From a virus: a stretch of 64,000 nucleotides of DNA. Each line of letters begins with the position of its first letter. Within the stretch, counting starts at the first letter, position 1. The notes under the pieces are model-generated. The model made no database searches. It was not told where the DNA came from and saw nothing but the letters and a program-made list of their open reading frames with translations. Below, piece by piece: positions 1-64,000 of this stretch. Where the stretch lies: the IMG/VR virus record IMGVR_UViG_3300028569_000021, positions 29,778 through 93,777 of that record. The stretch is one strand, 5' to 3'. The position numbers and the translations under genes are program-made.

Positions 1-10
1 GATAGTAAAA

Positions 11-199
11 ATGGAAGAATTTAAAAAATTTATTAACGATCCTAAGTCTGACTCTATTCAGGTAAAACTTCAAAACGCGTCTTGTGATTCTTTATTTGAA
101 AAAATTGCAAGCTCTGAACATAAGAGACTTTCCAGGGTTGCAATGGAGCTAAGTGGTATTATTGAAGCTTTTAGAGGTTATCAGAACGCAGGCGAATAA
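11..199 (+). CDS. 3' part of a hypothetical protein, probably truncated at the window edge
   Basis: ORF track; frame is open back to the window edge; stop abuts the convergent primase stop. Confidence 0.5.
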   Translation: MEEFKKFINDPKSDSIQVKLQNASCDSLFEKIASSEHKRLSRVAMELSGIIEAFRGYQNAGE

Positions 200-1222
200 T
201 TACCCACTTGCAAGTAATTTACCTTTTAACCCGCTATAACTATTTTCTAAAATAATAGAAGCGTTAATACTATCTACATTATTATCACAACAGTAGTCAT
301 TTAAGTCTTTATATTTGCTCATTGTCTCTGGCCATATAAAAACTCTCTCACCTCTATCTAGTAATTTTTTTGTTTTTTGCCTACTAGTATTATCTAAGTG
401 CTGATTATCTAAAACCCATATTTTTTCATGTAGGGGGAAATTAAGAAATTGTCTTTCCTGAGTACTAGTAAAACTTTTATCACCTTCATTAATACCAGCA
501 ATCCCTACTCCGTTTTTAATAAACATTGCATCTATAGGCCCCTCAGTAATAAAAATATAGCTATAATCTTCATCAACGTTATTTGCTCCATATAGAGCTC
601 TCTCACAACTTACTTTAGAAAGATACTTTGCCCTATCATCACTAATTAATATCTTTCTACTTTGATACCATATGATTTTATTATTAAAATCTATAAATGG
701 TATTATTAGTCTATTGCAATGCACTCTATCATTAAGAGAGGTGTATAGAGCGTTAGATCTATTAATTGCCGTTTCAAGTCTTCTTTCCTTTATGAGATTT
801 AAACATGCTTGAACAACATTGTTACTTTTGTAATACTCTAATTGTCCCGGGTCAAACAGATTAATACTATCAGAAGGTAATACTGATGTATTTTCCTTGC
901 TGTCAGTACGCTTTTTAATTACTGTTTTGTGAATTAATTCAGGATAGCTATCCTCATCAAGCTCTTTTTTAATCTCTATATAAGTCAGACCTGAAACTCT
1001 TTGTATCCAAACATAAGGATTGCTAAACCATCCACAATTATGACAACAAACAGATTTTTTAGCTACTATATAATAACATCTTCGTTTTTTAAGCCAAGAA
1101 GACCCTTCGCGACATATAGGACAAGAACCCTGATACACTTTTTGCGCCCTATTATATGTAGGTTTACCACAATAACGGTAAAATTTTGAAGCAACGTAAT
1201 CTTCTGTTAGTTGTAATAACAC
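200..1222 (-). CDS. gp61: DNA primase, T4 gp61-like
   Basis: N-terminal Zn finger CPIC...CHNC; TOPRIM motifs ITEGPIDAMF, WVLDNQ, KDLND. Confidence 0.9.
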   Translation of the reverse strand: MLLQLTEDYVASKFYRYCGKPTYNRAQKVYQGSCPICREGSSWLKKRRCYYIVAKKSVCCHNCGWFSNPYVWIQRVSGLTYIEIKKELDEDSYPELIHKTVIKKRTDSKENTSVLPSDSINLFDPGQLEYYKSNNVVQACLNLIKERRLETAINRSNALYTSLNDRVHCNRLIIPFIDFNNKIIWYQSRKILISDDRAKYLSKVSCERALYGANNVDEDYSYIFITEGPIDAMFIKNGVGIAGINEGDKSFTSTQERQFLNFPLHEKIWVLDNQHLDNTSRQKTKKLLDRGERVFIWPETMSKYKDLNDYCCDNNVDSINASIILENSYSGLKGKLLASG

Positions 1223-1253
1223 ATAATATATAATAAAATGTGTTATTTAAAAA

Positions 1254-1433
1254 TCAACTTTGTTTTAATTCTTCTACTTTAACTATACCTTTACGGATAA
1301 AAATTCCAGAAACTGGATCAATCCAATGTGCCTCTGTAATTATTCTATGACGATCTCTAATAGTTACAATTTTTGGCTCTATATATTGCCCGCTAATAGG
1401 GCTAATTATTCTCTTTGGAGTTACAGTTTCCAT
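1254..1433 (-). CDS. 59-aa hypothetical protein missing from the ORF track (METVTPKRIISPISGQ...WIDPVSG...EELKQS)
   Basis: Translated by hand; ATG at 1433 preceded by TATAAATA-N6; fills the gap before the primase. Confidence 0.65.
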   Translation of the reverse strand: METVTPKRIISPISGQYIEPKIVTIRDRHRIITEAHWIDPVSGIFIRKGIVKVEELKQS

Positions 1434-1716
1434 TTATATTATTTATACTTTTATACTCGTTTTCTACTACACAAAAGACTTTTTTAGGCAACCTCTCAAT
1501 AAAATCTATTATACCTCCTTGTATCCCTGTTTTAAAAGATTCAGCTGGTACCTGTCTTACAATTTTATCAGGCAGGGAAAAAAAATAATGTATACTGTCT
1601 TTACTTTCAAGAAAAATAAAGTATTCACCTGAATATGTACCTTTTAAAACGCAATAAATATTACCTGCTTCTAGGAAACTATGTTTTTTAGATAAAGTTT
1701 TTAAAAATTTTAACAT
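1402..1716 (-). CDS. hypothetical protein
   Basis: ORF in a co-directional operon, overlapping its neighbours. Confidence 0.6.
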   Translation of the reverse strand: MLKFLKTLSKKHSFLEAGNIYCVLKGTYSGEYFIFLESKDSIHYFFSLPDKIVRQVPAESFKTGIQGGIIDFIERLPKKVFCVVENEYKSINNINGNCNSKENN

Positions 1717-2551
1717 CTCTCTCTATTGACTCGTACGAATTTGGCAAAGATAAATTAAGACTTTCTATTTTTTTTGTACTAAGCGTGCAGTTGCTTCTTT
1801 TTGCCTTAGTATTAAGCATAGATGTTTCAATAAAATTCCAATTTTTGTTCTCTATACAGTTTTGCTTCATTATATCAACAACTTCTTTTGATGTTATAGG
1901 AGATTTATTAACTACATTATATATACCACCGGGTATATCTCTTAAAATAAATAAAAATCTAAACAAAAAATTATTTAAATCTGTCACACTTGTAACACTG
2001 TTCTTTTCACTAATAAGATTATCATAATTTAATATTTTTGTAAGATAATTTTTAGAAACGTTTTTAAATGTAAAAGGTATTCTTATCCTCAATATATATA
2101 CACAGTAATTATCTAAAAGAATTTCACTTGCGTGTTTACATTTACTGTAAAAACTGCTATCATTAGAATATAATCCAAAGTTTGGCTCGTCTTCCTCTGT
2201 GTAATCTTTATCTTGTCCATTATATATACAGCCGCTACCAACTTGAAGTACGGGCAATTTAAAGTCATTAGATACTTTAACTATATTAGTAGTATCTATT
2301 ACGTTTCTCTTCCAGCACTCCTGTTTATTAATCTCACACCCATCAACATTCGGTGTGCCTGTATAGCCTGAAGTATTAATAACACAATGAAATCTCTTTG
2401 AATTATTATCTAAAAATTCAGCTAGTTTTTCTGTATTAGTATAATCAAGCATAGATTTCGAATAAATTTCATATTCAAGATCCACTTCATTAAAAAAACT
2501 AGATAAATTACTACCAATAAAACCCTTACCTAATACTAATACCGTTTTCAT
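1688..2551 (-). CDS. NAD(P)-dependent nucleotide-sugar epimerase/reductase (RmlD/UER1-like SDR)
   Basis: GKGFIG Rossmann motif, GYTGTPNVDGCE, YSKCK catalytic YxxxK, LRIRIP. Confidence 0.85.
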   Translation of the reverse strand: MKTVLVLGKGFIGSNLSSFFNEVDLEYEIYSKSMLDYTNTEKLAEFLDNNSKRFHCVINTSGYTGTPNVDGCEINKQECWKRNVIDTTNIVKVSNDFKLPVLQVGSGCIYNGQDKDYTEEDEPNFGLYSNDSSFYSKCKHASEILLDNYCVYILRIRIPFTFKNVSKNYLTKILNYDNLISEKNSVTSVTDLNNFLFRFLFILRDIPGGIYNVVNKSPITSKEVVDIMKQNCIENKNWNFIETSMLNTKAKRSNCTLSTKKIESLNLSLPNSYESIERDVKIFKNFI

Positions 2552-2877
2552 TCAAAAGAATTATTATTAAAAATAAATTTGTTAATAGCTGTTGAGATAG
2601 CATCAGCTTCTAGCTGAGATGAAGCTTGAATAATATTAACAGGTTGTCCTTTAACATCATATCCAATAAGCATAAAGGGACCTAGGTATTCAGAAATATA
2701 ACCTGATAATCTATTAACTAAATCCTCCCTACTCTTAATAAAAGTTGCCTGTTTAAAAACATACTCTCTCATGGCACTCTCAAGTAATTCTTCTATTTGT
2801 GCGCGTTCTGGAGAATTTAGTTTTTTATCCATTTTACTTTTCTGCTGTTTCCTGGGCTTGTTCGGTTCCTCGTTCAT
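2548..2877 (-). CDS. hypothetical protein
   Basis: ORF track, overlapping operon. Confidence 0.65.
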   Translation of the reverse strand: MNEEPNKPRKQQKSKMDKKLNSPERAQIEELLESAMREYVFKQATFIKSREDLVNRLSGYISEYLGPFMLIGYDVKGQPVNIIQASSQLEADAISTAINKFIFNNNSFE

Positions 2878-3235
2878 TAATATCTTCCTTTCTTCTTACA
2901 GGTGACATGTAATATGGTGATGTCTTTGCATCATTGTTTACTCCATGTCTAATTAGATAGCTAATAACAACCTCAATGCTTTCTGTTTTTAAGATAAAAT
3001 TTTTAGGAAATCTAACGCCACCGTCATTGACTTCAAACATTACATCACCGTTAAAATTCTTATTACTAAAACAAGTTACAAACGTGGAAGACTTACCTGG
3101 GTCAACTAATATAGTCCATCTTCTTGGATCTTGAATACTATAGCCGTTAAAAAGTTTTAAGACAATAAATCCGTTATCTCTTAATCTTTTACAAAAATAG
3201 GCCGGTGTTTTGATGGAATTTTTTGGTTTTTTCAT
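2834..3235 (-). CDS. hypothetical protein
   Basis: ORF track, overlapping operon. Confidence 0.65.
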   Translation of the reverse strand: MKKPKNSIKTPAYFCKRLRDNGFIVLKLFNGYSIQDPRRWTILVDPGKSSTFVTCFSNKNFNGDVMFEVNDGGVRFPKNFILKTESIEVVISYLIRHGVNNDAKTSPYYMSPVRRKEDINERGTEQAQETAEK

Positions 3236-3963
3236 TTTGTAAGTGCAGAGACGATGTATTTAGACTTAACTGTATTATTTTCAAATACAAAAAGTATAAC
3301 CCCTAATTTAGAAGATATTTTGCAGCTCAATGTATTAAATTTACTTGAACTCAGGGTACGAAAAATTTCAAAATTTAAACAAAGATCTTTAATTTCTTTG
3401 CCTTGAAAATTATCAGAAACGTTAATTTCAAAACAATCAATATTAAATTTTGTTTTATCAGTTAAATTACCTTTCAATAAATTACCGGTAGAAGTAATGT
3501 AAATTTTATTAGAATCTGATGAGAAAGTACTACCTTTTATAAGGTCATTAAGAGCCCTGTCTGTAACAGTAAAAGTACAATCAAATTCTAGGTCCTCTAG
3601 CTTTTGAACGTTAATTTTTGGTTGTGTAATGATACCGTCTTCGAAAAGATGATACTTAAATTGAATGTTATTGTCAGAGTAATTAATATTATTATTCTTA
3701 ATATTAAACACTATATCTTCTTCGTCAATACAATCAAAAGCTCTAATAAGCTTTTTTATATCTCCTACATTCAAGGTAAGTGTATCTACACAATCTTCTG
3801 TCTTAATATTTAACTGAGTTGCTAAGATAATTGAACTATCAGGTGAGCATGTTACGCAACTGATAAAATTGCTACCTGCTTTAATTACCGCACTGTCAGA
3901 AATTTTACCAATTTGTTCAAGAAAGTTTCTCTTGAATTGTTGATTGTTAATAAAGATTCGCAT
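3232..3963 (-). CDS. gp45: probable sliding clamp, T4 gp45-like
   Basis: 243 aa with repeating beta-alpha clamp-like pattern (GDIKKLIRAFD, IQFKYHL, YIVSAL C-terminus); replication-module context. Confidence 0.65.
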   Translation of the reverse strand: MRIFINNQQFKRNFLEQIGKISDSAVIKAGSNFISCVTCSPDSSIILATQLNIKTEDCVDTLTLNVGDIKKLIRAFDCIDEEDIVFNIKNNNINYSDNNIQFKYHLFEDGIITQPKINVQKLEDLEFDCTFTVTDRALNDLIKGSTFSSDSNKIYITSTGNLLKGNLTDKTKFNIDCFEINVSDNFQGKEIKDLCLNFEIFRTLSSSKFNTLSCKISSKLGVILFVFENNTVKSKYIVSALTK

Positions 3964-3970
3964 GTATTAA

Positions 3971-4432
3971 TTAGTTTTTTTTTGTACTTAATTCTTTGTA
4001 AAGTAGGTCAATTTTTTCTTGTAAATTTTTAATATTTTTGTTTATATTTTTAAGTTCACATTGAAGATCTTCTGGTGTAATTTTTTTATAAAAATCAAAC
4101 TCTAGTTGATTAGGATCGTAATTAACCGTTGCTTGAGATTGTTCAGACAGATTTGTAGATATATTAGTTACTGCATGCAATTGCGGTTGAGACAAGCCCT
4201 GTAGCACTGGCTGTTGAGTTACAACAGGTGCTACAGGGGTAAAAGCAGTATTAAATTCATTAACCATTCTGTTGACATCAAGCCTTAGACCTGATACATT
4301 GCCACCACTACCTACAATATTTTTATCTATATCCTTCATCTCTGCAGTAGTCATACCTAACAACCTCAGAGCCATAATTCTAGGATCTGCAGGAAGGGTT
4401 TCTACTTCAAGAGGGTCAATGCTTTGATTCAT
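3971..4432 (-). CDS. hypothetical protein with C-terminal coiled coil
   Basis: ORF track; heptad-like C-terminus. Confidence 0.6.
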   Translation of the reverse strand: MNQSIDPLEVETLPADPRIMALRLLGMTTAEMKDIDKNIVGSGGNVSGLRLDVNRMVNEFNTAFTPVAPVVTQQPVLQGLSQPQLHAVTNISTNLSEQSQATVNYDPNQLEFDFYKKITPEDLQCELKNINKNIKNLQEKIDLLYKELSTKKN

Positions 4433-4440
4433 ATTATTTC

Positions 4441-5325
4441 TTAAAGATCATCAAAACCGTTAAGCAGTTCATTAATTTTATTTTCATCAATAAAGCTATC
4501 CACACTGCTCGAATCATCCTTAACTTCATTCTTAATTACTGGCTTAGGTGTATCTACTACAGCAGAAACTTGAGATCTTACTTCCGGAGTACTACTTGAC
4601 TTAAGGGAAGAGCTATTAGTACAATAAAAATGCTCATCGAGAAGAGCTTGAATTTCATCAAAACTCTTAACAGCAAGTACTGCAGTGAGGTCATTAGTAC
4701 TATCATATATGGTATTAATCTTATCGTCAGTAAGTCCTTCAATAGCTTTAGGAAGTGAAAATTTACTACTTACGTAAGTTGGATATTCGCCTTGTTTTTC
4801 TGCCTTAATAATAAAGTTACACCCATTAGGAGACATATCAAAAATTCTTGGACCGAAATCTTCTGAGCCTTCCCCTTCCATTGCATCAACAATAATTTTA
4901 TGAAGCTGCTTACCGTAACGAATAATCATAATCTTATTTTCGTTTTCTGAATTACTAGGATCTTTTACGATATAAGCATTGACAAGCCACTTCTCACTAC
5001 GCATTACCGAAGATGCACGACTCTTGAGGTCTTCGGTCTCACTATCATTACGCATAATGCGATATTTTGCCTCTAACACAGGGTCTCTTTCACCGAAAGT
5101 AGAAGGACTAACGTAGCTAATATACTGACCAGTAGAAAATGAAGTCCAACCTACCGAATAGTAGTGAAAGAAGGACTTATCTGGGGTTTTAATATTAGGT
5201 AGGAGCCTAACTGTGTAGTTATTACCTGGGGTAAGCTTAAGAATATCCTTATAGGATGAGTTCTGAGTATTTTTTTGAAGTGCGCTTTTAATGCTTTCAA
5301 ACATCGATGGTGTGAATTTATTCAT
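4441..5325 (-). CDS. gp32: single-stranded DNA-binding protein, T4 gp32-like
   Basis: VRLLP, NAYIVKDPSNSENENK, RYGKQL, YPTYVSSKF motifs; acidic tail. Confidence 0.85.
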   Translation of the reverse strand: MNKFTPSMFESIKSALQKNTQNSSYKDILKLTPGNNYTVRLLPNIKTPDKSFFHYYSVGWTSFSTGQYISYVSPSTFGERDPVLEAKYRIMRNDSETEDLKSRASSVMRSEKWLVNAYIVKDPSNSENENKIMIIRYGKQLHKIIVDAMEGEGSEDFGPRIFDMSPNGCNFIIKAEKQGEYPTYVSSKFSLPKAIEGLTDDKINTIYDSTNDLTAVLAVKSFDEIQALLDEHFYCTNSSSLKSSSTPEVRSQVSAVVDTPKPVIKNEVKDDSSSVDSFIDENKINELLNGFDDL

Positions 5326-5355
5326 ATAATTAATGTATAGTATTTTTGTTAATAA

Positions 5356-6018
5356 TCAAGTTGTTTTTTGTTGTATTTTTTGTTCTATTATTTTTAATCC
5401 TGTTATTGCTATATTTTTTGTTGTTTTTGATGAGTAAAATTTTGTTCTAAAAAATGAAATTCTTGAAGCTAAATCGTTTAAAATAAACTTTAGAATGGAA
5501 TAATCAATACTAGAATAAACTTTATCAAATTCTTTAAATGGAAATAAGTTGTATATGGATATGTTTTTTTCTTTTAAATGTACTACAAAACTATTAACAT
5601 TTGCACCTGGTTCCTTATATTTTAAGTAATCAGATAAATTAATTTGTTTAGTAATGCAAAATTTTTTAATAAAATTGATACCTCTAAGAACTGCTTCTTG
5701 TTGAACCTCGCAATCAGGTTCTAAATTCTTTTTTTTATCACAGAATAAATTATATACCTTTACTGCCGTCATGGAGTTATAAAAATCCAAGTCATAAAAT
5801 CCTTCTTCCTCATATACTTCATATGGAGCTGTAAAATAATCTTCTACATTTACAATATAATTACGGTCAAAAAAGCTTTTTAATTTAATTAAAAGATTAT
5901 AATGTTTATGATTTTCAAAGTCTTCCCAATTAGATCTAAGCTTATAAGGCTTATCCTGCTTTTTTCTGGATATTCTCAAAAAGGTATTGTAAAGTTCCTG
6001 TATATTAGTATCTCTCAT
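5356..6018 (-). CDS. hypothetical protein, possibly gp59-like helicase loader
   Basis: Size (220 aa), basic/aromatic composition and position upstream of gp32; no decisive motif. Confidence 0.4.
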   Translation of the reverse strand: MRDTNIQELYNTFLRISRKKQDKPYKLRSNWEDFENHKHYNLLIKLKSFFDRNYIVNVEDYFTAPYEVYEEEGFYDLDFYNSMTAVKVYNLFCDKKKNLEPDCEVQQEAVLRGINFIKKFCITKQINLSDYLKYKEPGANVNSFVVHLKEKNISIYNLFPFKEFDKVYSSIDYSILKFILNDLASRISFFRTKFYSSKTTKNIAITGLKIIEQKIQQKTT

Positions 6019-6293
6019 TTAAAAACACTCTTACCTTTTAGGTTATTAAGATATTTCATTATATACTTACTTTTGTAAAGTACAGGGTCAAATTCAAGAA
6101 ATATTTTTATAGCTTCAAAATCAGTATATATAGAGAGTAGTTCTTTAAAAAAATCTCTAACTTTTTTATTCTGTAGATACAGAAGTAGAATGTTAGCTGT
6201 ATTAAATTTTTTATTTCTAGTGAGACACATATAGCTACAAAACACTCTAAAGAGATGATTGTTTTCTCTATATTCTAATTCTTTATTAATCAT
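6015..6293 (-). CDS. hypothetical protein
   Basis: ORF track, coupled overlaps. Confidence 0.6.
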   Translation of the reverse strand: MINKELEYRENNHLFRVFCSYMCLTRNKKFNTANILLLYLQNKKVRDFFKELLSIYTDFEAIKIFLEFDPVLYKSKYIMKYLNNLKGKSVFK

Positions 6294-7195
6294 ATAAATC
6301 TATCCATTTGGTTAAGGAGTTTACTAAATTCAAGAAACTCTTGAGTTATCAGACCGCCTGCTGCAGCCTCATGTCCTCCGCCCTTGCATATTCTTGAAGC
6401 CAGTTTACTTACATCAATAATACTGTCCTTGCTTCTTCTAAAACTTACAGTCTCAGTCCTCGGATTAACTATAATTCCGACCTCACTCTTTGTTAAATTT
6501 AAAATTTCATAAGCAAATTCGTTAATGCAAAAATCGGCCATAACAGAGCAAACCTTAACTTCCCTTTTACCAAAAGTTATACCTGCAGAGTAAATTGGAG
6601 TTATTTCTAAATGCTTTTTGATCTTATTTTTGTAAAACAATATTATTTTATGTTCATCATTAGTAAAGGGTATAAATCCGTTATAATATTTTTCGGCAAA
6701 TTTTTCTAATCGATTACCCTGAAGGTTCCAAAAAAGGGTATTTAAACCTACAGAGAGGTCTTTATTTTTTAAAGTATAGCTATCATAATCATGCCCTATA
6801 GAAACTAATAATTTTTTATTTTGATCTAGATCTCTATTATATTTTTCTTTTAATTTTTTATATAAAAACTTGCATGCGCTACCTTCATTCTCTATGAATA
6901 CTTTTGCATGTTTAAATTGATAGGTACAATTAATGCTGCCTAGATGATGATCAAAAATAGTTATATTTGGTTTATCATATAATTCAGGTGTTCTAGAAAT
7001 ATCAATATCTAAAATATAAACTCTACTATAATTATTAATATCATTATTATTTAAAAATTGTTCAAGGTCTTTCTTTAAATTTTTTTCTGTGGTAACTGTA
7101 ACATTTAATTTTTTTTCCATGAACCAGCACGATGTTAAATAGCATACTGCACCATCTAAATCTGCGTCAGTGAAGACATGTATTCCTTTACTCAT
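6290..7195 (-). CDS. DHH/DHHA1 family phosphoesterase
   Basis: DADLDG, ILDI, FDHH and GGGHEAAAG motifs. Confidence 0.9.
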   Translation of the reverse strand: MSKGIHVFTDADLDGAVCYLTSCWFMEKKLNVTVTTEKNLKKDLEQFLNNNDINNYSRVYILDIDISRTPELYDKPNITIFDHHLGSINCTYQFKHAKVFIENEGSACKFLYKKLKEKYNRDLDQNKKLLVSIGHDYDSYTLKNKDLSVGLNTLFWNLQGNRLEKFAEKYYNGFIPFTNDEHKIILFYKNKIKKHLEITPIYSAGITFGKREVKVCSVMADFCINEFAYEILNLTKSEVGIIVNPRTETVSFRRSKDSIIDVSKLASRICKGGGHEAAAGGLITQEFLEFSKLLNQMDRFI

Positions 7196-7219
7196 TACCG
7201 TACTTAGTTTATAATATTG

Positions 7220-8545
7220 TTAATCAACTAATTGACTAATGGACCTTGAGAAGTCCAATGTTTCTGCTGTACCTGTAATAATATCGTCTTCATTAATAGT
7301 AAGAGTGTGATAATCAATTCTAAGAGGTATAAAACCATGATTAGGTCCAAATCTATTCTTAACTATACCTAGATTTACTATACCTAACTCCTTATCCTCA
7401 TCTCTTTGCCATATGCTAAAAATAGCATCTGCAGTTGCTGCTAATCCAGTACTTTCAGATATAGTTTCTAGACCCGGTTGATCCATTCCGTATCCTGATC
7501 TATTAATTTGTGTTGCGCTAATTACAGGACAATTAAATTCATAACTCATAGCTCTAACTTTTTCGGAAATATTTTTAATTCGTTCATAACTATTATTACC
7601 AACAGGGGAGTTAAGCAGATTAATATAATCCAATACAATAGCATCAGGTCTAAAGCCAGACTGTACAATCTTTTTAATAAAAGCACTTACTTGACCTGGG
7701 CTAATTGTTGAGGGTGGAAATTCTTTAATGAGTACTGCAGACTTTTTATCTTTTTCTCTCGTCTCAATAAGAAGTTGCTTAAGAGTCTGACTATCTGCTC
7801 TTAGATTACTCATAGGGATTTTAGTAATAGAAGAAGCCAAGCGCTTTGCATACATTATTTCAGACATCTCAAAGGTGAGTAGCAATACTTTCTTACCTTT
7901 GAGTGCAATATTGGTAGCAATATTACCTAAAAATATACTCTTACCTACATTTGTTTCACCCATAAACAAATACAGAGACCTACCATTCTCAAAAAACCCC
8001 CCTCCTAGCTTTTCATCGAGCCACTTCCAGCCAGAAGAAATAACAGGTTCGTCCCTATTAAGTTCTTTAATAAAATAATCTACATCATGAAGCAGATTAG
8101 TACCTTGGCTTGTTGATAGATCGATATTAACAGCTTTTTCTATTTTCTGCAGAAGCTTATTAGTATCTAAGTTTTTTGAATCTAACTTATCAGCTGCTTC
8201 TAAGAGAGTATTAAAAACATGCCTCTCTTTCAAGAAAACTTCCGTATTACTATATAGCTCTTCTTTATTAAATCTTTTGTCTATATCTACTAATTTAGAC
8301 AGTACGGTTTTAAAACTTTGCTTTAGATTATCATCGCTTAAATATGCTTTAATTTCAGTATTGGTAGGTAAACATCCCCTATCTTTAAAGAAATCAGTAA
8401 GAATACTAATGACAGACTTAATATCTTTGTTTTTAAATATAGCAGGTGTAATATAATCACATACACTTGAAATATACGAACTATCTACAAGACAATTGTA
8501 GAAGATGATATGCTCATAAAGCTCTTGATCTATTTGTTTTTCCAC
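7220..8545 (-). CDS. gp41: replicative helicase, T4 gp41/DnaB-like
   Basis: Walker A GETNVGKS, TFEMS, LDYINLL, SATQINR, KNRFG. Confidence 0.93.
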   Translation of the reverse strand: MEKQIDQELYEHIIFYNCLVDSSYISSVCDYITPAIFKNKDIKSVISILTDFFKDRGCLPTNTEIKAYLSDDNLKQSFKTVLSKLVDIDKRFNKEELYSNTEVFLKERHVFNTLLEAADKLDSKNLDTNKLLQKIEKAVNIDLSTSQGTNLLHDVDYFIKELNRDEPVISSGWKWLDEKLGGGFFENGRSLYLFMGETNVGKSIFLGNIATNIALKGKKVLLLTFEMSEIMYAKRLASSITKIPMSNLRADSQTLKQLLIETREKDKKSAVLIKEFPPSTISPGQVSAFIKKIVQSGFRPDAIVLDYINLLNSPVGNNSYERIKNISEKVRAMSYEFNCPVISATQINRSGYGMDQPGLETISESTGLAATADAIFSIWQRDEDKELGIVNLGIVKNRFGPNHGFIPLRIDYHTLTINEDDIITGTAETLDFSRSISQLVD

Positions 8546-9204
8546 TTTTTAATAAAATTATCGTTACTGACATTCCAACTCGAGTTAAAATCCTTTAAAC
8601 CAGGTGATTTATGGTTTATAAGAATTGGCCACACACCTATTTTAAGTGAACTTTTGTTACATTGCAAGCTAAAGTCAATATCATAGTGATGAAATTTAAA
8701 ATCTTCATCAAATTTAATATTAGAGTCAATAATCTTCTGTAAATTTATAGCCATAAAAACCCCGTCTATAATAGCCACTCTTGATGGGGTAGGGCCAAAG
8801 GAAGTAACATAGAAAGAGTCACTTGCTTCATCTATAGGATGACCTGCAATACCTCTAAAGTTTTTTTTATCCCCTGCCATCCAGTGCCATAGATTCCTTT
8901 CTATAATTTTTGGATTTACACAACCTGCAACTCCTAAGACATCATAAGTTTTTAAACCTTGCTCTACTTGAGAAAATACATCATTATTGATAATTTGAAC
9001 ATCATCATGACAAAATATTAATGTGTTTATTTTAGGCTGTTCTTTGTATTTTTCTATGCACTCATTATAGAATTGACTCAGTCCTTTCTTACCATCATTA
9101 TGTTGTTCAAAGCAAATATTACATATATTATTTTTTAAAGTAGATTTGTAAAGAATAGTATCAAAGAAATTATTTTTTGTAATGCTACAAATTACTGTAT
9201 TCAT
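8530..9204 (-). CDS. glycosyltransferase-like protein (GT-A fold)
   Basis: FCHDDV, GVAG, IDGVFMA, FHHYDIDFSL. Confidence 0.75.
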   Translation of the reverse strand: MNTVICSITKNNFFDTILYKSTLKNNICNICFEQHNDGKKGLSQFYNECIEKYKEQPKINTLIFCHDDVQIINNDVFSQVEQGLKTYDVLGVAGCVNPKIIERNLWHWMAGDKKNFRGIAGHPIDEASDSFYVTSFGPTPSRVAIIDGVFMAINLQKIIDSNIKFDEDFKFHHYDIDFSLQCNKSSLKIGVWPILINHKSPGLKDFNSSWNVSNDNFIKKWKNK

Positions 9205-9238
9205 ACAAATATTATATACTAAACCATAAATAATTCAA

Positions 9239-10114
9239 ATGAATAATGACATCCATAAAATTTTCGAAACTTATAGTAGACATAGGAACAATTTACTTAA
9301 TGAAAACGTTCCCGTAGAAATAGAAGGAGGATATGGTGGCACAGGAGAAGAAGTAACTGCAGAATTTCCTGAATTATCTAAAGGTAAATATGATCTTTCT
9401 CCTGATGAAACAAAAGCTGTTTTTAGTAAGTTTTTTCAAAAATTTAGAAGTATGGGTGGAAGATCTCCAAAATTATATAAGGATTTTTATGAGATGGAGA
9501 TAGGACCTGTAATAAGAGAAGTCAAGCCTTCCATTAATAATACAAATGCAAAGTATTCTTCAAGGGTTTTATACAATGCGTTGAAGGCTGCTAAAGTTTT
9601 AAGAGATGAAAGAGACGGTTTAACATCAGGTGTAAAGTTAGAGAAAAAGCCTTCACCTGCTGGTGTTGAGAAACTAGCAGAATATACCTTTAAAAAAGCA
9701 GGTGAGTTAGGTAATACGGAAGAAGAGGAAACTGAAGGTATTACAGGACAGCAAGGCGAAGGTATCGATGATCCCGCAATGAAGCGCTTTTGGATTAAAA
9801 TTCTTGATGAAGGTGACTATACAAGAGATGAATTAATAAGAATGTATATTGAAGATAATCCTGATGTGGATGATAATGATGCAAAAATGTCTATATCTTC
9901 TCTTATAAGCACAGGTTACTTAGTTAAATCCGGTACTAACCAGTTTAAAGCTGCAGACCCTGAGGAACAGTCGGATGAGAGAGAGGCTAAAGAAGGTGAA
10001 GGTACTGGTGAAATTACTTCAGGTTATGAAGATGAAGATGTCGCAGACATGGATAAGGATGAATGGGGCGGGGTTCATGTAGGTGGATGGCGCGGTGAAG
10101 GAGATATGAATTAA
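9239..10114 (+). CDS. acidic hypothetical late protein, possible head-internal protein
   Basis: TAAATA-N6-ATG; leader MNNDIHKIFETY...LLNE. Confidence 0.65.
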   Translation: MNNDIHKIFETYSRHRNNLLNENVPVEIEGGYGGTGEEVTAEFPELSKGKYDLSPDETKAVFSKFFQKFRSMGGRSPKLYKDFYEMEIGPVIREVKPSINNTNAKYSSRVLYNALKAAKVLRDERDGLTSGVKLEKKPSPAGVEKLAEYTFKKAGELGNTEEEETEGITGQQGEGIDDPAMKRFWIKILDEGDYTRDELIRMYIEDNPDVDDNDAKMSISSLISTGYLVKSGTNQFKAADPEEQSDEREAKEGEGTGEITSGYEDEDVADMDKDEWGGVHVGGWRGEGDMN

Positions 10115-10779
10115 ATAGTAAAAAACGGACTATCACATTCAAAGTCTGCAACTGCTGTAATACCTTCAGAAGTTACTTGAAAAAGTACACCTTCATCTAA
10201 ACTCGATAGACCCTTATCCTGTACTGAACTAAAAGTATTCTCATACACATCAGCGAATAAAGTGACCCCGCATTTTGCTAAAAAGGAATTACCTGTATTA
10301 GCATTAAACATCCATAAACCGAAAGTACCTTTTAGTAACTGAAGACAGTTAACAATAACATCAATTTCTGTATTTCTAGAACTAAATGTCTGCGTAGCAT
10401 ATAAAATATAAGGTATTATGCTGGTATCTACAGGGTTATTATAAGGCATCTCAAATTGATTGACAAGCTCTTTAAAATTTGTGAGTACTCCATTGTGAGC
10501 AACAACCCAATTCTCAACAATAAAGGGGTGTGTAGTATTAATATCAAATTTTCTTTGCGATGAAGTAGGTGCTTGAGCGTGACCCATATATAGATCAAAT
10601 TTTTTCTTCTTAGGAAATCTATACTGAGTCTTAATAACGTTCTGCATAGGTACTTTATGTATTTCAAAGCCGTCTCTATCAACAAATAAAGTACTGTGAG
10701 CAAAGTCACCTCTTTTAAGATTAAGCTTTTGTAAGTTTAAGTATTTTTCTCTTTTATTTGATCCAAATATCCCACACAT
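10111..10779 (-). CDS. class II (Ntn) glutamine amidotransferase, Gat-QueC-type GAT domain
   Basis: N-terminal MCGIFG, RG, GHAQAPT, HPF, AHNGV motifs; same operon as queC. Confidence 0.85.
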   Translation of the reverse strand: MCGIFGSNKREKYLNLQKLNLKRGDFAHSTLFVDRDGFEIHKVPMQNVIKTQYRFPKKKKFDLYMGHAQAPTSSQRKFDINTTHPFIVENWVVAHNGVLTNFKELVNQFEMPYNNPVDTSIIPYILYATQTFSSRNTEIDVIVNCLQLLKGTFGLWMFNANTGNSFLAKCGVTLFADVYENTFSSVQDKGLSSLDEGVLFQVTSEGITAVADFECDSPFFTI

Positions 10780-10784
10780 TTTAA

Positions 10785-11447
10785 TTAGTTAGTCTCTTCA
10801 ATTTCAGGGAACAGATATTTATTTAAGAATAATTTTGCATTGTCATCACCTATTTCATTTGCTAATGACTTAAATGTCTTATCATTTTTCTTTTGACCTA
10901 CGCAATATCTATTTTGTATATTAATGTTCTTTTGATATATTTTAGTATAGTAAGTAATATAATAAAGATAATTTTTTATAATAATATAAATTTGATTAAA
11001 AATATAATCTAATTCTTCCGCTTCTGGTGTAATACAAATAAAATCATCACTAAAAAAATTAGCCCATTCTGGTAAATTTCTGGTAGGTGACTTAATTTTA
11101 CTTTTAAGATTTCTTAAGCTGGTTATATCAAATAAAGACAGTGATGTAGGTGTGAGATCAAAAAATATTCCTGTAATTTTATCCCCTAGAGCTATAACAT
11201 CGAATCCTAAAATAGGTAAATCAACATGTGAATTGGGAAAAATATTTGAATGCAACACACACATTTTATTAGTTTTATAATATTCAAGATGCACGTGCCT
11301 AGTAACATCAGTATTAAAAAAATAATTTAACCATTCGTGTTCTTCTTTCTGAAAAGGTAGCTTCTTATTATCGAAGCTACCCATATAGTCAGAAAAAATA
11401 TCAGCTAAATCGTTAAAATAGCCTTTAAGTAGATTGTGGGATTCCAT
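10785..11447 (-). CDS. pcyA: ferredoxin-dependent bilin reductase, PcyA/PcyX-like
   Basis: RHVHLE, LHSNIFP, LPILGFD, FFDLTP, RNLPEWANFFS, QNRYC..QKKNDKT, YLFP; start taken at MESHNL; downstream of heme oxygenase. Confidence 0.8.
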   Translation of the reverse strand: MESHNLLKGYFNDLADIFSDYMGSFDNKKLPFQKEEHEWLNYFFNTDVTRHVHLEYYKTNKMCVLHSNIFPNSHVDLPILGFDVIALGDKITGIFFDLTPTSLSLFDITSLRNLKSKIKSPTRNLPEWANFFSDDFICITPEAEELDYIFNQIYIIIKNYLYYITYYTKIYQKNINIQNRYCVGQKKNDKTFKSLANEIGDDNAKLFLNKYLFPEIEETN

Positions 11448-12021
11448 TATAAATTTGATCAAATAGAGTAACGTGAAACTCAAAAAAATTATTTACTTCT
11501 AATACAAAATCATCTTCACTAACATTGTCATTTGTAATATCAACAATTGCTCTTACATCACTAATAACATTTTGTGCATTATTATAAATGTACATTTGAT
11601 TAAAAGGTGCAAGTTTTGTAGATAGTAACCTACCGCCGTAAAGATCAGCTAACCACCTAACGTATAGGTCCGCTTTAAGCAAAGCAACTGGCTTAGACCA
11701 AGCTTTTGATACCCATTCCTCTGCAATTGCTAAAGGTTTTAACAAGTAAACATTGTCTTCATTAATATGCTTTCGAGTAAGTGTGATAATATCTTTAGAG
11801 ATTGTCTGAGTCCTCCTTAAGTCAGAGTTTCTAAAGATATTTGCTGACAATAGTCTTTCCTCCACAGCACTATATGTAGGTCTCACATTAACAAGAAATT
11901 GTAAAAGTTGTCTTTCATCGTATTTGCCACTAATAAAACTGGCCATCAGTGGATGATTTTCTGCTCTTTTATGTGATTCTGTTGTTTCTTCTTTAAGTCG
12001 TTGTTGCAATGTATTACTCAT
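11425..12021 (-). CDS. hemO: heme oxygenase
   Basis: LKEETTESHKRAE with proximal His; YVRWLADLYGG variant of the YxRYLGDLSGG distal helix. Confidence 0.85.
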   Translation of the reverse strand: MSNTLQQRLKEETTESHKRAENHPLMASFISGKYDERQLLQFLVNVRPTYSAVEERLLSANIFRNSDLRRTQTISKDIITLTRKHINEDNVYLLKPLAIAEEWVSKAWSKPVALLKADLYVRWLADLYGGRLLSTKLAPFNQMYIYNNAQNVISDVRAIVDITNDNVSEDDFVLEVNNFFEFHVTLFDQIYNGIPQST

Positions 12022-12025
12022 ATTT

Positions 12026-12763
12026 TTATATTAACTTACAGTTGTGTTTTTTCCACACACTATCTAAATTTTGTTTATATTCCATAGGATCAATCAACCC
12101 GGCATTAATAAATCCCTTAATTCTTAATGAGGATGAGGCTGATGAAGCGTCAGCAGGTAACTCACCTGAGTAACAAGTATATGTCTTATCAAATTTAACG
12201 CCAAGCTTTACTCCTTCCTTAATAATATCAACCTTATCCATTTCAATTAAAGGCGCTATAACTTTAATACTCTTTTCTCTATTCAATTCTATAACAGAAT
12301 TAAACCTATTAACAAACGTTTCTTCTGCATCCCAATATCCGGCAAGACTATCAATCTTAGTAGCACCATACCATACTTCCTCCGCACCTACAGTCTCTGC
12401 ATAAGCACAGCACATACTTAAAAACATTATATTTCTGAACGGTACGTAAGATTTTGGCTGTGCTTCACCCATCATATCTTTAATATTAGGTGTATCAATA
12501 TTATCGTTAGTAAGAGAGCTAGTACTAGCTAACTCTCTAATAGCAGTAACGTCAATTATTTTAAGTTGACCTGTTAAATTATTAAAGTCCGCTTGTTGTA
12601 CTGCACATGTTTTTTCAATAATATGTCTTTGACCATAGTCAAAAAACAAGGGATAAACATTATTATTACCTACTTGCTCTATTGCTTTCCACAATAGTAC
12701 GGCACTATCCATACCACCTGAAAGCGTAACTACAATTTTTTTATTCTTCATCTTTTGTAACAT
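12026..12763 (-). CDS. queC: 7-cyano-7-deazaguanine synthase
   Basis: LSGGMDS, FDYGQRH, YVPFRN, APL..MDK, TYTCY; the C-terminal Zn cysteines appear degenerate (DASSASSSLR). Confidence 0.88.
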   Translation of the reverse strand: MLQKMKNKKIVVTLSGGMDSAVLLWKAIEQVGNNNVYPLFFDYGQRHIIEKTCAVQQADFNNLTGQLKIIDVTAIRELASTSSLTNDNIDTPNIKDMMGEAQPKSYVPFRNIMFLSMCCAYAETVGAEEVWYGATKIDSLAGYWDAEETFVNRFNSVIELNREKSIKVIAPLIEMDKVDIIKEGVKLGVKFDKTYTCYSGELPADASSASSSLRIKGFINAGLIDPMEYKQNLDSVWKKHNCKLI

Positions 12764-13829
12764 CCTCTTTTACAGGTCCATGAGAATATTTGTATTTTTC
12801 CCCAAGAATTACCTCTAATTTAGGTAAAATAATATCCTCGTAGAATTTTTCATTAATAAAATTCTTTTTATAACCTAGCTTAGTACCATCAGGCATGGTG
12901 TAGGTAGATCCCGTTTGCATAATAATACCATGATTGACAGCCATCTCAAACAAGCCTGAATACCTATCTAAACCTTTAAGAAAGTTAAGATAAAGAGAGG
13001 CTTCAAGAAATGGCGGTACAAATCTATTTTTTACAGTTAGTGCTCTCAATGTTGCACCACTATAATTTTTTGCCTCAGGTAAGATTTCATCAGCATCGTC
13101 ATTTTCAGCTTTTTCATTCTTCTTAGCTAGCTGCACAATTACCGAAGCCATATAAAGCGGTCCCGAACCGCCTGATTGATTCTTAATAAGTGACGGGTAG
13201 AGGGCTACAGGGTCTGCATAAGTATGATTTGATATTAACACTGTAACCCCAGCTTGACCTGCTTTAAGAGTAAGAGTTCTCAAGAGACTCTTTATGCCTT
13301 TAGCTCTACTGCCCATATCTGCTGCTGCCTTATCCTTAAGCATATCTTGCTGTTCCTTTTCAGAAGAAAGATTACCAAGACTATCAATAGAAACTATAAA
13401 TTTACCTTGTAGTTTATTTTCTATAACCTTATCAAGAAATTTAGAGATAGAATTACGTAAACCTTCCACTGTATCAACAGGTATATACTTTGTCTTTTCC
13501 GGGTCTAATCCAACGTTAATAGCAGATTGTGAATCAACTGCAAACTCTGAATCAAAAATAACAGGATATATGCCTTGCTTCTGTGCAAGACCTAAGATCT
13601 TATTAATGAATAGGGTTTTACCAGTTCCAGTTTCACCCGCAAATATAATTACTCTACCCTTAGGTACCCCCCCGTCTTTAAGTTTGCCAGAAATAATTGC
13701 GTTAAGTGCGTATGAGCCTGTATCATACCAAGTATCTACATTTGTAAGAGTGCTTTCCGAGAGATATGTAGCATAAGGATTCTCATCCAACACATCAAAT
13801 ACATCCTGCATTTTTTTATCTTTTTCCAT
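12741..13829 (-). CDS. uvsX: RecA-like recombinase, T4 UvsX-like
   Basis: DTGSYALN, GETGTGKT, FDSE, IDSLGNL, SGGSG, VKNRF. Confidence 0.92.
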   Translation of the reverse strand: MEKDKKMQDVFDVLDENPYATYLSESTLTNVDTWYDTGSYALNAIISGKLKDGGVPKGRVIIFAGETGTGKTLFINKILGLAQKQGIYPVIFDSEFAVDSQSAINVGLDPEKTKYIPVDTVEGLRNSISKFLDKVIENKLQGKFIVSIDSLGNLSSEKEQQDMLKDKAAADMGSRAKGIKSLLRTLTLKAGQAGVTVLISNHTYADPVALYPSLIKNQSGGSGPLYMASVIVQLAKKNEKAENDDADEILPEAKNYSGATLRALTVKNRFVPPFLEASLYLNFLKGLDRYSGLFEMAVNHGIIMQTGSTYTMPDGTKLGYKKNFINEKFYEDIILPKLEVILGEKYKYSHGPVKEDVTKDEE

Positions 13830-13864
13830 ACAAGTAATATAGTGTATATTTTTTATAATTCAAG

Positions 13865-13894
13865 AAAAAAAAAACCATCTCAAAGAGATGGTTT
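13865..13894 (-). terminator. intrinsic terminator
   Basis: AAACCATCTC-AAA-GAGATGGTTT hairpin followed by a T-run on the minus strand. Confidence 0.7.
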
Positions 13895-13919
13895 AAAAAG
13901 TATTTTTTTAATTTTGTTA

Positions 13920-14267
13920 CTATTCGTCAAAAAGTTTTACTACTTCATCTGACGATGAGCCTGGATTTTGAGCTGTCGGTGCACCGCAAATAGATTGATA
14001 CTGACCAACTAAACGCTCTTCTAGAACTGCATCACTAACAACAATACGGTTCTTAGGATAGATAAATGTAACCCCTTCTTTGCGAGTCTCTTGAGTAAGA
14101 AATTCCCTAAACAAAACCGGCAAGAGTTGTACTTGAAGTTGATTTTGTTGATTAGGTGCAGCTTGAAGAACAGCAGGATTTTTAACCACTACTTTGTTCT
14201 CGTCAACTTTAACCTTTTCAGCGATGATTGTAAACCCTACTGGGTCGATGAATAATATTGTTTCCAT
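13920..14267 (-). CDS. conserved-looking small phage protein downstream of the DNA polymerase
   Basis: ORF track; beta-rich; followed by a terminator. Confidence 0.7.
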   Translation of the reverse strand: METILFIDPVGFTIIAEKVKVDENKVVVKNPAVLQAAPNQQNQLQVQLLPVLFREFLTQETRKEGVTFIYPKNRIVVSDAVLEERLVGQYQSICGAPTAQNPGSSSDEVVKLFDE

Positions 14268-14300
14268 ATGTCTTATAAATTATATTATGTTTGCAATAAA

Positions 14301-16856
14301 TCAACTCAATAACTCGAATAAATCACATTGAATTATTTCACCTGGCTTAGAAGGTACCCAATTAACGTTTTCATAAAAGCGTTTTACAATAGAATACACA
14401 ATTTTTTCAAACATAGCCTCATAGTCTAATTGAAAGAGCTGTTTAAATTCGTCAGGATAATAATACTTGTAAGCTATTTTTTTAATTCCAAATCTATTAG
14501 GAGTTTTTAAAGCCATATGTCTTATCTTATCTCCAGATTGAATCTTTTCATACTTTTTTTCTATACCTAGTCTTTTAATTAACTCGTTATAAAAATATGC
14601 CGCTTTAACATGGTGTGGCATGCCTTTAGCTGTTTTAAACCCCTCACATAAAGTAGAATACCTCTCTAACCCTTTAATACCTGACACTTCAGCAATATCT
14701 TCCACCGACAATTGAATAAATTTATCATATACTTCACTTACAACCTGGTTTGTCTTTTGGTGATTTTGGGTCAGCAACATTGTTTCAATAATGTTTTTTA
14801 CTAAAGGTTTGAGACTTGGAGGCATTGTTGTCCTCTTGACCTCTACACCTACATACTTAAACTCATTAGAAGGTGTACCTTCATCGTCTAGTACATGTAG
14901 TACATATCTTTTCTTTTTAAAGAAGCATGCCACGTCACAGATCTTCTCTCTTTTAAAGATAAATCTACAGTCTTTACTATTGAGAACCTTTTCGCCCCAC
15001 AAAGTAATTTCTGTATTAAGGTAATCAGTAACTCCGTCTACAATCTTATGAAACTCTTTTGTTATTAGACCATTTTCAACCGCGTTAATTTTATGATATT
15101 TAACCAAATGATCCAAAGCAAAATAACAGCTGTCTGTATCAGTATATTTGTTTACCTCGCCCGGATCTTCTCCTGTTTCTTGTTGAATGTATCTTTTAAC
15201 AATTTCTGCACTCTCTTTAATAACAGCTTGACCGGTTAATGTGATGCTTTCTGCCAAATCATCATCACCAAGAGGGAATACTTTATTGCCGAGAACACCA
15301 TATACGGAGTTAATGAAAATTTTAATTGTAAGTTGCTTGGTCTCTAATCTGTTTATTTCTTGCTCTAATTCTTTTTTATCTTCTAATTTTGCTATTTTCT
15401 TTTTTAATTTAGACAATTCTTTTTTAACCTCTACACGCTTACTGTAATAATAGTCTACTACTTCAGGAATTAATCCTTTTGTTTTCTGAGTAAACAGTAC
15501 ACCTGCTCTTGAAATAGCTAGATCCTTATCTTTAACTAGCGTCGCAAATTTACCTGTGCTTAGCTTATATGTATTATTATTAACATCCTTAATGGTAATC
15601 TCTTCTTTATTCTTACCCACGATTTTGCCGATTTTAGTTTCTGGTGAGAGATTTAACGTAATCATCGTATTAGGGTACAGAGAGTTAGCATCGAAGCTAA
15701 CTATATTCTTTTGAAAACCTGGCTCAGGTACCTTAACATACGCTCCTGCATTTTGAGAACCGTCGTCCGGGGGTCTAATAAAGGTAGGAATAATTTGACC
15801 TCTCTGTCTAGCCTTAATTGCACAAGCACCAACAATAACAGACATTGAGCCCATAGACGCTTCAACTGTAGTAAGACCCGCAATTGAAAGCATTCTCAAA
15901 AGTTCAATATATTTTAATGTTTGCTCGAGTTTTACAAGAATTTTAACGTCTTGAATGTTATAGTCTACGAAAACGTCCCAGCGGTTATCAGCAAGGTCTG
16001 ATAGATTACTACTACCATAATCAATCTTCTGTTCGTCAAGTTCTAGTCTAGCAATAGTATCAAGCTTATAATTTTCTCTATTAGGTGCGAATTTTTTATA
16101 TACGTCCAAGTAGTCGACCGATGACACACCATCAATATACCATCTTGTCTGGTCTTTACCGAACTGACCTTTCATAGTCCTACTATACATTCTACCTGTA
16201 GGTGACAATCTTTGAGCTGTTTCAAAGTCAAACAAGTTAGTAATTCTATTAATAATATAGGGCAAGTCAAAGCCGTGAAAGTTCCAACCAGAAATAATAT
16301 CCGGGTAGTCTTTTGTATAATAGTCTAGAAATTTTAGAAGAAGGTCCTGCTCATCTCTGCATTTAATATAAACTTCGTCAGGATTTTTAGGAGTATATTC
16401 TTTCTTTAGACCAAACGTATGATATTTATTTGTTAATGAGTCATGCGAAGTTATAAGATTAATAACATGCGTCGCAGTTTCTGGAACAGGAAACTCATCG
16501 ACTGAATAAGTCTCGATATCTATCATGAACACCTTAAGCGGATTCTGAATAAATTCTGGCTTTTCATAATCCTTATAAAAGGTATCAATTAAAAATTGCT
16601 GATTTACAGACAGATTTTCAAAAAGTCTCTTAACATTCGACTCTTTAAAGAACTTGCTCCTCTCGTATTGATTTTTAAATTTGCGCTTCTTAAGAGGAGT
16701 ATTAAAAATACTCGTAGCATCGGGTTTATTATTAGACTCTACATACAGGTAAGGATTGTAGGAAACATCGTAGGACACTCGTCTCCCTTCATTATCCCAT
16801 GTATATAAGATCATACACTCTCCTTTTGGGTTATACGCAACGTTTCTATAGCTCAT
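14301..16856 (-). CDS. gp43: family B DNA polymerase, T4 gp43-like
   Basis: ExoI DIETY, GWNFHGFD, YNIQDV; motif A SFDANSLYP; motif B KIFINSVYG; motif C YTDTDS; KKRY; no intein evident. Confidence 0.96.
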   Translation of the reverse strand: MSYRNVAYNPKGECMILYTWDNEGRRVSYDVSYNPYLYVESNNKPDATSIFNTPLKKRKFKNQYERSKFFKESNVKRLFENLSVNQQFLIDTFYKDYEKPEFIQNPLKVFMIDIETYSVDEFPVPETATHVINLITSHDSLTNKYHTFGLKKEYTPKNPDEVYIKCRDEQDLLLKFLDYYTKDYPDIISGWNFHGFDLPYIINRITNLFDFETAQRLSPTGRMYSRTMKGQFGKDQTRWYIDGVSSVDYLDVYKKFAPNRENYKLDTIARLELDEQKIDYGSSNLSDLADNRWDVFVDYNIQDVKILVKLEQTLKYIELLRMLSIAGLTTVEASMGSMSVIVGACAIKARQRGQIIPTFIRPPDDGSQNAGAYVKVPEPGFQKNIVSFDANSLYPNTMITLNLSPETKIGKIVGKNKEEITIKDVNNNTYKLSTGKFATLVKDKDLAISRAGVLFTQKTKGLIPEVVDYYYSKRVEVKKELSKLKKKIAKLEDKKELEQEINRLETKQLTIKIFINSVYGVLGNKVFPLGDDDLAESITLTGQAVIKESAEIVKRYIQQETGEDPGEVNKYTDTDSCYFALDHLVKYHKINAVENGLITKEFHKIVDGVTDYLNTEITLWGEKVLNSKDCRFIFKREKICDVACFFKKKRYVLHVLDDEGTPSNEFKYVGVEVKRTTMPPSLKPLVKNIIETMLLTQNHQKTNQVVSEVYDKFIQLSVEDIAEVSGIKGLERYSTLCEGFKTAKGMPHHVKAAYFYNELIKRLGIEKKYEKIQSGDKIRHMALKTPNRFGIKKIAYKYYYPDEFKQLFQLDYEAMFEKIVYSIVKRFYENVNWVPSKPGEIIQCDLFELLS

Positions 16857-16892
16857 AAGTAGTTTTTTTTACAAGTTAGAATATATATTAAT

Positions 16893-17090
16893 ATGAGTGA
16901 AGATCAAATTAATTTTTTTATAGAAGATAAGCCTTGCCCGGAAAGTATTGTTAACTGTTCTAATTTAAGAAAAGAATTTTTTAAAGAATTAGAAGACTAT
17001 AAGAAGCAAGGAGCATGCAGTAGTTGCGCTGAAAGGAGTTTAAGAAACAAATATCTTACTTTTATAATGTCCTCTACCCCTACAACTTAA
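16893..17090 (+). CDS. small Cys-rich hypothetical protein
   Basis: CP...C...CSSC; coupled to the next ORF. Confidence 0.6.
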   Translation: MSEDQINFFIEDKPCPESIVNCSNLRKEFFKELEDYKKQGACSSCAERSLRNKYLTFIMSSTPTT

Positions 17091-17410
17091 TGACTATTTT
17101 ATTTTTACTTGGATTACTAAATGTCAATAGTTTACTGACTCTTTGGTTTTTTTCTCCTATAAAAAACACTATTGGTAAAATTTTCTTTAAAAAAGATTTA
17201 TCTCCAATGCAGTTTGACGATTATCTTTTTGTAAAAAATAAAATTTTAGGAGAGTTAACCTCTTGTTGGATATGTTGTAGTTTTTGGCTCTCTTTACTAG
17301 TAGGTGCAGCTTATACATTTATTTTTAGTTTAAGTCCTCTATGGCCTTTACTAACTTTTTTGTCTTACCCTTGTATAAGCTATCTTTTTTATATAATCGT
17401 TAAACGATAA
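17090..17410 (+). CDS. small membrane protein, DUF1360-like
   Basis: GELTSCWICCSFW motif and hydrophobic segments. Confidence 0.55.
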   Translation: MTILFLLGLLNVNSLLTLWFFSPIKNTIGKIFFKKDLSPMQFDDYLFVKNKILGELTSCWICCSFWLSLLVGAAYTFIFSLSPLWPLLTFLSYPCISYLFYIIVKR

Positions 17411-18599
17411 TTCCGTTTATTCGATTTATTCTCTTCCTATCTTTATGACCATATGGTAGAGTAAACAGTTCCTGATAACAATCAAGATTTTCACCATTCT
17501 CAAGCCATCTAGTATTAGCTATATTACGTGCTTTTGCAGAAAGATTCATATATCTACCTTTCTTGCTCAAAACATCGCTACATATGTCAATCATCTCACT
17601 TCCTGTCTTAAATTTAAAAGGTGCATCTTCATAAGTGCATAAGTCTTGACATGCAATCGGTATCCCGAAAGCATTTGCCTCAATTAACTTAAGATCAGAT
17701 TTTGACTTATTAAAATTATTATCTTTAAGAGGTGCAACCATCATATTAACTCTAAGATTTTTAATTTTTTCTCCGTAATTATAAAGATTAGACCACTCGT
17801 GGAATTCAATTTTTTTAGACTGTACTAAATTTCTCAAAGGAAGTGGGTAAGCTCCTAGAAATACCCACTGGAATTTATCAACAGTATCATGAATTGCTTT
17901 AACAACATGAGAAAAATCATCATCTTGTCCAACTCTATTGTCTACATCAAAGTGTGCACCGGAACCAGTATAAAGAATTCTTGGTTTTTTCGAGTGCTGG
18001 TCGTAATTATCAGAAATTGTCTTTACATCATAATGATTTCCAATCCAAAATTTAGGTGGGTAATTGGGAATAATAGTAATATTATTATGGCCAGTTTTTG
18101 CTGCATAATAATCCTTCATGAACTGACATGTTACTGTAATTTCATCACACATTCCCATAATCTCTAGAATGTTTTTTCTTATATCTGGATCAGTAAAAGC
18201 AGGTTTAAACTTGTTATATTCAGGAATGTCTTCATGAAAGACTAAGTCATCAATTTCATAAATTAATCTAAAACCTACCTGCTTTTGAACTTCTTTTAAA
18301 AATTTAACAAATGCGACTTGATGGGATGTAGCTTGTCTTTGAATTCTTACAACCTTAGTATGTACATACCATCTTGGATCTAAGCACATAACAGTACTAC
18401 CATGCACTACTCCTTTATTATAAGCATTAATTAAATGCTCCGGCCAGATCATTCTCCAGAAACCACACCCGCTATAATCAGCATAGAATTGAATTGTTCT
18501 TGGTAGCTGAGTTTCAGGTGGCGTAAGATCTTGCTGCTTTTGTACGGGTTGAGAAAAATTATTTTTTTGTACGTTTCTTTGTAAAGGTGATATCAACAT
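17400..18599 (-). CDS. glycosyltransferase, GT-B-like
   Basis: SGCGFWRMIWP, YEIDD, APLKDNNFNKSKSDLKLIE. Confidence 0.8.
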   Translation of the reverse strand: MLISPLQRNVQKNNFSQPVQKQQDLTPPETQLPRTIQFYADYSGCGFWRMIWPEHLINAYNKGVVHGSTVMCLDPRWYVHTKVVRIQRQATSHQVAFVKFLKEVQKQVGFRLIYEIDDLVFHEDIPEYNKFKPAFTDPDIRKNILEIMGMCDEITVTCQFMKDYYAAKTGHNNITIIPNYPPKFWIGNHYDVKTISDNYDQHSKKPRILYTGSGAHFDVDNRVGQDDDFSHVVKAIHDTVDKFQWVFLGAYPLPLRNLVQSKKIEFHEWSNLYNYGEKIKNLRVNMMVAPLKDNNFNKSKSDLKLIEANAFGIPIACQDLCTYEDAPFKFKTGSEMIDICSDVLSKKGRYMNLSAKARNIANTRWLENGENLDCYQELFTLPYGHKDRKRINRINGIIV

Positions 18600-18641
18600 A
18601 TTTTAAATTTGTATTATTTACTTTTTCTTTTTTTAATTCAA

Positions 18642-20447
18642 CTACTCCAAGTATTGAACTCTTTTTGTTATACCTTCTTGCTTTTCAAGAAAGATAACAT
18701 CCCCTGTACTCAATTTAGAGCATTCTTTTCTATGGGATATGACATATATACCATATTTTTTTGCTTGTACCAATTCTGTCAAAAGACTTATAACCATCTC
18801 TACCCCTGCTTCATCTAGACTAGTATCGAGAAGCTCATCATAAAATTGTATGTTATAAGATATATTGCTTTGAAGTCTTAGCATTTCAATAAAAGTAAAC
18901 ATAATTGCTAAATCAATAACTTTTTTTTCTGCTCCGCTAAAGTTAAAATAACTCATCTCAACCCCTTTATTATTAACAATAGTCTCTTCAAAATATTCAT
19001 CAAATTTAATAAAAGCATTAGAATTTAATTTTCTTAAGTAGCCGCTAAGCTTATTATTAAACAAGTTAAGTATCTTTTTAACAATATAACTCCTTACTCC
19101 GTCTTCACCTAATACAAATTTTACTAGGTCGAGTATATTTAAATTATGCTTATCTTTTTCTATCTGTTGAGTAATAGCATCAACTTTTTGCTTAATAGTT
19201 TCAATAGCATTTGTTAGATCATTATTTGTATTTTCTAAATCTTCAATATCTCTATCAACAGTAGCAACATAAGATTGTAAGTCTATTTCTTTTTGAGTAA
19301 GGTGTTGTTTTTGTTGTTCTCTTAGCTTTTGTCTGCTAACAATCTCTTTAAGCTTACAAAACGCGCTGTCTAGCTTTATTTTAGACTCTTCATAAACAGT
19401 CAATTTATTTTCTAGTTCATTAATGCTAATATCATATTCACTTATTTCTTTCTTAAAAAGCTTCTTTTGATCAGATATATGATTTTTATCCAATGCAGTA
19501 ATAGGTTTTAAGCATACAGGACACATGTCTTTTTCAGTACCTATCTTCGTTAAAGACACTTTAATAAAATCTCTTTTTGTTTCTACAGATGTAATATCTT
19601 TGCCGATAATATTAATCTTGGATAATAATTCCTGTAGTTTATCACCTGCATAGGTTATTTTATTTTGTACTTCAGTAATATCTATATTTTGTATTTTATC
19701 TATAGTAACTTTTACTTCTTCTATTTCTTTAGCAGCGCTCTCTCGCCTACTCTGCAAAGTTTCTCTTCTCTTTTTCTTTTCTATTTCTTTATTTAAAGAT
19801 TGATCCACAAGACTACTATAATGTTTTTTTATTTCTTCAAATTTAGCATTCTTAATATCAAAATCTTTTTTGGTCTCTTGCATTTCAGCCTTAAGATTAC
19901 TGTTCATACTACTAAACATTTCTAAATTAAAAATACTCTCAATAAACTTTCTCTTTTCTACCTTCTTCTTTGCCATGAAAGGTACCATATTATTAAGAGT
20001 CATTGCAATGCAGTTTTGAAATATTTCAGGCGTAAGTCTTAAAATACCTTGAACATATTCAGTGGTATTAACCATAGAATCTCTTGTAACGTCTATACCA
20101 TCTTCATATAGATAACACTTACTTGGTTCTATTGTCCTGTGTAATTCATATTTTTTAAGTATATTATTTTCTTGAATACTAAAAACAAGAGAAACTTTAG
20201 GAGTCTTTTTAGTAATATTGTTAACAATAAACTCCTTCTTTAACTCTCTTAGGGTATTACCAAACAACACAAAGCTAAGACCATCAAGAATAGTACTCTT
20301 ACCAATACCGTTTCGTCTATCAGATTGGTCTTTATTGGTACCGGTAATAACATGTAGACCTGGCTTTAAATCTATTTCTACTTGCTCTTTACCAATTGAT
20401 AAAAAATTTTCTATTATTAATTTATCAAAATTTACAAATTTAGTCAT
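18642..20447 (-). CDS. gp46: recombination endonuclease ATPase subunit, gp46/Rad50-like
   Basis: NFLSIG, NGIGKST, CPVC zinc hook, FSGAEK, YDE..D..LD, ISH. Confidence 0.93.
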   Translation of the reverse strand: MTKFVNFDKLIIENFLSIGKEQVEIDLKPGLHVITGTNKDQSDRRNGIGKSTILDGLSFVLFGNTLRELKKEFIVNNITKKTPKVSLVFSIQENNILKKYELHRTIEPSKCYLYEDGIDVTRDSMVNTTEYVQGILRLTPEIFQNCIAMTLNNMVPFMAKKKVEKRKFIESIFNLEMFSSMNSNLKAEMQETKKDFDIKNAKFEEIKKHYSSLVDQSLNKEIEKKKRRETLQSRRESAAKEIEEVKVTIDKIQNIDITEVQNKITYAGDKLQELLSKINIIGKDITSVETKRDFIKVSLTKIGTEKDMCPVCLKPITALDKNHISDQKKLFKKEISEYDISINELENKLTVYEESKIKLDSAFCKLKEIVSRQKLREQQKQHLTQKEIDLQSYVATVDRDIEDLENTNNDLTNAIETIKQKVDAITQQIEKDKHNLNILDLVKFVLGEDGVRSYIVKKILNLFNNKLSGYLRKLNSNAFIKFDEYFEETIVNNKGVEMSYFNFSGAEKKVIDLAIMFTFIEMLRLQSNISYNIQFYDELLDTSLDEAGVEMVISLLTELVQAKKYGIYVISHRKECSKLSTGDVIFLEKQEGITKRVQYLE

Positions 20448-21472
20448 TTTATTTGATTATATAAAAACAATGTATGTTTAATTACTTCATCTTTTTCTTC
20501 TATATCTAGCATATTAACAAATTCTACTATAGCTTTTGAGACATCTACTCCAGAAAGATCACATTCATTTTGATCTTCTATAGAAACACTATAATTAACT
20601 AGAGGGTCAATTATTAACGACAACGGACTATATCCATTACAAACGTTAATATACTCATCTATCTTTTTTTGATCTATATTTTTATCTATTACAATTTTAA
20701 TAAAGTTATTTTTATAATGCTCTTTAAGATCTTCATTGTTTTGTAGTTCAGAAACTAAAAATTTTTTATGTACAGGTGAAATATTATTTTCATAAAAGTT
20801 ATATGTAATATTATCATCAAAATCTAATACGTAATACCCTTTTTTACATTCTCTTTCACCAAAATCTAACTGAAAAGGGCTGCCTACATATATAATTTTA
20901 CCTTCATCATACTCTCTTTCTTCGTTAAGATGAAAATGACCAGAAAAAATAAGAGGTGCTTTTTGCAAAAGATCTCTTGGGTTTGTACCTTTCTCACATA
21001 GCTTATGTGCATTCATCCTAAAAGTCTCTATCTCAAAGTGACCAAATATGGCACTACCTTCAGGTATATTATTTTCATTAAACCCCCAGGGACAAAACGT
21101 TACACTATGTTTACCAATAGTCTTACTAGTAACGCTGTCAAATATAGTTATATTACTATATCCTTTCAATATTGAAAGAGAATGTACATTAGCTTTATCC
21201 TTATAATAGCAGTCATGATTACCTGGTATCATTAATACTTCAAAATCTTTAAATTTATCTAGGAATTCGGCTGCAGCATGGATCGTATTAACGGATATTT
21301 CTGATCTAGAATGAAAAAAATCACCAGTAAATATAATATTTTTAATTTTCTTTGATTTTAATTCAGCAATAAACCAATCTGCCCAATCAAGGGCAATTTT
21401 ATGCCATACTAAACTATTTTGATGAACTCCTAAATGAAGGTCTGTAAATAAAGCGTATTTTGTTTGTGACAT
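20444..21472 (-). CDS. gp47: recombination endonuclease subunit, gp47/Mre11-like
   Basis: TDLHLG, GDFFH, GNHD, GHFE, SGHFH. Confidence 0.93.
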   Translation of the reverse strand: MSQTKYALFTDLHLGVHQNSLVWHKIALDWADWFIAELKSKKIKNIIFTGDFFHSRSEISVNTIHAAAEFLDKFKDFEVLMIPGNHDCYYKDKANVHSLSILKGYSNITIFDSVTSKTIGKHSVTFCPWGFNENNIPEGSAIFGHFEIETFRMNAHKLCEKGTNPRDLLQKAPLIFSGHFHLNEEREYDEGKIIYVGSPFQLDFGERECKKGYYVLDFDDNITYNFYENNISPVHKKFLVSELQNNEDLKEHYKNNFIKIVIDKNIDQKKIDEYINVCNGYSPLSLIIDPLVNYSVSIEDQNECDLSGVDVSKAIVEFVNMLDIEEKDEVIKHTLFLYNQIK

Positions 21473-21476
21473 TTAA

Positions 21477-22085
21477 TTAAGTATCGCTAAAAACATCGTT
21501 ATCGTAACCTGTAGGTTTAGTATAAATTTTATGTGAATTCATCTCTTCATCACTATTAATGAGATTATTGTATTGTCTTTCTTTATAGTCTTCTAGCACT
21601 TGATAATGTTTCTTTTCTTTTTTAATTCTACTAATAAAAGCGTGAAATGCAATAGTCGTAAAATAACTAAAAGGAGAAAAACCATGATTAAGTTTAAATT
21701 TTTTATGCTTAAGAGCCTGATACATCTTTACTATAGCATCTCCTATCATATCTTCTTTAAAGGAGTAATTGATAAAGTTAGGTGCGTATGATAAACCTAC
21801 AGCAATTTTTCTTAGACTATCACCTAGATAATTTGTAATTTTATCTGTCTGATAATAGACGGTGATTGCATCTTCAAACTCTCTACCATTAACATAATGT
21901 TCTTTTTCTTCTGCAGACTTTTTTTTCTTACGTTTCTTAGGTGGATCTTCCGCTACAATAACAGGTAATATAATAGTTTCAGGTATTGAGCTTTTCATAA
22001 GCTGATCAACGCTTACTATAGAAACGTTTTCTTGAATGCTACTCTCTAATTTCGGTTTTTTGATAAGGGATTTTTTCTTGTTCAT
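21477..22085 (-). CDS. gp55: late-transcription sigma factor, T4 gp55-like
   Basis: HYVN, PNFINYSFKEDMIGDA, PFSYFTTIAFHAFISRIKKEKK; start uncertain. Confidence 0.88.
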   Translation of the reverse strand: MNKKKSLIKKPKLESSIQENVSIVSVDQLMKSSIPETIILPVIVAEDPPKKRKKKKSAEEKEHYVNGREFEDAITVYYQTDKITNYLGDSLRKIAVGLSYAPNFINYSFKEDMIGDAIVKMYQALKHKKFKLNHGFSPFSYFTTIAFHAFISRIKKEKKHYQVLEDYKERQYNNLINSDEEMNSHKIYTKPTGYDNDVFSDT

Positions 22086-23487
22086 AAAATTGTATGCGTT
22101 TATTACCATGGTCTATACCATATTGAAGTTGATCTTGTAAATCTATAATTTGAAGTATTTTTTTATCTTTATGTAATCTAAGACCTCTTCCAATACTTTG
22201 TAAGGTTTTAATTTTAGCTTTACCACCCCCTGCAAATATTATATAATGTAAGTTCTTAATATCAATACCTGTAGAAAATATTTTAGAGATAGCAACACAA
22301 ACAACATTATTTTTGTATTCCATCTTTTTTCTTATTTCTTCTCTTGCATCGGTTTCAACACTACCTTGAATAAAATATATTTCTTTATTTTTAAGGTTGG
22401 CAGATAGTACTTCAAACAATTTTTCACCGTGTTTAATAAAATCTACCATTATAAGTATATTATTATTTGCGTTAGAAGAAATTTTGTTTATAATTTTATT
22501 TCTATAGCTATTAGAAAAAAGAAACTCTAATTCTGATCTGTATTTATCGTTAGTAAAGATACGCATATCAGGTTTAGTTTTATAAAATATTTCTAGAATA
22601 GAAATTTGTACACTAGAAACAAAATTGTCTTTCCTTAATTCATAGCTCTTTCTCTCGTACAATTGAGGTCCCATTTTACCTATAATATTCCAGGTATCTA
22701 TTTTAGATTCAGGCATAGTACCTGTAAATCCAAAGCGGTGAGGTGTTATAATAGTATCTATAATTTTATTAATACTATTACCTGTTCTTAAAATGTGTAC
22801 TTCGTCAACAATTAACATATCTACTGTTTCTAGAATAGAGGTATCAGTATTTTTGCTTTGTAATATGCCTATATTACATACTATAACATCAGTAGCTAAA
22901 TTGAGAGGATTGTTACCTGTCCATTTAGAGTATGTAAAATTAACACCGTACTCTTGAAATTTATCAATAGTTTGTTCTACTAAAGAAAGGGAGGGTACTA
23001 CTAGTGCACATTTAAAATCTTGCTTATCAGCATACACTGTATTTCTTATATGATTAATAAGAGAGGAAGTAATAAGTGTTTTTCCTCCAGCAGTTGCCAG
23101 TACTATAGTACCTCTACCTGCTGTAAGACATTTTTTAACAACATCTTCTTGATAATCATAAAGTTTTAAATTTAAATCTAAAATATTTTCAGTATAATTT
23201 GTATGACTTTTCCATTTTCTAGAAGGAATAAGATAATCTATTAAGTGTTCAGAAATAATTAGCTTCTCTTTAGGATCGTTTTCTTTAATATAATTAACAA
23301 TTTCGTAGGCCAGGCCAGGTAAGAATCGACCGGTAGGTGTAATGGCATATTTACGCATAGGTATAAACTTATACCTATTTCTTGCAAATTTGGCACCATC
23401 ATTTTTTTCAGAAAAATGTTCTCTTATTTTAGTAAATAAGTCTCCTTTTAAAATACCTTTAAACTTTTGGAAATCTAACTCTGTCAT
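22039..23487 (-). CDS. uvsW: SF2 DNA helicase, UvsW-like
   Basis: LYDYQ, ATAGGKT, VDEVH, GFTGT, STGIDI, QSIGRGLR. Confidence 0.92.
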   Translation of the reverse strand: MTELDFQKFKGILKGDLFTKIREHFSEKNDGAKFARNRYKFIPMRKYAITPTGRFLPGLAYEIVNYIKENDPKEKLIISEHLIDYLIPSRKWKSHTNYTENILDLNLKLYDYQEDVVKKCLTAGRGTIVLATAGGKTLITSSLINHIRNTVYADKQDFKCALVVPSLSLVEQTIDKFQEYGVNFTYSKWTGNNPLNLATDVIVCNIGILQSKNTDTSILETVDMLIVDEVHILRTGNSINKIIDTIITPHRFGFTGTMPESKIDTWNIIGKMGPQLYERKSYELRKDNFVSSVQISILEIFYKTKPDMRIFTNDKYRSELEFLFSNSYRNKIINKISSNANNNILIMVDFIKHGEKLFEVLSANLKNKEIYFIQGSVETDAREEIRKKMEYKNNVVCVAISKIFSTGIDIKNLHYIIFAGGGKAKIKTLQSIGRGLRLHKDKKILQIIDLQDQLQYGIDHGNKRIQFYEQEKIPYQKTEIRE

Positions 23488-23879
23488 AATGTTTCAAGTT
23501 GAACTATTTTAATTATATTAGACATGTCATAACTCATAGAAGAAATAATCTTTTCAGTTCTTTCTAAGAAATCAATTATCATTTTTTCTTCATCAATATC
23601 CTTTACTACAGATATAACCTCTGTAGTCTCTTCTGCTTTTTCTTTTATAAAATTATCAGAAAGCTTTACAGGTAAGGATTCTTTAACTCTAGGTAAAGCA
23701 TCTCTTATAATATTTTTCTTTCGTTTCTCTAATATATTTAAATTATTTTTATGATTAATAATTCGAGCTACCCACTTAGCCTTAATAGCAGGTAGTGATA
23801 GAGCCTTCTCCTTAAGATTTATTTCATTAACAATTGTATCTTTTTTAAGCTCTTCAATATAAAGTGTAATGTTAACCAC
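23484..23879 (-). CDS. uvsY: recombination mediator, UvsY-like
   Basis: 131-aa helical protein directly upstream of uvsW; ELKKD..VNEINL...P..KAKW pattern. Confidence 0.6.
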   Translation of the reverse strand: MVNITLYIEELKKDTIVNEINLKEKALSLPAIKAKWVARIINHKNNLNILEKRKKNIIRDALPRVKESLPVKLSDNFIKEKAEETTEVISVVKDIDEEKMIIDFLERTEKIISSMSYDMSNIIKIVQLETL

Positions 23880-23914
23880 CTTGTTATAGTACTATAATTG
23901 ATTAAATAATCAAG

Positions 23915-24118
23915 GTGAAAAATTTTAAAAAATTCCTAGAGCAAAATATGGCTGGTTCTGGGGGAGTTTTTGGCGATTACTCGACCTCTAGTGAAGGGGG
24001 AGCTAGTGTTGGTAATAGTGATACTTATGCTAAAGAACATGGTGCTATTATACCAAAAGTACTGGGACTGTACACAAGAAATGGTAGATTAAAAACTAAA
24101 AAAAGGAAAAAGAAATAA
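23915..24118 (+). CDS. small late protein with capsid-targeting-like leader
   Basis: MKNFKKFLE leader; TAAATA-N6-GTG. Confidence 0.65.
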   Translation: MKNFKKFLEQNMAGSGGVFGDYSTSSEGGASVGNSDTYAKEHGAIIPKVLGLYTRNGRLKTKKRKKK

Positions 24119-24549
24119 TGGATCTAGGTCACTGGTTAGCAAAAGAAGGAACTGTTTGTAGTGAGGATATGTTTGGGTTTGTTTATGAAATAATAAACAC
24201 CACTAATAATAAAACTTATATAGGTAAAAAACAATGTTGTAGAAAAGTGAGAAAAAAACCTTTAAAAGGTAAAAAAAAAAACCGTATTGAGTTAAAAGAA
24301 TCTGATTGGAAAGGGTATACTGGCTCTTCTTTTGATCTTAATGAAGATATAATGAAGTTAGGTAAGGATAAATTCACGTTTACTATTATTAAAATATGTG
24401 GTTCTAAGTGGGAGTTAGGGTATGAAGAAATAAAAGAGCAAATTAAAAGAGATGTTTTGTTACAAGAGAATTTTTATAACGGAATAATAAATGTAAGAAT
24501 AGGTAGACCACCAAAAAGCTTGTTAAATAAAAAAAGTATATTAAACTAA
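24118..24549 (+). CDS. GIY-YIG endonuclease
   Basis: GFVY...YIGKK, ESDWKGYTGS, FYNGII. Confidence 0.85.
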   Translation: MDLGHWLAKEGTVCSEDMFGFVYEIINTTNNKTYIGKKQCCRKVRKKPLKGKKKNRIELKESDWKGYTGSSFDLNEDIMKLGKDKFTFTIIKICGSKWELGYEEIKEQIKRDVLLQENFYNGIINVRIGRPPKSLLNKKSILN

Positions 24550-24553
24550 GGTA

Positions 24554-25048
24554 GTGGAAGACTACATTTTTAGTAGATATAATATTGTTTATATAGACTG
24601 TACCGGTTTTTATAATAATACCCTTAATAAGATAAATGATTTGCATATCTATAAGCCTAGTAGCAGAGATATTAAAAAGCTTATATTTCACTTTATTATT
24701 AGGGACTTACTATACACTAGTAAAATAAAAAAAACTAAAGAAAAGCCGGTTTTTTTCTTTCGTAGTAATGATTTTTTAAAGACTGATACAACTTTTATTG
24801 TTCAGTTTATTAATGTTGTTAAGATGTTAAAGAAATTGCTACCTGTACCTGTTTTAATTTTTAAAGATGAAGAAATTTTTAAGAAAAATAATGGAAACTT
24901 AAAAGGTTTAAGTGAAAAAATTTTTAATTTTTACTCTACAAGAGATCATAGTACTAAAAAATTAAGAAAATATTTAGAAGTTGAAGAATATTATGAATTA
25001 ATTAAGGTTTTAGGTGAGGTAAGGAGTTTAAAAACCTTGGTAAACTAA
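24554..25048 (+). CDS. hypothetical protein
   Basis: ORF track; promoter-like TTGTTA-N16-TAAACT-N6-GTG. Confidence 0.6.
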   Translation: MEDYIFSRYNIVYIDCTGFYNNTLNKINDLHIYKPSSRDIKKLIFHFIIRDLLYTSKIKKTKEKPVFFFRSNDFLKTDTTFIVQFINVVKMLKKLLPVPVLIFKDEEIFKKNNGNLKGLSEKIFNFYSTRDHSTKKLRKYLEVEEYYELIKVLGEVRSLKTLVN

Positions 25049-25056
25049 ATAATATT

Positions 25057-25527
25057 ATGCAAAGTAATTTTATTAAAATTTTAAATAATTCCTACAAAGG
25101 AATCCTGACAGAGCAAGGTCCTGAGATGCCTGTTGATCCGGCAGCAAATATGGCAGCTGCACCTACTCCTGCACCTAATTCTATAACCCCACCACCAGGA
25201 GCTCCTGCACCTGAAACAGAACATCCTGTAGAAGAGACAGAGTCTAGAAGTAGCAGTGATGCTTTTTTAATAGGTATGGTTGCAAAGGCATTATTAGTTA
25301 ACCTAGATGATGACGATAAGCTTAAAGTAGTTAAATTTCTTAAGAGCCTAAACAAAGATAATGCTAGTAAAATAGAAGAAAACTTAGTTAATATCATTAA
25401 CGGCTATGATTATCAAAACTTAGATATCGATTTAGATTCGAATTTTAAAATACCACCTAAAAATTCTAGAAAAGTTATAAAATTTTTAAATAAAATTATG
25501 GATGATTATGTTAATACCGAATATTAA
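25057..25527 (+). CDS. hypothetical late protein with Pro/Ala-rich linker
   Basis: TAAATA-N5-ATG; leader ending ILTEQ. Confidence 0.65.
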   Translation: MQSNFIKILNNSYKGILTEQGPEMPVDPAANMAAAPTPAPNSITPPPGAPAPETEHPVEETESRSSSDAFLIGMVAKALLVNLDDDDKLKVVKFLKSLNKDNASKIEENLVNIINGYDYQNLDIDLDSNFKIPPKNSRKVIKFLNKIMDDYVNTEY

Positions 25528-26030
25528 AGTCTGTTAGCCTTTAGACATTCAATATTAAAAATAACGTTTTTGAGTACAGCCTCATTAACTCCCATACCTT
25601 CCCCGTCAAGCATACCTTTAATGTTTGAAGCTAATCTTAATCCATCATTCATATCCTCTACATCACTTGAATTCATACATTCTTTTTCAAATTTATCGTA
25701 TTCAAGTGCTTTTTTAACAGATATAATGTAATCTGAAGCTTTTACTATTTTACTTAGCATCCATGGATCCATGTCTTCAGTATGGTTTAACATATCTAAA
25801 AGATCTGTACCATCTTTAAGAATACTAAAAAGCTCACTTTTAGCCATATCAGAGTTTCTCTTTTCTGGTTCTGGGTTTTCATGAGCAGAGTGTATTACCG
25901 GTTGAATTTGTGGTACCGGACCTGGTTCATTGTCAAATAACGAACTCGACAAATCCATATAGTGCATGTCCTCGTTAATTACTTTTTCATATACGCTACG
26001 GATTCTATCAAGTTCATATTTCTTACTCAT
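25524..26030 (-). CDS. hypothetical late protein
   Basis: TATAAATA-N5-ATG; leader ending VINE; MAKSEL...DPWMLSKI..A.DY segment. Confidence 0.65.
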   Translation of the reverse strand: MSKKYELDRIRSVYEKVINEDMHYMDLSSSLFDNEPGPVPQIQPVIHSAHENPEPEKRNSDMAKSELFSILKDGTDLLDMLNHTEDMDPWMLSKIVKASDYIISVKKALEYDKFEKECMNSSDVEDMNDGLRLASNIKGMLDGEGMGVNEAVLKNVIFNIECLKANRL

Positions 26031-26056
26031 AATATTATTTATATTATGAGATTAAT

Positions 26057-26704
26057 TTAAGTATTTTTCTTACTAAATTCTACAAATTTATAGAATTCCG
26101 CTCTAGAATTATCATTATTATCAAGAAATGCACCTGACATACGCGCAGTTCTCATAGTAGAGTCATGCTTAATGCCCCTGTTAGAACAACAGGAATGATT
26201 TGCTTCAATCAGTACTGCAACTCCATTATTCCTTTCACATACTTTATTGACATACTCATGGATTTGTGCTGTAAGGTTTTCTTGTACTTGCGGACGACGA
26301 GCAAACCAATCTACAATGCGATTTAGCTTAGACAATCCAATAACTTTACCCTTAGCGGAAGGTATGTATGCAACATGTGCAACGCCTGTAAAGGAAGCAT
26401 GATGATGTGAGCATAAAGAAACTACTTTAATGTTATTCTGACAAACTATACCATCATATTTGTCGACATTATCAAATGCTGTAACTTTTGGTGGCTCAGT
26501 ATAACATCCCATGGCTAGATCAGTTACGAAGGCCTTTGCCACTCTCAAAGGGGTATTACTGCTATTAGGATCGTTTCTCCAGTCAAAACCAAGTGCATCA
26601 AGATATGCTTCATAAGCAATTGCGGCCCTTTCAATAAGATCAGTCGTCTCTTCTGGTGTATGGGGGTTGTTGTGATTGGCGTATGAAAGTTTCTTTTTAA
26701 TCAT
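26057..26704 (-). CDS. folE: GTP cyclohydrolase I
   Basis: [35 protein letters not shown]. Confidence 0.95.
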
Positions 26705-26749
26705 AAGACTATTTTAATCTATATATTAACTTTTTCAATAAATAATATT

Positions 26750-27220
26750 ATGAAATTTTTTAATATTTTCAAATCCGTGTTTGAGGATAAAAGTTTAAAG
26801 AAAGTGCGAATTAAGGTTGACCCCGTCTGGGCAGAAAAGCTTGGTGCTTTATATAGTCCAAATTATGAAGGTTACATTTTACAGGAATGTCATGATAGCG
26901 GAGGATCACAATTTAAAATTTTTATAGTAAACGTACCTCCCGGTTATAATCCTATACAAACAGTTAGTAGTAATAATATAGAGGAAATACCCCAGGACAA
27001 ATTAGAAGAAGTACCGCAAGTAAACTACTCTAGATTGACTCTACTTAAAAAGGCAATATTAGATAAAGTAATAGAAAAAGGAAAAACAAAGGATGACCCT
27101 GATGTGCTGCAATTATTAAACTCAAAAGACATAGGTTTTATTGAAACGTTTTTAAGACAGATGGGATTAACAGAAGAGGATATTTTAAACTTATATAGAA
27201 AATGCTTTAAGAAGCTATAA
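26750..27220 (+). CDS. hypothetical late protein
   Basis: TAAATA-N5-ATG; leader MKFFNIFKSVFE. Confidence 0.65.
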   Translation: MKFFNIFKSVFEDKSLKKVRIKVDPVWAEKLGALYSPNYEGYILQECHDSGGSQFKIFIVNVPPGYNPIQTVSSNNIEEIPQDKLEEVPQVNYSRLTLLKKAILDKVIEKGKTKDDPDVLQLLNSKDIGFIETFLRQMGLTEEDILNLYRKCFKKL

Positions 27221-27231
27221 ATAAATTTATT

Positions 27232-27555
27232 ATGCCATTTAAAAAGCAATCATCCAAAAAAACAGTTTCAAAAAATAAAGAAACAGAAATGAAAAAATAT
27301 AATAAAACAGGTAAAGCTGGCAAATCAAAGCCAGGCAGTGGTAAAGATAAGGTTGTTAAAGGCAAAAAGCTTACTGAGGCTGCTAAAGCTAAGAAAGACT
27401 ACGATAAAGACGGTAGAGTAAAAACACCAGAACAAAAGTTCAAAGGTTCTAGAGACAAGGCTATCAAGAAAGCCAAAGGTAAGAAGACTTCTACTTTAAA
27501 AGAAAATTTTAATAATTATATTAAAGATTTGCTTAAGAAAGCTTTTTTTAATTAA
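27232..27555 (+). CDS. lysine-rich basic protein, possibly DNA-associated head protein
   Basis: Very K-rich; KKDYDKDG motif; internal LTE/LKE sites; TATAAATA upstream. Confidence 0.6.
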   Translation: MPFKKQSSKKTVSKNKETEMKKYNKTGKAGKSKPGSGKDKVVKGKKLTEAAKAKKDYDKDGRVKTPEQKFKGSRDKAIKKAKGKKTSTLKENFNNYIKDLLKKAFFN

Positions 27556-28649
27556 AAAGAACCACCAGGTCTTATATCACCTATCTTACCGGAAGCAAAA
27601 CCAGGTCTTCTCTGTAAGGTATGTTTATTTTTACTTGCTGCACCTAACTTCTTCAAAGTATCTATAAGGGATTGACCCTCTGCAGCATTTCTTTCTATCT
27701 CAGCGTCTAAAGGTTCTTTTATTGAATTAGCCATTCTCGCACCACCTACTACTGCTGGTAATAATTCCTTACCAAATCTAGACGGTTTTATTATTTTTGC
27801 TGCAGCCTTTGCTTTTTTTGCTGCTTTTATTTTTGCTGCTTTTATTTTTGCTGCATCATCTGGAACTATAGTTTGTTTTGCTGTTTTTAATTTTGCAGCA
27901 TCATCAACTGCTAAAGCCGCTTTTTCTGCTTGTTTAGATATAGGAACTTCCGCTTGTTTAATTAATTTTTCAAGTTTTACAATTTCCCTTTCTGGTAACA
28001 ATTTATGTCTTCTTAAGAAATTAATGTAAACTTCTGATGCTTTTTTACCGCTTGAGGTACTTATTTTATCTAAAGACTTAACACTATTAATAGAAATATT
28101 TTCTACTGCTTTTGGATTTGATCTAAACCAATCTGTTACATTTTCTACCATGTTACCTAGTGATTTTCCCCCTGGAACTAATTTAGCCATAAACTTTATT
28201 GGCATCATCAGTAATTTTAATGTACCCCATATAAGTGTCGCAGGTTTACCTCCTACGGGTATTATAGATAAAGCAGCTAGTACTAGAAATATTGTGTTCC
28301 AAGGTCCCTGGTTTTTATCATATTCATTTATTGCCTCAACAAATGCAGGCCAAGATAGAATTCCTGTAGGTTCAAATACAGCAATTGTATTATAAACCCA
28401 TGCAGGTAAATCAGTCCAGCTATCAAAATTAGAAAGTTCATTCCATGTTAAGTCATTTTCTGGTGGTACTTCAACATTTAAATTAAGATTTTTGAATAAA
28501 GTAGAAAACTTTGTATTAAAAATTTTACTAGAAATATCACCTTTAAATAAATTGTGAATTTGTTGAGGTATAAAGCTTTCTGCTTCTGTAATCTGATCTT
28601 CAGATCTATACATATTAATAAGACTCTCTATCTTTCTATCAAATATCAT
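27552..28649 (-). CDS. late protein with hydrophobic EPTG hairpin domain and AAK-rich repeats
   Basis: TAAATA-N5-ATG; segment shared with 41926..42849. Confidence 0.65.
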   Translation of the reverse strand: MIFDRKIESLINMYRSEDQITEAESFIPQQIHNLFKGDISSKIFNTKFSTLFKNLNLNVEVPPENDLTWNELSNFDSWTDLPAWVYNTIAVFEPTGILSWPAFVEAINEYDKNQGPWNTIFLVLAALSIIPVGGKPATLIWGTLKLLMMPIKFMAKLVPGGKSLGNMVENVTDWFRSNPKAVENISINSVKSLDKISTSSGKKASEVYINFLRRHKLLPEREIVKLEKLIKQAEVPISKQAEKAALAVDDAAKLKTAKQTIVPDDAAKIKAAKIKAAKKAKAAAKIIKPSRFGKELLPAVVGGARMANSIKEPLDAEIERNAAEGQSLIDTLKKLGAASKNKHTLQRRPGFASGKIGDIRPGGSF

Positions 28650-28712
28650 ATTTTTATTTAGTCTATAAAAAAATAAAGTTGATATATTATTATTTTACCT
28701 TATAATAGGTGT

Positions 28713-28931
28713 ATGAAAGGAAACAACAACCAAAACATGATTGATTACAACAACAAAAACCTCCGCTCAAAAACCTTCTTCGCGAAGATTGAGCGTGATC
28801 GTAACGGTGAATTTACCGTTAAGCGTGTTAATGTTCTTGAGCGTACTAATCAGTACTCCAAGGATATCCGCCGCGTAGATGCTCGCGATTTTACGCGCGC
28901 TATCCGTAAGAACGGACTTCAAGTTGCCTAA
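28713..28931 (+). CDS. small Arg-rich basic protein, probably highly expressed
   Basis: Own TTGATA-N16-TATAAT promoter and terminator; CGT/CGC/AAC/TTC codon bias unlike neighbours. Confidence 0.7.
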   Translation: MKGNNNQNMIDYNNKNLRSKTFFAKIERDRNGEFTVKRVNVLERTNQYSKDIRRVDARDFTRAIRKNGLQVA

Positions 28932-28956
28932 AATTTAGGTAGTAAGAGTGATAGGT

Positions 28957-28992
28957 AAAAGAGAGAGGGAGAAATTTCTCTCTCTTTTTTTT
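28957..28992. terminator. probable bidirectional intrinsic terminator
   Basis: AAAAGAGAGAG...CTCTCTCTTTTTTT hairpin between convergent genes. Confidence 0.7.
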
Positions 28993-28998
28993 ATAATG

Positions 28999-29196
28999 TT
29001 ATAAAACTACTCTGAGAGCCCATTGATCGTAAATATTAACTGCAGTCAATGCTTCTGCACCAGCATCCCATTCAGGCCTATCAATTGTAATAACGGATGT
29101 AGCAGGGTAAGAGGTACTATCAGCTTGTGTTAAATTTACATAGGATTGGGCTATTCTTGTTTGAAAAGTATCGATTTTATTAAAAACAATGGGCAT
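28999..29196 (-). CDS. small hypothetical late protein
   Basis: TAAATA-N5-ATG. Confidence 0.6.
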   Translation of the reverse strand: MPIVFNKIDTFQTRIAQSYVNLTQADSTSYPATSVITIDRPEWDAGAEALTAVNIYDQWALRVVL

Positions 29197-29217
29197 AAAG
29201 ATATTTATTAAAAAGCC

Positions 29218-29256
29218 TTGCCTTAATTTAGGTATCAGTTATAATTTTTATAAATA
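29218..29256 (+). promoter_or_regulatory. tandem sigma70-like and late promoters for tmRNA/tRNA
   Basis: TTGCCT-N16-TATAAT (29218-29245) followed by TATAAATA (29249-29256). Confidence 0.6.
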
Positions 29257-29277
29257 AAAAAAGATCTTTGATAATTT

Positions 29278-29718
29278 GGGGGTGTACTGGTTTTCGATTT
29301 ATAATTGAAACCTAAGAGTGCATGCAGAGGTTAATCGATGGCCTCTATAAAAATCGATTAAAAACCTAAATGCAGAGGATAATACTTCTGATCTTTTAGC
29401 TGAAGCTGAATACATCATCAATCACGCTGACGAGTTTCTCGTTGGTTGTGAAGATGAGTACGAACTCGCAGCCTAAAAGCCTAATAGAGGATCCTCTAAA
29501 TCTATTTTGAAACGCAGAGGTTTTGATGAACTGTTAGAGATCATAGAAAAACTAATACAGAGGGAACATACGACCTGATCACGTATGTAGGCAGACTTTA
29601 AAAGATGGTCGATGAGCCAAGACAGCCTTTAGTCAAAAAATGTCAAATTCATCTAAGCATGTAGTACCTTTTAGAAGATATTGTAAAGACAGGGGTTCGA
29701 ATCCCCTCACCTCCACCA
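29278..29718 (+). ncRNA. ssrA: tmRNA (one-piece, about 441 nt); tag frame 29372-29476
   Basis: 5' GGGGGTG pairs with 3' CACCTCC-ACCA including the G3:U70 Ala determinant; T arm GGGGTTCGAATCCCC; TAAAT-GCA resume context; tag ends YELAA-stop. Confidence 0.93.
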
Positions 29719-29722
29719 ATTT

Positions 29723-29812
29723 GGAACGATGGCTGAGCGGCCGAAGGCAGAGCTTTGCTAAAGCTCCGAGGACTAAAAACCTCCGAAGGTTCAAATCCTT
29801 CTCGTTCCGCCA
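29723..29812 (+). tRNA. tRNA-Ser(GCT)
   Basis: Acceptor GGAACGA/TCGTTCC-G-CCA; anticodon arm GAGCT-TTGCTAA-AGCTC; long variable arm; GTTCAAATC T loop. Confidence 0.93.
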
Positions 29813-29862
29813 TTTTTTTTATTTTTTATAGTATTATTTTATAAGAATGATTAAATATATTC

Positions 29863-31059
29863 ATGGCCTTACAGACTATTGAATATTTAAAATCAAAATT
29901 CGAAACAGGAGATTTACCTGATCAAAACGATTTTCAGGATTTAATAGATAGCTGTTATAATTTAACTCAGTCGGACTTATCTCTTTTAATTATAACTATT
30001 GTTGAAAATATTACAATAAATTCAAGAAATGTTTTTTACGACAATACAGCAGGTATTGATAATATTATAGTAGGTCAGAACGTACAAGATGCAATAACTC
30101 AGTTATCCTTTATGGTTAAGGAATTAAACAACGTTGTTTTTCCTTCTCCTACGCCAACCCCTACCCCTAGTATTACACCAACTTTAACACCTTCTGTAAC
30201 CCCTTCAGAGACCCCTTCAGAGACCCCTTCTGTGACTCCTACAGTAACTCCGACACCGACACCTACAGAAACACCTAGCTTAACTCCCTCTAAAACACCA
30301 TCTGTAACTCCTTCAGAAACGCCTAGCTTAACTCCCTCTAAAACACCATCTGTAACTCCCTCCAAAACGCCATCTGTAACTCCTAGCTTAACTCCCACAA
30401 TTACACCATCAAATCCAACTCCTTTTTCTTTAGTATGGGATAATTTCTCTACACTACCTACTTTCTCTTATACTGATACCGGTAGTATTGAAGTTATTAA
30501 TAACTCTACACAAATATTGTTGAGACCTAAAAGCGCGCTATTGACATTTGAAAGTAGTTATAATACTGCAAATGGAGATGTTAACTTTTCGAGCTGCTCT
30601 AATCTAACATTTTTAAGACTTAAAGATAACGGTATTTCTAGTTTAAATGTTTACAATTGTACATCTTTAGATATCTTAGACTGTTCTACTAATAATCTCT
30701 TATCTCTTGATATTATATCATGCTCCGTTTTAACAGATCTTGATGCAAGTGGAAATCAATTAAATACAGTAACGCTTAGTGGGCTTACTCTTTTAAATAC
30801 AGTTAATTTAGAAGGAAATAACATAAGTTCTTTAAATGTTACTAATGATGTAAACCTAAGTTCAATTAATATAGGCTATTGTAACTTTAATATTTCCGAT
30901 TTAGATACTTTATTTAATAATTTACAGGATCGTACAAGCTCTACATCTGGTAATATTGATATATATTCCAATCCCGGTACTAGTGGTGCTAATTCTTTAA
31001 TAGCAGAAGGAAAAAACTGGGTAGTTAACAAGATTGGCCCATTAAATGCTCAAGTCTGA
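29863..31059 (+). CDS. late protein with Thr/Pro/Ser mucin-like linker and C-terminal leucine-rich repeats
   Basis: [23 protein letters not shown]-terminus; (TPS-x)n repeats; LxxLxLxxNxL repeats; TAAATA-N5-ATG. Confidence 0.75.
30142..30423 (+). repeat. degenerate 12-nt coding tandem repeat (TPS[VLEK])n
   Basis: Visible in DNA and protein; includes a repeated CCTAGCTTAACTCCCTCTAAAACACCATCTGTAACTCC block. Confidence 0.85.
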
Positions 31060-31129
31060 TAAATCCTAAGAATAGATATAGGACAAAGTACTGTACACAA
31101 TAAACTCGAACATATACATAAATAGTTAT

Positions 31130-31732
31130 ATGAAAAGAGTATTTCTGTTCTTAATATTTTTTTGCTTTTGCTTACCTTCCTGTACTATATATACAGAAAA
31201 GCAATCAGAAGCATTATCACGTTCTGTGTATGCAACAAAAGATTCTTTAGATAATGCTAGATTAGATTTAGCAGATACATATACTAGTGAGTCAGTAAGA
31301 ATAGTAAAGCCGCCAAAACAAAGAATAGATATTAAACCTGTTTACAAAAAAACTATTAATGTTATTTCAAGTCAAAGTAAAGCAAGTCCAACTTTTATAA
31401 ACAAACAAAGGGTTTTAATAATTCCAGAAAAATATAGAGGTGACACTGTTGTTGTAGTTAGCTCAGAAGAATATCAGCAGCTTTTAAAAGATAAAGAAAC
31501 ATATGATCAAATAGAGAAAGATAATAAAAATTTATTCGAGACAAAGCAATTAGTAGATCAGGAAATAATACGTCAAATGGAATATAACGATAAAATGATA
31601 AAAGATTTGAATATAATGCAGAAAAAATTGGTAGAAAAAGATTTAGCTATTTTGCAAAGAAATATTGTAATAGTACTACTTCTAGCTGCTATGGGCGGGG
31701 CAACATATCTAAGAATAAAGGGAATACTTTAA
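31130..31732 (+). CDS. lipoprotein with C-terminal TM helix, candidate unimolecular spanin
   Basis: Signal peptide and lipobox-like LPSC; coiled coil; C-terminal IVIVLLLAAMGGATYL; upstream of holin and endolysin candidates. Confidence 0.55.
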   Translation: MKRVFLFLIFFCFCLPSCTIYTEKQSEALSRSVYATKDSLDNARLDLADTYTSESVRIVKPPKQRIDIKPVYKKTINVISSQSKASPTFINKQRVLIIPEKYRGDTVVVVSSEEYQQLLKDKETYDQIEKDNKNLFETKQLVDQEIIRQMEYNDKMIKDLNIMQKKLVEKDLAILQRNIVIVLLLAAMGGATYLRIKGIL

Positions 31733-31733
31733 T

Positions 31734-32159
31734 ATGTGGGAGAAAATAGTTGATATAACAAAAACAGCGAGTGCTATGCTTACTAGTGGTAAAGTACCTC
31801 CCAATACTCCACCTGAGTATACAGAAAATTTAAGTAAAATAAACTTCCTTGCATCTAAGAAATTTTATGTTGTGTTTTGCTCAGTAATTATTCTTGCTTT
31901 GTTTTACGTTGCTAGTATTGTAGTTTTGTTTTTAACTGCTACTTCTCCTAGTTTAACTGTTCCTTTTGTAACCATATTTACAGAAACTATTAAAATCTTA
32001 GCAGTAATAATTGCAAGTTATCTGGGAGTACAAACGGTTTTAGATTATAGAATGCAATCAAACAGTAGTGTTAATTTACATGGTCAAAATACAGTAATTA
32101 AGGAAGATATAACTGTAATACAAACAAACATAAAAGATGAAGATTATGAACTCTATTAA
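31734..32159 (+). CDS. holin-like membrane protein
   Basis: SKKF followed by two TM segments; overlaps the endolysin start. Confidence 0.6.
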   Translation: MWEKIVDITKTASAMLTSGKVPPNTPPEYTENLSKINFLASKKFYVVFCSVIILALFYVASIVVLFLTATSPSLTVPFVTIFTETIKILAVIIASYLGVQTVLDYRMQSNSSVNLHGQNTVIKEDITVIQTNIKDEDYELY

Positions 32160-32763
32160 ACCATCTGAAAAAACATTAGATTTACTTCTTAAGTATGAAG
32201 TAGGGGGTGGTAAGTTTTACTATGAAAAGTATCTATCTAAATTTACTTGGCCTGGTGGAGCTTCTGGACCTACTATAGCAATAGGGGTAGATTGTGCTTA
32301 TTATACTCCTGAAGAATTAGCTAATATTTTTTCCTTTTTAAATAGCGAGCAATTAAATTTGATAAAAGAGGCATCTGGCAAAACAGGCGAGAGAGGGAGA
32401 GAGTATACCAAAAAATTGAGAGCTGCTGACATTGTTGTTACCTGGGAAAAAGCTTTAGATATTTTTAATACTTTAACCTGGCCAAAATTTACCAAGCTAG
32501 CTGAAAGAGCATTTCCTGGATTGTCAGAATTAGATCCTGATGCTTATGGGGCTATAATATCCTTAGTCTTTAATAGAGGAACTAGTCTTAAAGGTGAGTC
32601 AAGAAAAGAAATGGTAAATATAAAAGAAATAATACCAAGTAAAAATTACAAACAAATAGCTAAAGAGTTGCGTAACATGAAAAGAATATGGATAGGTAAA
32701 GGTTTAGATGGTCTATTAGAGAGGAGAGAAGCGGAAGCAAATTTAGTAGAAAGCTGCGTCTAA
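32137..32763 (+). CDS. endolysin, lysozyme/pesticin-like muramidase
   Basis: KYEVGG...WPGGASGPTIAIGVD, SLVFNRG, GLLERREAEA; true start may be ATG 32146. Confidence 0.82.
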   Translation: MKIMNSIKPSEKTLDLLLKYEVGGGKFYYEKYLSKFTWPGGASGPTIAIGVDCAYYTPEELANIFSFLNSEQLNLIKEASGKTGERGREYTKKLRAADIVVTWEKALDIFNTLTWPKFTKLAERAFPGLSELDPDAYGAIISLVFNRGTSLKGESRKEMVNIKEIIPSKNYKQIAKELRNMKRIWIGKGLDGLLERREAEANLVESCV

Positions 32764-32777
32764 TAACCTTACTCATA

Positions 32778-33323
32778 TTAATTTTTTACAATTAACCAGG
32801 ACGTATTTTCAAACTGTTTATAATTACCAAAAATTTCTACTACTGCTTGTTTAACCCCTCCTATAATAACATCATGACCAGCAATTATACCACCTTGTTT
32901 TACTTTTGGTAACCAAACTAAAATATCTTTTTTGACATTCTCGTAGTCATGTGCAGCATCAATATAAACCATGTCTAAGCTTTTATCGTTAAATAATTTT
33001 GATACATCTTCACTGCTAGATTTAATTTTATTAATATTAGAGTATTTTTCTTTAAGTAAGTCGAATCTCTTCTCACCTTCAACTATTTCCGGTGTATTAA
33101 TTTCCTTATACGATTACCATCTATCAACACAATTAAGCTCTTTACAATGCATAGCAAAGAGTTCTGAAGAGATTCCAGAAAAGGAACCAATCTCAACCAT
33201 AACAGTTTTGTCAGTTACATTTCCTTTTATAAGATCATAAAGACCTTTAAGGTAATTTTGAGGTACTAATGTACTGTAGTACATTCTCGGAGTTGTGAGC
33301 AATTCTTGTATTCTGTTATTCAT
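32778..33323 (-). pseudogene. class I SAM methyltransferase (Methyltransf_24-like) interrupted by an in-frame TAA
   Basis: VEIGSFSG...CVDRW*SYKE...MVYIDAAHDYENV...GGIIAGHD all in one frame; stop at 33114-33116. Confidence 0.8.
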
Positions 33324-33993
33324 TTTTAATTATAATTGAGGTAATGCTTTTAAATTTATAATCTAACTGCACATTTTTATTTTCTGATTCATATATATTA
33401 ATATCTTTTATATTATTTTCAATATATAAACTCTGTTCTTTATCTAAGAAAATACTTTTAAATGGCTTAGTTTTTAAAAGGTTTAAAGTAGTATTGCTGC
33501 CATCAGTATTATTCTCCATAGGTCTACCGTATACATCTGTACCCGGATTGCATAAAGAAGTGTGTAGATCTTCTACTATATAAATGCCACCGGGTTTAAG
33601 CATGGGAAATAAAAAGCCTAAAGTTAATTGTTGATCAGAAATGTGATGGCTACCATCATCAATAATAATATCAAACAAAATTTTATTTTTATTTGCAAAT
33701 TGATATAATTGTTCTTTTTTGGATTGATCCAATACATTACATTTAATTCTTTCGTTGTTAAAACTACTTTTATTATTGATATCTAGCCCTAAAATTTTTG
33801 CATTTATAAAATACTCATACCACATTTTAAGAGAAGAACCATCATTTATCCCTATTTCTAGAATATTAATATAATCGTTTTTTAATTTATTAAAGTATTT
33901 TTCATAAATTAATGTAAAGCCGTGCTTTGATCCATACTCTGTTCCCTTATCTGATTTATACTTATTAGCTAGTTCTGTTAAATTATTACTCAT
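33316..33993 (-). CDS. class I SAM-dependent O-methyltransferase
   Basis: SDKG..H, ILEIGI, DIIIDDGSH, LKPGGIYIVEDL. Confidence 0.85.
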   Translation of the reverse strand: MSNNLTELANKYKSDKGTEYGSKHGFTLIYEKYFNKLKNDYINILEIGINDGSSLKMWYEYFINAKILGLDINNKSSFNNERIKCNVLDQSKKEQLYQFANKNKILFDIIIDDGSHHISDQQLTLGFLFPMLKPGGIYIVEDLHTSLCNPGTDVYGRPMENNTDGSNTTLNLLKTKPFKSIFLDKEQSLYIENNIKDINIYESENKNVQLDYKFKSITSIIIKNE

Positions 33994-34684
33994 ATTTTTC
34001 TTTTATATATTTAAACTCTTTATCTCTTAATTCCTGATTAGCAATAAGACGAGTTATTTGTTTAGGGTGATTTCTATTTACTACAGTAGGGGTATTACCC
34101 AAGGCAGGTACACCGTAATTATCATACATTCTTCTATAAAAATCACAATCCATTAACCATATTAAGTTTTCATCAAACTGTAAAAAACTATCTTTAAATA
34201 GCATTATTACACTTGGTGAACTAATAGTATTGTCTCCATATACTACATTATCATTATAAGTAGGGTGATATAGTCTATAAAATTTAACCCCGTCATCGGT
34301 ATGATAGCATGAAGTCGCAGCCCATTTACTATTGCTATTTAATAGTACATTTAATTCGTTTTTAAGACTATTAGGATCATAAAAAAAATCGTCTTGAAAC
34401 AATATTTTAATAATATCACCTTCTGCTAGTTTTATACTGTTGTTTAAATTAGCGGAAGAATTACCTCTATTTTCTTTAAAATTATAATATCTTATGTTTA
34501 ATTGATCTACCCAACTATTACATAGTTTTTTTATAGAATCATCTAGACTGTGATCAGATATTACAACTTCAAAATTATTAATCGTTTGTTCTTTTAGTTT
34601 AGAAAAAGAATGATCTAGATACTTTAAACCTGTTCCACCCATCTCATAAGTTGGTATACAAATTGATACAGAATGCACACTCAT
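33986..34684 (-). CDS. GT2 glycosyltransferase
   Basis: VSICIPTY, VVISDHS, LFQDD, ISSPS. Confidence 0.85.
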   Translation of the reverse strand: MSVHSVSICIPTYEMGGTGLKYLDHSFSKLKEQTINNFEVVISDHSLDDSIKKLCNSWVDQLNIRYYNFKENRGNSSANLNNSIKLAEGDIIKILFQDDFFYDPNSLKNELNVLLNSNSKWAATSCYHTDDGVKFYRLYHPTYNDNVVYGDNTISSPSVIMLFKDSFLQFDENLIWLMDCDFYRRMYDNYGVPALGNTPTVVNRNHPKQITRLIANQELRDKEFKYIKEKYE

Positions 34685-35472
34685 TTTTGTTTATAATAAT
34701 TTAAGAATTCACTATCGGAAAAACTCTGTATTTTACTCCATATTTTTTCATTATTTTCATAGTTATCGTGATGGCCAGAATCTAGTCCTCTATAATGCTC
34801 TAAATGAAAAACGTATTCTCCGTCTTTTAAATCAGTTATTTTAAACCCTAACTTATTAAATCTAAAATATCTTTCCTTGTCTTCAGGTCCATAAGAAATA
34901 AAATCTTCATTTTCTCCATAACCTTGCTTATAAGATGCGGTGTTAAAGAATTGCAAGTGACCATGCTCAGTTGTATGTTTTATTAATTTATTAAAATTAA
35001 TATCTTGTAAATTATCTTTTAATATTATGTCTCTGTAAGCTTGAGGTACTTTATATTGGTACCAACTTTTAGTAGTATAGGGGTAAACTAAATCAAAATT
35101 ATCTATTAAAATTAAATCCCTTGCTTTAGAGTAATTTTTTTTAGGTAAGAAAACATCAATATCATAATTAATAGTTACTGAGGTCTTAACCATATTAAGC
35201 ATTTCATTTAAGTATTTTGTTCTGTGAAATACTTTCTCACTATCTTTTTCTATTAATAAAATATTATTTTTGTTAATTAGCTCTCTATATTTTTTGTTTA
35301 AAATTAAACTATTATTATCACTCGTTTCAGTAATTATAATATTGGTATCAAAATTTTTAGTTAGATAATTAATACAAAATAAAAAATTTTGTTCTCTATC
35401 ATAGCTGTCAACCTTTAAAGGAATAATAAAAGTACAGTCTGTTAAATTAATTTTGTTCATAAAATATTCCAA
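34681..35472 (-). CDS. glycosyltransferase, GT7/GT2-like
   Basis: TFIIP, NYDIDV, ENEDFISYGPED, HLEH. Confidence 0.8.
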   Translation of the reverse strand: MEYFMNKINLTDCTFIIPLKVDSYDREQNFLFCINYLTKNFDTNIIITETSDNNSLILNKKYRELINKNNILLIEKDSEKVFHRTKYLNEMLNMVKTSVTINYDIDVFLPKKNYSKARDLILIDNFDLVYPYTTKSWYQYKVPQAYRDIILKDNLQDINFNKLIKHTTEHGHLQFFNTASYKQGYGENEDFISYGPEDKERYFRFNKLGFKITDLKDGEYVFHLEHYRGLDSGHHDNYENNEKIWSKIQSFSDSEFLNYYKQK

Positions 35473-36269
35473 GATTCAACAAAAATATCTCTAGAGTCAT
35501 GAAAGCTATCTTTGACTTTAAACCATTTTTCAGGGGCATAAACTTTTTTTTGATCATTCTTATTTAAATAAGCTCCCCACCATCCAAAAGAAGAGTTAGT
35601 TATAATATTATGCTCGCATAATGTTTGAATAAAAAATTGTTCAATATAATTATAATTTTCTAGAAAGAAAAAATTATCATACTTACCAAACATTTTTTTA
35701 GCTTTATCTATGTTATTTGAAGTAACATAATAGGTCTTATCTTTACCAAAATACTTAATCGACTTTACTAGGTAGTCTATATTTTCTCCAGGTGAATAAT
35801 ATAGACTATAACCTGCATCAGTATTAATACCGTTAGTATTGTAAGATGTCCTACTTCCATCATAAAACCTTAACTGCAAACACACGGAGTTATTAAAATT
35901 TAACTTTGTTATTTTATTAAAAATTTCTTGATTAGGTTCTAGCAAATTACAAATTATTTTACTTACATTCTTGAAATACTTTTCACTCTGAAAATAACCT
36001 AACAAATTTACGTTATTACCAATGTTGGTTGGTATTTCTTCATATTTTAAAGTACTCTCTGTATAATTTGTAAAATTATTATCTATTGAATTAGATTGAA
36101 GTATACTGTTTTTAAAATATTTTGAATATTCGTCATTATTAAACATGTTCTTCCATATAGGAAAAACATAATCTTGATTTATTTTATCAGCGTACCCTAT
36201 AGTTGCAGCTATTTGAAATAACTGATTACCGAATTCACCGTTAGTACCTAATCTTTTGTAAGTGATCAT
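35457..36269 (-). CDS. GT11 alpha-1,2-fucosyltransferase-like protein
   Basis: GNQLFQ, GYFQSEKYF, NSSFGWWGAYL. Confidence 0.88.
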   Translation of the reverse strand: MITYKRLGTNGEFGNQLFQIAATIGYADKINQDYVFPIWKNMFNNDEYSKYFKNSILQSNSIDNNFTNYTESTLKYEEIPTNIGNNVNLLGYFQSEKYFKNVSKIICNLLEPNQEIFNKITKLNFNNSVCLQLRFYDGSRTSYNTNGINTDAGYSLYYSPGENIDYLVKSIKYFGKDKTYYVTSNNIDKAKKMFGKYDNFFFLENYNYIEQFFIQTLCEHNIITNSSFGWWGAYLNKNDQKKVYAPEKWFKVKDSFHDSRDIFVESWNIL

Positions 36270-36272
36270 ACA

Positions 36273-37661
36273 TTAAGAGTTAATATAATCCTCATGTTCA
36301 TGCTCATTAAAAGGTTTATTCATCTTATTAATTACAGGGTGCCATAAATGTATATTTTTTGTATTCACATTAGATTTTATAACTAAACCTTTCCTAGTTG
36401 CCAGTTTTTTAGATAGTAAAATTTCTTCCCCACCATACTCTTTTAGCTTAGGAAACCCACCTACTTCATAAAACTTATCAGCAGGTACCGACATATTATT
36501 ACCCCAGGGGTAGTAATAACTATAAACTTTGTTATATGTGTAAGCAGAATTATCATGTCTAAGATCTTTCGTTATACCTGATATACTTACTTTGTTGTAA
36601 TTTTCTAATAGTTGTCCCGGTTTTAAATCTTGTTTAAGTAAACTATCTATACTTTCATCTGTACGCTCGTTAGGTCCAAATATTATATCATTCTGCATTA
36701 CTGGATCAGCATGACTATTAACATAATTACTTGGTAAAATACAGTCAGCGTTAGTAAAGATAAGTCTACTACCTGTAGCACAAAAGTTAGCTGCAGTGTT
36801 CCAATTTTGAGCTAATGTATATGTACCTGCTTTACTGTGAGGATTTATGGATAATAATACCCCAGGGAACTCATCCCTGATCATTTCTATAGAACCATCA
36901 GTACTGTTGTCATCAGCAACAATAACCTCATAATTATAATAATTTTGTAAGCATGCTGATTTAAGACTATATCTTAATCTTTCTTTTTGGTTACAAGAAG
37001 AAATAATTAAAGACATTTTTGCAAAATTTGGTCTGAGATGTAGAAGATCTTGTGATTTTTTTTCAATATCTGAAAAGATACTATCTTGCCAAACTAAATG
37101 TGGTTTAAAAACATAGCAGTTGAATTGTTTAACTCGCTCTTGAATAACAGAAAAATAAACATCTATAGGCATCTCTAGGTCCTTATCGTTATCAGGTATT
37201 AAACTTAAAACTGTATCAAACAATGTATTCTTCATTGCGTACATGTTTGTGGTAAGAGACTTAGTACACCTGCCTATATTTACGTTGACCGGTTTAAGAG
37301 CTCCTAAATGACTTCCTCCAAAGTATAAAAGATCCCAATTATTAGGTACTTGCTTCCAATAACCTTTAAATAAATTATTAAAATTTTCTATAAAAATATT
37401 ATCATCTTCAATTACTAAAATATTTTGGTACCCTCTATCTTTGGCCATACTAATTACTTTTCTATGTGAAAGAACACAACCTGCTTGACCCTTATGGTTC
37501 CAATCATTACCGATCTTAGGATCTGGATCGAGTAAATCTCCATCAACCCCGCTAACACGCTCAGCTATAATACCTACTTTAGATAATTGATTTGTTATAA
37601 GTTCCCAGCGATCTTTTCGCCTATCTAGATTTATAACAAAAACGTAATCAAATGTATTCAT
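36273..37661 (-). CDS. GT25-GT2 fusion glycosyltransferase
   Basis: INLDRRKDRW, GCVLSH, IEDD (GT25); VADDNSTDGS, NADC, WGNNMS (GT2). Confidence 0.85.
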   Translation of the reverse strand: MNTFDYVFVINLDRRKDRWELITNQLSKVGIIAERVSGVDGDLLDPDPKIGNDWNHKGQAGCVLSHRKVISMAKDRGYQNILVIEDDNIFIENFNNLFKGYWKQVPNNWDLLYFGGSHLGALKPVNVNIGRCTKSLTTNMYAMKNTLFDTVLSLIPDNDKDLEMPIDVYFSVIQERVKQFNCYVFKPHLVWQDSIFSDIEKKSQDLLHLRPNFAKMSLIISSCNQKERLRYSLKSACLQNYYNYEVIVADDNSTDGSIEMIRDEFPGVLLSINPHSKAGTYTLAQNWNTAANFCATGSRLIFTNADCILPSNYVNSHADPVMQNDIIFGPNERTDESIDSLLKQDLKPGQLLENYNKVSISGITKDLRHDNSAYTYNKVYSYYYPWGNNMSVPADKFYEVGGFPKLKEYGGEEILLSKKLATRKGLVIKSNVNTKNIHLWHPVINKMNKPFNEHEHEDYINS

Positions 37662-39103
37662 TTCATTAATACACCTATACCCATTTTACCTGTAGGAGAT
37701 TTTAGTATCTCTTTATGTTTATAATTATGTTTTATTTCATTCCAGAATTTACTACCACCACCCTCTTCATTTACTGCAATATCGTGAAAAGCTATTATAC
37801 CACCTGGTCTAACTAATGTCGAATAGGTTTCAAAATCATATTTTATAGCCTCATACATATGGTTACCATCTATAAAAAGAAAATCTAATTCCGGTGTAAT
37901 ACTTTTAACTTTTTCAAGAGTATTTTTTTCTAGCGAAAGCTCTGGTAGTACAAATAAATTTACCTTATTTTGTTTAGCCCATTTCTTCCACAATATCATT
38001 TGACCATACTCTTGTTGATCAACTCTATGATCCATAGGACCTACAAACTCTCTCACAGGCAAATCAATTGAGATAATATTGGTGCTCTCCGGGGAGTTAA
38101 AAATAAAGTTTCTTAAAGACCATCCTAGTAAAGATCCTATCTCTAAAACATTCTTTGGTTTTAATGCTTTATAAAAGTTAATTAACTCATCAAACTCTTC
38201 TTGAATTTGAGATATATTAGGTAAATTATCCCCCACTTTATTTTGCTTCTCTAATTCCAAAAGCTTTGAGCGTCTTTTAAGTCTCTTGATGTGCTTTAGA
38301 GTATTTTCCTTATCTGAAACAGGTGGCATATTTGGATAATGACCGTGTTTATTCTTATAAATCTCACGACCTTCGTAAACGTTTTTTTTCCATTGCTCTG
38401 TATCTTTTGCAATACTACTGTTCTCAATAGCAGTCGGTGCTTCACTAATAAGTCTATCACTATCTGCAACATCAGCAAACCACCAGAAAGGTGGATGATA
38501 ACCAGCTTTGATAATTCTATAAGTTAAATCAACATGCTCCCACGCATTAAAAAACTTTTCATCATGTAATCCTACCTCTTCTAGGACCGATCTATGAAAG
38601 TAAGATAACATGGCCACTGAATGTTCATAAAAAACAACTTTAACACCATCACCATAATCTACAGTTAACTTTGGATTTAAAGATGTATCTTGCTTACATT
38701 CATGTCTGTTATGCAAATCAAACTCAAAATCTTGCTTTCTATTAAATGGGCTACCCGGTCCATAGTTGAGATGATATATACCAGATTTTTTTGCTGCTTT
38801 AATATATGTATCAAATACACTAGAGTCTTTTACAATCATATCATCTTCCAGAATAAAGATATGCTCTACTTCGGGTATACTCAAAGCTTTTTTAAGTAAA
38901 TCATTTTTACTAATACCAACGCCTTTATTCTCTTCATGTTGTATTAAAATTGTATCCTTATTGATAATATCTAACAACTCTTGACTTTGATTATCATCGT
39001 TGCAAACAGCCAAGACATCAACATTATTGGCTTCTAGAACAGAATTATAGCAATTTTTAAAAAAATCTAAACGATTACAAGTTACAATGCCTACAAAAAT
39101 CAT
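37658..39103 (-). CDS. GT2 glycosyltransferase fused to a class I SAM methyltransferase
   Basis: GIVTCNR, ILEDD, WEHVD; then LEIGS, FIDGNH, GGIIAFHD. Confidence 0.85.
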   Translation of the reverse strand: MIFVGIVTCNRLDFFKNCYNSVLEANNVDVLAVCNDDNQSQELLDIINKDTILIQHEENKGVGISKNDLLKKALSIPEVEHIFILEDDMIVKDSSVFDTYIKAAKKSGIYHLNYGPGSPFNRKQDFEFDLHNRHECKQDTSLNPKLTVDYGDGVKVVFYEHSVAMLSYFHRSVLEEVGLHDEKFFNAWEHVDLTYRIIKAGYHPPFWWFADVADSDRLISEAPTAIENSSIAKDTEQWKKNVYEGREIYKNKHGHYPNMPPVSDKENTLKHIKRLKRRSKLLELEKQNKVGDNLPNISQIQEEFDELINFYKALKPKNVLEIGSLLGWSLRNFIFNSPESTNIISIDLPVREFVGPMDHRVDQQEYGQMILWKKWAKQNKVNLFVLPELSLEKNTLEKVKSITPELDFLFIDGNHMYEAIKYDFETYSTLVRPGGIIAFHDIAVNEEGGGSKFWNEIKHNYKHKEILKSPTGKMGIGVLMK

Positions 39104-39157
39104 AATAGTATTTTAATGTAAATAACTGTAAAATCTACATAAATAATTTTTAATTAT

Positions 39158-39718
39158 ATGAATCTTTATAATACAACTAATATTAAAGCGTTACCGCCTG
39201 TTGAACAAATTTTACCAGGTAATTTTTTAGTTGTAGAAGATACAGTAGGTACTAAAAAATTAAACTTTAATGATTTTGTAATAGGTCCTAATAATACTAG
39301 TTTTTATACACCTTTAGATACAAGAATTAAAACACTTTCTACTTCTGTTTTTTCTTTAAGCTCTGAAACAATTTCATTAAGTTCTAGCTTAAATTCTTTA
39401 GCTACATACGTTTTAGAACTTTCTGCTACGTTAGAAACTGCTGTAGCGGAATTGAGCACGATGCTTACAACCCCTAATGTAGGCTCTTTTACTCTTTCTT
39501 CTCCTTTTACTGCTACAGAAATTACTATAACTTCTATTTCTCCCACCCTATCTACCTTTAATGTAATAGTAACTTGTGATACATATTATAAAGGATTTGG
39601 CTGGAGGTTGATATATAAGGAACGAAACAATAACTTATTTACCTATACTTTAGGTGTATCTACTGCTCAAGTTGCAGAAAGTACAGATATTTTTCAATAC
39701 AAAGTATCTTTAATTTAA
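39158..39718 (+). CDS. hypothetical Ser/Thr-rich protein, possibly structural
   Basis: ORF track; LS-x heptad-like repeats; TAAATA upstream. Confidence 0.6.
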   Translation: MNLYNTTNIKALPPVEQILPGNFLVVEDTVGTKKLNFNDFVIGPNNTSFYTPLDTRIKTLSTSVFSLSSETISLSSSLNSLATYVLELSATLETAVAELSTMLTTPNVGSFTLSSPFTATEITITSISPTLSTFNVIVTCDTYYKGFGWRLIYKERNNNLFTYTLGVSTAQVAESTDIFQYKVSLI

Positions 39719-39933
39719 TTTTCTTTAACTAGAAAGTGAAGACACTTGGATAGCTTATCTACAATTTGATTATTCTTTAAATTCTCTGTCTTAAGTCTTT
39801 TAATTTCTTTTTTTAATGCGCTTGTAAATTCAGGAGATAAACTAAAGTTTCTAGGGTAAAACATTCTTTTCTTATAAAGAATGCTACCAAAATTTTCCAT
39901 TAAATTGTAGAAACTCTTATCGTACATTTTCAC
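39715..39933 (-). CDS. small hypothetical late protein
   Basis: TAAATA-N5-GTG; leader KSFYNLME. Confidence 0.6.
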   Translation of the reverse strand: MKMYDKSFYNLMENFGSILYKKRMFYPRNFSLSPEFTSALKKEIKRLKTENLKNNQIVDKLSKCLHFLVKEN

Positions 39934-39941
39934 ATAGTTAT

Positions 39942-40670
39942 TTATGTCAATTTAATGATTGGAGGTTTTGCTTTATCTTCTTCTGCTAGAAATTCTTTTT
40001 GATCTGCAAGAATACCCTTCATCTTACTTAATTGATCCATATTAATTAATGATTGATCTTCACCAAAGCAATCCCCATCTGAAGTTACATACAGACCTAT
40101 TTGAGCAATACGCTCTTCTGTTGTCCCATGTAGTTCAATTAAAATAGGTGAATCATCTTTTTGCAAAAAGAAAGGTGTTTCTTTTTTTTCATTTTGTGTT
40201 GTTTTATGAAGTGCTCTAAACAAATTATTAGTTTCGCTAATAAAGACAGGGTCTGTTTCTCTTGTATCATTATCTTCAATAACAGGAGGCATTAGATCTC
40301 TAAAGCAAACAAATATAATATCAAGACTTCTCATCGATTCCTTGACCTTCTTAATGGTATTAACCATAAACTCTTTAGTAAATTCTTTATTACCTTTGTC
40401 ATTTGCCCACATAGAATACACTAAATTATCAAGGGGACATCTATCGTATACTACTCTATCATGCAAAGTATAGGGTTTTACGTCAGAACAAAGAATATCT
40501 AAAATCTTACCTTGAGTTTCTGCATTTACATTCTTATTATGATTAGTAGTTTCTTTAACAATCTTCCTATAATCACTCTTAATAAGCTTGTAATTAGGCC
40601 ACTGTTTTAAAAAAGCTTTGATAGTAGTTGTCTTACCTGTACACGCCGCCCCGGAAAATGCAATTCTCAT
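39942..40670 (-). CDS. P-loop nucleotide kinase-like protein (AAA_28 type)
   Basis: IAFSGAACTGKTT, YDRCPLDNLVYS. Confidence 0.8.
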   Translation of the reverse strand: MRIAFSGAACTGKTTTIKAFLKQWPNYKLIKSDYRKIVKETTNHNKNVNAETQGKILDILCSDVKPYTLHDRVVYDRCPLDNLVYSMWANDKGNKEFTKEFMVNTIKKVKESMRSLDIIFVCFRDLMPPVIEDNDTRETDPVFISETNNLFRALHKTTQNEKKETPFFLQKDDSPILIELHGTTEERIAQIGLYVTSDGDCFGEDQSLINMDQLSKMKGILADQKEFLAEEDKAKPPIIKLT

Positions 40671-40704
40671 GCAATTATATTAGTATACCACTTTAAAAAA
40701 TCAA

Positions 40705-41922
40705 TTATTTTCTAAAAGGTTTAGCAAGAGAATTACCCACATCACCAAAGAAGTTGGATAATGATCCAGCAGCTCCTGTAAATTGTGATTGTGGTCTTAT
40801 AGCAGACCCTTCCCTTCTAACTTTAACGAAGTTAGATTTTTGATATTCTTGTTGACCTTTTGTAGGGTTAGGAATATAAAGTTGCATGTTTGGGTTATCT
40901 AATTCTTCTTGTCTAGCAGGGCGAAACTTACCCCCGCCCATATCAATATAAGCAGGATACTCTCTTCTATTGTACCTTATTGTAGGTCCTTTTCCTCCAG
41001 CTGGGGTTGTAGAGGATTTTACCGGTTGAGCTTTTCTAACCCCTACTCCATCAGAATATTCCTTTCCGCTTCTTAAAGCCTTTAATAAGCTTGTATTTTG
41101 CTGTGCAGTTCCTGTATACTCTTCAGGTGTATTTACAATACCCATACTTACAGCTAATTTTCTTCTAGCTTCAATGTCGCTAGGTTTCCCACTTTGTTGT
41201 AAAAACTCTACAATTGATACACCCTTGTAATCTTTAGAATAGTTATCATTACTAGTATTTTCTGGTTTAGCTTCTCCAGATTCTGGTTCCTTTATATCAA
41301 ATTGCTTATTTAATCTTTGTATAAATTCCGCATCGTTTTCTTGAGATGGATTAGATTTCAGAGAAAAACTATCTTCTTTAGTATCAAGATTGAAAGGTTG
41401 TGTATCTGGCGGTTTACTAGAAGAAGTACTAGTATTTTCTGGTTTAGCTTCTCCAGATTCTGGTTCCTTTATATCAAATTGCTTATTTAATCTTTGTGTA
41501 AATTCCGCATCGTTTTCTTGAGATGGATTAGATTTCAGAGAAAAACTATCTTCTTTAGTATCAAGATTGAAAGGTTGTGTATCTGGCGGTTTACTAGAAG
41601 AAGTACTAGATGATTTGTTAGTATCAACATATTTATAAAAAGTTTCATTTGGTTTAGGTAAAGAATCTGAAAGACTTGAAAAGCTATCAAAAAAATTATT
41701 ATTAGATTTTGAAGAGGTAAAAGTATTATCCTCAGGGGGAACACTATCTGCCTTATTAACAACGATAGATTTATTTTCTTTAGCTTTATTATTTTTTTCT
41801 TTATTATAAAAAACTGCAGTTTCAGGTGGAAGTTCATCTTCAGTTAAAAGCCCCTCATTTAAAGGTAAAGGGGTTTTTGGGTAAAAAATAACTTTTGTTT
41901 GTCTGTAAGGTTTAATTGTCAT
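40705..41922 (-). CDS. low-complexity hypothetical protein with a 59-aa tandem duplication
   Basis: ORF track; SIVEFL...SD..ARRKLA...YTGTAQQNTSLLKAL segment resembles a cell-wall-binding-type module. Confidence 0.65.
   Translation of the reverse strand: MTIKPYRQTKVIFYPKTPLPLNEGLLTEDELPPETAVFYNKEKNNKAKENKSIVVNKADSVPPEDNTFTSSKSNNNFFDSFSSLSDSLPKPNETFYKYVDTNKSSSTSSSKPPDTQPFNLDTKEDSFSLKSNPSQENDAEFTQRLNKQFDIKEPESGEAKPENTSTSSSKPPDTQPFNLDTKEDSFSLKSNPSQENDAEFIQRLNKQFDIKEPESGEAKPENTSNDNYSKDYKGVSIVEFLQQSGKPSDIEARRKLAVSMGIVNTPEEYTGTAQQNTSLLKALRSGKEYSDGVGVRKAQPVKSSTTPAGGKGPTIRYNRREYPAYIDMGGGKFRPARQEELDNPNMQLYIPNPTKGQQEYQKSNFVKVRREGSAIRPQSQFTGAAGSLSNFFGDVGNSLAKPFRK
41250..41609. repeat. 177-bp tandem duplication, two copies
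   Basis: Copies start at 41251 and 41428; one visible mismatch (Ile/Thr). Confidence 0.9.
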
Positions 41923-41925
41923 TTT

Positions 41926-42849
41926 TTATGGAACTATCACATAGCTTATTGCGTTTTCTTTATTATTATCATCAACAACATCGCCTACTTTTGGAGTTGT
42001 TCCGTCTTCTAATTTAAAAGGTTTGTTATAAGCTTTTTCATATTGAGATAAACTTATTTGTTTTCTATAACCTACCTTACCTGAGTACTCAGGGTTTTTT
42101 TCAATAGTTTGGGTAATCCCTTTACCTGTAGCAGATCTTATTCTTTGTCCAGCGTTTGTACTAGGTTTTAAAAAATTCTTACCCATCTTCGTTAAATTTT
42201 CCGCAGTATTAGGTAGATTAAAAGAACTAACGTCCTTTAAACTTTTTACTATATTATCCCTGTATGCTATGTTGTTCAATGTGGCTTCTTTTTTAGTTAA
42301 TGCGTGAAATAAATCTTCATAACCTGCTTGATTAATTACCCCTGCTTTTTTAAATCCCTCAAGTTTTTGTGTTACGAAGTTAGTAGCCCATTTAGATCTT
42401 TGAACCATACTAAGTAATTTGTCAAACTCTGACAATACATTATTGAAATTTCCTGTTTCAGCAGCTTTTCTAACAGCTTTTTGTAAGCCTGCTTTTATTC
42501 CTGCCCAAGCAGCTCCACCAAAGCCTGCCGCAAGTATTCCAAAATTAGGAAAAGCGCAGTAAATACAAATACCAAGTAAAACTGTATTAATATATGAGGG
42601 GTCATTATTCCATCTCTTTGCTTGTTTAATTAAATCTCCATAAGAAAGGACACCTGTAGGGTCTATTACTTGAGCAACAAACCACGCACCACTAATCATG
42701 TTATTCAAATCTTGATCACCAGGCGACTTTTGTGGTCCTTCTGGTGGTGAAGGTGAACCTGAAGGAGTAGGACCGGGGATACTTGAGTTTTGTTCTGTTA
42801 AATAAATAGATCTATAATTTTTAAAAAGTACTGTATCATCTCTAGTCAT
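41926..42849 (-). CDS. late protein with hydrophobic DPTG hairpin domain
   Basis: TAAATA-N6-ATG; leader ending YLTEQ; paralogous segment in 27552..28649. Confidence 0.65.
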   Translation of the reverse strand: MTRDDTVLFKNYRSIYLTEQNSSIPGPTPSGSPSPPEGPQKSPGDQDLNNMISGAWFVAQVIDPTGVLSYGDLIKQAKRWNNDPSYINTVLLGICIYCAFPNFGILAAGFGGAAWAGIKAGLQKAVRKAAETGNFNNVLSEFDKLLSMVQRSKWATNFVTQKLEGFKKAGVINQAGYEDLFHALTKKEATLNNIAYRDNIVKSLKDVSSFNLPNTAENLTKMGKNFLKPSTNAGQRIRSATGKGITQTIEKNPEYSGKVGYRKQISLSQYEKAYNKPFKLEDGTTPKVGDVVDDNNKENAISYVIVP

Positions 42850-42866
42850 ATTTTTTATTTATGTCG

Positions 42867-43496
42867 TTAGGTAGAAAAAATATCTAAAAAGCCACTTTTA
42901 ATTTTATCCAAAGCACCTACAATACTAAAATCTTCTTCTTCTGGCTTTAAATTATTAACTGCTGCATAATCTGCCTTTTTAAAGTCTGCTGGTGACATAG
43001 CAGGTGAACCTTGCCCTGTAAATGATCCACCTGCTAACAGTGTACCGCTACCGGTTGCTTGCTTATAAAAAGAAGAAACATACTGAGGCCATTGAGCATT
43101 GGTACCCTTAGGGTCGTTTGATGCTCCAGGGGGAGCGTACTTTGCCCCTATTTCAGGTATTGTATTTAGCCCTTGATTGATATACCCGCTTTTTAAAAAT
43201 CTTGCTTGATCAAAAATACTACTTTTAACATTACTATAATATTTATGGGTTTTGGTTTTTGGATCCCAAACTCCTCCTACACTATTATTTCTTTTAAAGG
43301 AGCTAGATGTACCTCTACCTGTCTCGAGCATAGCTATAGAAGCAGTAAGATAAGGATCTATATTATATTCTACACCTGCAGCAACAAAATCAGCAGCGTA
43401 CGGTTTAAGACCTCCTTGTAAAAAAGTTTGTAAATCTCTTACTACCTTTTCTTTGTCTAGAATATTTTCGTAAATATATTGCTTAAATGATTGCAC
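42867..43496 (-). CDS. GH73 glucosaminidase-like peptidoglycan hydrolase with capsid-targeting-like leader
   Basis: IDPYL..SIAMLETGRG, NNSVGG, KYAP...NAQW; MQSFKQYIYE leader. Confidence 0.8.
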   Translation of the reverse strand: MQSFKQYIYENILDKEKVVRDLQTFLQGGLKPYAADFVAAGVEYNIDPYLTASIAMLETGRGTSSSFKRNNSVGGVWDPKTKTHKYYSNVKSSIFDQARFLKSGYINQGLNTIPEIGAKYAPPGASNDPKGTNAQWPQYVSSFYKQATGSGTLLAGGSFTGQGSPAMSPADFKKADYAAVNNLKPEEEDFSIVGALDKIKSGFLDIFST

Positions 43497-43510
43497 TTAT
43501 TTATTTAGTA

Positions 43511-44152
43511 TTAAGCGCCAAAAATATCACTTATACCAGTCTTTATAGCATTCAATGCTCCTTGTATTGAGTCAGAGCTTGACTCAACATCACTACCCCC
43601 GGGGGTAGTACTTGAACCTACCCCGTCAATAGCTGCTTCTGGTTCTTCTTGTTCTTCAGGTGAACCTTGAGTAGAAGGTGGCGCAACTGAACCATCACCC
43701 ATAACTTTTTGCTTTCCACTATACTCTGCTACATTACCTGTATAATCAAAATGATGTCTCTCGTTAGTAGAATTTAATTGTTTAAACCCATATTTACCGC
43801 CGTTTTTTACAAACCACTCCCAAGACTCATCTTTAGTTAAATCAATAGATAATCCAAACCCGTGATTAGATCTACCAGGTCTAGCAGCTTGACCAGCTCC
43901 ATACTGTCTAAAAATCATATTCTGCTGGTCAATATTACGATACGAACTATTAGGGCCTGCTAGTGTTAGGGGTTTACCTACACTAGCCTGGCAATCTCTT
44001 TGAGCTCTTTCGAAAGCTGCAGCTGCAGAACCAACTAACTTATTACCCTGCCTATCAATAGGTCTCATTAAATTGTCAGGTACTTGACCGTTAACAATTT
44101 TATTTGAATCTAGTTGAGTAACTTCGTTTAAAAAGGCCTTAAAGGTAATCAC
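43511..44152 (-). CDS. M15B (VanY-like) D,D-peptidase with capsid-targeting-like leader
   Basis: SSYR..DQQ, AARPGRSNHGFGLSID, ERHHFDY; MITFKAFLNE leader. Confidence 0.85.
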   Translation of the reverse strand: MITFKAFLNEVTQLDSNKIVNGQVPDNLMRPIDRQGNKLVGSAAAAFERAQRDCQASVGKPLTLAGPNSSYRNIDQQNMIFRQYGAGQAARPGRSNHGFGLSIDLTKDESWEWFVKNGGKYGFKQLNSTNERHHFDYTGNVAEYSGKQKVMGDGSVAPPSTQGSPEEQEEPEAAIDGVGSSTTPGGSDVESSSDSIQGALNAIKTGISDIFGA

Positions 44153-44156
44153 ATAA

Positions 44157-44354
44157 TTACTTATTAATTACTTCACTAATAACTTTCTTAAGATCTTGAG
44201 TGTATTTGGAAACAAATCCATCAATTGCCCTGTTACCTGCTTCAATGCCACTCGTCTTAACAATGTTCAAAAGATTTTCCGAATTAAAAACTACTGCAAT
44301 GCTTTTTGGTTCGCCTACTTCTGGGGTAACATCCGTTCTAATTGTAATATTCAT
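44157..44354 (-). CDS. small hypothetical late protein
   Basis: TAAATA-N5-ATG. Confidence 0.6.
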   Translation of the reverse strand: MNITIRTDVTPEVGEPKSIAVVFNSENLLNIVKTSGIEAGNRAIDGFVSKYTQDLKKVISEVINK

Positions 44355-44387
44355 GAACGTATTTATGATACACGTTTAAAAAAGCAA

Positions 44388-45383
44388 TTATCTTACTTTA
44401 GGATTTGTTGGTTTGGCTTTAGGGGCTGCTGTTGTCTTTGTTTGTGTTGTAGGTGCTTTAGGCGCCGCTGTTTTTGATTGATACCCAAAACGTGCACTAC
44501 CACCAGGGTTAACTTGCCCTGCTGTTCCCGTAGCCACGTTCTTAGCAGTGTCACCTGCTCTTCCTAAGAAGTTTGAAACTGATCCTAAAACACCTGGTAG
44601 TTTACTGTTCTGTCTTTCAGCATAACCTGGGGGTAAGTTTGCTGGTACAGCTCTCTGTACTTGCGCTTTAGGATTGTAGCTGCCTCCAGGTGAAGTAGCA
44701 GTAGGGGCAGCAGGAGCTGCTGTTTTTATTTGACCTGGTTTATTACCTCCCCCGGGCATAGCTGCACTTACAGATGCTTGACCAGTCATTTGAGCCATCT
44801 TACGTCTATCCATGGAGCTGTTAGGATTGAAGGCTGTTCCATGCATTTTTTTAAATGCATCGAGCTGGGCTTGTTGTTGTACCTTACCGGAAGTTTGTTG
44901 AACTTGCTGTTGAGTATTAGAATTAGATAAATTAGTCGCAGCTTGCTGCATTGTAGAAGAAGCTGTAGGTTGCGCTTTAGGTGCAGATACCTGTACAGGT
45001 GTTACACTCATGGGGTTAGTCATAGTGTTAAATGTAGGTTGTGCAGCTGTAGGAGCTGAAGTTGACCAATACCCCGCCAAGGGAAGATCGTGCTGCACGC
45101 CCATATTATTAAAAAAAGAAACTGCTGGGTTAGACCCGTCTAATTGAGTGTTTGGATCAGAAGTACTCGTCACATTTGTTTTTATATTATTAGCAGCTGG
45201 GGTGGTGGGAACAACTGGAGTATTTGGAGTAGCTGTTCTAAATTTTGGTTGAGGTTTAGCAGCTGCTGCAGCTGCTGCAGCTATAGCTGCCTGTCCATCA
45301 AGGGTAGAAGGGTCCATTCTTTCAGCTAAAATACTATTATAATAATTAAGAAAAATGCTTTTTGAATCTCTATCGAATGCCAT
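44388..45383 (-). CDS. Ala/Pro/Thr/Gln-rich, probably disordered late protein
   Basis: TAAATA-N5-ATG; leader ending ILAE; low complexity. Confidence 0.65.
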   Translation of the reverse strand: MAFDRDSKSIFLNYYNSILAERMDPSTLDGQAAIAAAAAAAAKPQPKFRTATPNTPVVPTTPAANNIKTNVTSTSDPNTQLDGSNPAVSFFNNMGVQHDLPLAGYWSTSAPTAAQPTFNTMTNPMSVTPVQVSAPKAQPTASSTMQQAATNLSNSNTQQQVQQTSGKVQQQAQLDAFKKMHGTAFNPNSSMDRRKMAQMTGQASVSAAMPGGGNKPGQIKTAAPAAPTATSPGGSYNPKAQVQRAVPANLPPGYAERQNSKLPGVLGSVSNFLGRAGDTAKNVATGTAGQVNPGGSARFGYQSKTAAPKAPTTQTKTTAAPKAKPTNPKVR

Positions 45384-45508
45384 ATATTTATTTATTAAAC
45401 CTTGAGAGCTATAAGCGTGTTTTATTTATACTATTTTTGTTAAACGTCAAATAAGAATAAGGCTGGAAAGGTAAAACTTGGAGACATTTAGGTTGGTCCT
45501 GTGTTCCT

Positions 45509-46264
45509 CTACACACGCAAAGCTAAATCCCAAATTATTAATTGCAATCTAGGAGAAAAGTTTACATGCATCGCTTTTGCATATTCTGCAACAGCAGTAG
45601 CATTTTTAATATGCTCTTGTCTGGAACCACAGCAAGGCATAAACCAAATACGATCAACAGGTACTTTAACATTCTCATTAACTACATACTTTTTCCAAAT
45701 TTCTTCTATATCCCTATCTGAACTAATTACAAATTTAAACCCAGATTTATTTCTAATATGCCAGTTAAGAACATCAGGCTTATATGTCTTCTTTTCTGGA
45801 TCACCATTAGTGGTAAGTTTAGGAGATGTAGTAAAGGTTGCGTTATATCTCCAAATCCATTCTTGGGACGGTTCAAGTGTAGCGTTAGTCTCAAAATCAA
45901 TCTTAGGTATAAAATTATACCTATCAACAAAAACTTTTATAAAATTAAGCAATGACTTTTCTTGTATAATTGGCTCACCACCAGTAATCTTAAAGATGGC
46001 GCCTCTCTCTAAATGCTCTATGTATAAATTGTTTTCCATATACTTAAAAATATCTTCAAAAGACATTTTATTTTTTACAGACCACGAAACAAAAGAATCG
46101 CATCCATGCGGTGAATCATCAGAAGCAAACCCCTTACAGGTCAAATTACACATTGACAGTCTCATAAAAATAGAAGGTTTACCTACATACTCACCCTCTC
46201 CTTCTATAGTATAGAAAATCTTATCATCAGACAAAAACAAATATTTGCTCTCAATATCAATCAT
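45509..46264 (-). CDS. queE: 7-carboxy-7-deazaguanine synthase (radical SAM)
   Basis: FYTIEGEG, CNLTC...CDS with an extended CxxxC-xn-C loop, ITGGEP, ETN, SPKL, PRLQ; start set by a promoter at N6. Confidence 0.9.
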   Translation of the reverse strand: MIDIESKYLFLSDDKIFYTIEGEGEYVGKPSIFMRLSMCNLTCKGFASDDSPHGCDSFVSWSVKNKMSFEDIFKYMENNLYIEHLERGAIFKITGGEPIIQEKSLLNFIKVFVDRYNFIPKIDFETNATLEPSQEWIWRYNATFTTSPKLTTNGDPEKKTYKPDVLNWHIRNKSGFKFVISSDRDIEEIWKKYVVNENVKVPVDRIWFMPCCGSRQEHIKNATAVAEYAKAMHVNFSPRLQLIIWDLALRV

Positions 46265-46312
46265 ATTATTATTATATGCGATATCTTGCATACATCAAGA
46301 CTAAATATAATT

Positions 46313-47203
46313 GTGAGTAAAAAAAGTCACACTAAGGAGAGGTCTGTAAAAAAGACAACAACTAGAACTGCAGTAGTATCGTTATCAGGTGATAATACAC
46401 CATACGTCTTCCAAAGAGATAAAATTAATTACGAAATTAAACCAAGAGAACTTAAGTGGACGGAAAAGCAAAAAGCTATTATAGAACTCATAACCCATAA
46501 AGATACTAAAGTGGTATTTTTAAATGGACCGGCCGGTTGTAGTAAGTCTCTACTAGCTGTATTTTGTGCTCTTAAATTACTTGGAACTAAACGAGTAAGT
46601 GAAATTATTTACGTTAGATCTATTGTAGAGAGTGCAACTAGAAGCCTAGGATCTCTTCCAGGTGAGGCAGAAGATAAATTTAAACCTTTTGCTGCTCCAA
46701 TGGTAGATAAGATGGAAGAGCTCTTAAAAGAGAGCGATATTAAGAGACTCTTTATTGATGATAGAATCAAACCTATACCAGTTAACTATCTTAGAGGCGC
46801 TTCGTATAACGTAAATTTTGTTATTGCTGATGAAATGCAAAACGCTGTCTTTTCAGAAATACAAACTATAATGACTAGAATTGGTCAATTTAGTAAATTT
46901 GTATTTTGTGGGGATCCTGCACAGTCCGATTTACCTCCAGGTAAATCAGGTTTTCAAGAAATTTATAACACCTTCAACAATGAAGAAGCAAAAAGTAAAG
47001 GAATTTACTGTGTAGAATTATCTGAAGAAGATATTATGAGATCTGAAATCTGCAAATTTATTGTTAAAACATTTAAAGATCTTAGAGAAAAGCAAAACGC
47101 TGCTGCACTTTTACATGCAGCAGCGCATAAGAAGTCCTCAATTACACCTTGTCCTTCTACGATCCCCAGCTGGTCCCCGCAAAGGGATTCGACCATCCTG
47201 TAG
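46313..47203 (+). CDS. phoH: PhoH family ATPase
   Basis: GPAGCSKS, LGSLPG, YLRGAS, ADEMQN, TRIG, GDPAQSDL; GTG start 5 nt after TAAATA. Confidence 0.92.
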   Translation: MSKKSHTKERSVKKTTTRTAVVSLSGDNTPYVFQRDKINYEIKPRELKWTEKQKAIIELITHKDTKVVFLNGPAGCSKSLLAVFCALKLLGTKRVSEIIYVRSIVESATRSLGSLPGEAEDKFKPFAAPMVDKMEELLKESDIKRLFIDDRIKPIPVNYLRGASYNVNFVIADEMQNAVFSEIQTIMTRIGQFSKFVFCGDPAQSDLPPGKSGFQEIYNTFNNEEAKSKGIYCVELSEEDIMRSEICKFIVKTFKDLREKQNAAALLHAAAHKKSSITPCPSTIPSWSPQRDSTIL

Positions 47204-47774
47204 AGCGGTTGTTACCAACCGGTGCGGCGTTGTTATTTACACCAGCCTGAAGAGGCTGAGTAGGCTCAATAAAGCTATTTAAATCTATTTTAATAGGTGT
47301 AATATCTTGTTTTACGTTAAAACTTTTTGTAGCTTCCTTTTCGTATATTGCTGAATTAAGCTCATGCTCAAATACTTCCACCTTTTCACACCACACTCTA
47401 CCGCTTGTTTTAAATTTAACGTAGCTATCGGCACTATTGAAGACGAATTCTGCAAATTTTTCAATACCAACACCCTCGTCGAATACTACAATGTCAACTG
47501 CTCCATACCTCTCTAGCTCTCTAAAAGCTGATTTCGCTGGATCATCTTTACTAATAATTAATTTATGATCAAAAGTTTTTTGTAAACTTTCTTTAAGTTC
47601 TTTAAGATCAGAAAAATCGAACACCCAATTACATTCATTAAGCTCATTAGCTCCAAACCAAAGCTTAGCCTTGAGTTGATAACCATGTACTTTACTGCAA
47701 TGGCTTTTAGCGTTTGGTTGCCTGAACGCAGTTGAACCCAATTCAATAACTTTTGTAGAATAATGTCTTGTCAT
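47157..47774 (-). CDS. queD: 6-carboxytetrahydropterin synthase
   Basis: FRQP..SHC..VHGY, WVFDF, FDHKL, VEVFEH. Confidence 0.88.
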   Translation of the reverse strand: MTRHYSTKVIELGSTAFRQPNAKSHCSKVHGYQLKAKLWFGANELNECNWVFDFSDLKELKESLQKTFDHKLIISKDDPAKSAFRELERYGAVDIVVFDEGVGIEKFAEFVFNSADSYVKFKTSGRVWCEKVEVFEHELNSAIYEKEATKSFNVKQDITPIKIDLNSFIEPTQPLQAGVNNNAAPVGNNRSTGWSNPFAGTSWGS

Positions 47775-47797
47775 ATTGTTATATTATATTATTTTTA

Positions 47798-48235
47798 TTA
47801 TAAGTCAATATCTCTATTAACTTCATCTAGATTTTCTATAATATGTTTTAAAAATTTATAAACGTATTTTTGTAATTTAATTTTTTTTAATCTAGTATAA
47901 TCTACCCAGTCGTATGCCAAGTGTTCATCTGAAATACTAACATCAAAAGGTTTATCTACAAGGCTAATAAAAGAATAAAACATTCTACTATCATTTTTTA
48001 ATGGTAATTCTTTTATAAATTTACCTGGGCAACTGCCAATCTCTTCTTCTGATTCTCGCCTAGCAGTTTGCTCCGGAGCTTCACCTTCATTAGGCTTACC
48101 TCCAGGAAAGCCCCAGCACTTGTTTGGCTTTTTTAAAACCAAAACCTTTTTACCATCAAAAAATATAACACCAGCTCCAGAGTAATGTCCAATTTTTGAT
48201 TTAATAATTTTATTAAAAATGTCTTGTATTTCCAT
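47798..48235 (-). CDS. NUDIX hydrolase
   Basis: WGFPGG...GEAPEQTARRESEEEIG Nudix box. Confidence 0.9.
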   Translation of the reverse strand: MEIQDIFNKIIKSKIGHYSGAGVIFFDGKKVLVLKKPNKCWGFPGGKPNEGEAPEQTARRESEEEIGSCPGKFIKELPLKNDSRMFYSFISLVDKPFDVSISDEHLAYDWVDYTRLKKIKLQKYVYKFLKHIIENLDEVNRDIDL

Positions 48236-48256
48236 ACATACTATTTATCATATACT

Positions 48257-48688
48257 ATGATGCAAGTTTTTCTACCATACAAAAGTTTTGAAGAGTCAGC
48301 CAAGGTACTAGACATGAAACGTCTAGGTAAACAAAGGGTTGAAGTGTTACAGCTCTTAAACAGTATACAAAAAATTAATAATAACGAGCCTATTAGAGGG
48401 TGGAAAAATCACCCTTGTAGAAAGATGTGGCATAACTACTCAAACGCTTTAGTTCATTACGGGCAAGTAATTTGTAATGAATGGAAATCTAGAGGTTACA
48501 AAGATACCTGCTACGAAAAAATTTCTAGTCATTATGATCACTCAAAACCTACAGTATATCCAAATTTTGTAGGTAATGAAGATTTTCATAAATCTCATAG
48601 ATCTATGCTCATACAAAAGCAACCGGACTTCTATAGACCAAAATTTCCTAATACACCAGATAACCTAGAATACATCTGGCCAGAATAA
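48257..48688 (+). CDS. pyrimidine-dimer DNA glycosylase-like protein (DenV/MSMEG_6728 family)
   Basis: MQVFLPY..F..SA..LD.KRLGKQRVE, NHPC..MW, HKSHRSML. Confidence 0.8.
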   Translation: MMQVFLPYKSFEESAKVLDMKRLGKQRVEVLQLLNSIQKINNNEPIRGWKNHPCRKMWHNYSNALVHYGQVICNEWKSRGYKDTCYEKISSHYDHSKPTVYPNFVGNEDFHKSHRSMLIQKQPDFYRPKFPNTPDNLEYIWPE

Positions 48689-48696
48689 ATATAAAC

Positions 48697-48963
48697 ATGC
48701 TTAATTTTAATAACTTAGTTTCTAACCTTATTGAAGGTTGCAATGTAGAGGCTAATGAACTAAAAAAGGGTGATACAGTTAAAGATATTAACCCATCTTG
48801 TAAAGAGCGTAATGCCAAAGGTAAGGTAAAGAGTGTTAAAAAGATAAAGGACGGTAAAAGGACAGCAGGTAATTTAGTTGAGATAGAAGTAAAAAATAAA
48901 GGTAAACACTTTAAGCCAGGCGATAAAATTAAAAAAACGGAAATCCAGCTTAAGAAACTTTAA
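48697..48963 (+). CDS. small basic late protein
   Basis: TAAATA-N5-ATG; leader MLNFNNLVSNLIE. Confidence 0.65.
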   Translation: MLNFNNLVSNLIEGCNVEANELKKGDTVKDINPSCKERNAKGKVKSVKKIKDGKRTAGNLVEIEVKNKGKHFKPGDKIKKTEIQLKKL

Positions 48964-49894
48964 TTACTTTAGGTGATTTAACTCTCTTCTTATAAACAGC
49001 CAATACTCTGATACCAGGTAAGTCAGTATCGAGGTTACGTCTAGAATCGTTTCTTATTAAAATATAGACTTGTTTTTCATCTGTAATGTCATTCAAGTTT
49101 TCAATAATACTAGAACAGTTGACAGTTAAAGTATTTGTAGCGTCATCAAATTCAAAGTCAGAGTCTTTAAAGGTTTTTGTTATAATAGCGCTATCTCCTT
49201 CTTTTAGATCATTCCCAAAAATAAATTTCTGACTTTCTTCTGGTGTGGCTTTTTTAGCAATGCTAGCAGAAAGTTTAAAGTGTCCTTGTTTTTTTATTAA
49301 CTTAACTTTATCCTTGGCTATTAAGTCCTTTATTATTTTACCAGCTTCTTTTAAATGAGTCTTGTCTGCAGAGCTCCAGTGTTCAGCACTATCCTCTTTA
49401 ATAGATATCTTATATTTTTTATTTCCTTTAAGAACAACATCAGCCTTATCTCCTTTTTTTGATGTGCGACCTGTTTCTATCGCTTCCTTTACGTTTTCAC
49501 ATTTAAATTCTTTTTTATTGCTTTTAAATATAATGGTTATATTTTCTTGCATTTGATTTATATACTGATTAATTGTCTCTAGTAACTTAAGCTCATTGCT
49601 TACTCCGGCGGAGCTACTACCTTGTTTTGATTTAGGTTTAACAATAATTTTATAATTAGGACTTATCTCTATATGTCCCATAGATGAATGATTGGTAGCG
49701 TCAGATTTGATAGGATTAAATTCAGCTAAACTATCAAGAAGCCTATCCATTACCTCTTGTCTATTATCGTCAGTTAATACAGCTATCTTGATTAGAGAAA
49801 TAACTTTTAAATCATTATATCCTATTTGTCTTAAGGTATCTTCAAGATTAACAATCTGCTGTTCTAAAATTAAAAACTTAGTAAAAGATACCAT
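48950..49894 (-). CDS. late protein, possible PD-(D/E)xK nuclease fold
   Basis: NE...KADVVL...ISIK pattern; MVSFTKFLILE leader; TATAAATA-N6-ATG. Confidence 0.5.
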   Translation of the reverse strand: MVSFTKFLILEQQIVNLEDTLRQIGYNDLKVISLIKIAVLTDDNRQEVMDRLLDSLAEFNPIKSDATNHSSMGHIEISPNYKIIVKPKSKQGSSSAGVSNELKLLETINQYINQMQENITIIFKSNKKEFKCENVKEAIETGRTSKKGDKADVVLKGNKKYKISIKEDSAEHWSSADKTHLKEAGKIIKDLIAKDKVKLIKKQGHFKLSASIAKKATPEESQKFIFGNDLKEGDSAIITKTFKDSDFEFDDATNTLTVNCSSIIENLNDITDEKQVYILIRNDSRRNLDTDLPGIRVLAVYKKRVKSPKVIKVS

Positions 49895-49903
49895 ATTTAT
49901 TAT

Positions 49904-51529
49904 TTATAATTCATCAAGCAAGTCATCAAAGGTAGATACTACGCTTTTATCCATATCTTGTGTATATATTTCTTTTTGCTTATATTTTTTAATAGCATCC
50001 ATAGTGATATTATCATCAGATGGTAAAACATATTGTTTAGCATTTGGTAACCCCTTTAAAGATTTTACCGGGTTATCTGTAAAAGAAAAATAATTACCTG
50101 CATCTTTTAAAGATCCTTCAAAATTTTCTAAATTATTATAACTAACGTTTACGTGATCTTTTACCTTTTCCGGAAAATTATTTAAGCTTGTTAAATCTAA
50201 AAATCTTAACTCTAATATATCCATCTCTTTAGGTAAACCTACAACACTATTGACATGTACGTTATAAATTTCTAAAGATCTTAATTTTGGAGGTAAGAAT
50301 GTTAAATCTTGAATTACTCTTTTTGATTTACTAGCAGCCGTGTGTTGAATAGTCCAATTTGAGTCTTTCTTAGGTTGAATACATAAATAGTGTACCGTGT
50401 CCGGAATGTTAATATTAGTAATAATAGAATTATAACTATTATTTAAATGATATTTATATTTAGCGCTAGGATGGGAAAAATCGCAGTCTTTAAACCATTT
50501 TTCGTTAATATCGCTTACGTTGACCTCGTTATGTGCATATTTAAAGTTATTCTTTATTTCTATGCTTGGGTTAATAATCTTAAACAACTTTTCTGGGGTA
50601 GGGTTGTTTATTATATCAATTATTTCACTTGTATATTTAATAATAGAAGCTTCTGATAAATTTTTAGGTGTTAGGGTTAAGAACTTGGGAGTAAAAACTG
50701 CACCTAAAGTATTAGCTGTATCATCATAATTTATTATTCCTGTAACTTCTTCATACATATAATTTTTGTATGGAAAATAGATTGCATAAGGAGAAACGGC
50801 ATTATTATAAAATAGACTGTTTTGTAAATTACTAGGCTTAAAAGCTTCTGTGTAAGTTAAATTTTTAAGTTTTTTAGTTATAGAGTTATTAAATCTTACA
50901 ATTATATAATTAGTTTTTATTAAATTAATTACTTCTGGGTCCTGTTGGTCTAATAAATCTGGTATATGACTTATTTTTAACCCGACCATATTTGGTGTCA
51001 TATCCTTAATAGGTTTTACTGCTAAGACGGTTGTTGTTACTTTACCATCTTTTGTAAAGAGTTGTAATGGTGTAGGTAACCAATTAAAACCGAGTGGTGA
51101 ATCGCAGAAGACATCTACAATCCTTTTTTCCATTCTTTCATTATTTTGTAGAGGTCCATCGTACGAGTCCTTGCTTCCTGGTTTTACTAAATCAGCCGCA
51201 TTAATAGTAAGGTTAGGATCTTTACTATATTTTTCTGCTACTTTAACATCTTTAAAGGGCCCATAAAGAAAGTGACCATGAATACCGTGTATACTTTTAT
51301 CAGAAAAGAACTCTACAGCAAACTTGGAATAAGATCCAGGTATATTCTTATACGCAACTACTCTACCGATTTGGTTTATGTAAGGTAGAGTTTTTTTAGG
51401 TTGATATACGAGCCATTTACCGTTATCTCTTACAACTACAATATCGTCTATTTGAAATTTTGCGCGCAGAGGTGAGTCATAAAAATCTTTATAAACAGAT
51501 TCAATAAAAAAATCTTTAAATATTTGCAT
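49904..51529 (-). CDS. large leader-bearing protein with degenerate LRR-like C-terminal region and the conserved C-terminal tag
   Basis: MQIFKDFFIE leader; LTSLNNFP/VKSLKGLP repeats; ends VVSTFDDLLDEL. Confidence 0.7.
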   Translation of the reverse strand: MQIFKDFFIESVYKDFYDSPLRAKFQIDDIVVVRDNGKWLVYQPKKTLPYINQIGRVVAYKNIPGSYSKFAVEFFSDKSIHGIHGHFLYGPFKDVKVAEKYSKDPNLTINAADLVKPGSKDSYDGPLQNNERMEKRIVDVFCDSPLGFNWLPTPLQLFTKDGKVTTTVLAVKPIKDMTPNMVGLKISHIPDLLDQQDPEVINLIKTNYIIVRFNNSITKKLKNLTYTEAFKPSNLQNSLFYNNAVSPYAIYFPYKNYMYEEVTGIINYDDTANTLGAVFTPKFLTLTPKNLSEASIIKYTSEIIDIINNPTPEKLFKIINPSIEIKNNFKYAHNEVNVSDINEKWFKDCDFSHPSAKYKYHLNNSYNSIITNINIPDTVHYLCIQPKKDSNWTIQHTAASKSKRVIQDLTFLPPKLRSLEIYNVHVNSVVGLPKEMDILELRFLDLTSLNNFPEKVKDHVNVSYNNLENFEGSLKDAGNYFSFTDNPVKSLKGLPNAKQYVLPSDDNITMDAIKKYKQKEIYTQDMDKSVVSTFDDLLDEL

Positions 51530-51556
51530 GTTTGATAAGTATTTAAGTAATTAATT

Positions 51557-53050
51557 ATGTATTTAAAGCAAGAAGAGTCAAATATTTTTTCACGCTATGT
51601 CTCGTTATTAAAAGAACAGAATGCAGCTCCACCTGCTGATGAATCTAATAAACTAGAGGACCCAGAATATTTTAGAATGTTTGAGAATAGATTATTGGCT
51701 AGTATCAATCATCTTTATAAAAATCATAGATTTTATGGCATAACATTGAGAAAGTTAAAGACAGTACCGACTTTAACTGTGCCTACCATGGCTGTAGATG
51801 ATTATAATAATATATTCATTAACCCTAATTTCCTTATAGATGAGTTATCTATAGAAGAAGCGGCAGGTGTATTGGCTCATGAATGCTTGCATATAATAGG
51901 TAAGCATCTGTTTAGACTTGGTAATAGAGATATGTCCTTATGGAACTGGGCTACTGATTTTATTATTAATATGAACTGCTTGCAGGATGGAATGGCTCTT
52001 CCTAAGTTAGGTCTCATACCTCAACAAGACCCTAGTGGTAGGTGGCACGCTAAGGTAAAGGGTAAGAAGGGTGATCTAGATATTGATATTACAGATTTAA
52101 TTCCAGAAGAACTTTACGATATATTAAATGCTAATGCTGAAAAGATAGACCAAAATGGTATGAATCAACAGCAACAGGAGATGGACGAACATATTAATGA
52201 TCAAACAGGAAGACCTCAAATACCTAACAATGCAAGTGATAACGATAGCTATAAAGCAGATGGTCCTAGTGGTGGAGGTAAGTCTAAATCGGCCGGTGAA
52301 AAAGAAGCCCAAGCAGAAGATATAAAAAAGAAATCAATAGGAGAAACTAAAAAGGATCAAAGTAGAGGAATGGGTGGAAGTTTACCTAGAATGATTTCTA
52401 AAGAAGAAGAGACTCCTAGAGTTAATTGGAGACAAATTTTAAAAAGATATTTAAAGGTAAGTGCCTCATCTTATGAAACTTACATGAGACCTAGTAGAAG
52501 AGGTTTAGCGAGAGGAATAATTCAAAAAGGAGAAAGAAGTATTCCTGATAAAGTTGATGTAGTAGTGGCTTGTGATACTAGTGGCTCTATAACTCCTGAA
52601 ATTTTGAATCTTTATACAACAGAAATTATGTCAATTTCTAAAGCGTATAAAAGCGTTTCTATTCTTTTAATTCTATGGACAACAGAAGTTTATTTTGCTG
52701 CAAAAATAGAAAAAGGTACTATAGAACCTATCTATTCTGCTGTAGCGGGTAAAAAAGAAAATATAAATAATAAAACAATAACAATTGCTAATATACCCTA
52801 TAAAGGAGGTGGTACAATATTATCTAGCGTTCATAAGTGGTTTAATGACAACCGTGCGATTGCGGTAACTAAAGCAAAATTATTAATAGTATTTACTGAC
52901 GGTCATGTTGAAGACCAACCTGTATTTCCTAAGCAATTTAATAAGAGGAATACAATTTTTATGGTTAATGATCCTCAATCTGGTGGTATAGATGATATAG
53001 TTAAAAAATATGGTACTGCCATTTATGTAAAAGTTGGTAAATACACATAA
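51557..53050 (+). CDS. DUF2201-type zincin metallopeptidase + VWA domain protein
   Basis: PTMAVD, LAHECLH (HExxH), WNWATD..IN; MIDAS DTSGS, GGGT, FTDG. Confidence 0.88.
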   Translation: MYLKQEESNIFSRYVSLLKEQNAAPPADESNKLEDPEYFRMFENRLLASINHLYKNHRFYGITLRKLKTVPTLTVPTMAVDDYNNIFINPNFLIDELSIEEAAGVLAHECLHIIGKHLFRLGNRDMSLWNWATDFIINMNCLQDGMALPKLGLIPQQDPSGRWHAKVKGKKGDLDIDITDLIPEELYDILNANAEKIDQNGMNQQQQEMDEHINDQTGRPQIPNNASDNDSYKADGPSGGGKSKSAGEKEAQAEDIKKKSIGETKKDQSRGMGGSLPRMISKEEETPRVNWRQILKRYLKVSASSYETYMRPSRRGLARGIIQKGERSIPDKVDVVVACDTSGSITPEILNLYTTEIMSISKAYKSVSILLILWTTEVYFAAKIEKGTIEPIYSAVAGKKENINNKTITIANIPYKGGGTILSSVHKWFNDNRAIAVTKAKLLIVFTDGHVEDQPVFPKQFNKRNTIFMVNDPQSGGIDDIVKKYGTAIYVKVGKYT

Positions 53051-53059
53051 ATAAAAAGT

Positions 53060-54682
53060 ATGAAGTTTTTTAACTCTAGTAAAGATGATTTGTTTGATGC
53101 CTATAAGAGTGTTTATATAAAAGAAGCTGTTAACCCTAAGCCAGCACTGCAAAGTGTTCAACCAAAAAAGAAAGCTCCTGCAGTTATAGCGCCTGCACCA
53201 GTTCCTTTCTCTGGTGGTAAAGTAGGTAAACCAGCACAGCAACCTCAAGCTGCAGATGAGATACCATCTGATCCAACACCTGATATAGAAGCAGAAGATA
53301 TTATTAATAAAGCTGCTCCTATGGTTAATGCTATTAATCAAGGTGAAGATTTAGACCTAGAAGACATTTTAAATCAAACAGGTGGCGTTGATGACGTCAA
53401 TTTACCTACTTACAAAGATACAGATTTACCTGAATGGGACTATGAAGATGTAGAACCATTAGTACAAAGATCTTACGACCTTAAAGAACCAATTTTGATA
53501 TATGGTTCTGCTGGTATTGGTAAATCTACTATAATTGAAGATTTTGGTAGAGACATTGCTGCTGCTTCTACAGGTAGAATTTATAAGAACTGGGATGATA
53601 CATCATATCAGGAAAAAGAAGAGATGATGTATCATCCAGAAAAGTACTTTGGAATGGTTAAGATTCTGCCTAACAAGTATACTCCAGAAGATATTCTCGG
53701 TGTACCTAAAGTAATGAATCAAAAAGAATGGCTTGTTACAGATAAATTTATGTGGATTGAATATTTGTCGCGTCCAGGTGCTGCTGGTATTCTATTCCTT
53801 GACGAGCTCAATACTGCTTCAGCGAGAATGCTTTATAGTTTATATGAAGTGGTTCTAGATAAAGCAGCTGCGGGTACGAAATTTGCTCCTGATGTTGCAA
53901 TTATGGCTGCAGGTAACTTAGAAAACGAGCTTAACCCAAACTTAGAGCCACTACCCCAACCTTTAGTAGATAGATTTACAAGCGGTGTGTTAGTAGCTGA
54001 CGTTGACAAATGGGTTGAGTTAGCTAAAAAATGGAAAGTTGATAGAAGAATATTGACGTTTGTTCTTTCTAATCCTAAAGATAATTTTTATGCTGAGCCA
54101 ATTACCGGTGGTGGTGGATCTCCAACACCTAGATCATTAGTGAAGTTTTCTAATATGCTTAAGCATATATATAAAGATTATAGTGATAAGATTAAATCAG
54201 GTGCACTTATTAAGAAACCTATTCTCAGACAAATTGGTAAAGCAGCTGCAGGTAAACTGGGTACTAAATGGGCTAAAAACTTTGTTGAATTTTTAGCTTA
54301 TAGTAGATCATTTAATTTTGCAGACCTCATTAAGGACGCAGCAAATCTTAATAAGAGAAAGAAAGCCGAGATTAGCGCCTTACAATTGTATTTGCTAGGT
54401 AGAGCAGAATGGGCCACAAAACAATTAATAGGCGTCCCGCAAGAAGCCATTAACGATCCTAATGTTAAGGAAGTTATGGAAGGTATTCTTACTGTCTCAA
54501 ATGCTCTTGACAATAATTGGAATATTAACTTATGGGTAATGTTCAAGAAGGATATGGCACCTGAACTGTTTAAATCATTAATGGTATATACTGTTCAAGG
54601 CGATTATAACCCTACAGTGAAAGCTGCAATGGTTGTAAAGATGAAGAAAATTGGTAAAATCTTAAAAGGAGAAACAGAATGA
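53060..54682 (+). CDS. MoxR-like AAA+ ATPase with long N-terminal extension
   Basis: GSAGIGKS, DILGVP, ILFLDELN, AAGN, PLVDRF, PTPRS; adjacent to the VWA partner. Confidence 0.9.
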   Translation: MKFFNSSKDDLFDAYKSVYIKEAVNPKPALQSVQPKKKAPAVIAPAPVPFSGGKVGKPAQQPQAADEIPSDPTPDIEAEDIINKAAPMVNAINQGEDLDLEDILNQTGGVDDVNLPTYKDTDLPEWDYEDVEPLVQRSYDLKEPILIYGSAGIGKSTIIEDFGRDIAAASTGRIYKNWDDTSYQEKEEMMYHPEKYFGMVKILPNKYTPEDILGVPKVMNQKEWLVTDKFMWIEYLSRPGAAGILFLDELNTASARMLYSLYEVVLDKAAAGTKFAPDVAIMAAGNLENELNPNLEPLPQPLVDRFTSGVLVADVDKWVELAKKWKVDRRILTFVLSNPKDNFYAEPITGGGGSPTPRSLVKFSNMLKHIYKDYSDKIKSGALIKKPILRQIGKAAAGKLGTKWAKNFVEFLAYSRSFNFADLIKDAANLNKRKKAEISALQLYLLGRAEWATKQLIGVPQEAINDPNVKEVMEGILTVSNALDNNWNINLWVMFKKDMAPELFKSLMVYTVQGDYNPTVKAAMVVKMKKIGKILKGETE

Positions 54683-55173
54683 CAAAACAAATTAAAGAAG
54701 CAAAGAAATTAGCAGCAGATTATTTTTATAGAAAAAGAAAGTTAACAGAAAAGGAAAGATTCCTTGTAGAGAGCTCTCCCTTTGGATATGTTCTTAAACC
54801 TGCTGAAACTGCTACAAAATTTAATAAAATTTTAGAACAGTATGGTATGGACAATGGTGTAATTGATCTTATGGATGTACCGGAAGGTCTTCCTAGAAGA
54901 AAGCCAAACTATACACCCTGGATTAAAAAGCATTACGTTAAAGAATTGCTTGATCAAATTGAAGAAAAATTTAACGTTGGTATGTATAATGTAGGGGTGG
55001 GTAAATATAAAAATATCGATTGTGATATTTTAAAGCAATTTATACATAATTTTGTTGTAAGAAATAGAATACAAAGCGGTAGCCAAGATACAGCAGAAGA
55101 GCTTTTAGACATTGCTAATAACTGCGGTGACGTTTACAAAGTAATGTATAAGCTTTATTTTCTAGCAAAATAA
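54679..55173 (+). CDS. hypothetical protein coupled to the AAA+ gene
   Basis: ATGA overlap. Confidence 0.65.
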   Translation: MTKQIKEAKKLAADYFYRKRKLTEKERFLVESSPFGYVLKPAETATKFNKILEQYGMDNGVIDLMDVPEGLPRRKPNYTPWIKKHYVKELLDQIEEKFNVGMYNVGVGKYKNIDCDILKQFIHNFVVRNRIQSGSQDTAEELLDIANNCGDVYKVMYKLYFLAK

Positions 55174-55179
55174 AGCAAA

Positions 55180-55707
55180 ATGCGAGAGCTGATAGATAAG
55201 TTAGTAAGTGATATTGTTTTAAATAAAAAAGAACAATCTTTTGTTAAGACTATGGCTTCAAGTCTTGTTAAAACAAAGCTTTTAAATAATAGTCATTTTT
55301 ATGAAACTTTGTTTTTAATTAAAAGATTCTTTAATGCACCTAAAGTTGGTATTAGAGTTGTAGATGACCTACAGTGGGTAAGAATGGGCCCTGAGTGTAA
55401 GTCAATATTTGAAAAATATAATTATAAGTATCATTATCGTTATGATGGAGAGTCAATGGAAGACATATTTGCCATATTTAAAAAGTTTTGTATTAACCAT
55501 GGAGCAGATATAAAAGCAGGTATAAGTCCTGAAAACGATAAAAAATTACAAATTCCTTTACAGATGGCAGAAGAGCTTTTTAATCTTGCTTTTAGAGAGA
55601 CTCTTGCTAGACACAAAAATGATCCTACAATTAAAGAATACTTAATAATGAGAGATATACCTGAAGATGTGGATGATGTTTTCGGGGATTTAACTTCTGC
55701 GTTATAA
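55180..55707 (+). CDS. hypothetical protein with C-terminal tag
   Basis: Ends EDVDDVFGDLTSAL. Confidence 0.7.
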   Translation: MRELIDKLVSDIVLNKKEQSFVKTMASSLVKTKLLNNSHFYETLFLIKRFFNAPKVGIRVVDDLQWVRMGPECKSIFEKYNYKYHYRYDGESMEDIFAIFKKFCINHGADIKAGISPENDKKLQIPLQMAEELFNLAFRETLARHKNDPTIKEYLIMRDIPEDVDDVFGDLTSAL

Positions 55708-55839
55708 TTTTTTTTCTTTTTTAACTTCTTTTATTAATGTAGTACATTCTAATAAAAGTCTATCTAGCTCCATACATTCCTCAAATGTTGGTTCTTCTAT
55801 TAACATTAACTCATCTATTTTTTTAATCTTTTCTTCCAT
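55702..55839 (-). CDS. 45-aa hypothetical protein missing from the ORF track
   Basis: Hand translation MEEKIKKIDELMLIEEP...; fills the gap. Confidence 0.4.
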   Translation of the reverse strand: MEEKIKKIDELMLIEEPTFEECMELDRLLLECTTLIKEVKKEKKL

Positions 55840-56110
55840 TGTCTTTATTCCTATACCAAAAATATAAAAGAACTCCAGATGTAATAATACCTGTAACGTA
55901 ATTCATGACCCACCACAAACCAAATACGTTATGGTACATATAAAGTAAACCAAATATATATCCAGACATAGATAGTATAATCATCAGTGGAGACAAATCA
56001 GAAGAGCTTTTAGTTTTAATAATCTTTATAATTTGAGGTAAAAAGCATGACATAAATGATAGAGTCATTAATATTCCGCACACCTCTCTTAGTATATCTT
56101 TTGTTGTCAT
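55823..56110 (-). CDS. PQ-loop/SemiSWEET-like membrane protein
   Basis: FLPQIIKIIKTKSSSDLS; three TM helices in 95 aa. Confidence 0.8.
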   Translation of the reverse strand: MTTKDILREVCGILMTLSFMSCFLPQIIKIIKTKSSSDLSPLMIILSMSGYIFGLLYMYHNVFGLWWVMNYVTGIITSGVLLYFWYRNKDNGRKD

Positions 56111-56370
56111 CCGTTAATAAGTTGAGTGTTTGTTGTCAATTTAAGATATCCATCAACAAGAGAAGTGTTGTTATATATTTGAGATTCCTTTTCTACTACT
56201 CCTATATACTTATTATAGGGCAACCTAAAGCCGCAACAAAGAAGAAAATTTTCAAAACCTCTGCACATTTCTTCTATATTACCACAATCTGTATTGATTG
56301 TATAATTAATCTTTGAGTCTGTACCGTGAGTAGTTTTATAACTAAAAGTTATAGTAGTAAGCTTTTCCAT
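56107..56370 (-). CDS. hypothetical protein
   Basis: TTGATT-N16-TATAAT-N6-ATG fixes the start; FENFLLCCGF motif. Confidence 0.65.
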   Translation of the reverse strand: MEKLTTITFSYKTTHGTDSKINYTINTDCGNIEEMCRGFENFLLCCGFRLPYNKYIGVVEKESQIYNNTSLVDGYLKLTTNTQLING

Positions 56371-56411
56371 AACTATATTATACAATACCTAAACAACTAA
56401 TCAAGATATAA

Positions 56412-56936
56412 TTAAAGTTCATTTAAGATATCTCTAAATGTATTAGAAACTTCTTTATCTGCTTTATCTAGACCATAAACTTCATTCTCTCTATATTTTT
56501 TATAAGCAATAACATCTTTCTCCACTACATGACCTGGTGTAAAATAATATACAGTATCTAGAAGTACTTTTTGTATTTTAAGTTTTACTTTTTTAATAGC
56601 ATTTTCTTCGTTTTCTTCATCAATATTTTGCTGATTTGATAACTCATCATTTAGGATACTATTAATTGTATAATTAAGAGAGCGTACATGTGTAAAGATA
56701 TTAACAAATGTATCTAGCATCTTACCTCTACCGTGTAAAACAGGTTTAAGTATTTCGACAACAAGACGAATAATAACTAAATTAATTTCTTGCAATAGTC
56801 TTGGCCTATCATTATTCATTTTATTATATATTACTATACATTCTTTTGCAGATTTTGTTATTATGTCATCCTCTCTTTGGGTGAGAGTCTCTCTAATATT
56901 ATTCTCTAATAAGTACCTGACCTTCTGATAAAACAT
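56412..56936 (-). CDS. leader- and C-tag-bearing hypothetical protein
   Basis: MFYQKVRYLLE leader; ends EVSNTFRDILNEL; TAAATA-N6-ATG. Confidence 0.75.
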   Translation of the reverse strand: MFYQKVRYLLENNIRETLTQREDDIITKSAKECIVIYNKMNNDRPRLLQEINLVIIRLVVEILKPVLHGRGKMLDTFVNIFTHVRSLNYTINSILNDELSNQQNIDEENEENAIKKVKLKIQKVLLDTVYYFTPGHVVEKDVIAYKKYRENEVYGLDKADKEVSNTFRDILNEL

Positions 56937-56947
56937 TAAAAGTATTT

Positions 56948-56968
56948 AATAGCTGTAAGCCACTCGTC
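56948..56968 (+). repeat. 21-nt direct repeat, left copy
   Basis: AATAGCTGTAAGCCACTCGTC; matches 59517-59537 at 20/21. Confidence 0.8.
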
Positions 56969-57015
56969 AGCTGTTTTTTTAACATAAATAAATTAAAAGA
57001 ATAAAGATGTTCTAA

Positions 57016-57078
57016 TGTATTGTTTGGCGTGATCAAAAAGCATCAGATACCTTTGGAGATTTGTATAATGAATTATGA
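57016..57078 (+). pseudogene. orphan 3' remnant encoding only the C-terminal tag
   Basis: ...WRDQKASDTFGDLYNEL* after an in-frame stop; TGA overlaps the ATG at 57075. Confidence 0.65.
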
Positions 57079-57515
57079 TAAAGAGAAGCTTTAAAAAATA
57101 CATGACAGAAAACGGACCGGAAGTTATAGAAAAGAATTTCTATATTGAAGGTGAGGAAGATCCTACCTTGCAATATATTATAAGAGTACCTCTAAAAGTA
57201 AAAGAAGATGGACAGATAGAAGTTTTAGATAACCTGCGCAGGAGGACGGAAATTTTTTATCTCAAAACAACAAAGGATGTAAAGAGTACGAAAGATACAA
57301 GTTATAAGACTGTATATAATATAGGATATTTAAATTATACATTTAAAAAAGGCATTTCGATAGGACAAAACTATGATAGGTATAATCTAAGGCCTGTAAT
57401 AGACTTTTTCTTTAAACTTGCGCCTACAGCTGTGAGAGAGTATAATACAGATATTATATTTGCTTCAGAAAAAGAAACACAAGATATTTTTGGAGATTTA
57501 TTTAACGAAGTATGA
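57075..57515 (+). CDS. array member 1, leader + variable core + C-tag
   Basis: MIKRSFKKYMTE; ends ETQDIFGDLFNEV. Confidence 0.75.
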   Translation: MIKRSFKKYMTENGPEVIEKNFYIEGEEDPTLQYIIRVPLKVKEDGQIEVLDNLRRRTEIFYLKTTKDVKSTKDTSYKTVYNIGYLNYTFKKGISIGQNYDRYNLRPVIDFFFKLAPTAVREYNTDIIFASEKETQDIFGDLFNEV

Positions 57516-57982
57516 AACCGTTTAAAACATTTATATTGGAAAATAAAAAAACTAGCTCTCTTGAGATAATGAGCAAGAATTTTTATGTCGGTGATGATGA
57601 ACCTAATCTTCAATACCATATCGAATTAAGCTCTATTCATAATTTTGTAATATATGTACCTCTGATAGTTAATGATAAAGAAAATATATCTGTTAAGACG
57701 AGCCTTAGTAATAGTATCGATTTTTGGTATAGGTTGCCAAGTCAACAGGGACCTAATGATGCATTAAGATGGAAAATATATGCTCGTGGTAAAAAAGATC
57801 TTAAAAGCCTTATATATTATACAAATAGTGGGGTAACATTAAATAAAAAAGAGAAGGAAATATTATCTAATTTTTATAAAGATATAATTGATGGTAATAT
57901 TAAAGAGTATAATGATAAGATTAACTTTGGAGATGATGAGGATGTAAAAAATACGTTTGGAGATATTTACAATGAACTTTGA
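57512..57982 (+). CDS. array member 2; N-terminal core related to member 1
   Basis: MKPFKTFILE; KNFYVGDDEPNLQY versus KNFYIEGEEDPTLQY; ends DVKNTFGDIYNEL. Confidence 0.75.
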   Translation: MKPFKTFILENKKTSSLEIMSKNFYVGDDEPNLQYHIELSSIHNFVIYVPLIVNDKENISVKTSLSNSIDFWYRLPSQQGPNDALRWKIYARGKKDLKSLIYYTNSGVTLNKKEKEILSNFYKDIIDGNIKEYNDKINFGDDEDVKNTFGDIYNEL

Positions 57983-58439
57983 TAAATTAATAGATATAAT
58001 ATTAGAAAATAATAGAGGTTATGTAATAATAAATAAAGAGTTAATTGCTAACAATTGGGATAAATATGACGATCCTCAAATTAGATTTGAGCTAGAGATA
58101 GATGGAGTATACCACGAGTGTTATTTTCCTTTAGATTATAAAGATGTAAAGTTTAATACCTTAAAAGTAGAAACAAAAAAGTGGGATTTTGCGTTATGGC
58201 GAAAAGATAAAATAACTAAAAAAGTTAACTTGATAGGTAGTATCGTTAAGCCATCAGAGGATAAAGAAGAGATGATGCTTAAATTAGCTAAAAGTAAACT
58301 TGATAAAAAGCACAAAGAAATAATGGCAGATTTATTAGATATAGCGTTTCAAATGCTGGAAGACCATAATAACGAGCAAATGACAAATGGTAAAAGTGAA
58401 GTATATGATGTGTTTAAGGATACATTTGATGAATTATAA
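57972..58439 (+). CDS. array member 3
   Basis: MNFDKLIDIILE; ends EVYDVFKDTFDEL. Confidence 0.75.
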   Translation: MNFDKLIDIILENNRGYVIINKELIANNWDKYDDPQIRFELEIDGVYHECYFPLDYKDVKFNTLKVETKKWDFALWRKDKITKKVNLIGSIVKPSEDKEEMMLKLAKSKLDKKHKEIMADLLDIAFQMLEDHNNEQMTNGKSEVYDVFKDTFDEL

Positions 58440-58441
58440 TT

Positions 58442-58927
58442 ATGTTTTATAAAAAAATAAATAGTATATTAGAGGAAGCTGCTACAAGGCCTCCTTTTGA
58501 AATGTTATTGGAAGGTAAGACGGTACAGGAGAACTATACAGCTATATCACCATTAGATTACTCTGATGTGGTAATAAGAGTAAGACACGGTGATGAGCGT
58601 AAATTAATGTTCTTTGAAAGATATAAAGTCACCAGCGATAAGAAGGAAAACTTAAAGTATATTAAAGATGAGTTAGTACCTAAGTTACCAGAAGGTGTTG
58701 ATGCACAGTGGGAAAAACATTACTTAGTTTACGGAATGGAAATAATGGTCAGGTATAGTGTATACAATGATGATGGGTTTTATCAAAGATGTGTATATAT
58801 AGTAAAGTATCCTAAGACTTGGAGTTCAGAATTATGGAAGGATGACCTCTTTGAAGCTTACTTGAAACCTACAAACTTAACAGGTGATGTTAAGGATGTA
58901 TTTGGAGATGTATATGGTGAACTTTAA
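58442..58927 (+). CDS. array member 4
   Basis: MFYKKINSILEE; ends DVKDVFGDVYGEL. Confidence 0.75.
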   Translation: MFYKKINSILEEAATRPPFEMLLEGKTVQENYTAISPLDYSDVVIRVRHGDERKLMFFERYKVTSDKKENLKYIKDELVPKLPEGVDAQWEKHYLVYGMEIMVRYSVYNDDGFYQRCVYIVKYPKTWSSELWKDDLFEAYLKPTNLTGDVKDVFGDVYGEL

Positions 58928-59402
58928 TAAAACCGTAAAGTATATATTAGAGGAAGCTGCTACAAGGCCTCCTTTTGAAATGTTATCGGAATTAAACTAT
59001 TCTAGTATTTTACTACTACAAAATAAACAGCATTATATAGGAAGAAATGCGTTTGGAAAAGTTTTTGATATTAAAAAAGGTAAGTTGTTTTATGGGCCTA
59101 GATCTAGAGCTAATGGCATGATACTCATTAAAGGACGTAATGAATGGATAAAAAATATTAAAAAGAACTGGCGTAAGGGACATATTGTAGGGGGAGGTGA
59201 ACTAAGAAGATACTTAGATTCTGCGTCTAGAGAAAAAGTTATAAATGATGATGATATAAAATATGTTGTTAACGATTTAAGTATACTTCCTAAGTTTACA
59301 ACACTATTTACTGGTAAGTTAGTTTATCTTGAACCAACAGATTGGGAACAAGCACCACAAGAAGTAAAGAATGTATTTACGGATATGTTCGAAGAGATGT
59401 AA
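58914..59402 (+). CDS. array member 5
   Basis: MVNFNKTVKYILEE; ends EVKNVFTDMFEEM. Confidence 0.75.
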   Translation: MVNFNKTVKYILEEAATRPPFEMLSELNYSSILLLQNKQHYIGRNAFGKVFDIKKGKLFYGPRSRANGMILIKGRNEWIKNIKKNWRKGHIVGGGELRRYLDSASREKVINDDDIKYVVNDLSILPKFTTLFTGKLVYLEPTDWEQAPQEVKNVFTDMFEEM

Positions 59403-59516
59403 ATACTAATATGACTTTTGATGAAGAGTTAATTGTATAAAAGAGAAGCAACAAGAAGAGCATAAGTTCATTCTTATTGACCCATCAGAATATCAAACAG
59501 CAATAATTTATTCTTA

Positions 59517-59537
59517 AATAGCTGTAAGCCCCTCGTC
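59517..59537 (+). repeat. 21-nt direct repeat, right copy
   Basis: AATAGCTGTAAGCCCCTCGTC. Confidence 0.8.
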
Positions 59538-59548
59538 CGCAATTTTTT

Positions 59549-59947
59549 TTATACGTAACCAAGAGCTACTAATCGTCTAAATCTCTTTTCTCCACATTCA
59601 TCGCTATGAGCGTACATATCAAATGTTGGATCGCAAGTTATACAACCGGCATCACCCTCAGTTACAATAGCGATTCCGTATCCTCCGTTGTCTACCCAAG
59701 TAGCTTCCCAAGGAAGTTTATTATTATCTGCTCCGGCAATAGCAGGCCAGGATCCTGGATTAGCTTTATCTATTAAATGCCATTCTTGGGTTGGAAGGGA
59801 TTCGAAATATTGAACACTAAATGTTATAGCACCGACTACTCTTTCCCAAGAGTCTTTTCCATTTACTGGAGAGGCAAGTGTATATACTCCGTTAGGATTA
59901 ACTCCACCAACGTCATTTAAACTACAAACTGTAATATTAGCTGCCAT
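59549..59947 (-). CDS. hypothetical late protein, Trp/Gly-rich
   Basis: TAAATA-N5-ATG. Confidence 0.65.
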   Translation of the reverse strand: MAANITVCSLNDVGGVNPNGVYTLASPVNGKDSWERVVGAITFSVQYFESLPTQEWHLIDKANPGSWPAIAGADNNKLPWEATWVDNGGYGIAIVTEGDAGCITCDPTFDMYAHSDECGEKRFRRLVALGYV

Positions 59948-60137
59948 GACTTTATTTATCCTTTTTTGTATAATTTAAAACGAAAAAAACGCGCAAAAAA
60001 AATTTTTCCAAATGGCGAATTCTAGAAACCAAAAATCGCGTAAAAATTCGGAAGCATGGGTATACCTTACTAAAAAAGTTCTATATATACATCACAAATT
60101 CCCGTACTGTGTTCTAATAGAACGTTGTCTAATAGAG

Positions 60138-60179
60138 AGAGGTGGTAGAGAGAGACACCACTAACTCTCTACCACCTCT
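60138..60179. repeat. perfect 15-bp inverted repeat with 12-nt loop
   Basis: AGAGGTGGTAGAGAG / CTCTCTACCACCTCT. Confidence 0.85.
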
Positions 60180-60199
60180 ATTGTATCTGATCTAAGCTG

Positions 60200-60352
60200 T
60201 TAGATCTCTTCGTCTTCCTCTACATCATACACCTCTGGTGTGTTGTCGAGTTGTTGCAACGTGTTGAGTTCGTCTTGTTCTTGTGTGCTAAGTACACCCT
60301 TGTCTTGCTTACTAACTAGTTCGTACATACGAGCTTCTTGTTCTGTTGTCAA
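60200..60352 (-). CDS. 50-aa acidic hypothetical protein missing from the ORF track
   Basis: TTG start overlapping the upstream TGA; MTTEQEARMYELV...EEDEEI. Confidence 0.55.
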   Translation of the reverse strand: MTTEQEARMYELVSKQDKGVLSTQEQDELNTLQQLDNTPEVYDVEEDEEI

Positions 60353-60657
60353 TATAAACACCCCCTTGTCTTGTCCTCGAGACCGAGTAGCCGAGATACC
60401 ATATCTACTGCTCCCCTATCCCTTCCACCAATGTGCCAATCATATGACTCCATTGGCGTGCTTGTTGTCTTCCAATCATATATAGTTGCTACTACATTGT
60501 TGGGAAATTCTATATGCCATTCACACGTGACCTTACCATCACCACTACGACCTACAATGGGCTCTCCTAGCTTCTCCACCAGGTAGTCGTATGTTGTTGT
60601 GATAAATCCTTTAAGGGATGTACCGTTTGTCATTATTGTATTAGTATTGATCTTCAT
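60349..60657 (-). CDS. small early phage protein
   Basis: GTSLKG...LGEP...DGKVTCEW...ATIYDWK...WHIGG pattern. Confidence 0.75.
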   Translation of the reverse strand: MKINTNTIMTNGTSLKGFITTTYDYLVEKLGEPIVGRSGDGKVTCEWHIEFPNNVVATIYDWKTTSTPMESYDWHIGGRDRGAVDMVSRLLGLEDKTRGCLY

Positions 60658-61079
60658 TTGATTGTGATGATGTATGGATACTCTTGCATGAATGGATTGA
60701 GTACCTTATTGCCTTTGAGTGTGACACTATATGTCTTACCTACCTCGAGTTTACTATACAGCTCGTCGCTGTTGAAGATCTGAATAGGTAGTACGAAGTT
60801 CTGTACCTCATACACTCCCTTATCAGTCCCTACCATGTAGTCATGCTTATCTACATAGAGTCTCTGTACAGTGATCTGTTCGTCTCGCTCTGGTCCGAAC
60901 CCATCCGTACCTGTAACGAAGTTGATACCAGTGATGATAGCCAGTACAGCTACAACGAAGATCAACGGACCAACTAAGGCTGTAGTGACCGTCGCCAGAA
61001 TACTATCAGTGATATAGTCAATCATACGATCGAATGCTTTGTTTAGTTTGTACTTCATTGTGGTGTTCTTATTTTTCAT
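60654..61079 (-). CDS. membrane-anchored protein, DUF1523-like
   Basis: TM segment then YMVGTDKGVYE...FNSDELY..LEVGKTY...YPYII; promoter at N6. Confidence 0.6.
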   Translation of the reverse strand: MKNKNTTMKYKLNKAFDRMIDYITDSILATVTTALVGPLIFVVAVLAIITGINFVTGTDGFGPERDEQITVQRLYVDKHDYMVGTDKGVYEVQNFVLPIQIFNSDELYSKLEVGKTYSVTLKGNKVLNPFMQEYPYIITIK

Positions 61080-61121
61080 ACTATCAGTATAGCTGCTCAT
61101 TGAAGGAAGGTCAACGGTTTT

Positions 61122-61304
61122 TCAGTCGAATGAATACATCCTTGCATCTTTATCAGCTGCAGCATAGTTTTTTGCTAGTGCCTCAGCGCTCTCCTTGGTT
61201 GCTTGTCCCTCCGAGATTTGCATCCATTGGCCTTTACCAATATACCCGACAACAAAATATAAAGGACACTTGACAGACTTTTTAACGACCTTGTAGTTCT
61301 TCAT
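61122..61304 (-). CDS. small early hypothetical protein
   Basis: ATG 10 nt after the -10 box. Confidence 0.65.
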   Translation of the reverse strand: MKNYKVVKKSVKCPLYFVVGYIGKGQWMQISEGQATKESAEALAKNYAAADKDARMYSFD

Positions 61305-61420
61305 TACAGTATTGATATTAGTGTGTGTTGGTGGACAGTTCAAGCTTGAAGTTGTACAATAAATCCACCAACACTAGAACTCAAAGGATTACCCGAAGAC
61401 AACGTGAATCTGACTTCATG

Positions 61421-61636
61421 TTACCAGACAGAATTCATAGCGTCAGCCTGCTGATCAGCCCACACTTCAGCCGTATCTTGGAAGTGTTTAAGTGCCTTCT
61501 CTTTGGACTCCCCATCTTGGATATGCTTCATGATATCTTTAATTGTCCAGCATTCAACAATCACATCCCAGCCGCCATCGTTGTAATGTTCTTGGGCGTA
61601 GTTGTAAATGTATTGAGCAATTTTTTCTTTGTTCAT
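61421..61636 (-). CDS. small early hypothetical protein
   Basis: YA.EHYNDGGWDVIVECW; ATG 10 nt after the -10 box. Confidence 0.7.
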   Translation of the reverse strand: MNKEKIAQYIYNYAQEHYNDGGWDVIVECWTIKDIMKHIQDGESKEKALKHFQDTAEVWADQQADAMNSVW

Positions 61637-61671
61637 AACAGATAAGAGTGTAGAGGTTTTGGGTGGACAGG

Positions 61672-61866
61672 TCAACCTCTTTGCTGGAGGACCTTGAACT
61701 CCTTATCAAGGTCCTCCAGCTCCTTCTCCAGTCCCACTAGCTCGGCAAGCAAAGCATTCAGTCGGGCGTTCTTCGGATCGTACATATCCAGAAGAGTATC
61801 CTGATGCTTCTTCACCTGTTCGGTTGCGCCGCCGAGTTCTGCACGTTGTATGTAAATATTATTCAT
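61672..61866 (-). CDS. small early coiled-coil protein
   Basis: ORF track; degenerate promoter repeat upstream. Confidence 0.6.
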   Translation of the reverse strand: MNNIYIQRAELGGATEQVKKHQDTLLDMYDPKNARLNALLAELVGLEKELEDLDKEFKVLQQRG

Positions 61867-61990
61867 TGTGTGTATTGTGGCTGCTCTGAGGAGGAACTAC
61901 CAGCTGATTCTTCGATTGTTCTATAAGCTTGACTGTCCAGCTCGGCTAGCCAATCATCATAGCCGGGCCAGACCTCTTGATCGTCGCTAT

Positions 61991-62176
61991 TCATAGATTG
62001 AATTTTAATTTGATATCCTGAATCAATTGCTGTAGCCAGGCAAGTGCAACGAGTGCAAATAATACGAACGGTACGAACGATTCATTGAGCTTACTCCCTC
62101 TCCGGTCGATAGCTTCTATTAACCGGTCGATAGCTGCTAGCAAACGATCAAGAGTTGATAGCCTTGTTTGTCTCAT
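61991..62176 (-). CDS. small early membrane protein
   Basis: One TM segment FVPFVLFALVALAWL. Confidence 0.55.
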   Translation of the reverse strand: MRQTRLSTLDRLLAAIDRLIEAIDRRGSKLNESFVPFVLFALVALAWLQQLIQDIKLKFNL

Positions 62177-62296
62177 TAGTTTCTATAGCGAAGTAATTGA
62201 TTTGTTTTTTATAATTTAAACGTTCTTCTTATATGATGTACCTATTATAATGACGGAACTACTAGAGGAGTGTAACTATTAGAGGTTTGTCTCTCA

Positions 62297-62509
62297 TTAG
62301 ACCGCGCATGCGTAGTGCACATCTATCACCATATCGAATGAACCATGCTGCTTATAGAGGCTGACCATCTCGTGATTTACATCCGAGCTCCCTACCTCCT
62401 CCGCTCCGTTCTCGATTAGACTGTCTGCAGCTGCGCGACGCATAAGGTGCCGTTCGACAAATGGGAGGCTCTTATACTCCTCCATGATTTCGTGGAATGT
62501 TTTTTTCAT
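62297..62509 (-). CDS. small early hypothetical protein
   Basis: ORF track. Confidence 0.6.
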   Translation of the reverse strand: MKKTFHEIMEEYKSLPFVERHLMRRAAADSLIENGAEEVGSSDVNHEMVSLYKQHGSFDMVIDVHYACAV

Positions 62510-62611
62510 ATAATTAGCGCTTTTTGATACCGACTTTGATTCGTTTAGTTGTTGCGTAGAAGTAGATGTTTTTCATTACAGGTAAGATGATATAGGAACT
62601 AGTGGAGGAAC

Positions 62612-62854
62612 TCAAGCTGGAAATGCTGGATATTGCCAATATTGGGTGTTGAAGGAGGTCACGTAATGTTCGCCAGTACTATGAGGCATACCCGAGAACA
62701 CCTCTTCACCGGTCTCATCATCCTTGACGATCACGAGGTCATCGGCACGGCCTTTCACAATGTACTTGACTCGCCGGGCTTCTTTGACGAGACTCTTGAA
62801 GTGTGCTGAAGTTATAACGCGGACGAATGATTTGATTTGTGTTGGTGTGTTCAT
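62612..62854 (-). CDS. small early hypothetical protein
   Basis: ORF track; partial promoter repeat upstream. Confidence 0.65.
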   Translation of the reverse strand: MNTPTQIKSFVRVITSAHFKSLVKEARRVKYIVKGRADDLVIVKDDETGEEVFSGMPHSTGEHYVTSFNTQYWQYPAFPA

Positions 62855-62929
62855 TACAGGATTGATATTAGTGTGTGTTGGTATTCATTACAGATAAGAC
62901 TATAGAGATTTCAGTTGGACAGCTCAAGA

Positions 62930-63178
62930 TTATTCTTCATCATCTTCATCTTCTTCAAGATCATCAAGAGCTTCTTGATATGCTTCAAGCACATCATTCA
63001 CTCTATCTACTTTACATGCAATACCATCCTCAAGAAAGATGATATCCCAATTGTCATCACCAATAATCTCTCCAACTATATCGAGATCAACACCTTCTGG
63101 TGCTTTTAAGAAGACTACATCAGCGTGAATGTGAACTTGTTCAATTTTCATTTTGTTTGATTTGGATTTGTTTTTCAT
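62930..63178 (-). CDS. small, very acidic early protein
   Basis: Ends DDLEEDEDDEE; ATG 10 nt after the -10 box. Confidence 0.65.
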   Translation of the reverse strand: MKNKSKSNKMKIEQVHIHADVVFLKAPEGVDLDIVGEIIGDDNWDIIFLEDGIACKVDRVNDVLEAYQEALDDLEEDEDDEE

Positions 63179-63218
63179 TACAGATAAGAGTATAGAAGTT
63201 TTGATAGGACAGTTCAAG

Positions 63219-63258
63219 AAAAAAGAGTCTCTCTAACCTCTTCAGTCAGAGAGACTCT
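63219..63258 (-). terminator. intrinsic terminator abutting the next promoter
   Basis: AGAGTCTCTCT...AGAGAGACTCT hairpin, then a T-run leading into TTGAAC on the minus strand. Confidence 0.7.
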
Positions 63259-63273
63259 ATAACTCTTTGTGAA

Positions 63274-63537
63274 TTAATCACATAAACAATTTTGAGCCCA
63301 CTCTCTTACTTCTGTCATCCAACTCTCGTAAGTACAAGACTTTACATCCATATCTGTAAAGTCTTGTGGACCATATCGTTCTTCATACTCTTTTAAACTC
63401 ATTGCAAAGAAAGGAGTATCAAACATTACTTCAGTTAAGTTTGTATCTTCTTTATCTAAAAGAGTTTGCAAATGTTGCTCGTCTTTTACGTCAGTTAAGT
63501 TAACAATTGTTTCTGCTTCGTTGTCTAGTATTTTCAT
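63274..63537 (-). CDS. small acidic early protein
   Basis: ORF track; own promoter. Confidence 0.65.
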   Translation of the reverse strand: MKILDNEAETIVNLTDVKDEQHLQTLLDKEDTNLTEVMFDTPFFAMSLKEYEERYGPQDFTDMDVKSCTYESWMTEVREWAQNCLCD

Positions 63538-63643
63538 TAGATTTATATATTAGGTGCTCCGGGGGGAACAATCAAGGAGGAATTTTATATATTGTTTTCT
63601 GCTGTTTGTCCTTGCGGTCCCTTTGGTTTCCGCTAAAACAATA

Positions 63644-63820
63644 TCACTCTGTCATTTTAGATTGTTCTATCGAGCGTTTAAGGTAGGATAGAGTCTGAGT
63701 CTCATTGCTTAGAAGCCGGAGCCCATTAATGGTAGCGGTTAGAAAGCCGATGATGTAATCTTTGGACTCACCTCTCTTCTCCAGGTTTGTCACGATCTGT
63801 TGTGCGTAGTTGGTATTCAT
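63644..63820 (-). CDS. small early hypothetical protein
   Basis: ATG 10 nt after the -10 box. Confidence 0.6.
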   Translation of the reverse strand: MNTNYAQQIVTNLEKRGESKDYIIGFLTATINGLRLLSNETQTLSYLKRSIEQSKMTE

Positions 63821-63859
63821 TACAGATAAGAGTGTAGTGGCTATTGTGAGGAACGTCAA

Positions 63860-64000
63860 TTAGAAATTCATTGCGTCGTCGACAATTTCTGTATCTCCAT
63901 TGCTCATCTTGATAACCACTTGAAGAGATTGATTTGGTTTTTCATCCCCAAACCATTTCTCGACAAAGCTAAAGTCATCTGCATCAAGAAGCATCATAGT
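63860..64000 (-). CDS. 3' part of a small early protein, truncated at the window edge
   Basis: Open frame ...MLLDADDFSFVEKWFG...DDAMNF*; stop abuts the next -35 box. Confidence 0.5.
   Translation of the reverse strand, partial: TMMLLDADDFSFVEKWFGDEKPNQSLQVVIKMSNGDTEIVDDAMNF

Follow-up and report, generated by a model that had tools for sequence, protein, structure and literature searches.

A portable, lineage-specific C-terminal tail on unlike phage proteins and its genomic link to a MoxR ATPase and VWA-peptidase module

Why should eight phage proteins, most of them with unlike bodies, end in the same peptide, and what does this peptide have to do with the ATPase and peptidase genes among which they are encoded? 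The question arises from a window of 64,000 nucleotides (positions 29,778 to 93,777 of the viral contig IMGVR_UViG_3300028569_000021). The phage is T4-like and uncultured; GenBank phage searches returned no close match to it and no cultured relative, and no published description of the tail was found in the literature. The reading that we favour, tentatively and at a little less than an even chance, is that the tail may act as a portable C-terminal address tag read by a common partner, most probably one from the adjoining gene module.

The pattern ..[ED][VT]xx[TVI]FxDhhx[EA][LVM] forms the exact C-terminal end of eight ORFs at 49904-59402 of the window (Table 1), and all of the ORFs and end peptides reported in the original prediction were recovered in place. 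A core regular expression, [TVIL]F.D[ILVMT]xx[EDA][LVM], was run on every stop-to-stop frame of the 93,777-base contig. It matched these eight ORFs, in 8/8 cases at the last residue, together with a single stray internal to a 62-codon frame; for the 1143 frame ends of the contig, about 0.006 terminal matches were expected from the background rate. When the pattern was relaxed to an aromatic residue at -8 and hydrophobic ones at -5, -4 and -1, only the same eight were returned among contig ORFs of at least 50 aa, and the tail motif was not found on any other gene of the 93.8-kb contig. The idea that the motif is confined to about 10 kb thus holds for this contig, which CheckV rates as 44% complete, but not for a complete relative, G003, where distant arrays occur. 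TTA, CTT, GTA and ATG all occur as the codon of the hydrophobic last residue, a variety that points to selection at the level of the peptide.

Table 1. Tailed genes, tail relic and neighbouring module in the window (coordinates in window positions)
Feature	Position	Strand	Length (aa)	C-terminal end	Remarks
Tailed protein T1	49904..51529	-	541	..STFDDLLDEL	
VWA-peptidase	51557..53050	+	497		zinc-metallopeptidase (HExxH)-VWA fusion with MIDAS; Pfam DUF2201_N and DUF2201
ATPase	53060..54682	+	540		MoxR-type AAA+; low-complexity N-terminal extension
Protein X	54679..55173	+	164		small, helical
Tailed protein T2	55180..55707	+	175	..DDVFGDLTSAL	
Tailed protein T3	56412..56936	-	174	..SNTFRDILNEL	
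Tail-coding relic	57037..57078	+		..DTFGDLYNEL-stop	ninth, decayed copy
Tailed protein T4	57075..57515	+	146	..QDIFGDLFNEV	
Tailed protein T5	57512..57982	+	156	..KNTFGDIYNEL	
Tailed protein T6	57972..58439	+	155	..YDVFKDTFDEL	length from ATG at 57972
Tailed protein T7	58442..58927	+	161	..KDVFGDVYGEL	
Tailed protein T8	58914..59402	+	162	..KNVFTDMFEEM	length from ATG at 58914

The motif closes a conserved unit of about 30 residues, a two-helix module whose acidic, amphipathic last helix forms the very end. In T1, this module comes after a leader (MQIFKDFFIE), a barrel of SH3/KOW type, an alpha/beta portion in the middle and a C-terminal region that is LRR-like. The AlphaFold model of T1 (mean pLDDT 82) has helices at 510-523, 528-533 and 535-540, and its Foldseek matches, all weak, were to PetP, YorP and KOW barrels and to the LRRs of IpaH and CroV. 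The last 31 aa of T3 can be aligned with the T1 end. Among the small tailed proteins, T4/T5/T6 and T7/T8 are detectable, diverged paralogues, tailed proteins T4 and T5 being distant ones and the likeness of T7 to T8 lying mostly at both ends. For T5, a search among 5.8 billion proteins found close orthologues only (74-92% identity). Tailed protein T4 is the first in a tightly overlapping run of five genes, and its ATG overlaps the stop of the relic, 14 codons that follow an in-frame TGA.

One way to account for this arrangement requires no common reader. The tail could serve structure or self-association, for instance as a capping helix or a small oligomerisation hairpin; it would have been inherited within a multigene family that diverges rapidly, and spread by recombination in hyperplastic arrays, and would lie near the ATPase and VWA genes only since variable late genes cluster. 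The two groups of paralogues would fit, as would the homology of the conserved unit in all carriers, which means that shared descent accounts for some of the pattern. The T1 tail, modelled at pLDDT 76-90, comes after LRR-like sequence, which often ends in a capping helix, and the decayed stub and fused multi-tail ORFs bespeak array turnover. We nevertheless regard this explanation as unlikely, if the least unlikely of the alternatives, since the tail also sits on clearly different folds: the SH3-like/LRR-like T1, the small proteins and, in a relative, an NT5C nucleotidase (Pfam 9e-7). After trimming of both ends, BLASTP clustered the cores of the T1 family only.

Further evidence comes from the several versions, or dialects, of the tail in related phages, where F-type, W-type, ..DxEAIxNL and ..LPELEGIF ends were seen. 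The window dialect, ..ETxx[FW]xDhhxEL, is helical and aromatic-acidic, and is longer than the PE type (PExxL/..LPELEGIF). Tailed genes of any one lineage use a common dialect, and the T1 family switches dialect between lineages. T1 has 315 relatives in the representative library; among the 150 best, 33 carry an aromatic dialect, 17 end in ..LPELEGIF and one in ..DDFDALIGL, and aromatic and PE-type tails are therefore interchangeable on a single protein family. Concerted dialects within lineages, combined with swaps in T1, are what a shared partner predicts and independent caps do not. Together, the unlike cores and the swaps argue for a portable, selected tag, and the proposal of a common handle on unlike proteins, as opposed to ordinary paralogy, is borne out. 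A strict requirement for a free carboxyl end is less easily maintained, because some tails carry one or two extra residues and one ORF of a relative has three internal tail copies.

The tailed cluster adjoins the AAA+/VWA-peptidase pair, as first described, the pair consisting of a DUF2201_N metallopeptidase with a VWA part and a MoxR-like AAA+ ATPase; T1 and the VWA-peptidase gene are divergently transcribed, 27 bp apart. The same set of VWA-peptidase, MoxR AAA+ ATPase and protein X recurs in related phages with tail versions of their own. Thus, together with the module, L001/L011 has seven tailed genes ending ..ETxxAWxxVxxEL, L015 has five ending ..AKEAWGVDTFADL, and L014, L016 and L021 have three, nine and seven, respectively, ending ..DxEA[IL]xNL; L112 has a single tailed gene, after protein X, and G002 combines the module with the dialect ..LPELEGIF. 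The module has one or more tailed genes next to it in the window, L001/L011, L003, L014, L015, L016, L021 and L112, a recurrence that a purely structural element would not lead one to expect. The proposed link to the pair is upheld by the conservation of this neighbourhood: at least six further lineages have it, and each of them has a tail version of its own. The stronger claim, that the tail is restricted to the vicinity of the pair, is contradicted by G003, a complete 218-kb relative with about 27 tailed genes (..TFGGLLDV[LI]) in three arrays, most of them more than 100 kb from the module. G003 being the sole complete relative, the neighbourhood link cannot be taken as general, a point in favour of a structural element. 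At 80 phage loci whose VWA-peptidases are more distant (24-27% identity), no local tailed arrays were found.

What kind of machine does the module encode? The HExxH zincin-like domain of the VWA-peptidase matches PF13203 (DUF2201_N) at 98.5 bits (cut-off 23.2), and its C-terminal VWA domain matches PF09967 (DUF2201) at a borderline 26.3 bits against 26.4. H108/E109/H112, D340-x-S342-G-S344 and T447-D448-G449 are invariant in nine lineages. For the ATPase, the AAA_5 match is weak (19 bits, cut-off 22), Walker A and Walker B being read from the sequence; homologues with 38-42% identity match PF07728 and are named MoxR-like ATPase. With its HExxH and MIDAS residues intact, the module looks active.

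The pair itself has been seen before. Iyer, Anantharaman, Krishnan, Burroughs and Aravind (2021; PMC7824862) described a phage MoxR and metallopeptidase-vWA pair in 'group 2.2' jumbo phages and proposed a role in virion assembly with peptide processing. Their two genes are the same, an HExxH peptidase-VWA fusion beside a MoxR-type ATPase, but their paper names no clients or tags, whereas here there is a third fixed gene, X, along with tail-marked candidate clients; the gene order of the pair is opposite to that in V5-like phages. The family is represented, at about 25% identity, in 538 GenBank phage records, and a phage MoxR gene has been found to be needed against one predicted defence system. 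In general, a division of labour has been proposed in which the vWA domain captures a substrate peptide and MoxR then remodels it (PMC7159879); in NorQD, NorD docks through its C-terminus on the ring of NorQ, and a VWA finger enters the pore (PMC13036017). In NorQ-NorD, CbbQ-CbbO and RavA-ViaA, an AAA+ ring works together with a VWA partner; these systems, however, are peptidase-free and have a single client each, whereas here many unlike proteins bear the tail. There is also a parallel in layout with the FxSxx-COOH, RxD and acidic types of peptide-processing system coupled to vWA-MoxR ternary conflict systems (Kaur et al. 2020), in which small, diverging proteins with a conserved C-terminal peptide are also encoded beside a zincin and vWA-MoxR. 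In those systems, which are bacterial, the peptidase has a gene of its own, a radical-SAM protein is a further partner, and the effectors are VMAP and AP-ATPase; in the present lytic T4-like phage, peptidase and VWA domain form a single protein and the carriers are 146-541 aa long. No radical-SAM/SPASM, AP-ATPase or VMAP partners were seen among the ORFs of the region.

Protein X, whose gene always follows the ATPase gene in this clade, has homologues in seven further loci. Its AlphaFold model is all-helical (pLDDT 73), and structure comparison found no fold match. Alignment scores per residue for protein X were 1.37 in same-dialect pairs versus 0.59 in different-dialect pairs; for the ATPase they were 1.55 versus 1.46, and for the VWA-peptidase they were flat across dialects in all three regions tested. 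Unlike its two neighbours, protein X therefore appears to diverge in step with the tail dialect, a lead that draws on only two independent dialect switches and on a protein that is short and evolves fast. By the same comparison, it is a candidate reader or adaptor of the tail, and again this is offered as a lead only.

Dialects also bear on two other conceivable readers. The tail might be a degron for a host protease (ClpXP, ClpAP or Lon) that times protein removal, and, like ssrA-type degrons, it is C-terminal, has a hydrophobic last residue and occurs on many unrelated proteins. Yet ends of ssrA type do not share its length, helicity and acidity; the tmRNA tag of this phage, ending in ..YELAA, is unrelated, and dialects that differ by lineage inside a single phage clade are more readily explained by a phage partner that co-evolves than by a host protease that is conserved. 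We consider a degron very improbable. Slimmer still is the chance of mimicry of a replisome hub tail, in which the shared ending would imitate a sliding-clamp-binding motif or the acidic tail of SSB/gp32 type and bring its carriers to the clamp or to SSB partners. There is a general likeness among acidic C-terminal tails with a hydrophobic last residue, and gp43, gp55 and gp32 of the window phage end in ..CDLFELLS, ..DNDVFSDT and ..LLNGFDDL. However, phages of three dialects have the same gp43 tail, ..TDLF[ED]L..; those of gp55 and gp32 bear no relation to the tags and do not track dialect, and the tailed genes look late and adjoin the ATPase/VWA set rather than replication genes.

The other end of the tailed proteins raises the matter of packaging. 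The capsid-targeting signal of phage T4 has a role in packaging, and leaders such as MKPFKTFILE resemble this signal, which ends in (L/I)-x-E. By inspection, a leader of this kind is present on 7/8 tailed proteins, and a strict pattern finds five where one was expected; in the window phage it also occurs on the ATPase, the VWA-peptidase and many untailed proteins. A T4-type prohead protease (Peptidase_S77, 5.6e-30) is encoded by G003, and no match to it was found in the 44%-complete contig of the window. The internal proteins of phage T4 (IPI-III, Alt) carry this N-terminal capsid-targeting sequence, and variable, late gene arrays are common to both cases. To our knowledge, no shared C-terminal tail has been reported for them, and we know of no MoxR/VWA pair in phage T4. 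The two-signal design originally envisaged is not an obligatory one: the tailed arrays of L016 and L021 are leaderless, as are several tailed proteins of G003. Rather, the leader is probably a separate, optional signal that would send many tailed proteins, and the machine, into the prohead.

Could the capsid itself, through its major capsid protein, scaffold core or portal, then read the tail as a further signal for packaging or anchoring, with the ATPase and VWA-peptidase merely packaged or serving as an assembly chaperone? C-terminal targeting peptides are known for HK97-fold shells, as in the cargo-loading peptides of encapsulins. The genes look late, with late-promoter-like TAAATA sequences upstream of T1, of T3, which has its own, and just upstream of the ATPase gene. 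The leader on most carriers and on the module proteins, the prohead protease of a relative and the virion-assembly role proposed for the phage pair (Iyer et al., PMC7824862) also agree with such a signal. The leaderless arrays do not, and the tracking of dialect by X and the position of a tailed T1 beside the module would be left unexplained; on balance, we think a capsid signal decidedly unlikely.

Returning to the address tag, a scheme can be outlined in which a two-helix module was joined to unrelated protein bodies and its peptide kept by selection, each phage lineage having its own dialect. Late proteins that evolve fast would be marked by the tail for a single shared partner, either as its clients or as adaptors that bring substrates to it; this partner most probably belongs to the conserved late set of zinc-peptidase-VWA protein, MoxR AAA+ ATPase and protein X. 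This machine would remodel or cut tailed proteins in an ATP-driven manner. A more far-reaching version, which we consider quite unlikely, is that a tagged library of LRR-type proteins, small binders and enzymes plugs via its tails, perhaps through X, into the MoxR/VWA-zinc-peptidase complex. In T4-like lineages the whole set would be packaged via the leader and injected with the DNA, and would act on host targets, for instance defence proteins, by remodelling or destroying them as the next infection begins.

Phage genomes are rich in small, fast-evolving genes without assigned function. A shared, lineage-specific tail, if it is a true label, would sort many such genes into one functional set, and the widespread, unexplained phage MoxR/peptidase-VWA pair would gain concrete clients. 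Should the tailed proteins prove to be adaptors or injected effectors, the system would be a new means by which phages counter host defences, and would offer a natural, modular tag for directing proteins.

All eight ORFs predicted to share a C-terminal motif (T1–T8, numbered as genes of this phage and distinct from phage T4) were present, with the ends that had been claimed for them. When all reading frames of the contig were scanned, a pattern for the core of this tail, an acidic helix of the type ..[ED][VT]xx[TVI]FxDhhx[EA][LVM], matched the eight ORFs, each exactly at its final residue, and one other place; a looser pattern returned the same eight ORFs from the contig. A ninth copy of the tail was a decayed 14-codon stub (..DTFGDLYNEL); its stop codon and the start of the 57075 gene overlap, which shows that genes turn over within the array. 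When the 40 C-terminal residues were aligned, a longer module emerged, made up of a helix with weak conservation (h-K-[EK]-Y), a short linker and the terminal ..[LM]-[DS]-x-E-[TV]-x-x-x-[FW]-x-D-h-h-x-E-L, and net charge over the last 16 residues ranged from -2 to -5. In an AlphaFold model of T1, which has a mean pLDDT of 82, the corresponding part is folded into helices at residues 510–523, 528–533 and 535–540, and a structural or self-association role for such an inherited hairpin is possible.

Another means by which the tail might have been maintained is at the level of DNA, with a ribosome-binding or coupling signal lying within its codons. This reading was rejected, since the tail is retained by T1, T2 and T3, which have no coupled gene downstream, and since the conserved residues are not specified by fixed codons: the terminal hydrophobic residue is encoded by TTA, CTT, GTA or ATG. 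The constraint therefore acts on the peptide.

The proteins that carry the tail had been described as having mostly unrelated cores. That description stood in part: with both ends removed, no match among the small proteins was found at E 1e-3, and T1 is very different from them, but T4, T5 and T6 are distant paralogues, as are T7 and T8. T1 (541 aa) combines an SH3/KOW-like barrel with an LRR-like region and has a middle domain between them. Moreover, an NT5C-type 5'-deoxynucleotidase (319 aa) of a related phage is extended at its C-terminus by a segment that finishes with the tail ..TKNTFKGLIDII. Counting the small proteins and T1 as well, no fewer than three dissimilar classes of protein bear the tail, so the cores do not share a single fold and ordinary paralogy does not explain the tail. 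None of the tailed proteins belonged to a PHROGs family, apart from a marginal match for T1, and T5 had a low-confidence model with no usable neighbours in the ESM Atlas.

Several other genes of the window were also noted. The tailed-gene array includes a small membrane protein with a PQ-loop repeat, and directly downstream of T1 is a late protein without a tail that starts with the leader MVSFTKFLILE. Two adjacent cell-wall hydrolases likewise begin with a T4-like leader (MQSFKQYIYE and MITFKAFLNE) and share a different, second C-terminal motif, ..AL..IK.G..DIF.. plus two residues, which may be another dialect of the tail or an anchoring helix.

The array adjoins a module of three proteins. 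The first, a VWA protein, includes a DUF2201_N peptidase domain, and the protein's HExxH and MIDAS residues do not vary across nine lineages; the second, an ATPase, has Walker A and Walker B motifs and MoxR-type homologues; and the third, X, is predicted to be all-helical and in two halves, with no recognisable fold. Fold searches with X in PDB and BFVD gave nothing significant, and no longer or fused forms of it were found. Late-promoter-like TAAATA sequences occur 5' of T1, T3 and the ATPase gene. Loci of relatives were retrieved from IMG/VR and metagenomes with a profile of ATPase homologues, and the order VWA-peptidase, ATPase, X was repeated in L001/L011, L002, L003, L012, L014, L015 and L109/L112. 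De novo clustering of C-terminal decapeptides identified arrays adjoining the module, including seven genes ending ..ETxxAWxxVxxEL in L001 and five ending ..AKEAWGVDTFADL in L015. Endings of the ..DxEA[IL]xNL type were found on three genes in L014, nine in L016 and seven in L021, and in L112 a tailed gene lies immediately 3' of X. No local tailed arrays were found around the VWA-peptidases of 80 phage loci in which this protein is more distant (24–27% identity), and inspection of V5-like coliphages, made for a link to the published anti-defence phenotype of MoxR, revealed no obvious common tail near their module. In L011, the tail-like ..DPEVKDAWGDII.. of a 133-aa ORF directly follows the N-terminal leader instead of closing the protein, and the neighbour of this ORF ends in the F-type ..EVTRHFDSIIDNLL, while the array of that phage is W-type.

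The original prediction paired the tail with a capsid-targeting-like N-terminal leader in a two-signal system. This pairing does not hold generally, as L016 and L021 have tailed arrays whose proteins show no T4-like leader; leader and tail are thus separable. In this phage the leader is also present on both the ATPase and the VWA-peptidase, as well as on many proteins that have no tail. A capsid-anchoring role for the tail is possible.

In the window, the tail had been seen only within about 10 kb that also encodes the AAA+/VWA pair; its distribution is wider in the complete relative G003 (218 kb, CheckV 100%). There, the module is adjoined by a tailed 662-aa homologue of T1, and a tail-profile search gave 21 further matches. 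ORF maps showed some 27 small genes with the tail (..TFGGLLDV[LI]) in three arrays, at ~194–199 kb, 207–211 kb and 7–10 kb, all distant from the module. One 292-aa ORF bears the tail four times at intervals of ~49 residues, three times internally and once at its end, and could have arisen by fusion of paralogues or encode a polyprotein that is cleaved behind every tail; G003 also encodes a T4-type prohead protease. Several tails extend one or two residues past the usual end. The tail is therefore not tied to the neighbourhood of the module, nor is its placement at the carboxyl end absolute.

A search with T1 against 1.84 billion representative proteins yielded 315 relatives, and among the best 150 of these the aromatic-acidic dialect ended 33, ..[RK]LPEL[ED]G[IM]F ended 17 and ..DDFDALIGL ended one. 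G002, a related genome, has the module (its ATPase is 32% identical to that of this phage) and, at the contig end, no fewer than five genes with the ending ..KLPE[IL]xxIF. Two observations hold together: unlike proteins in one phage have the same tail, and the tail of one protein family varies by lineage. Such a combination is predicted by a common partner co-evolving with the tag.

As to which protein might be that partner, the divergence of each module protein, as alignment score per residue, was compared between lineages of the same and of different dialect. Scores were 1.55 (same) and 1.46 (different) for the ATPase; 2.58, 1.46 and 2.08 (same) and 2.16, 1.78 and 1.87 (different) for three regions of the VWA-peptidase; and 1.37 (same) and 0.59 (different) for X. 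The L014 ATPase shares 48–50% identity with its L001 and L015 counterparts, while the X of L014 ranks among the most dissimilar. Because it diverges with dialect, X is a candidate reader or adaptor of the tail, a lead based on just two independent changes of dialect (in L002 and in L014). Charges of X and the tails showed no consistent complementarity. A single complex prediction, pairing the VWA-peptidase with the 40 C-terminal residues of T5, gave uncontrolled scores of 0.00 and 0.01, which count neither for nor against binding. Reading of the tail in the manner of clamp-binding or SSB-like tails is unlikely, since gp43 keeps its tail (..TDLF[ED]L..) unchanged across phages of three dialects, and neither the gp55 tail nor that of gp32 tracks the tag dialect. 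The conserved ..[CT]DLF[ED]L.. end of DNA polymerase gp43, seen in three related phages (this one, L094 and L095), is probably a clamp-binding tail.

The phage MoxR/peptidase-vWA pair is known, and a role in virion assembly and processing has been proposed (PMC7824862). Capture of peptides by vWA domains has been proposed, and peptidase-linked C-terminal peptides have been described for bacterial vWA-MoxR systems (PMC7159879); the C-terminus of NorD docks on NorQ (PMC13036017). To overcome a predicted defence system, a V5-like coliphage requires both MoxR and a second gene, whose function is unknown. A literature search found no published description of common C-terminal tails on phage proteins.

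The contig itself (93,777 bases, of which the window is the final 64 kb; CheckV completeness 44%; G+C ~30%) encodes T4-type replication and late-transcription genes (gp41, gp43, gp45, gp32, gp46/47, gp55, UvsX and UvsW), along with queuosine-pathway genes, PhoH and a tmRNA. No close relative was found among GenBank phages, where the DNA of the region and the T5 and T1 proteins had no matches and the ATPase had only two, both weak. Near the window's end are six copies of a 52-nt repeat, each placed immediately 5' of a small ORF on the minus strand; they have the appearance of a promoter or leader element that recurs through a block of early genes.

Locations of features in the window and, where a locus is named, in related phages
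Feature	Position	Strand	Remarks
DNA polymerase gp43	14301-16856	-	
tmRNA, then tRNA-Ser(GCU)	29278-29812		ARAGORN tag ..DEYELAA
Glucosaminidase / VanY-type peptidase	42867-43496 and 43511-44152	-	Pfam 7.9e-8 / 4.7e-6
314-aa late protein	48950-49894	-	PHROG 12709, 8e-43, unknown function
95-aa membrane protein	55823-56110	-	PQ-loop 3.1e-13, semiSWEET-like
G+C climb	60000-64000		~0.30 to 0.40-0.43
52-nt repeats	61294-63861		
NT5C-type nucleotidase	L003 1598-2557		
292-aa multi-tail ORF	L008 4210-5088 (G003 ~194.2-195.1 kb)		
133-aa ORF and its neighbour	L011 9023-9424 and L011 8280-8675		Tail-like motifs

The shared tail is a real observation, and it reaches well beyond the window. Portable and under selection, the tail is a tag that differs by lineage and is linked to a single clade of the phage MoxR/peptidase-VWA/X module; its reader and purpose are inferred.
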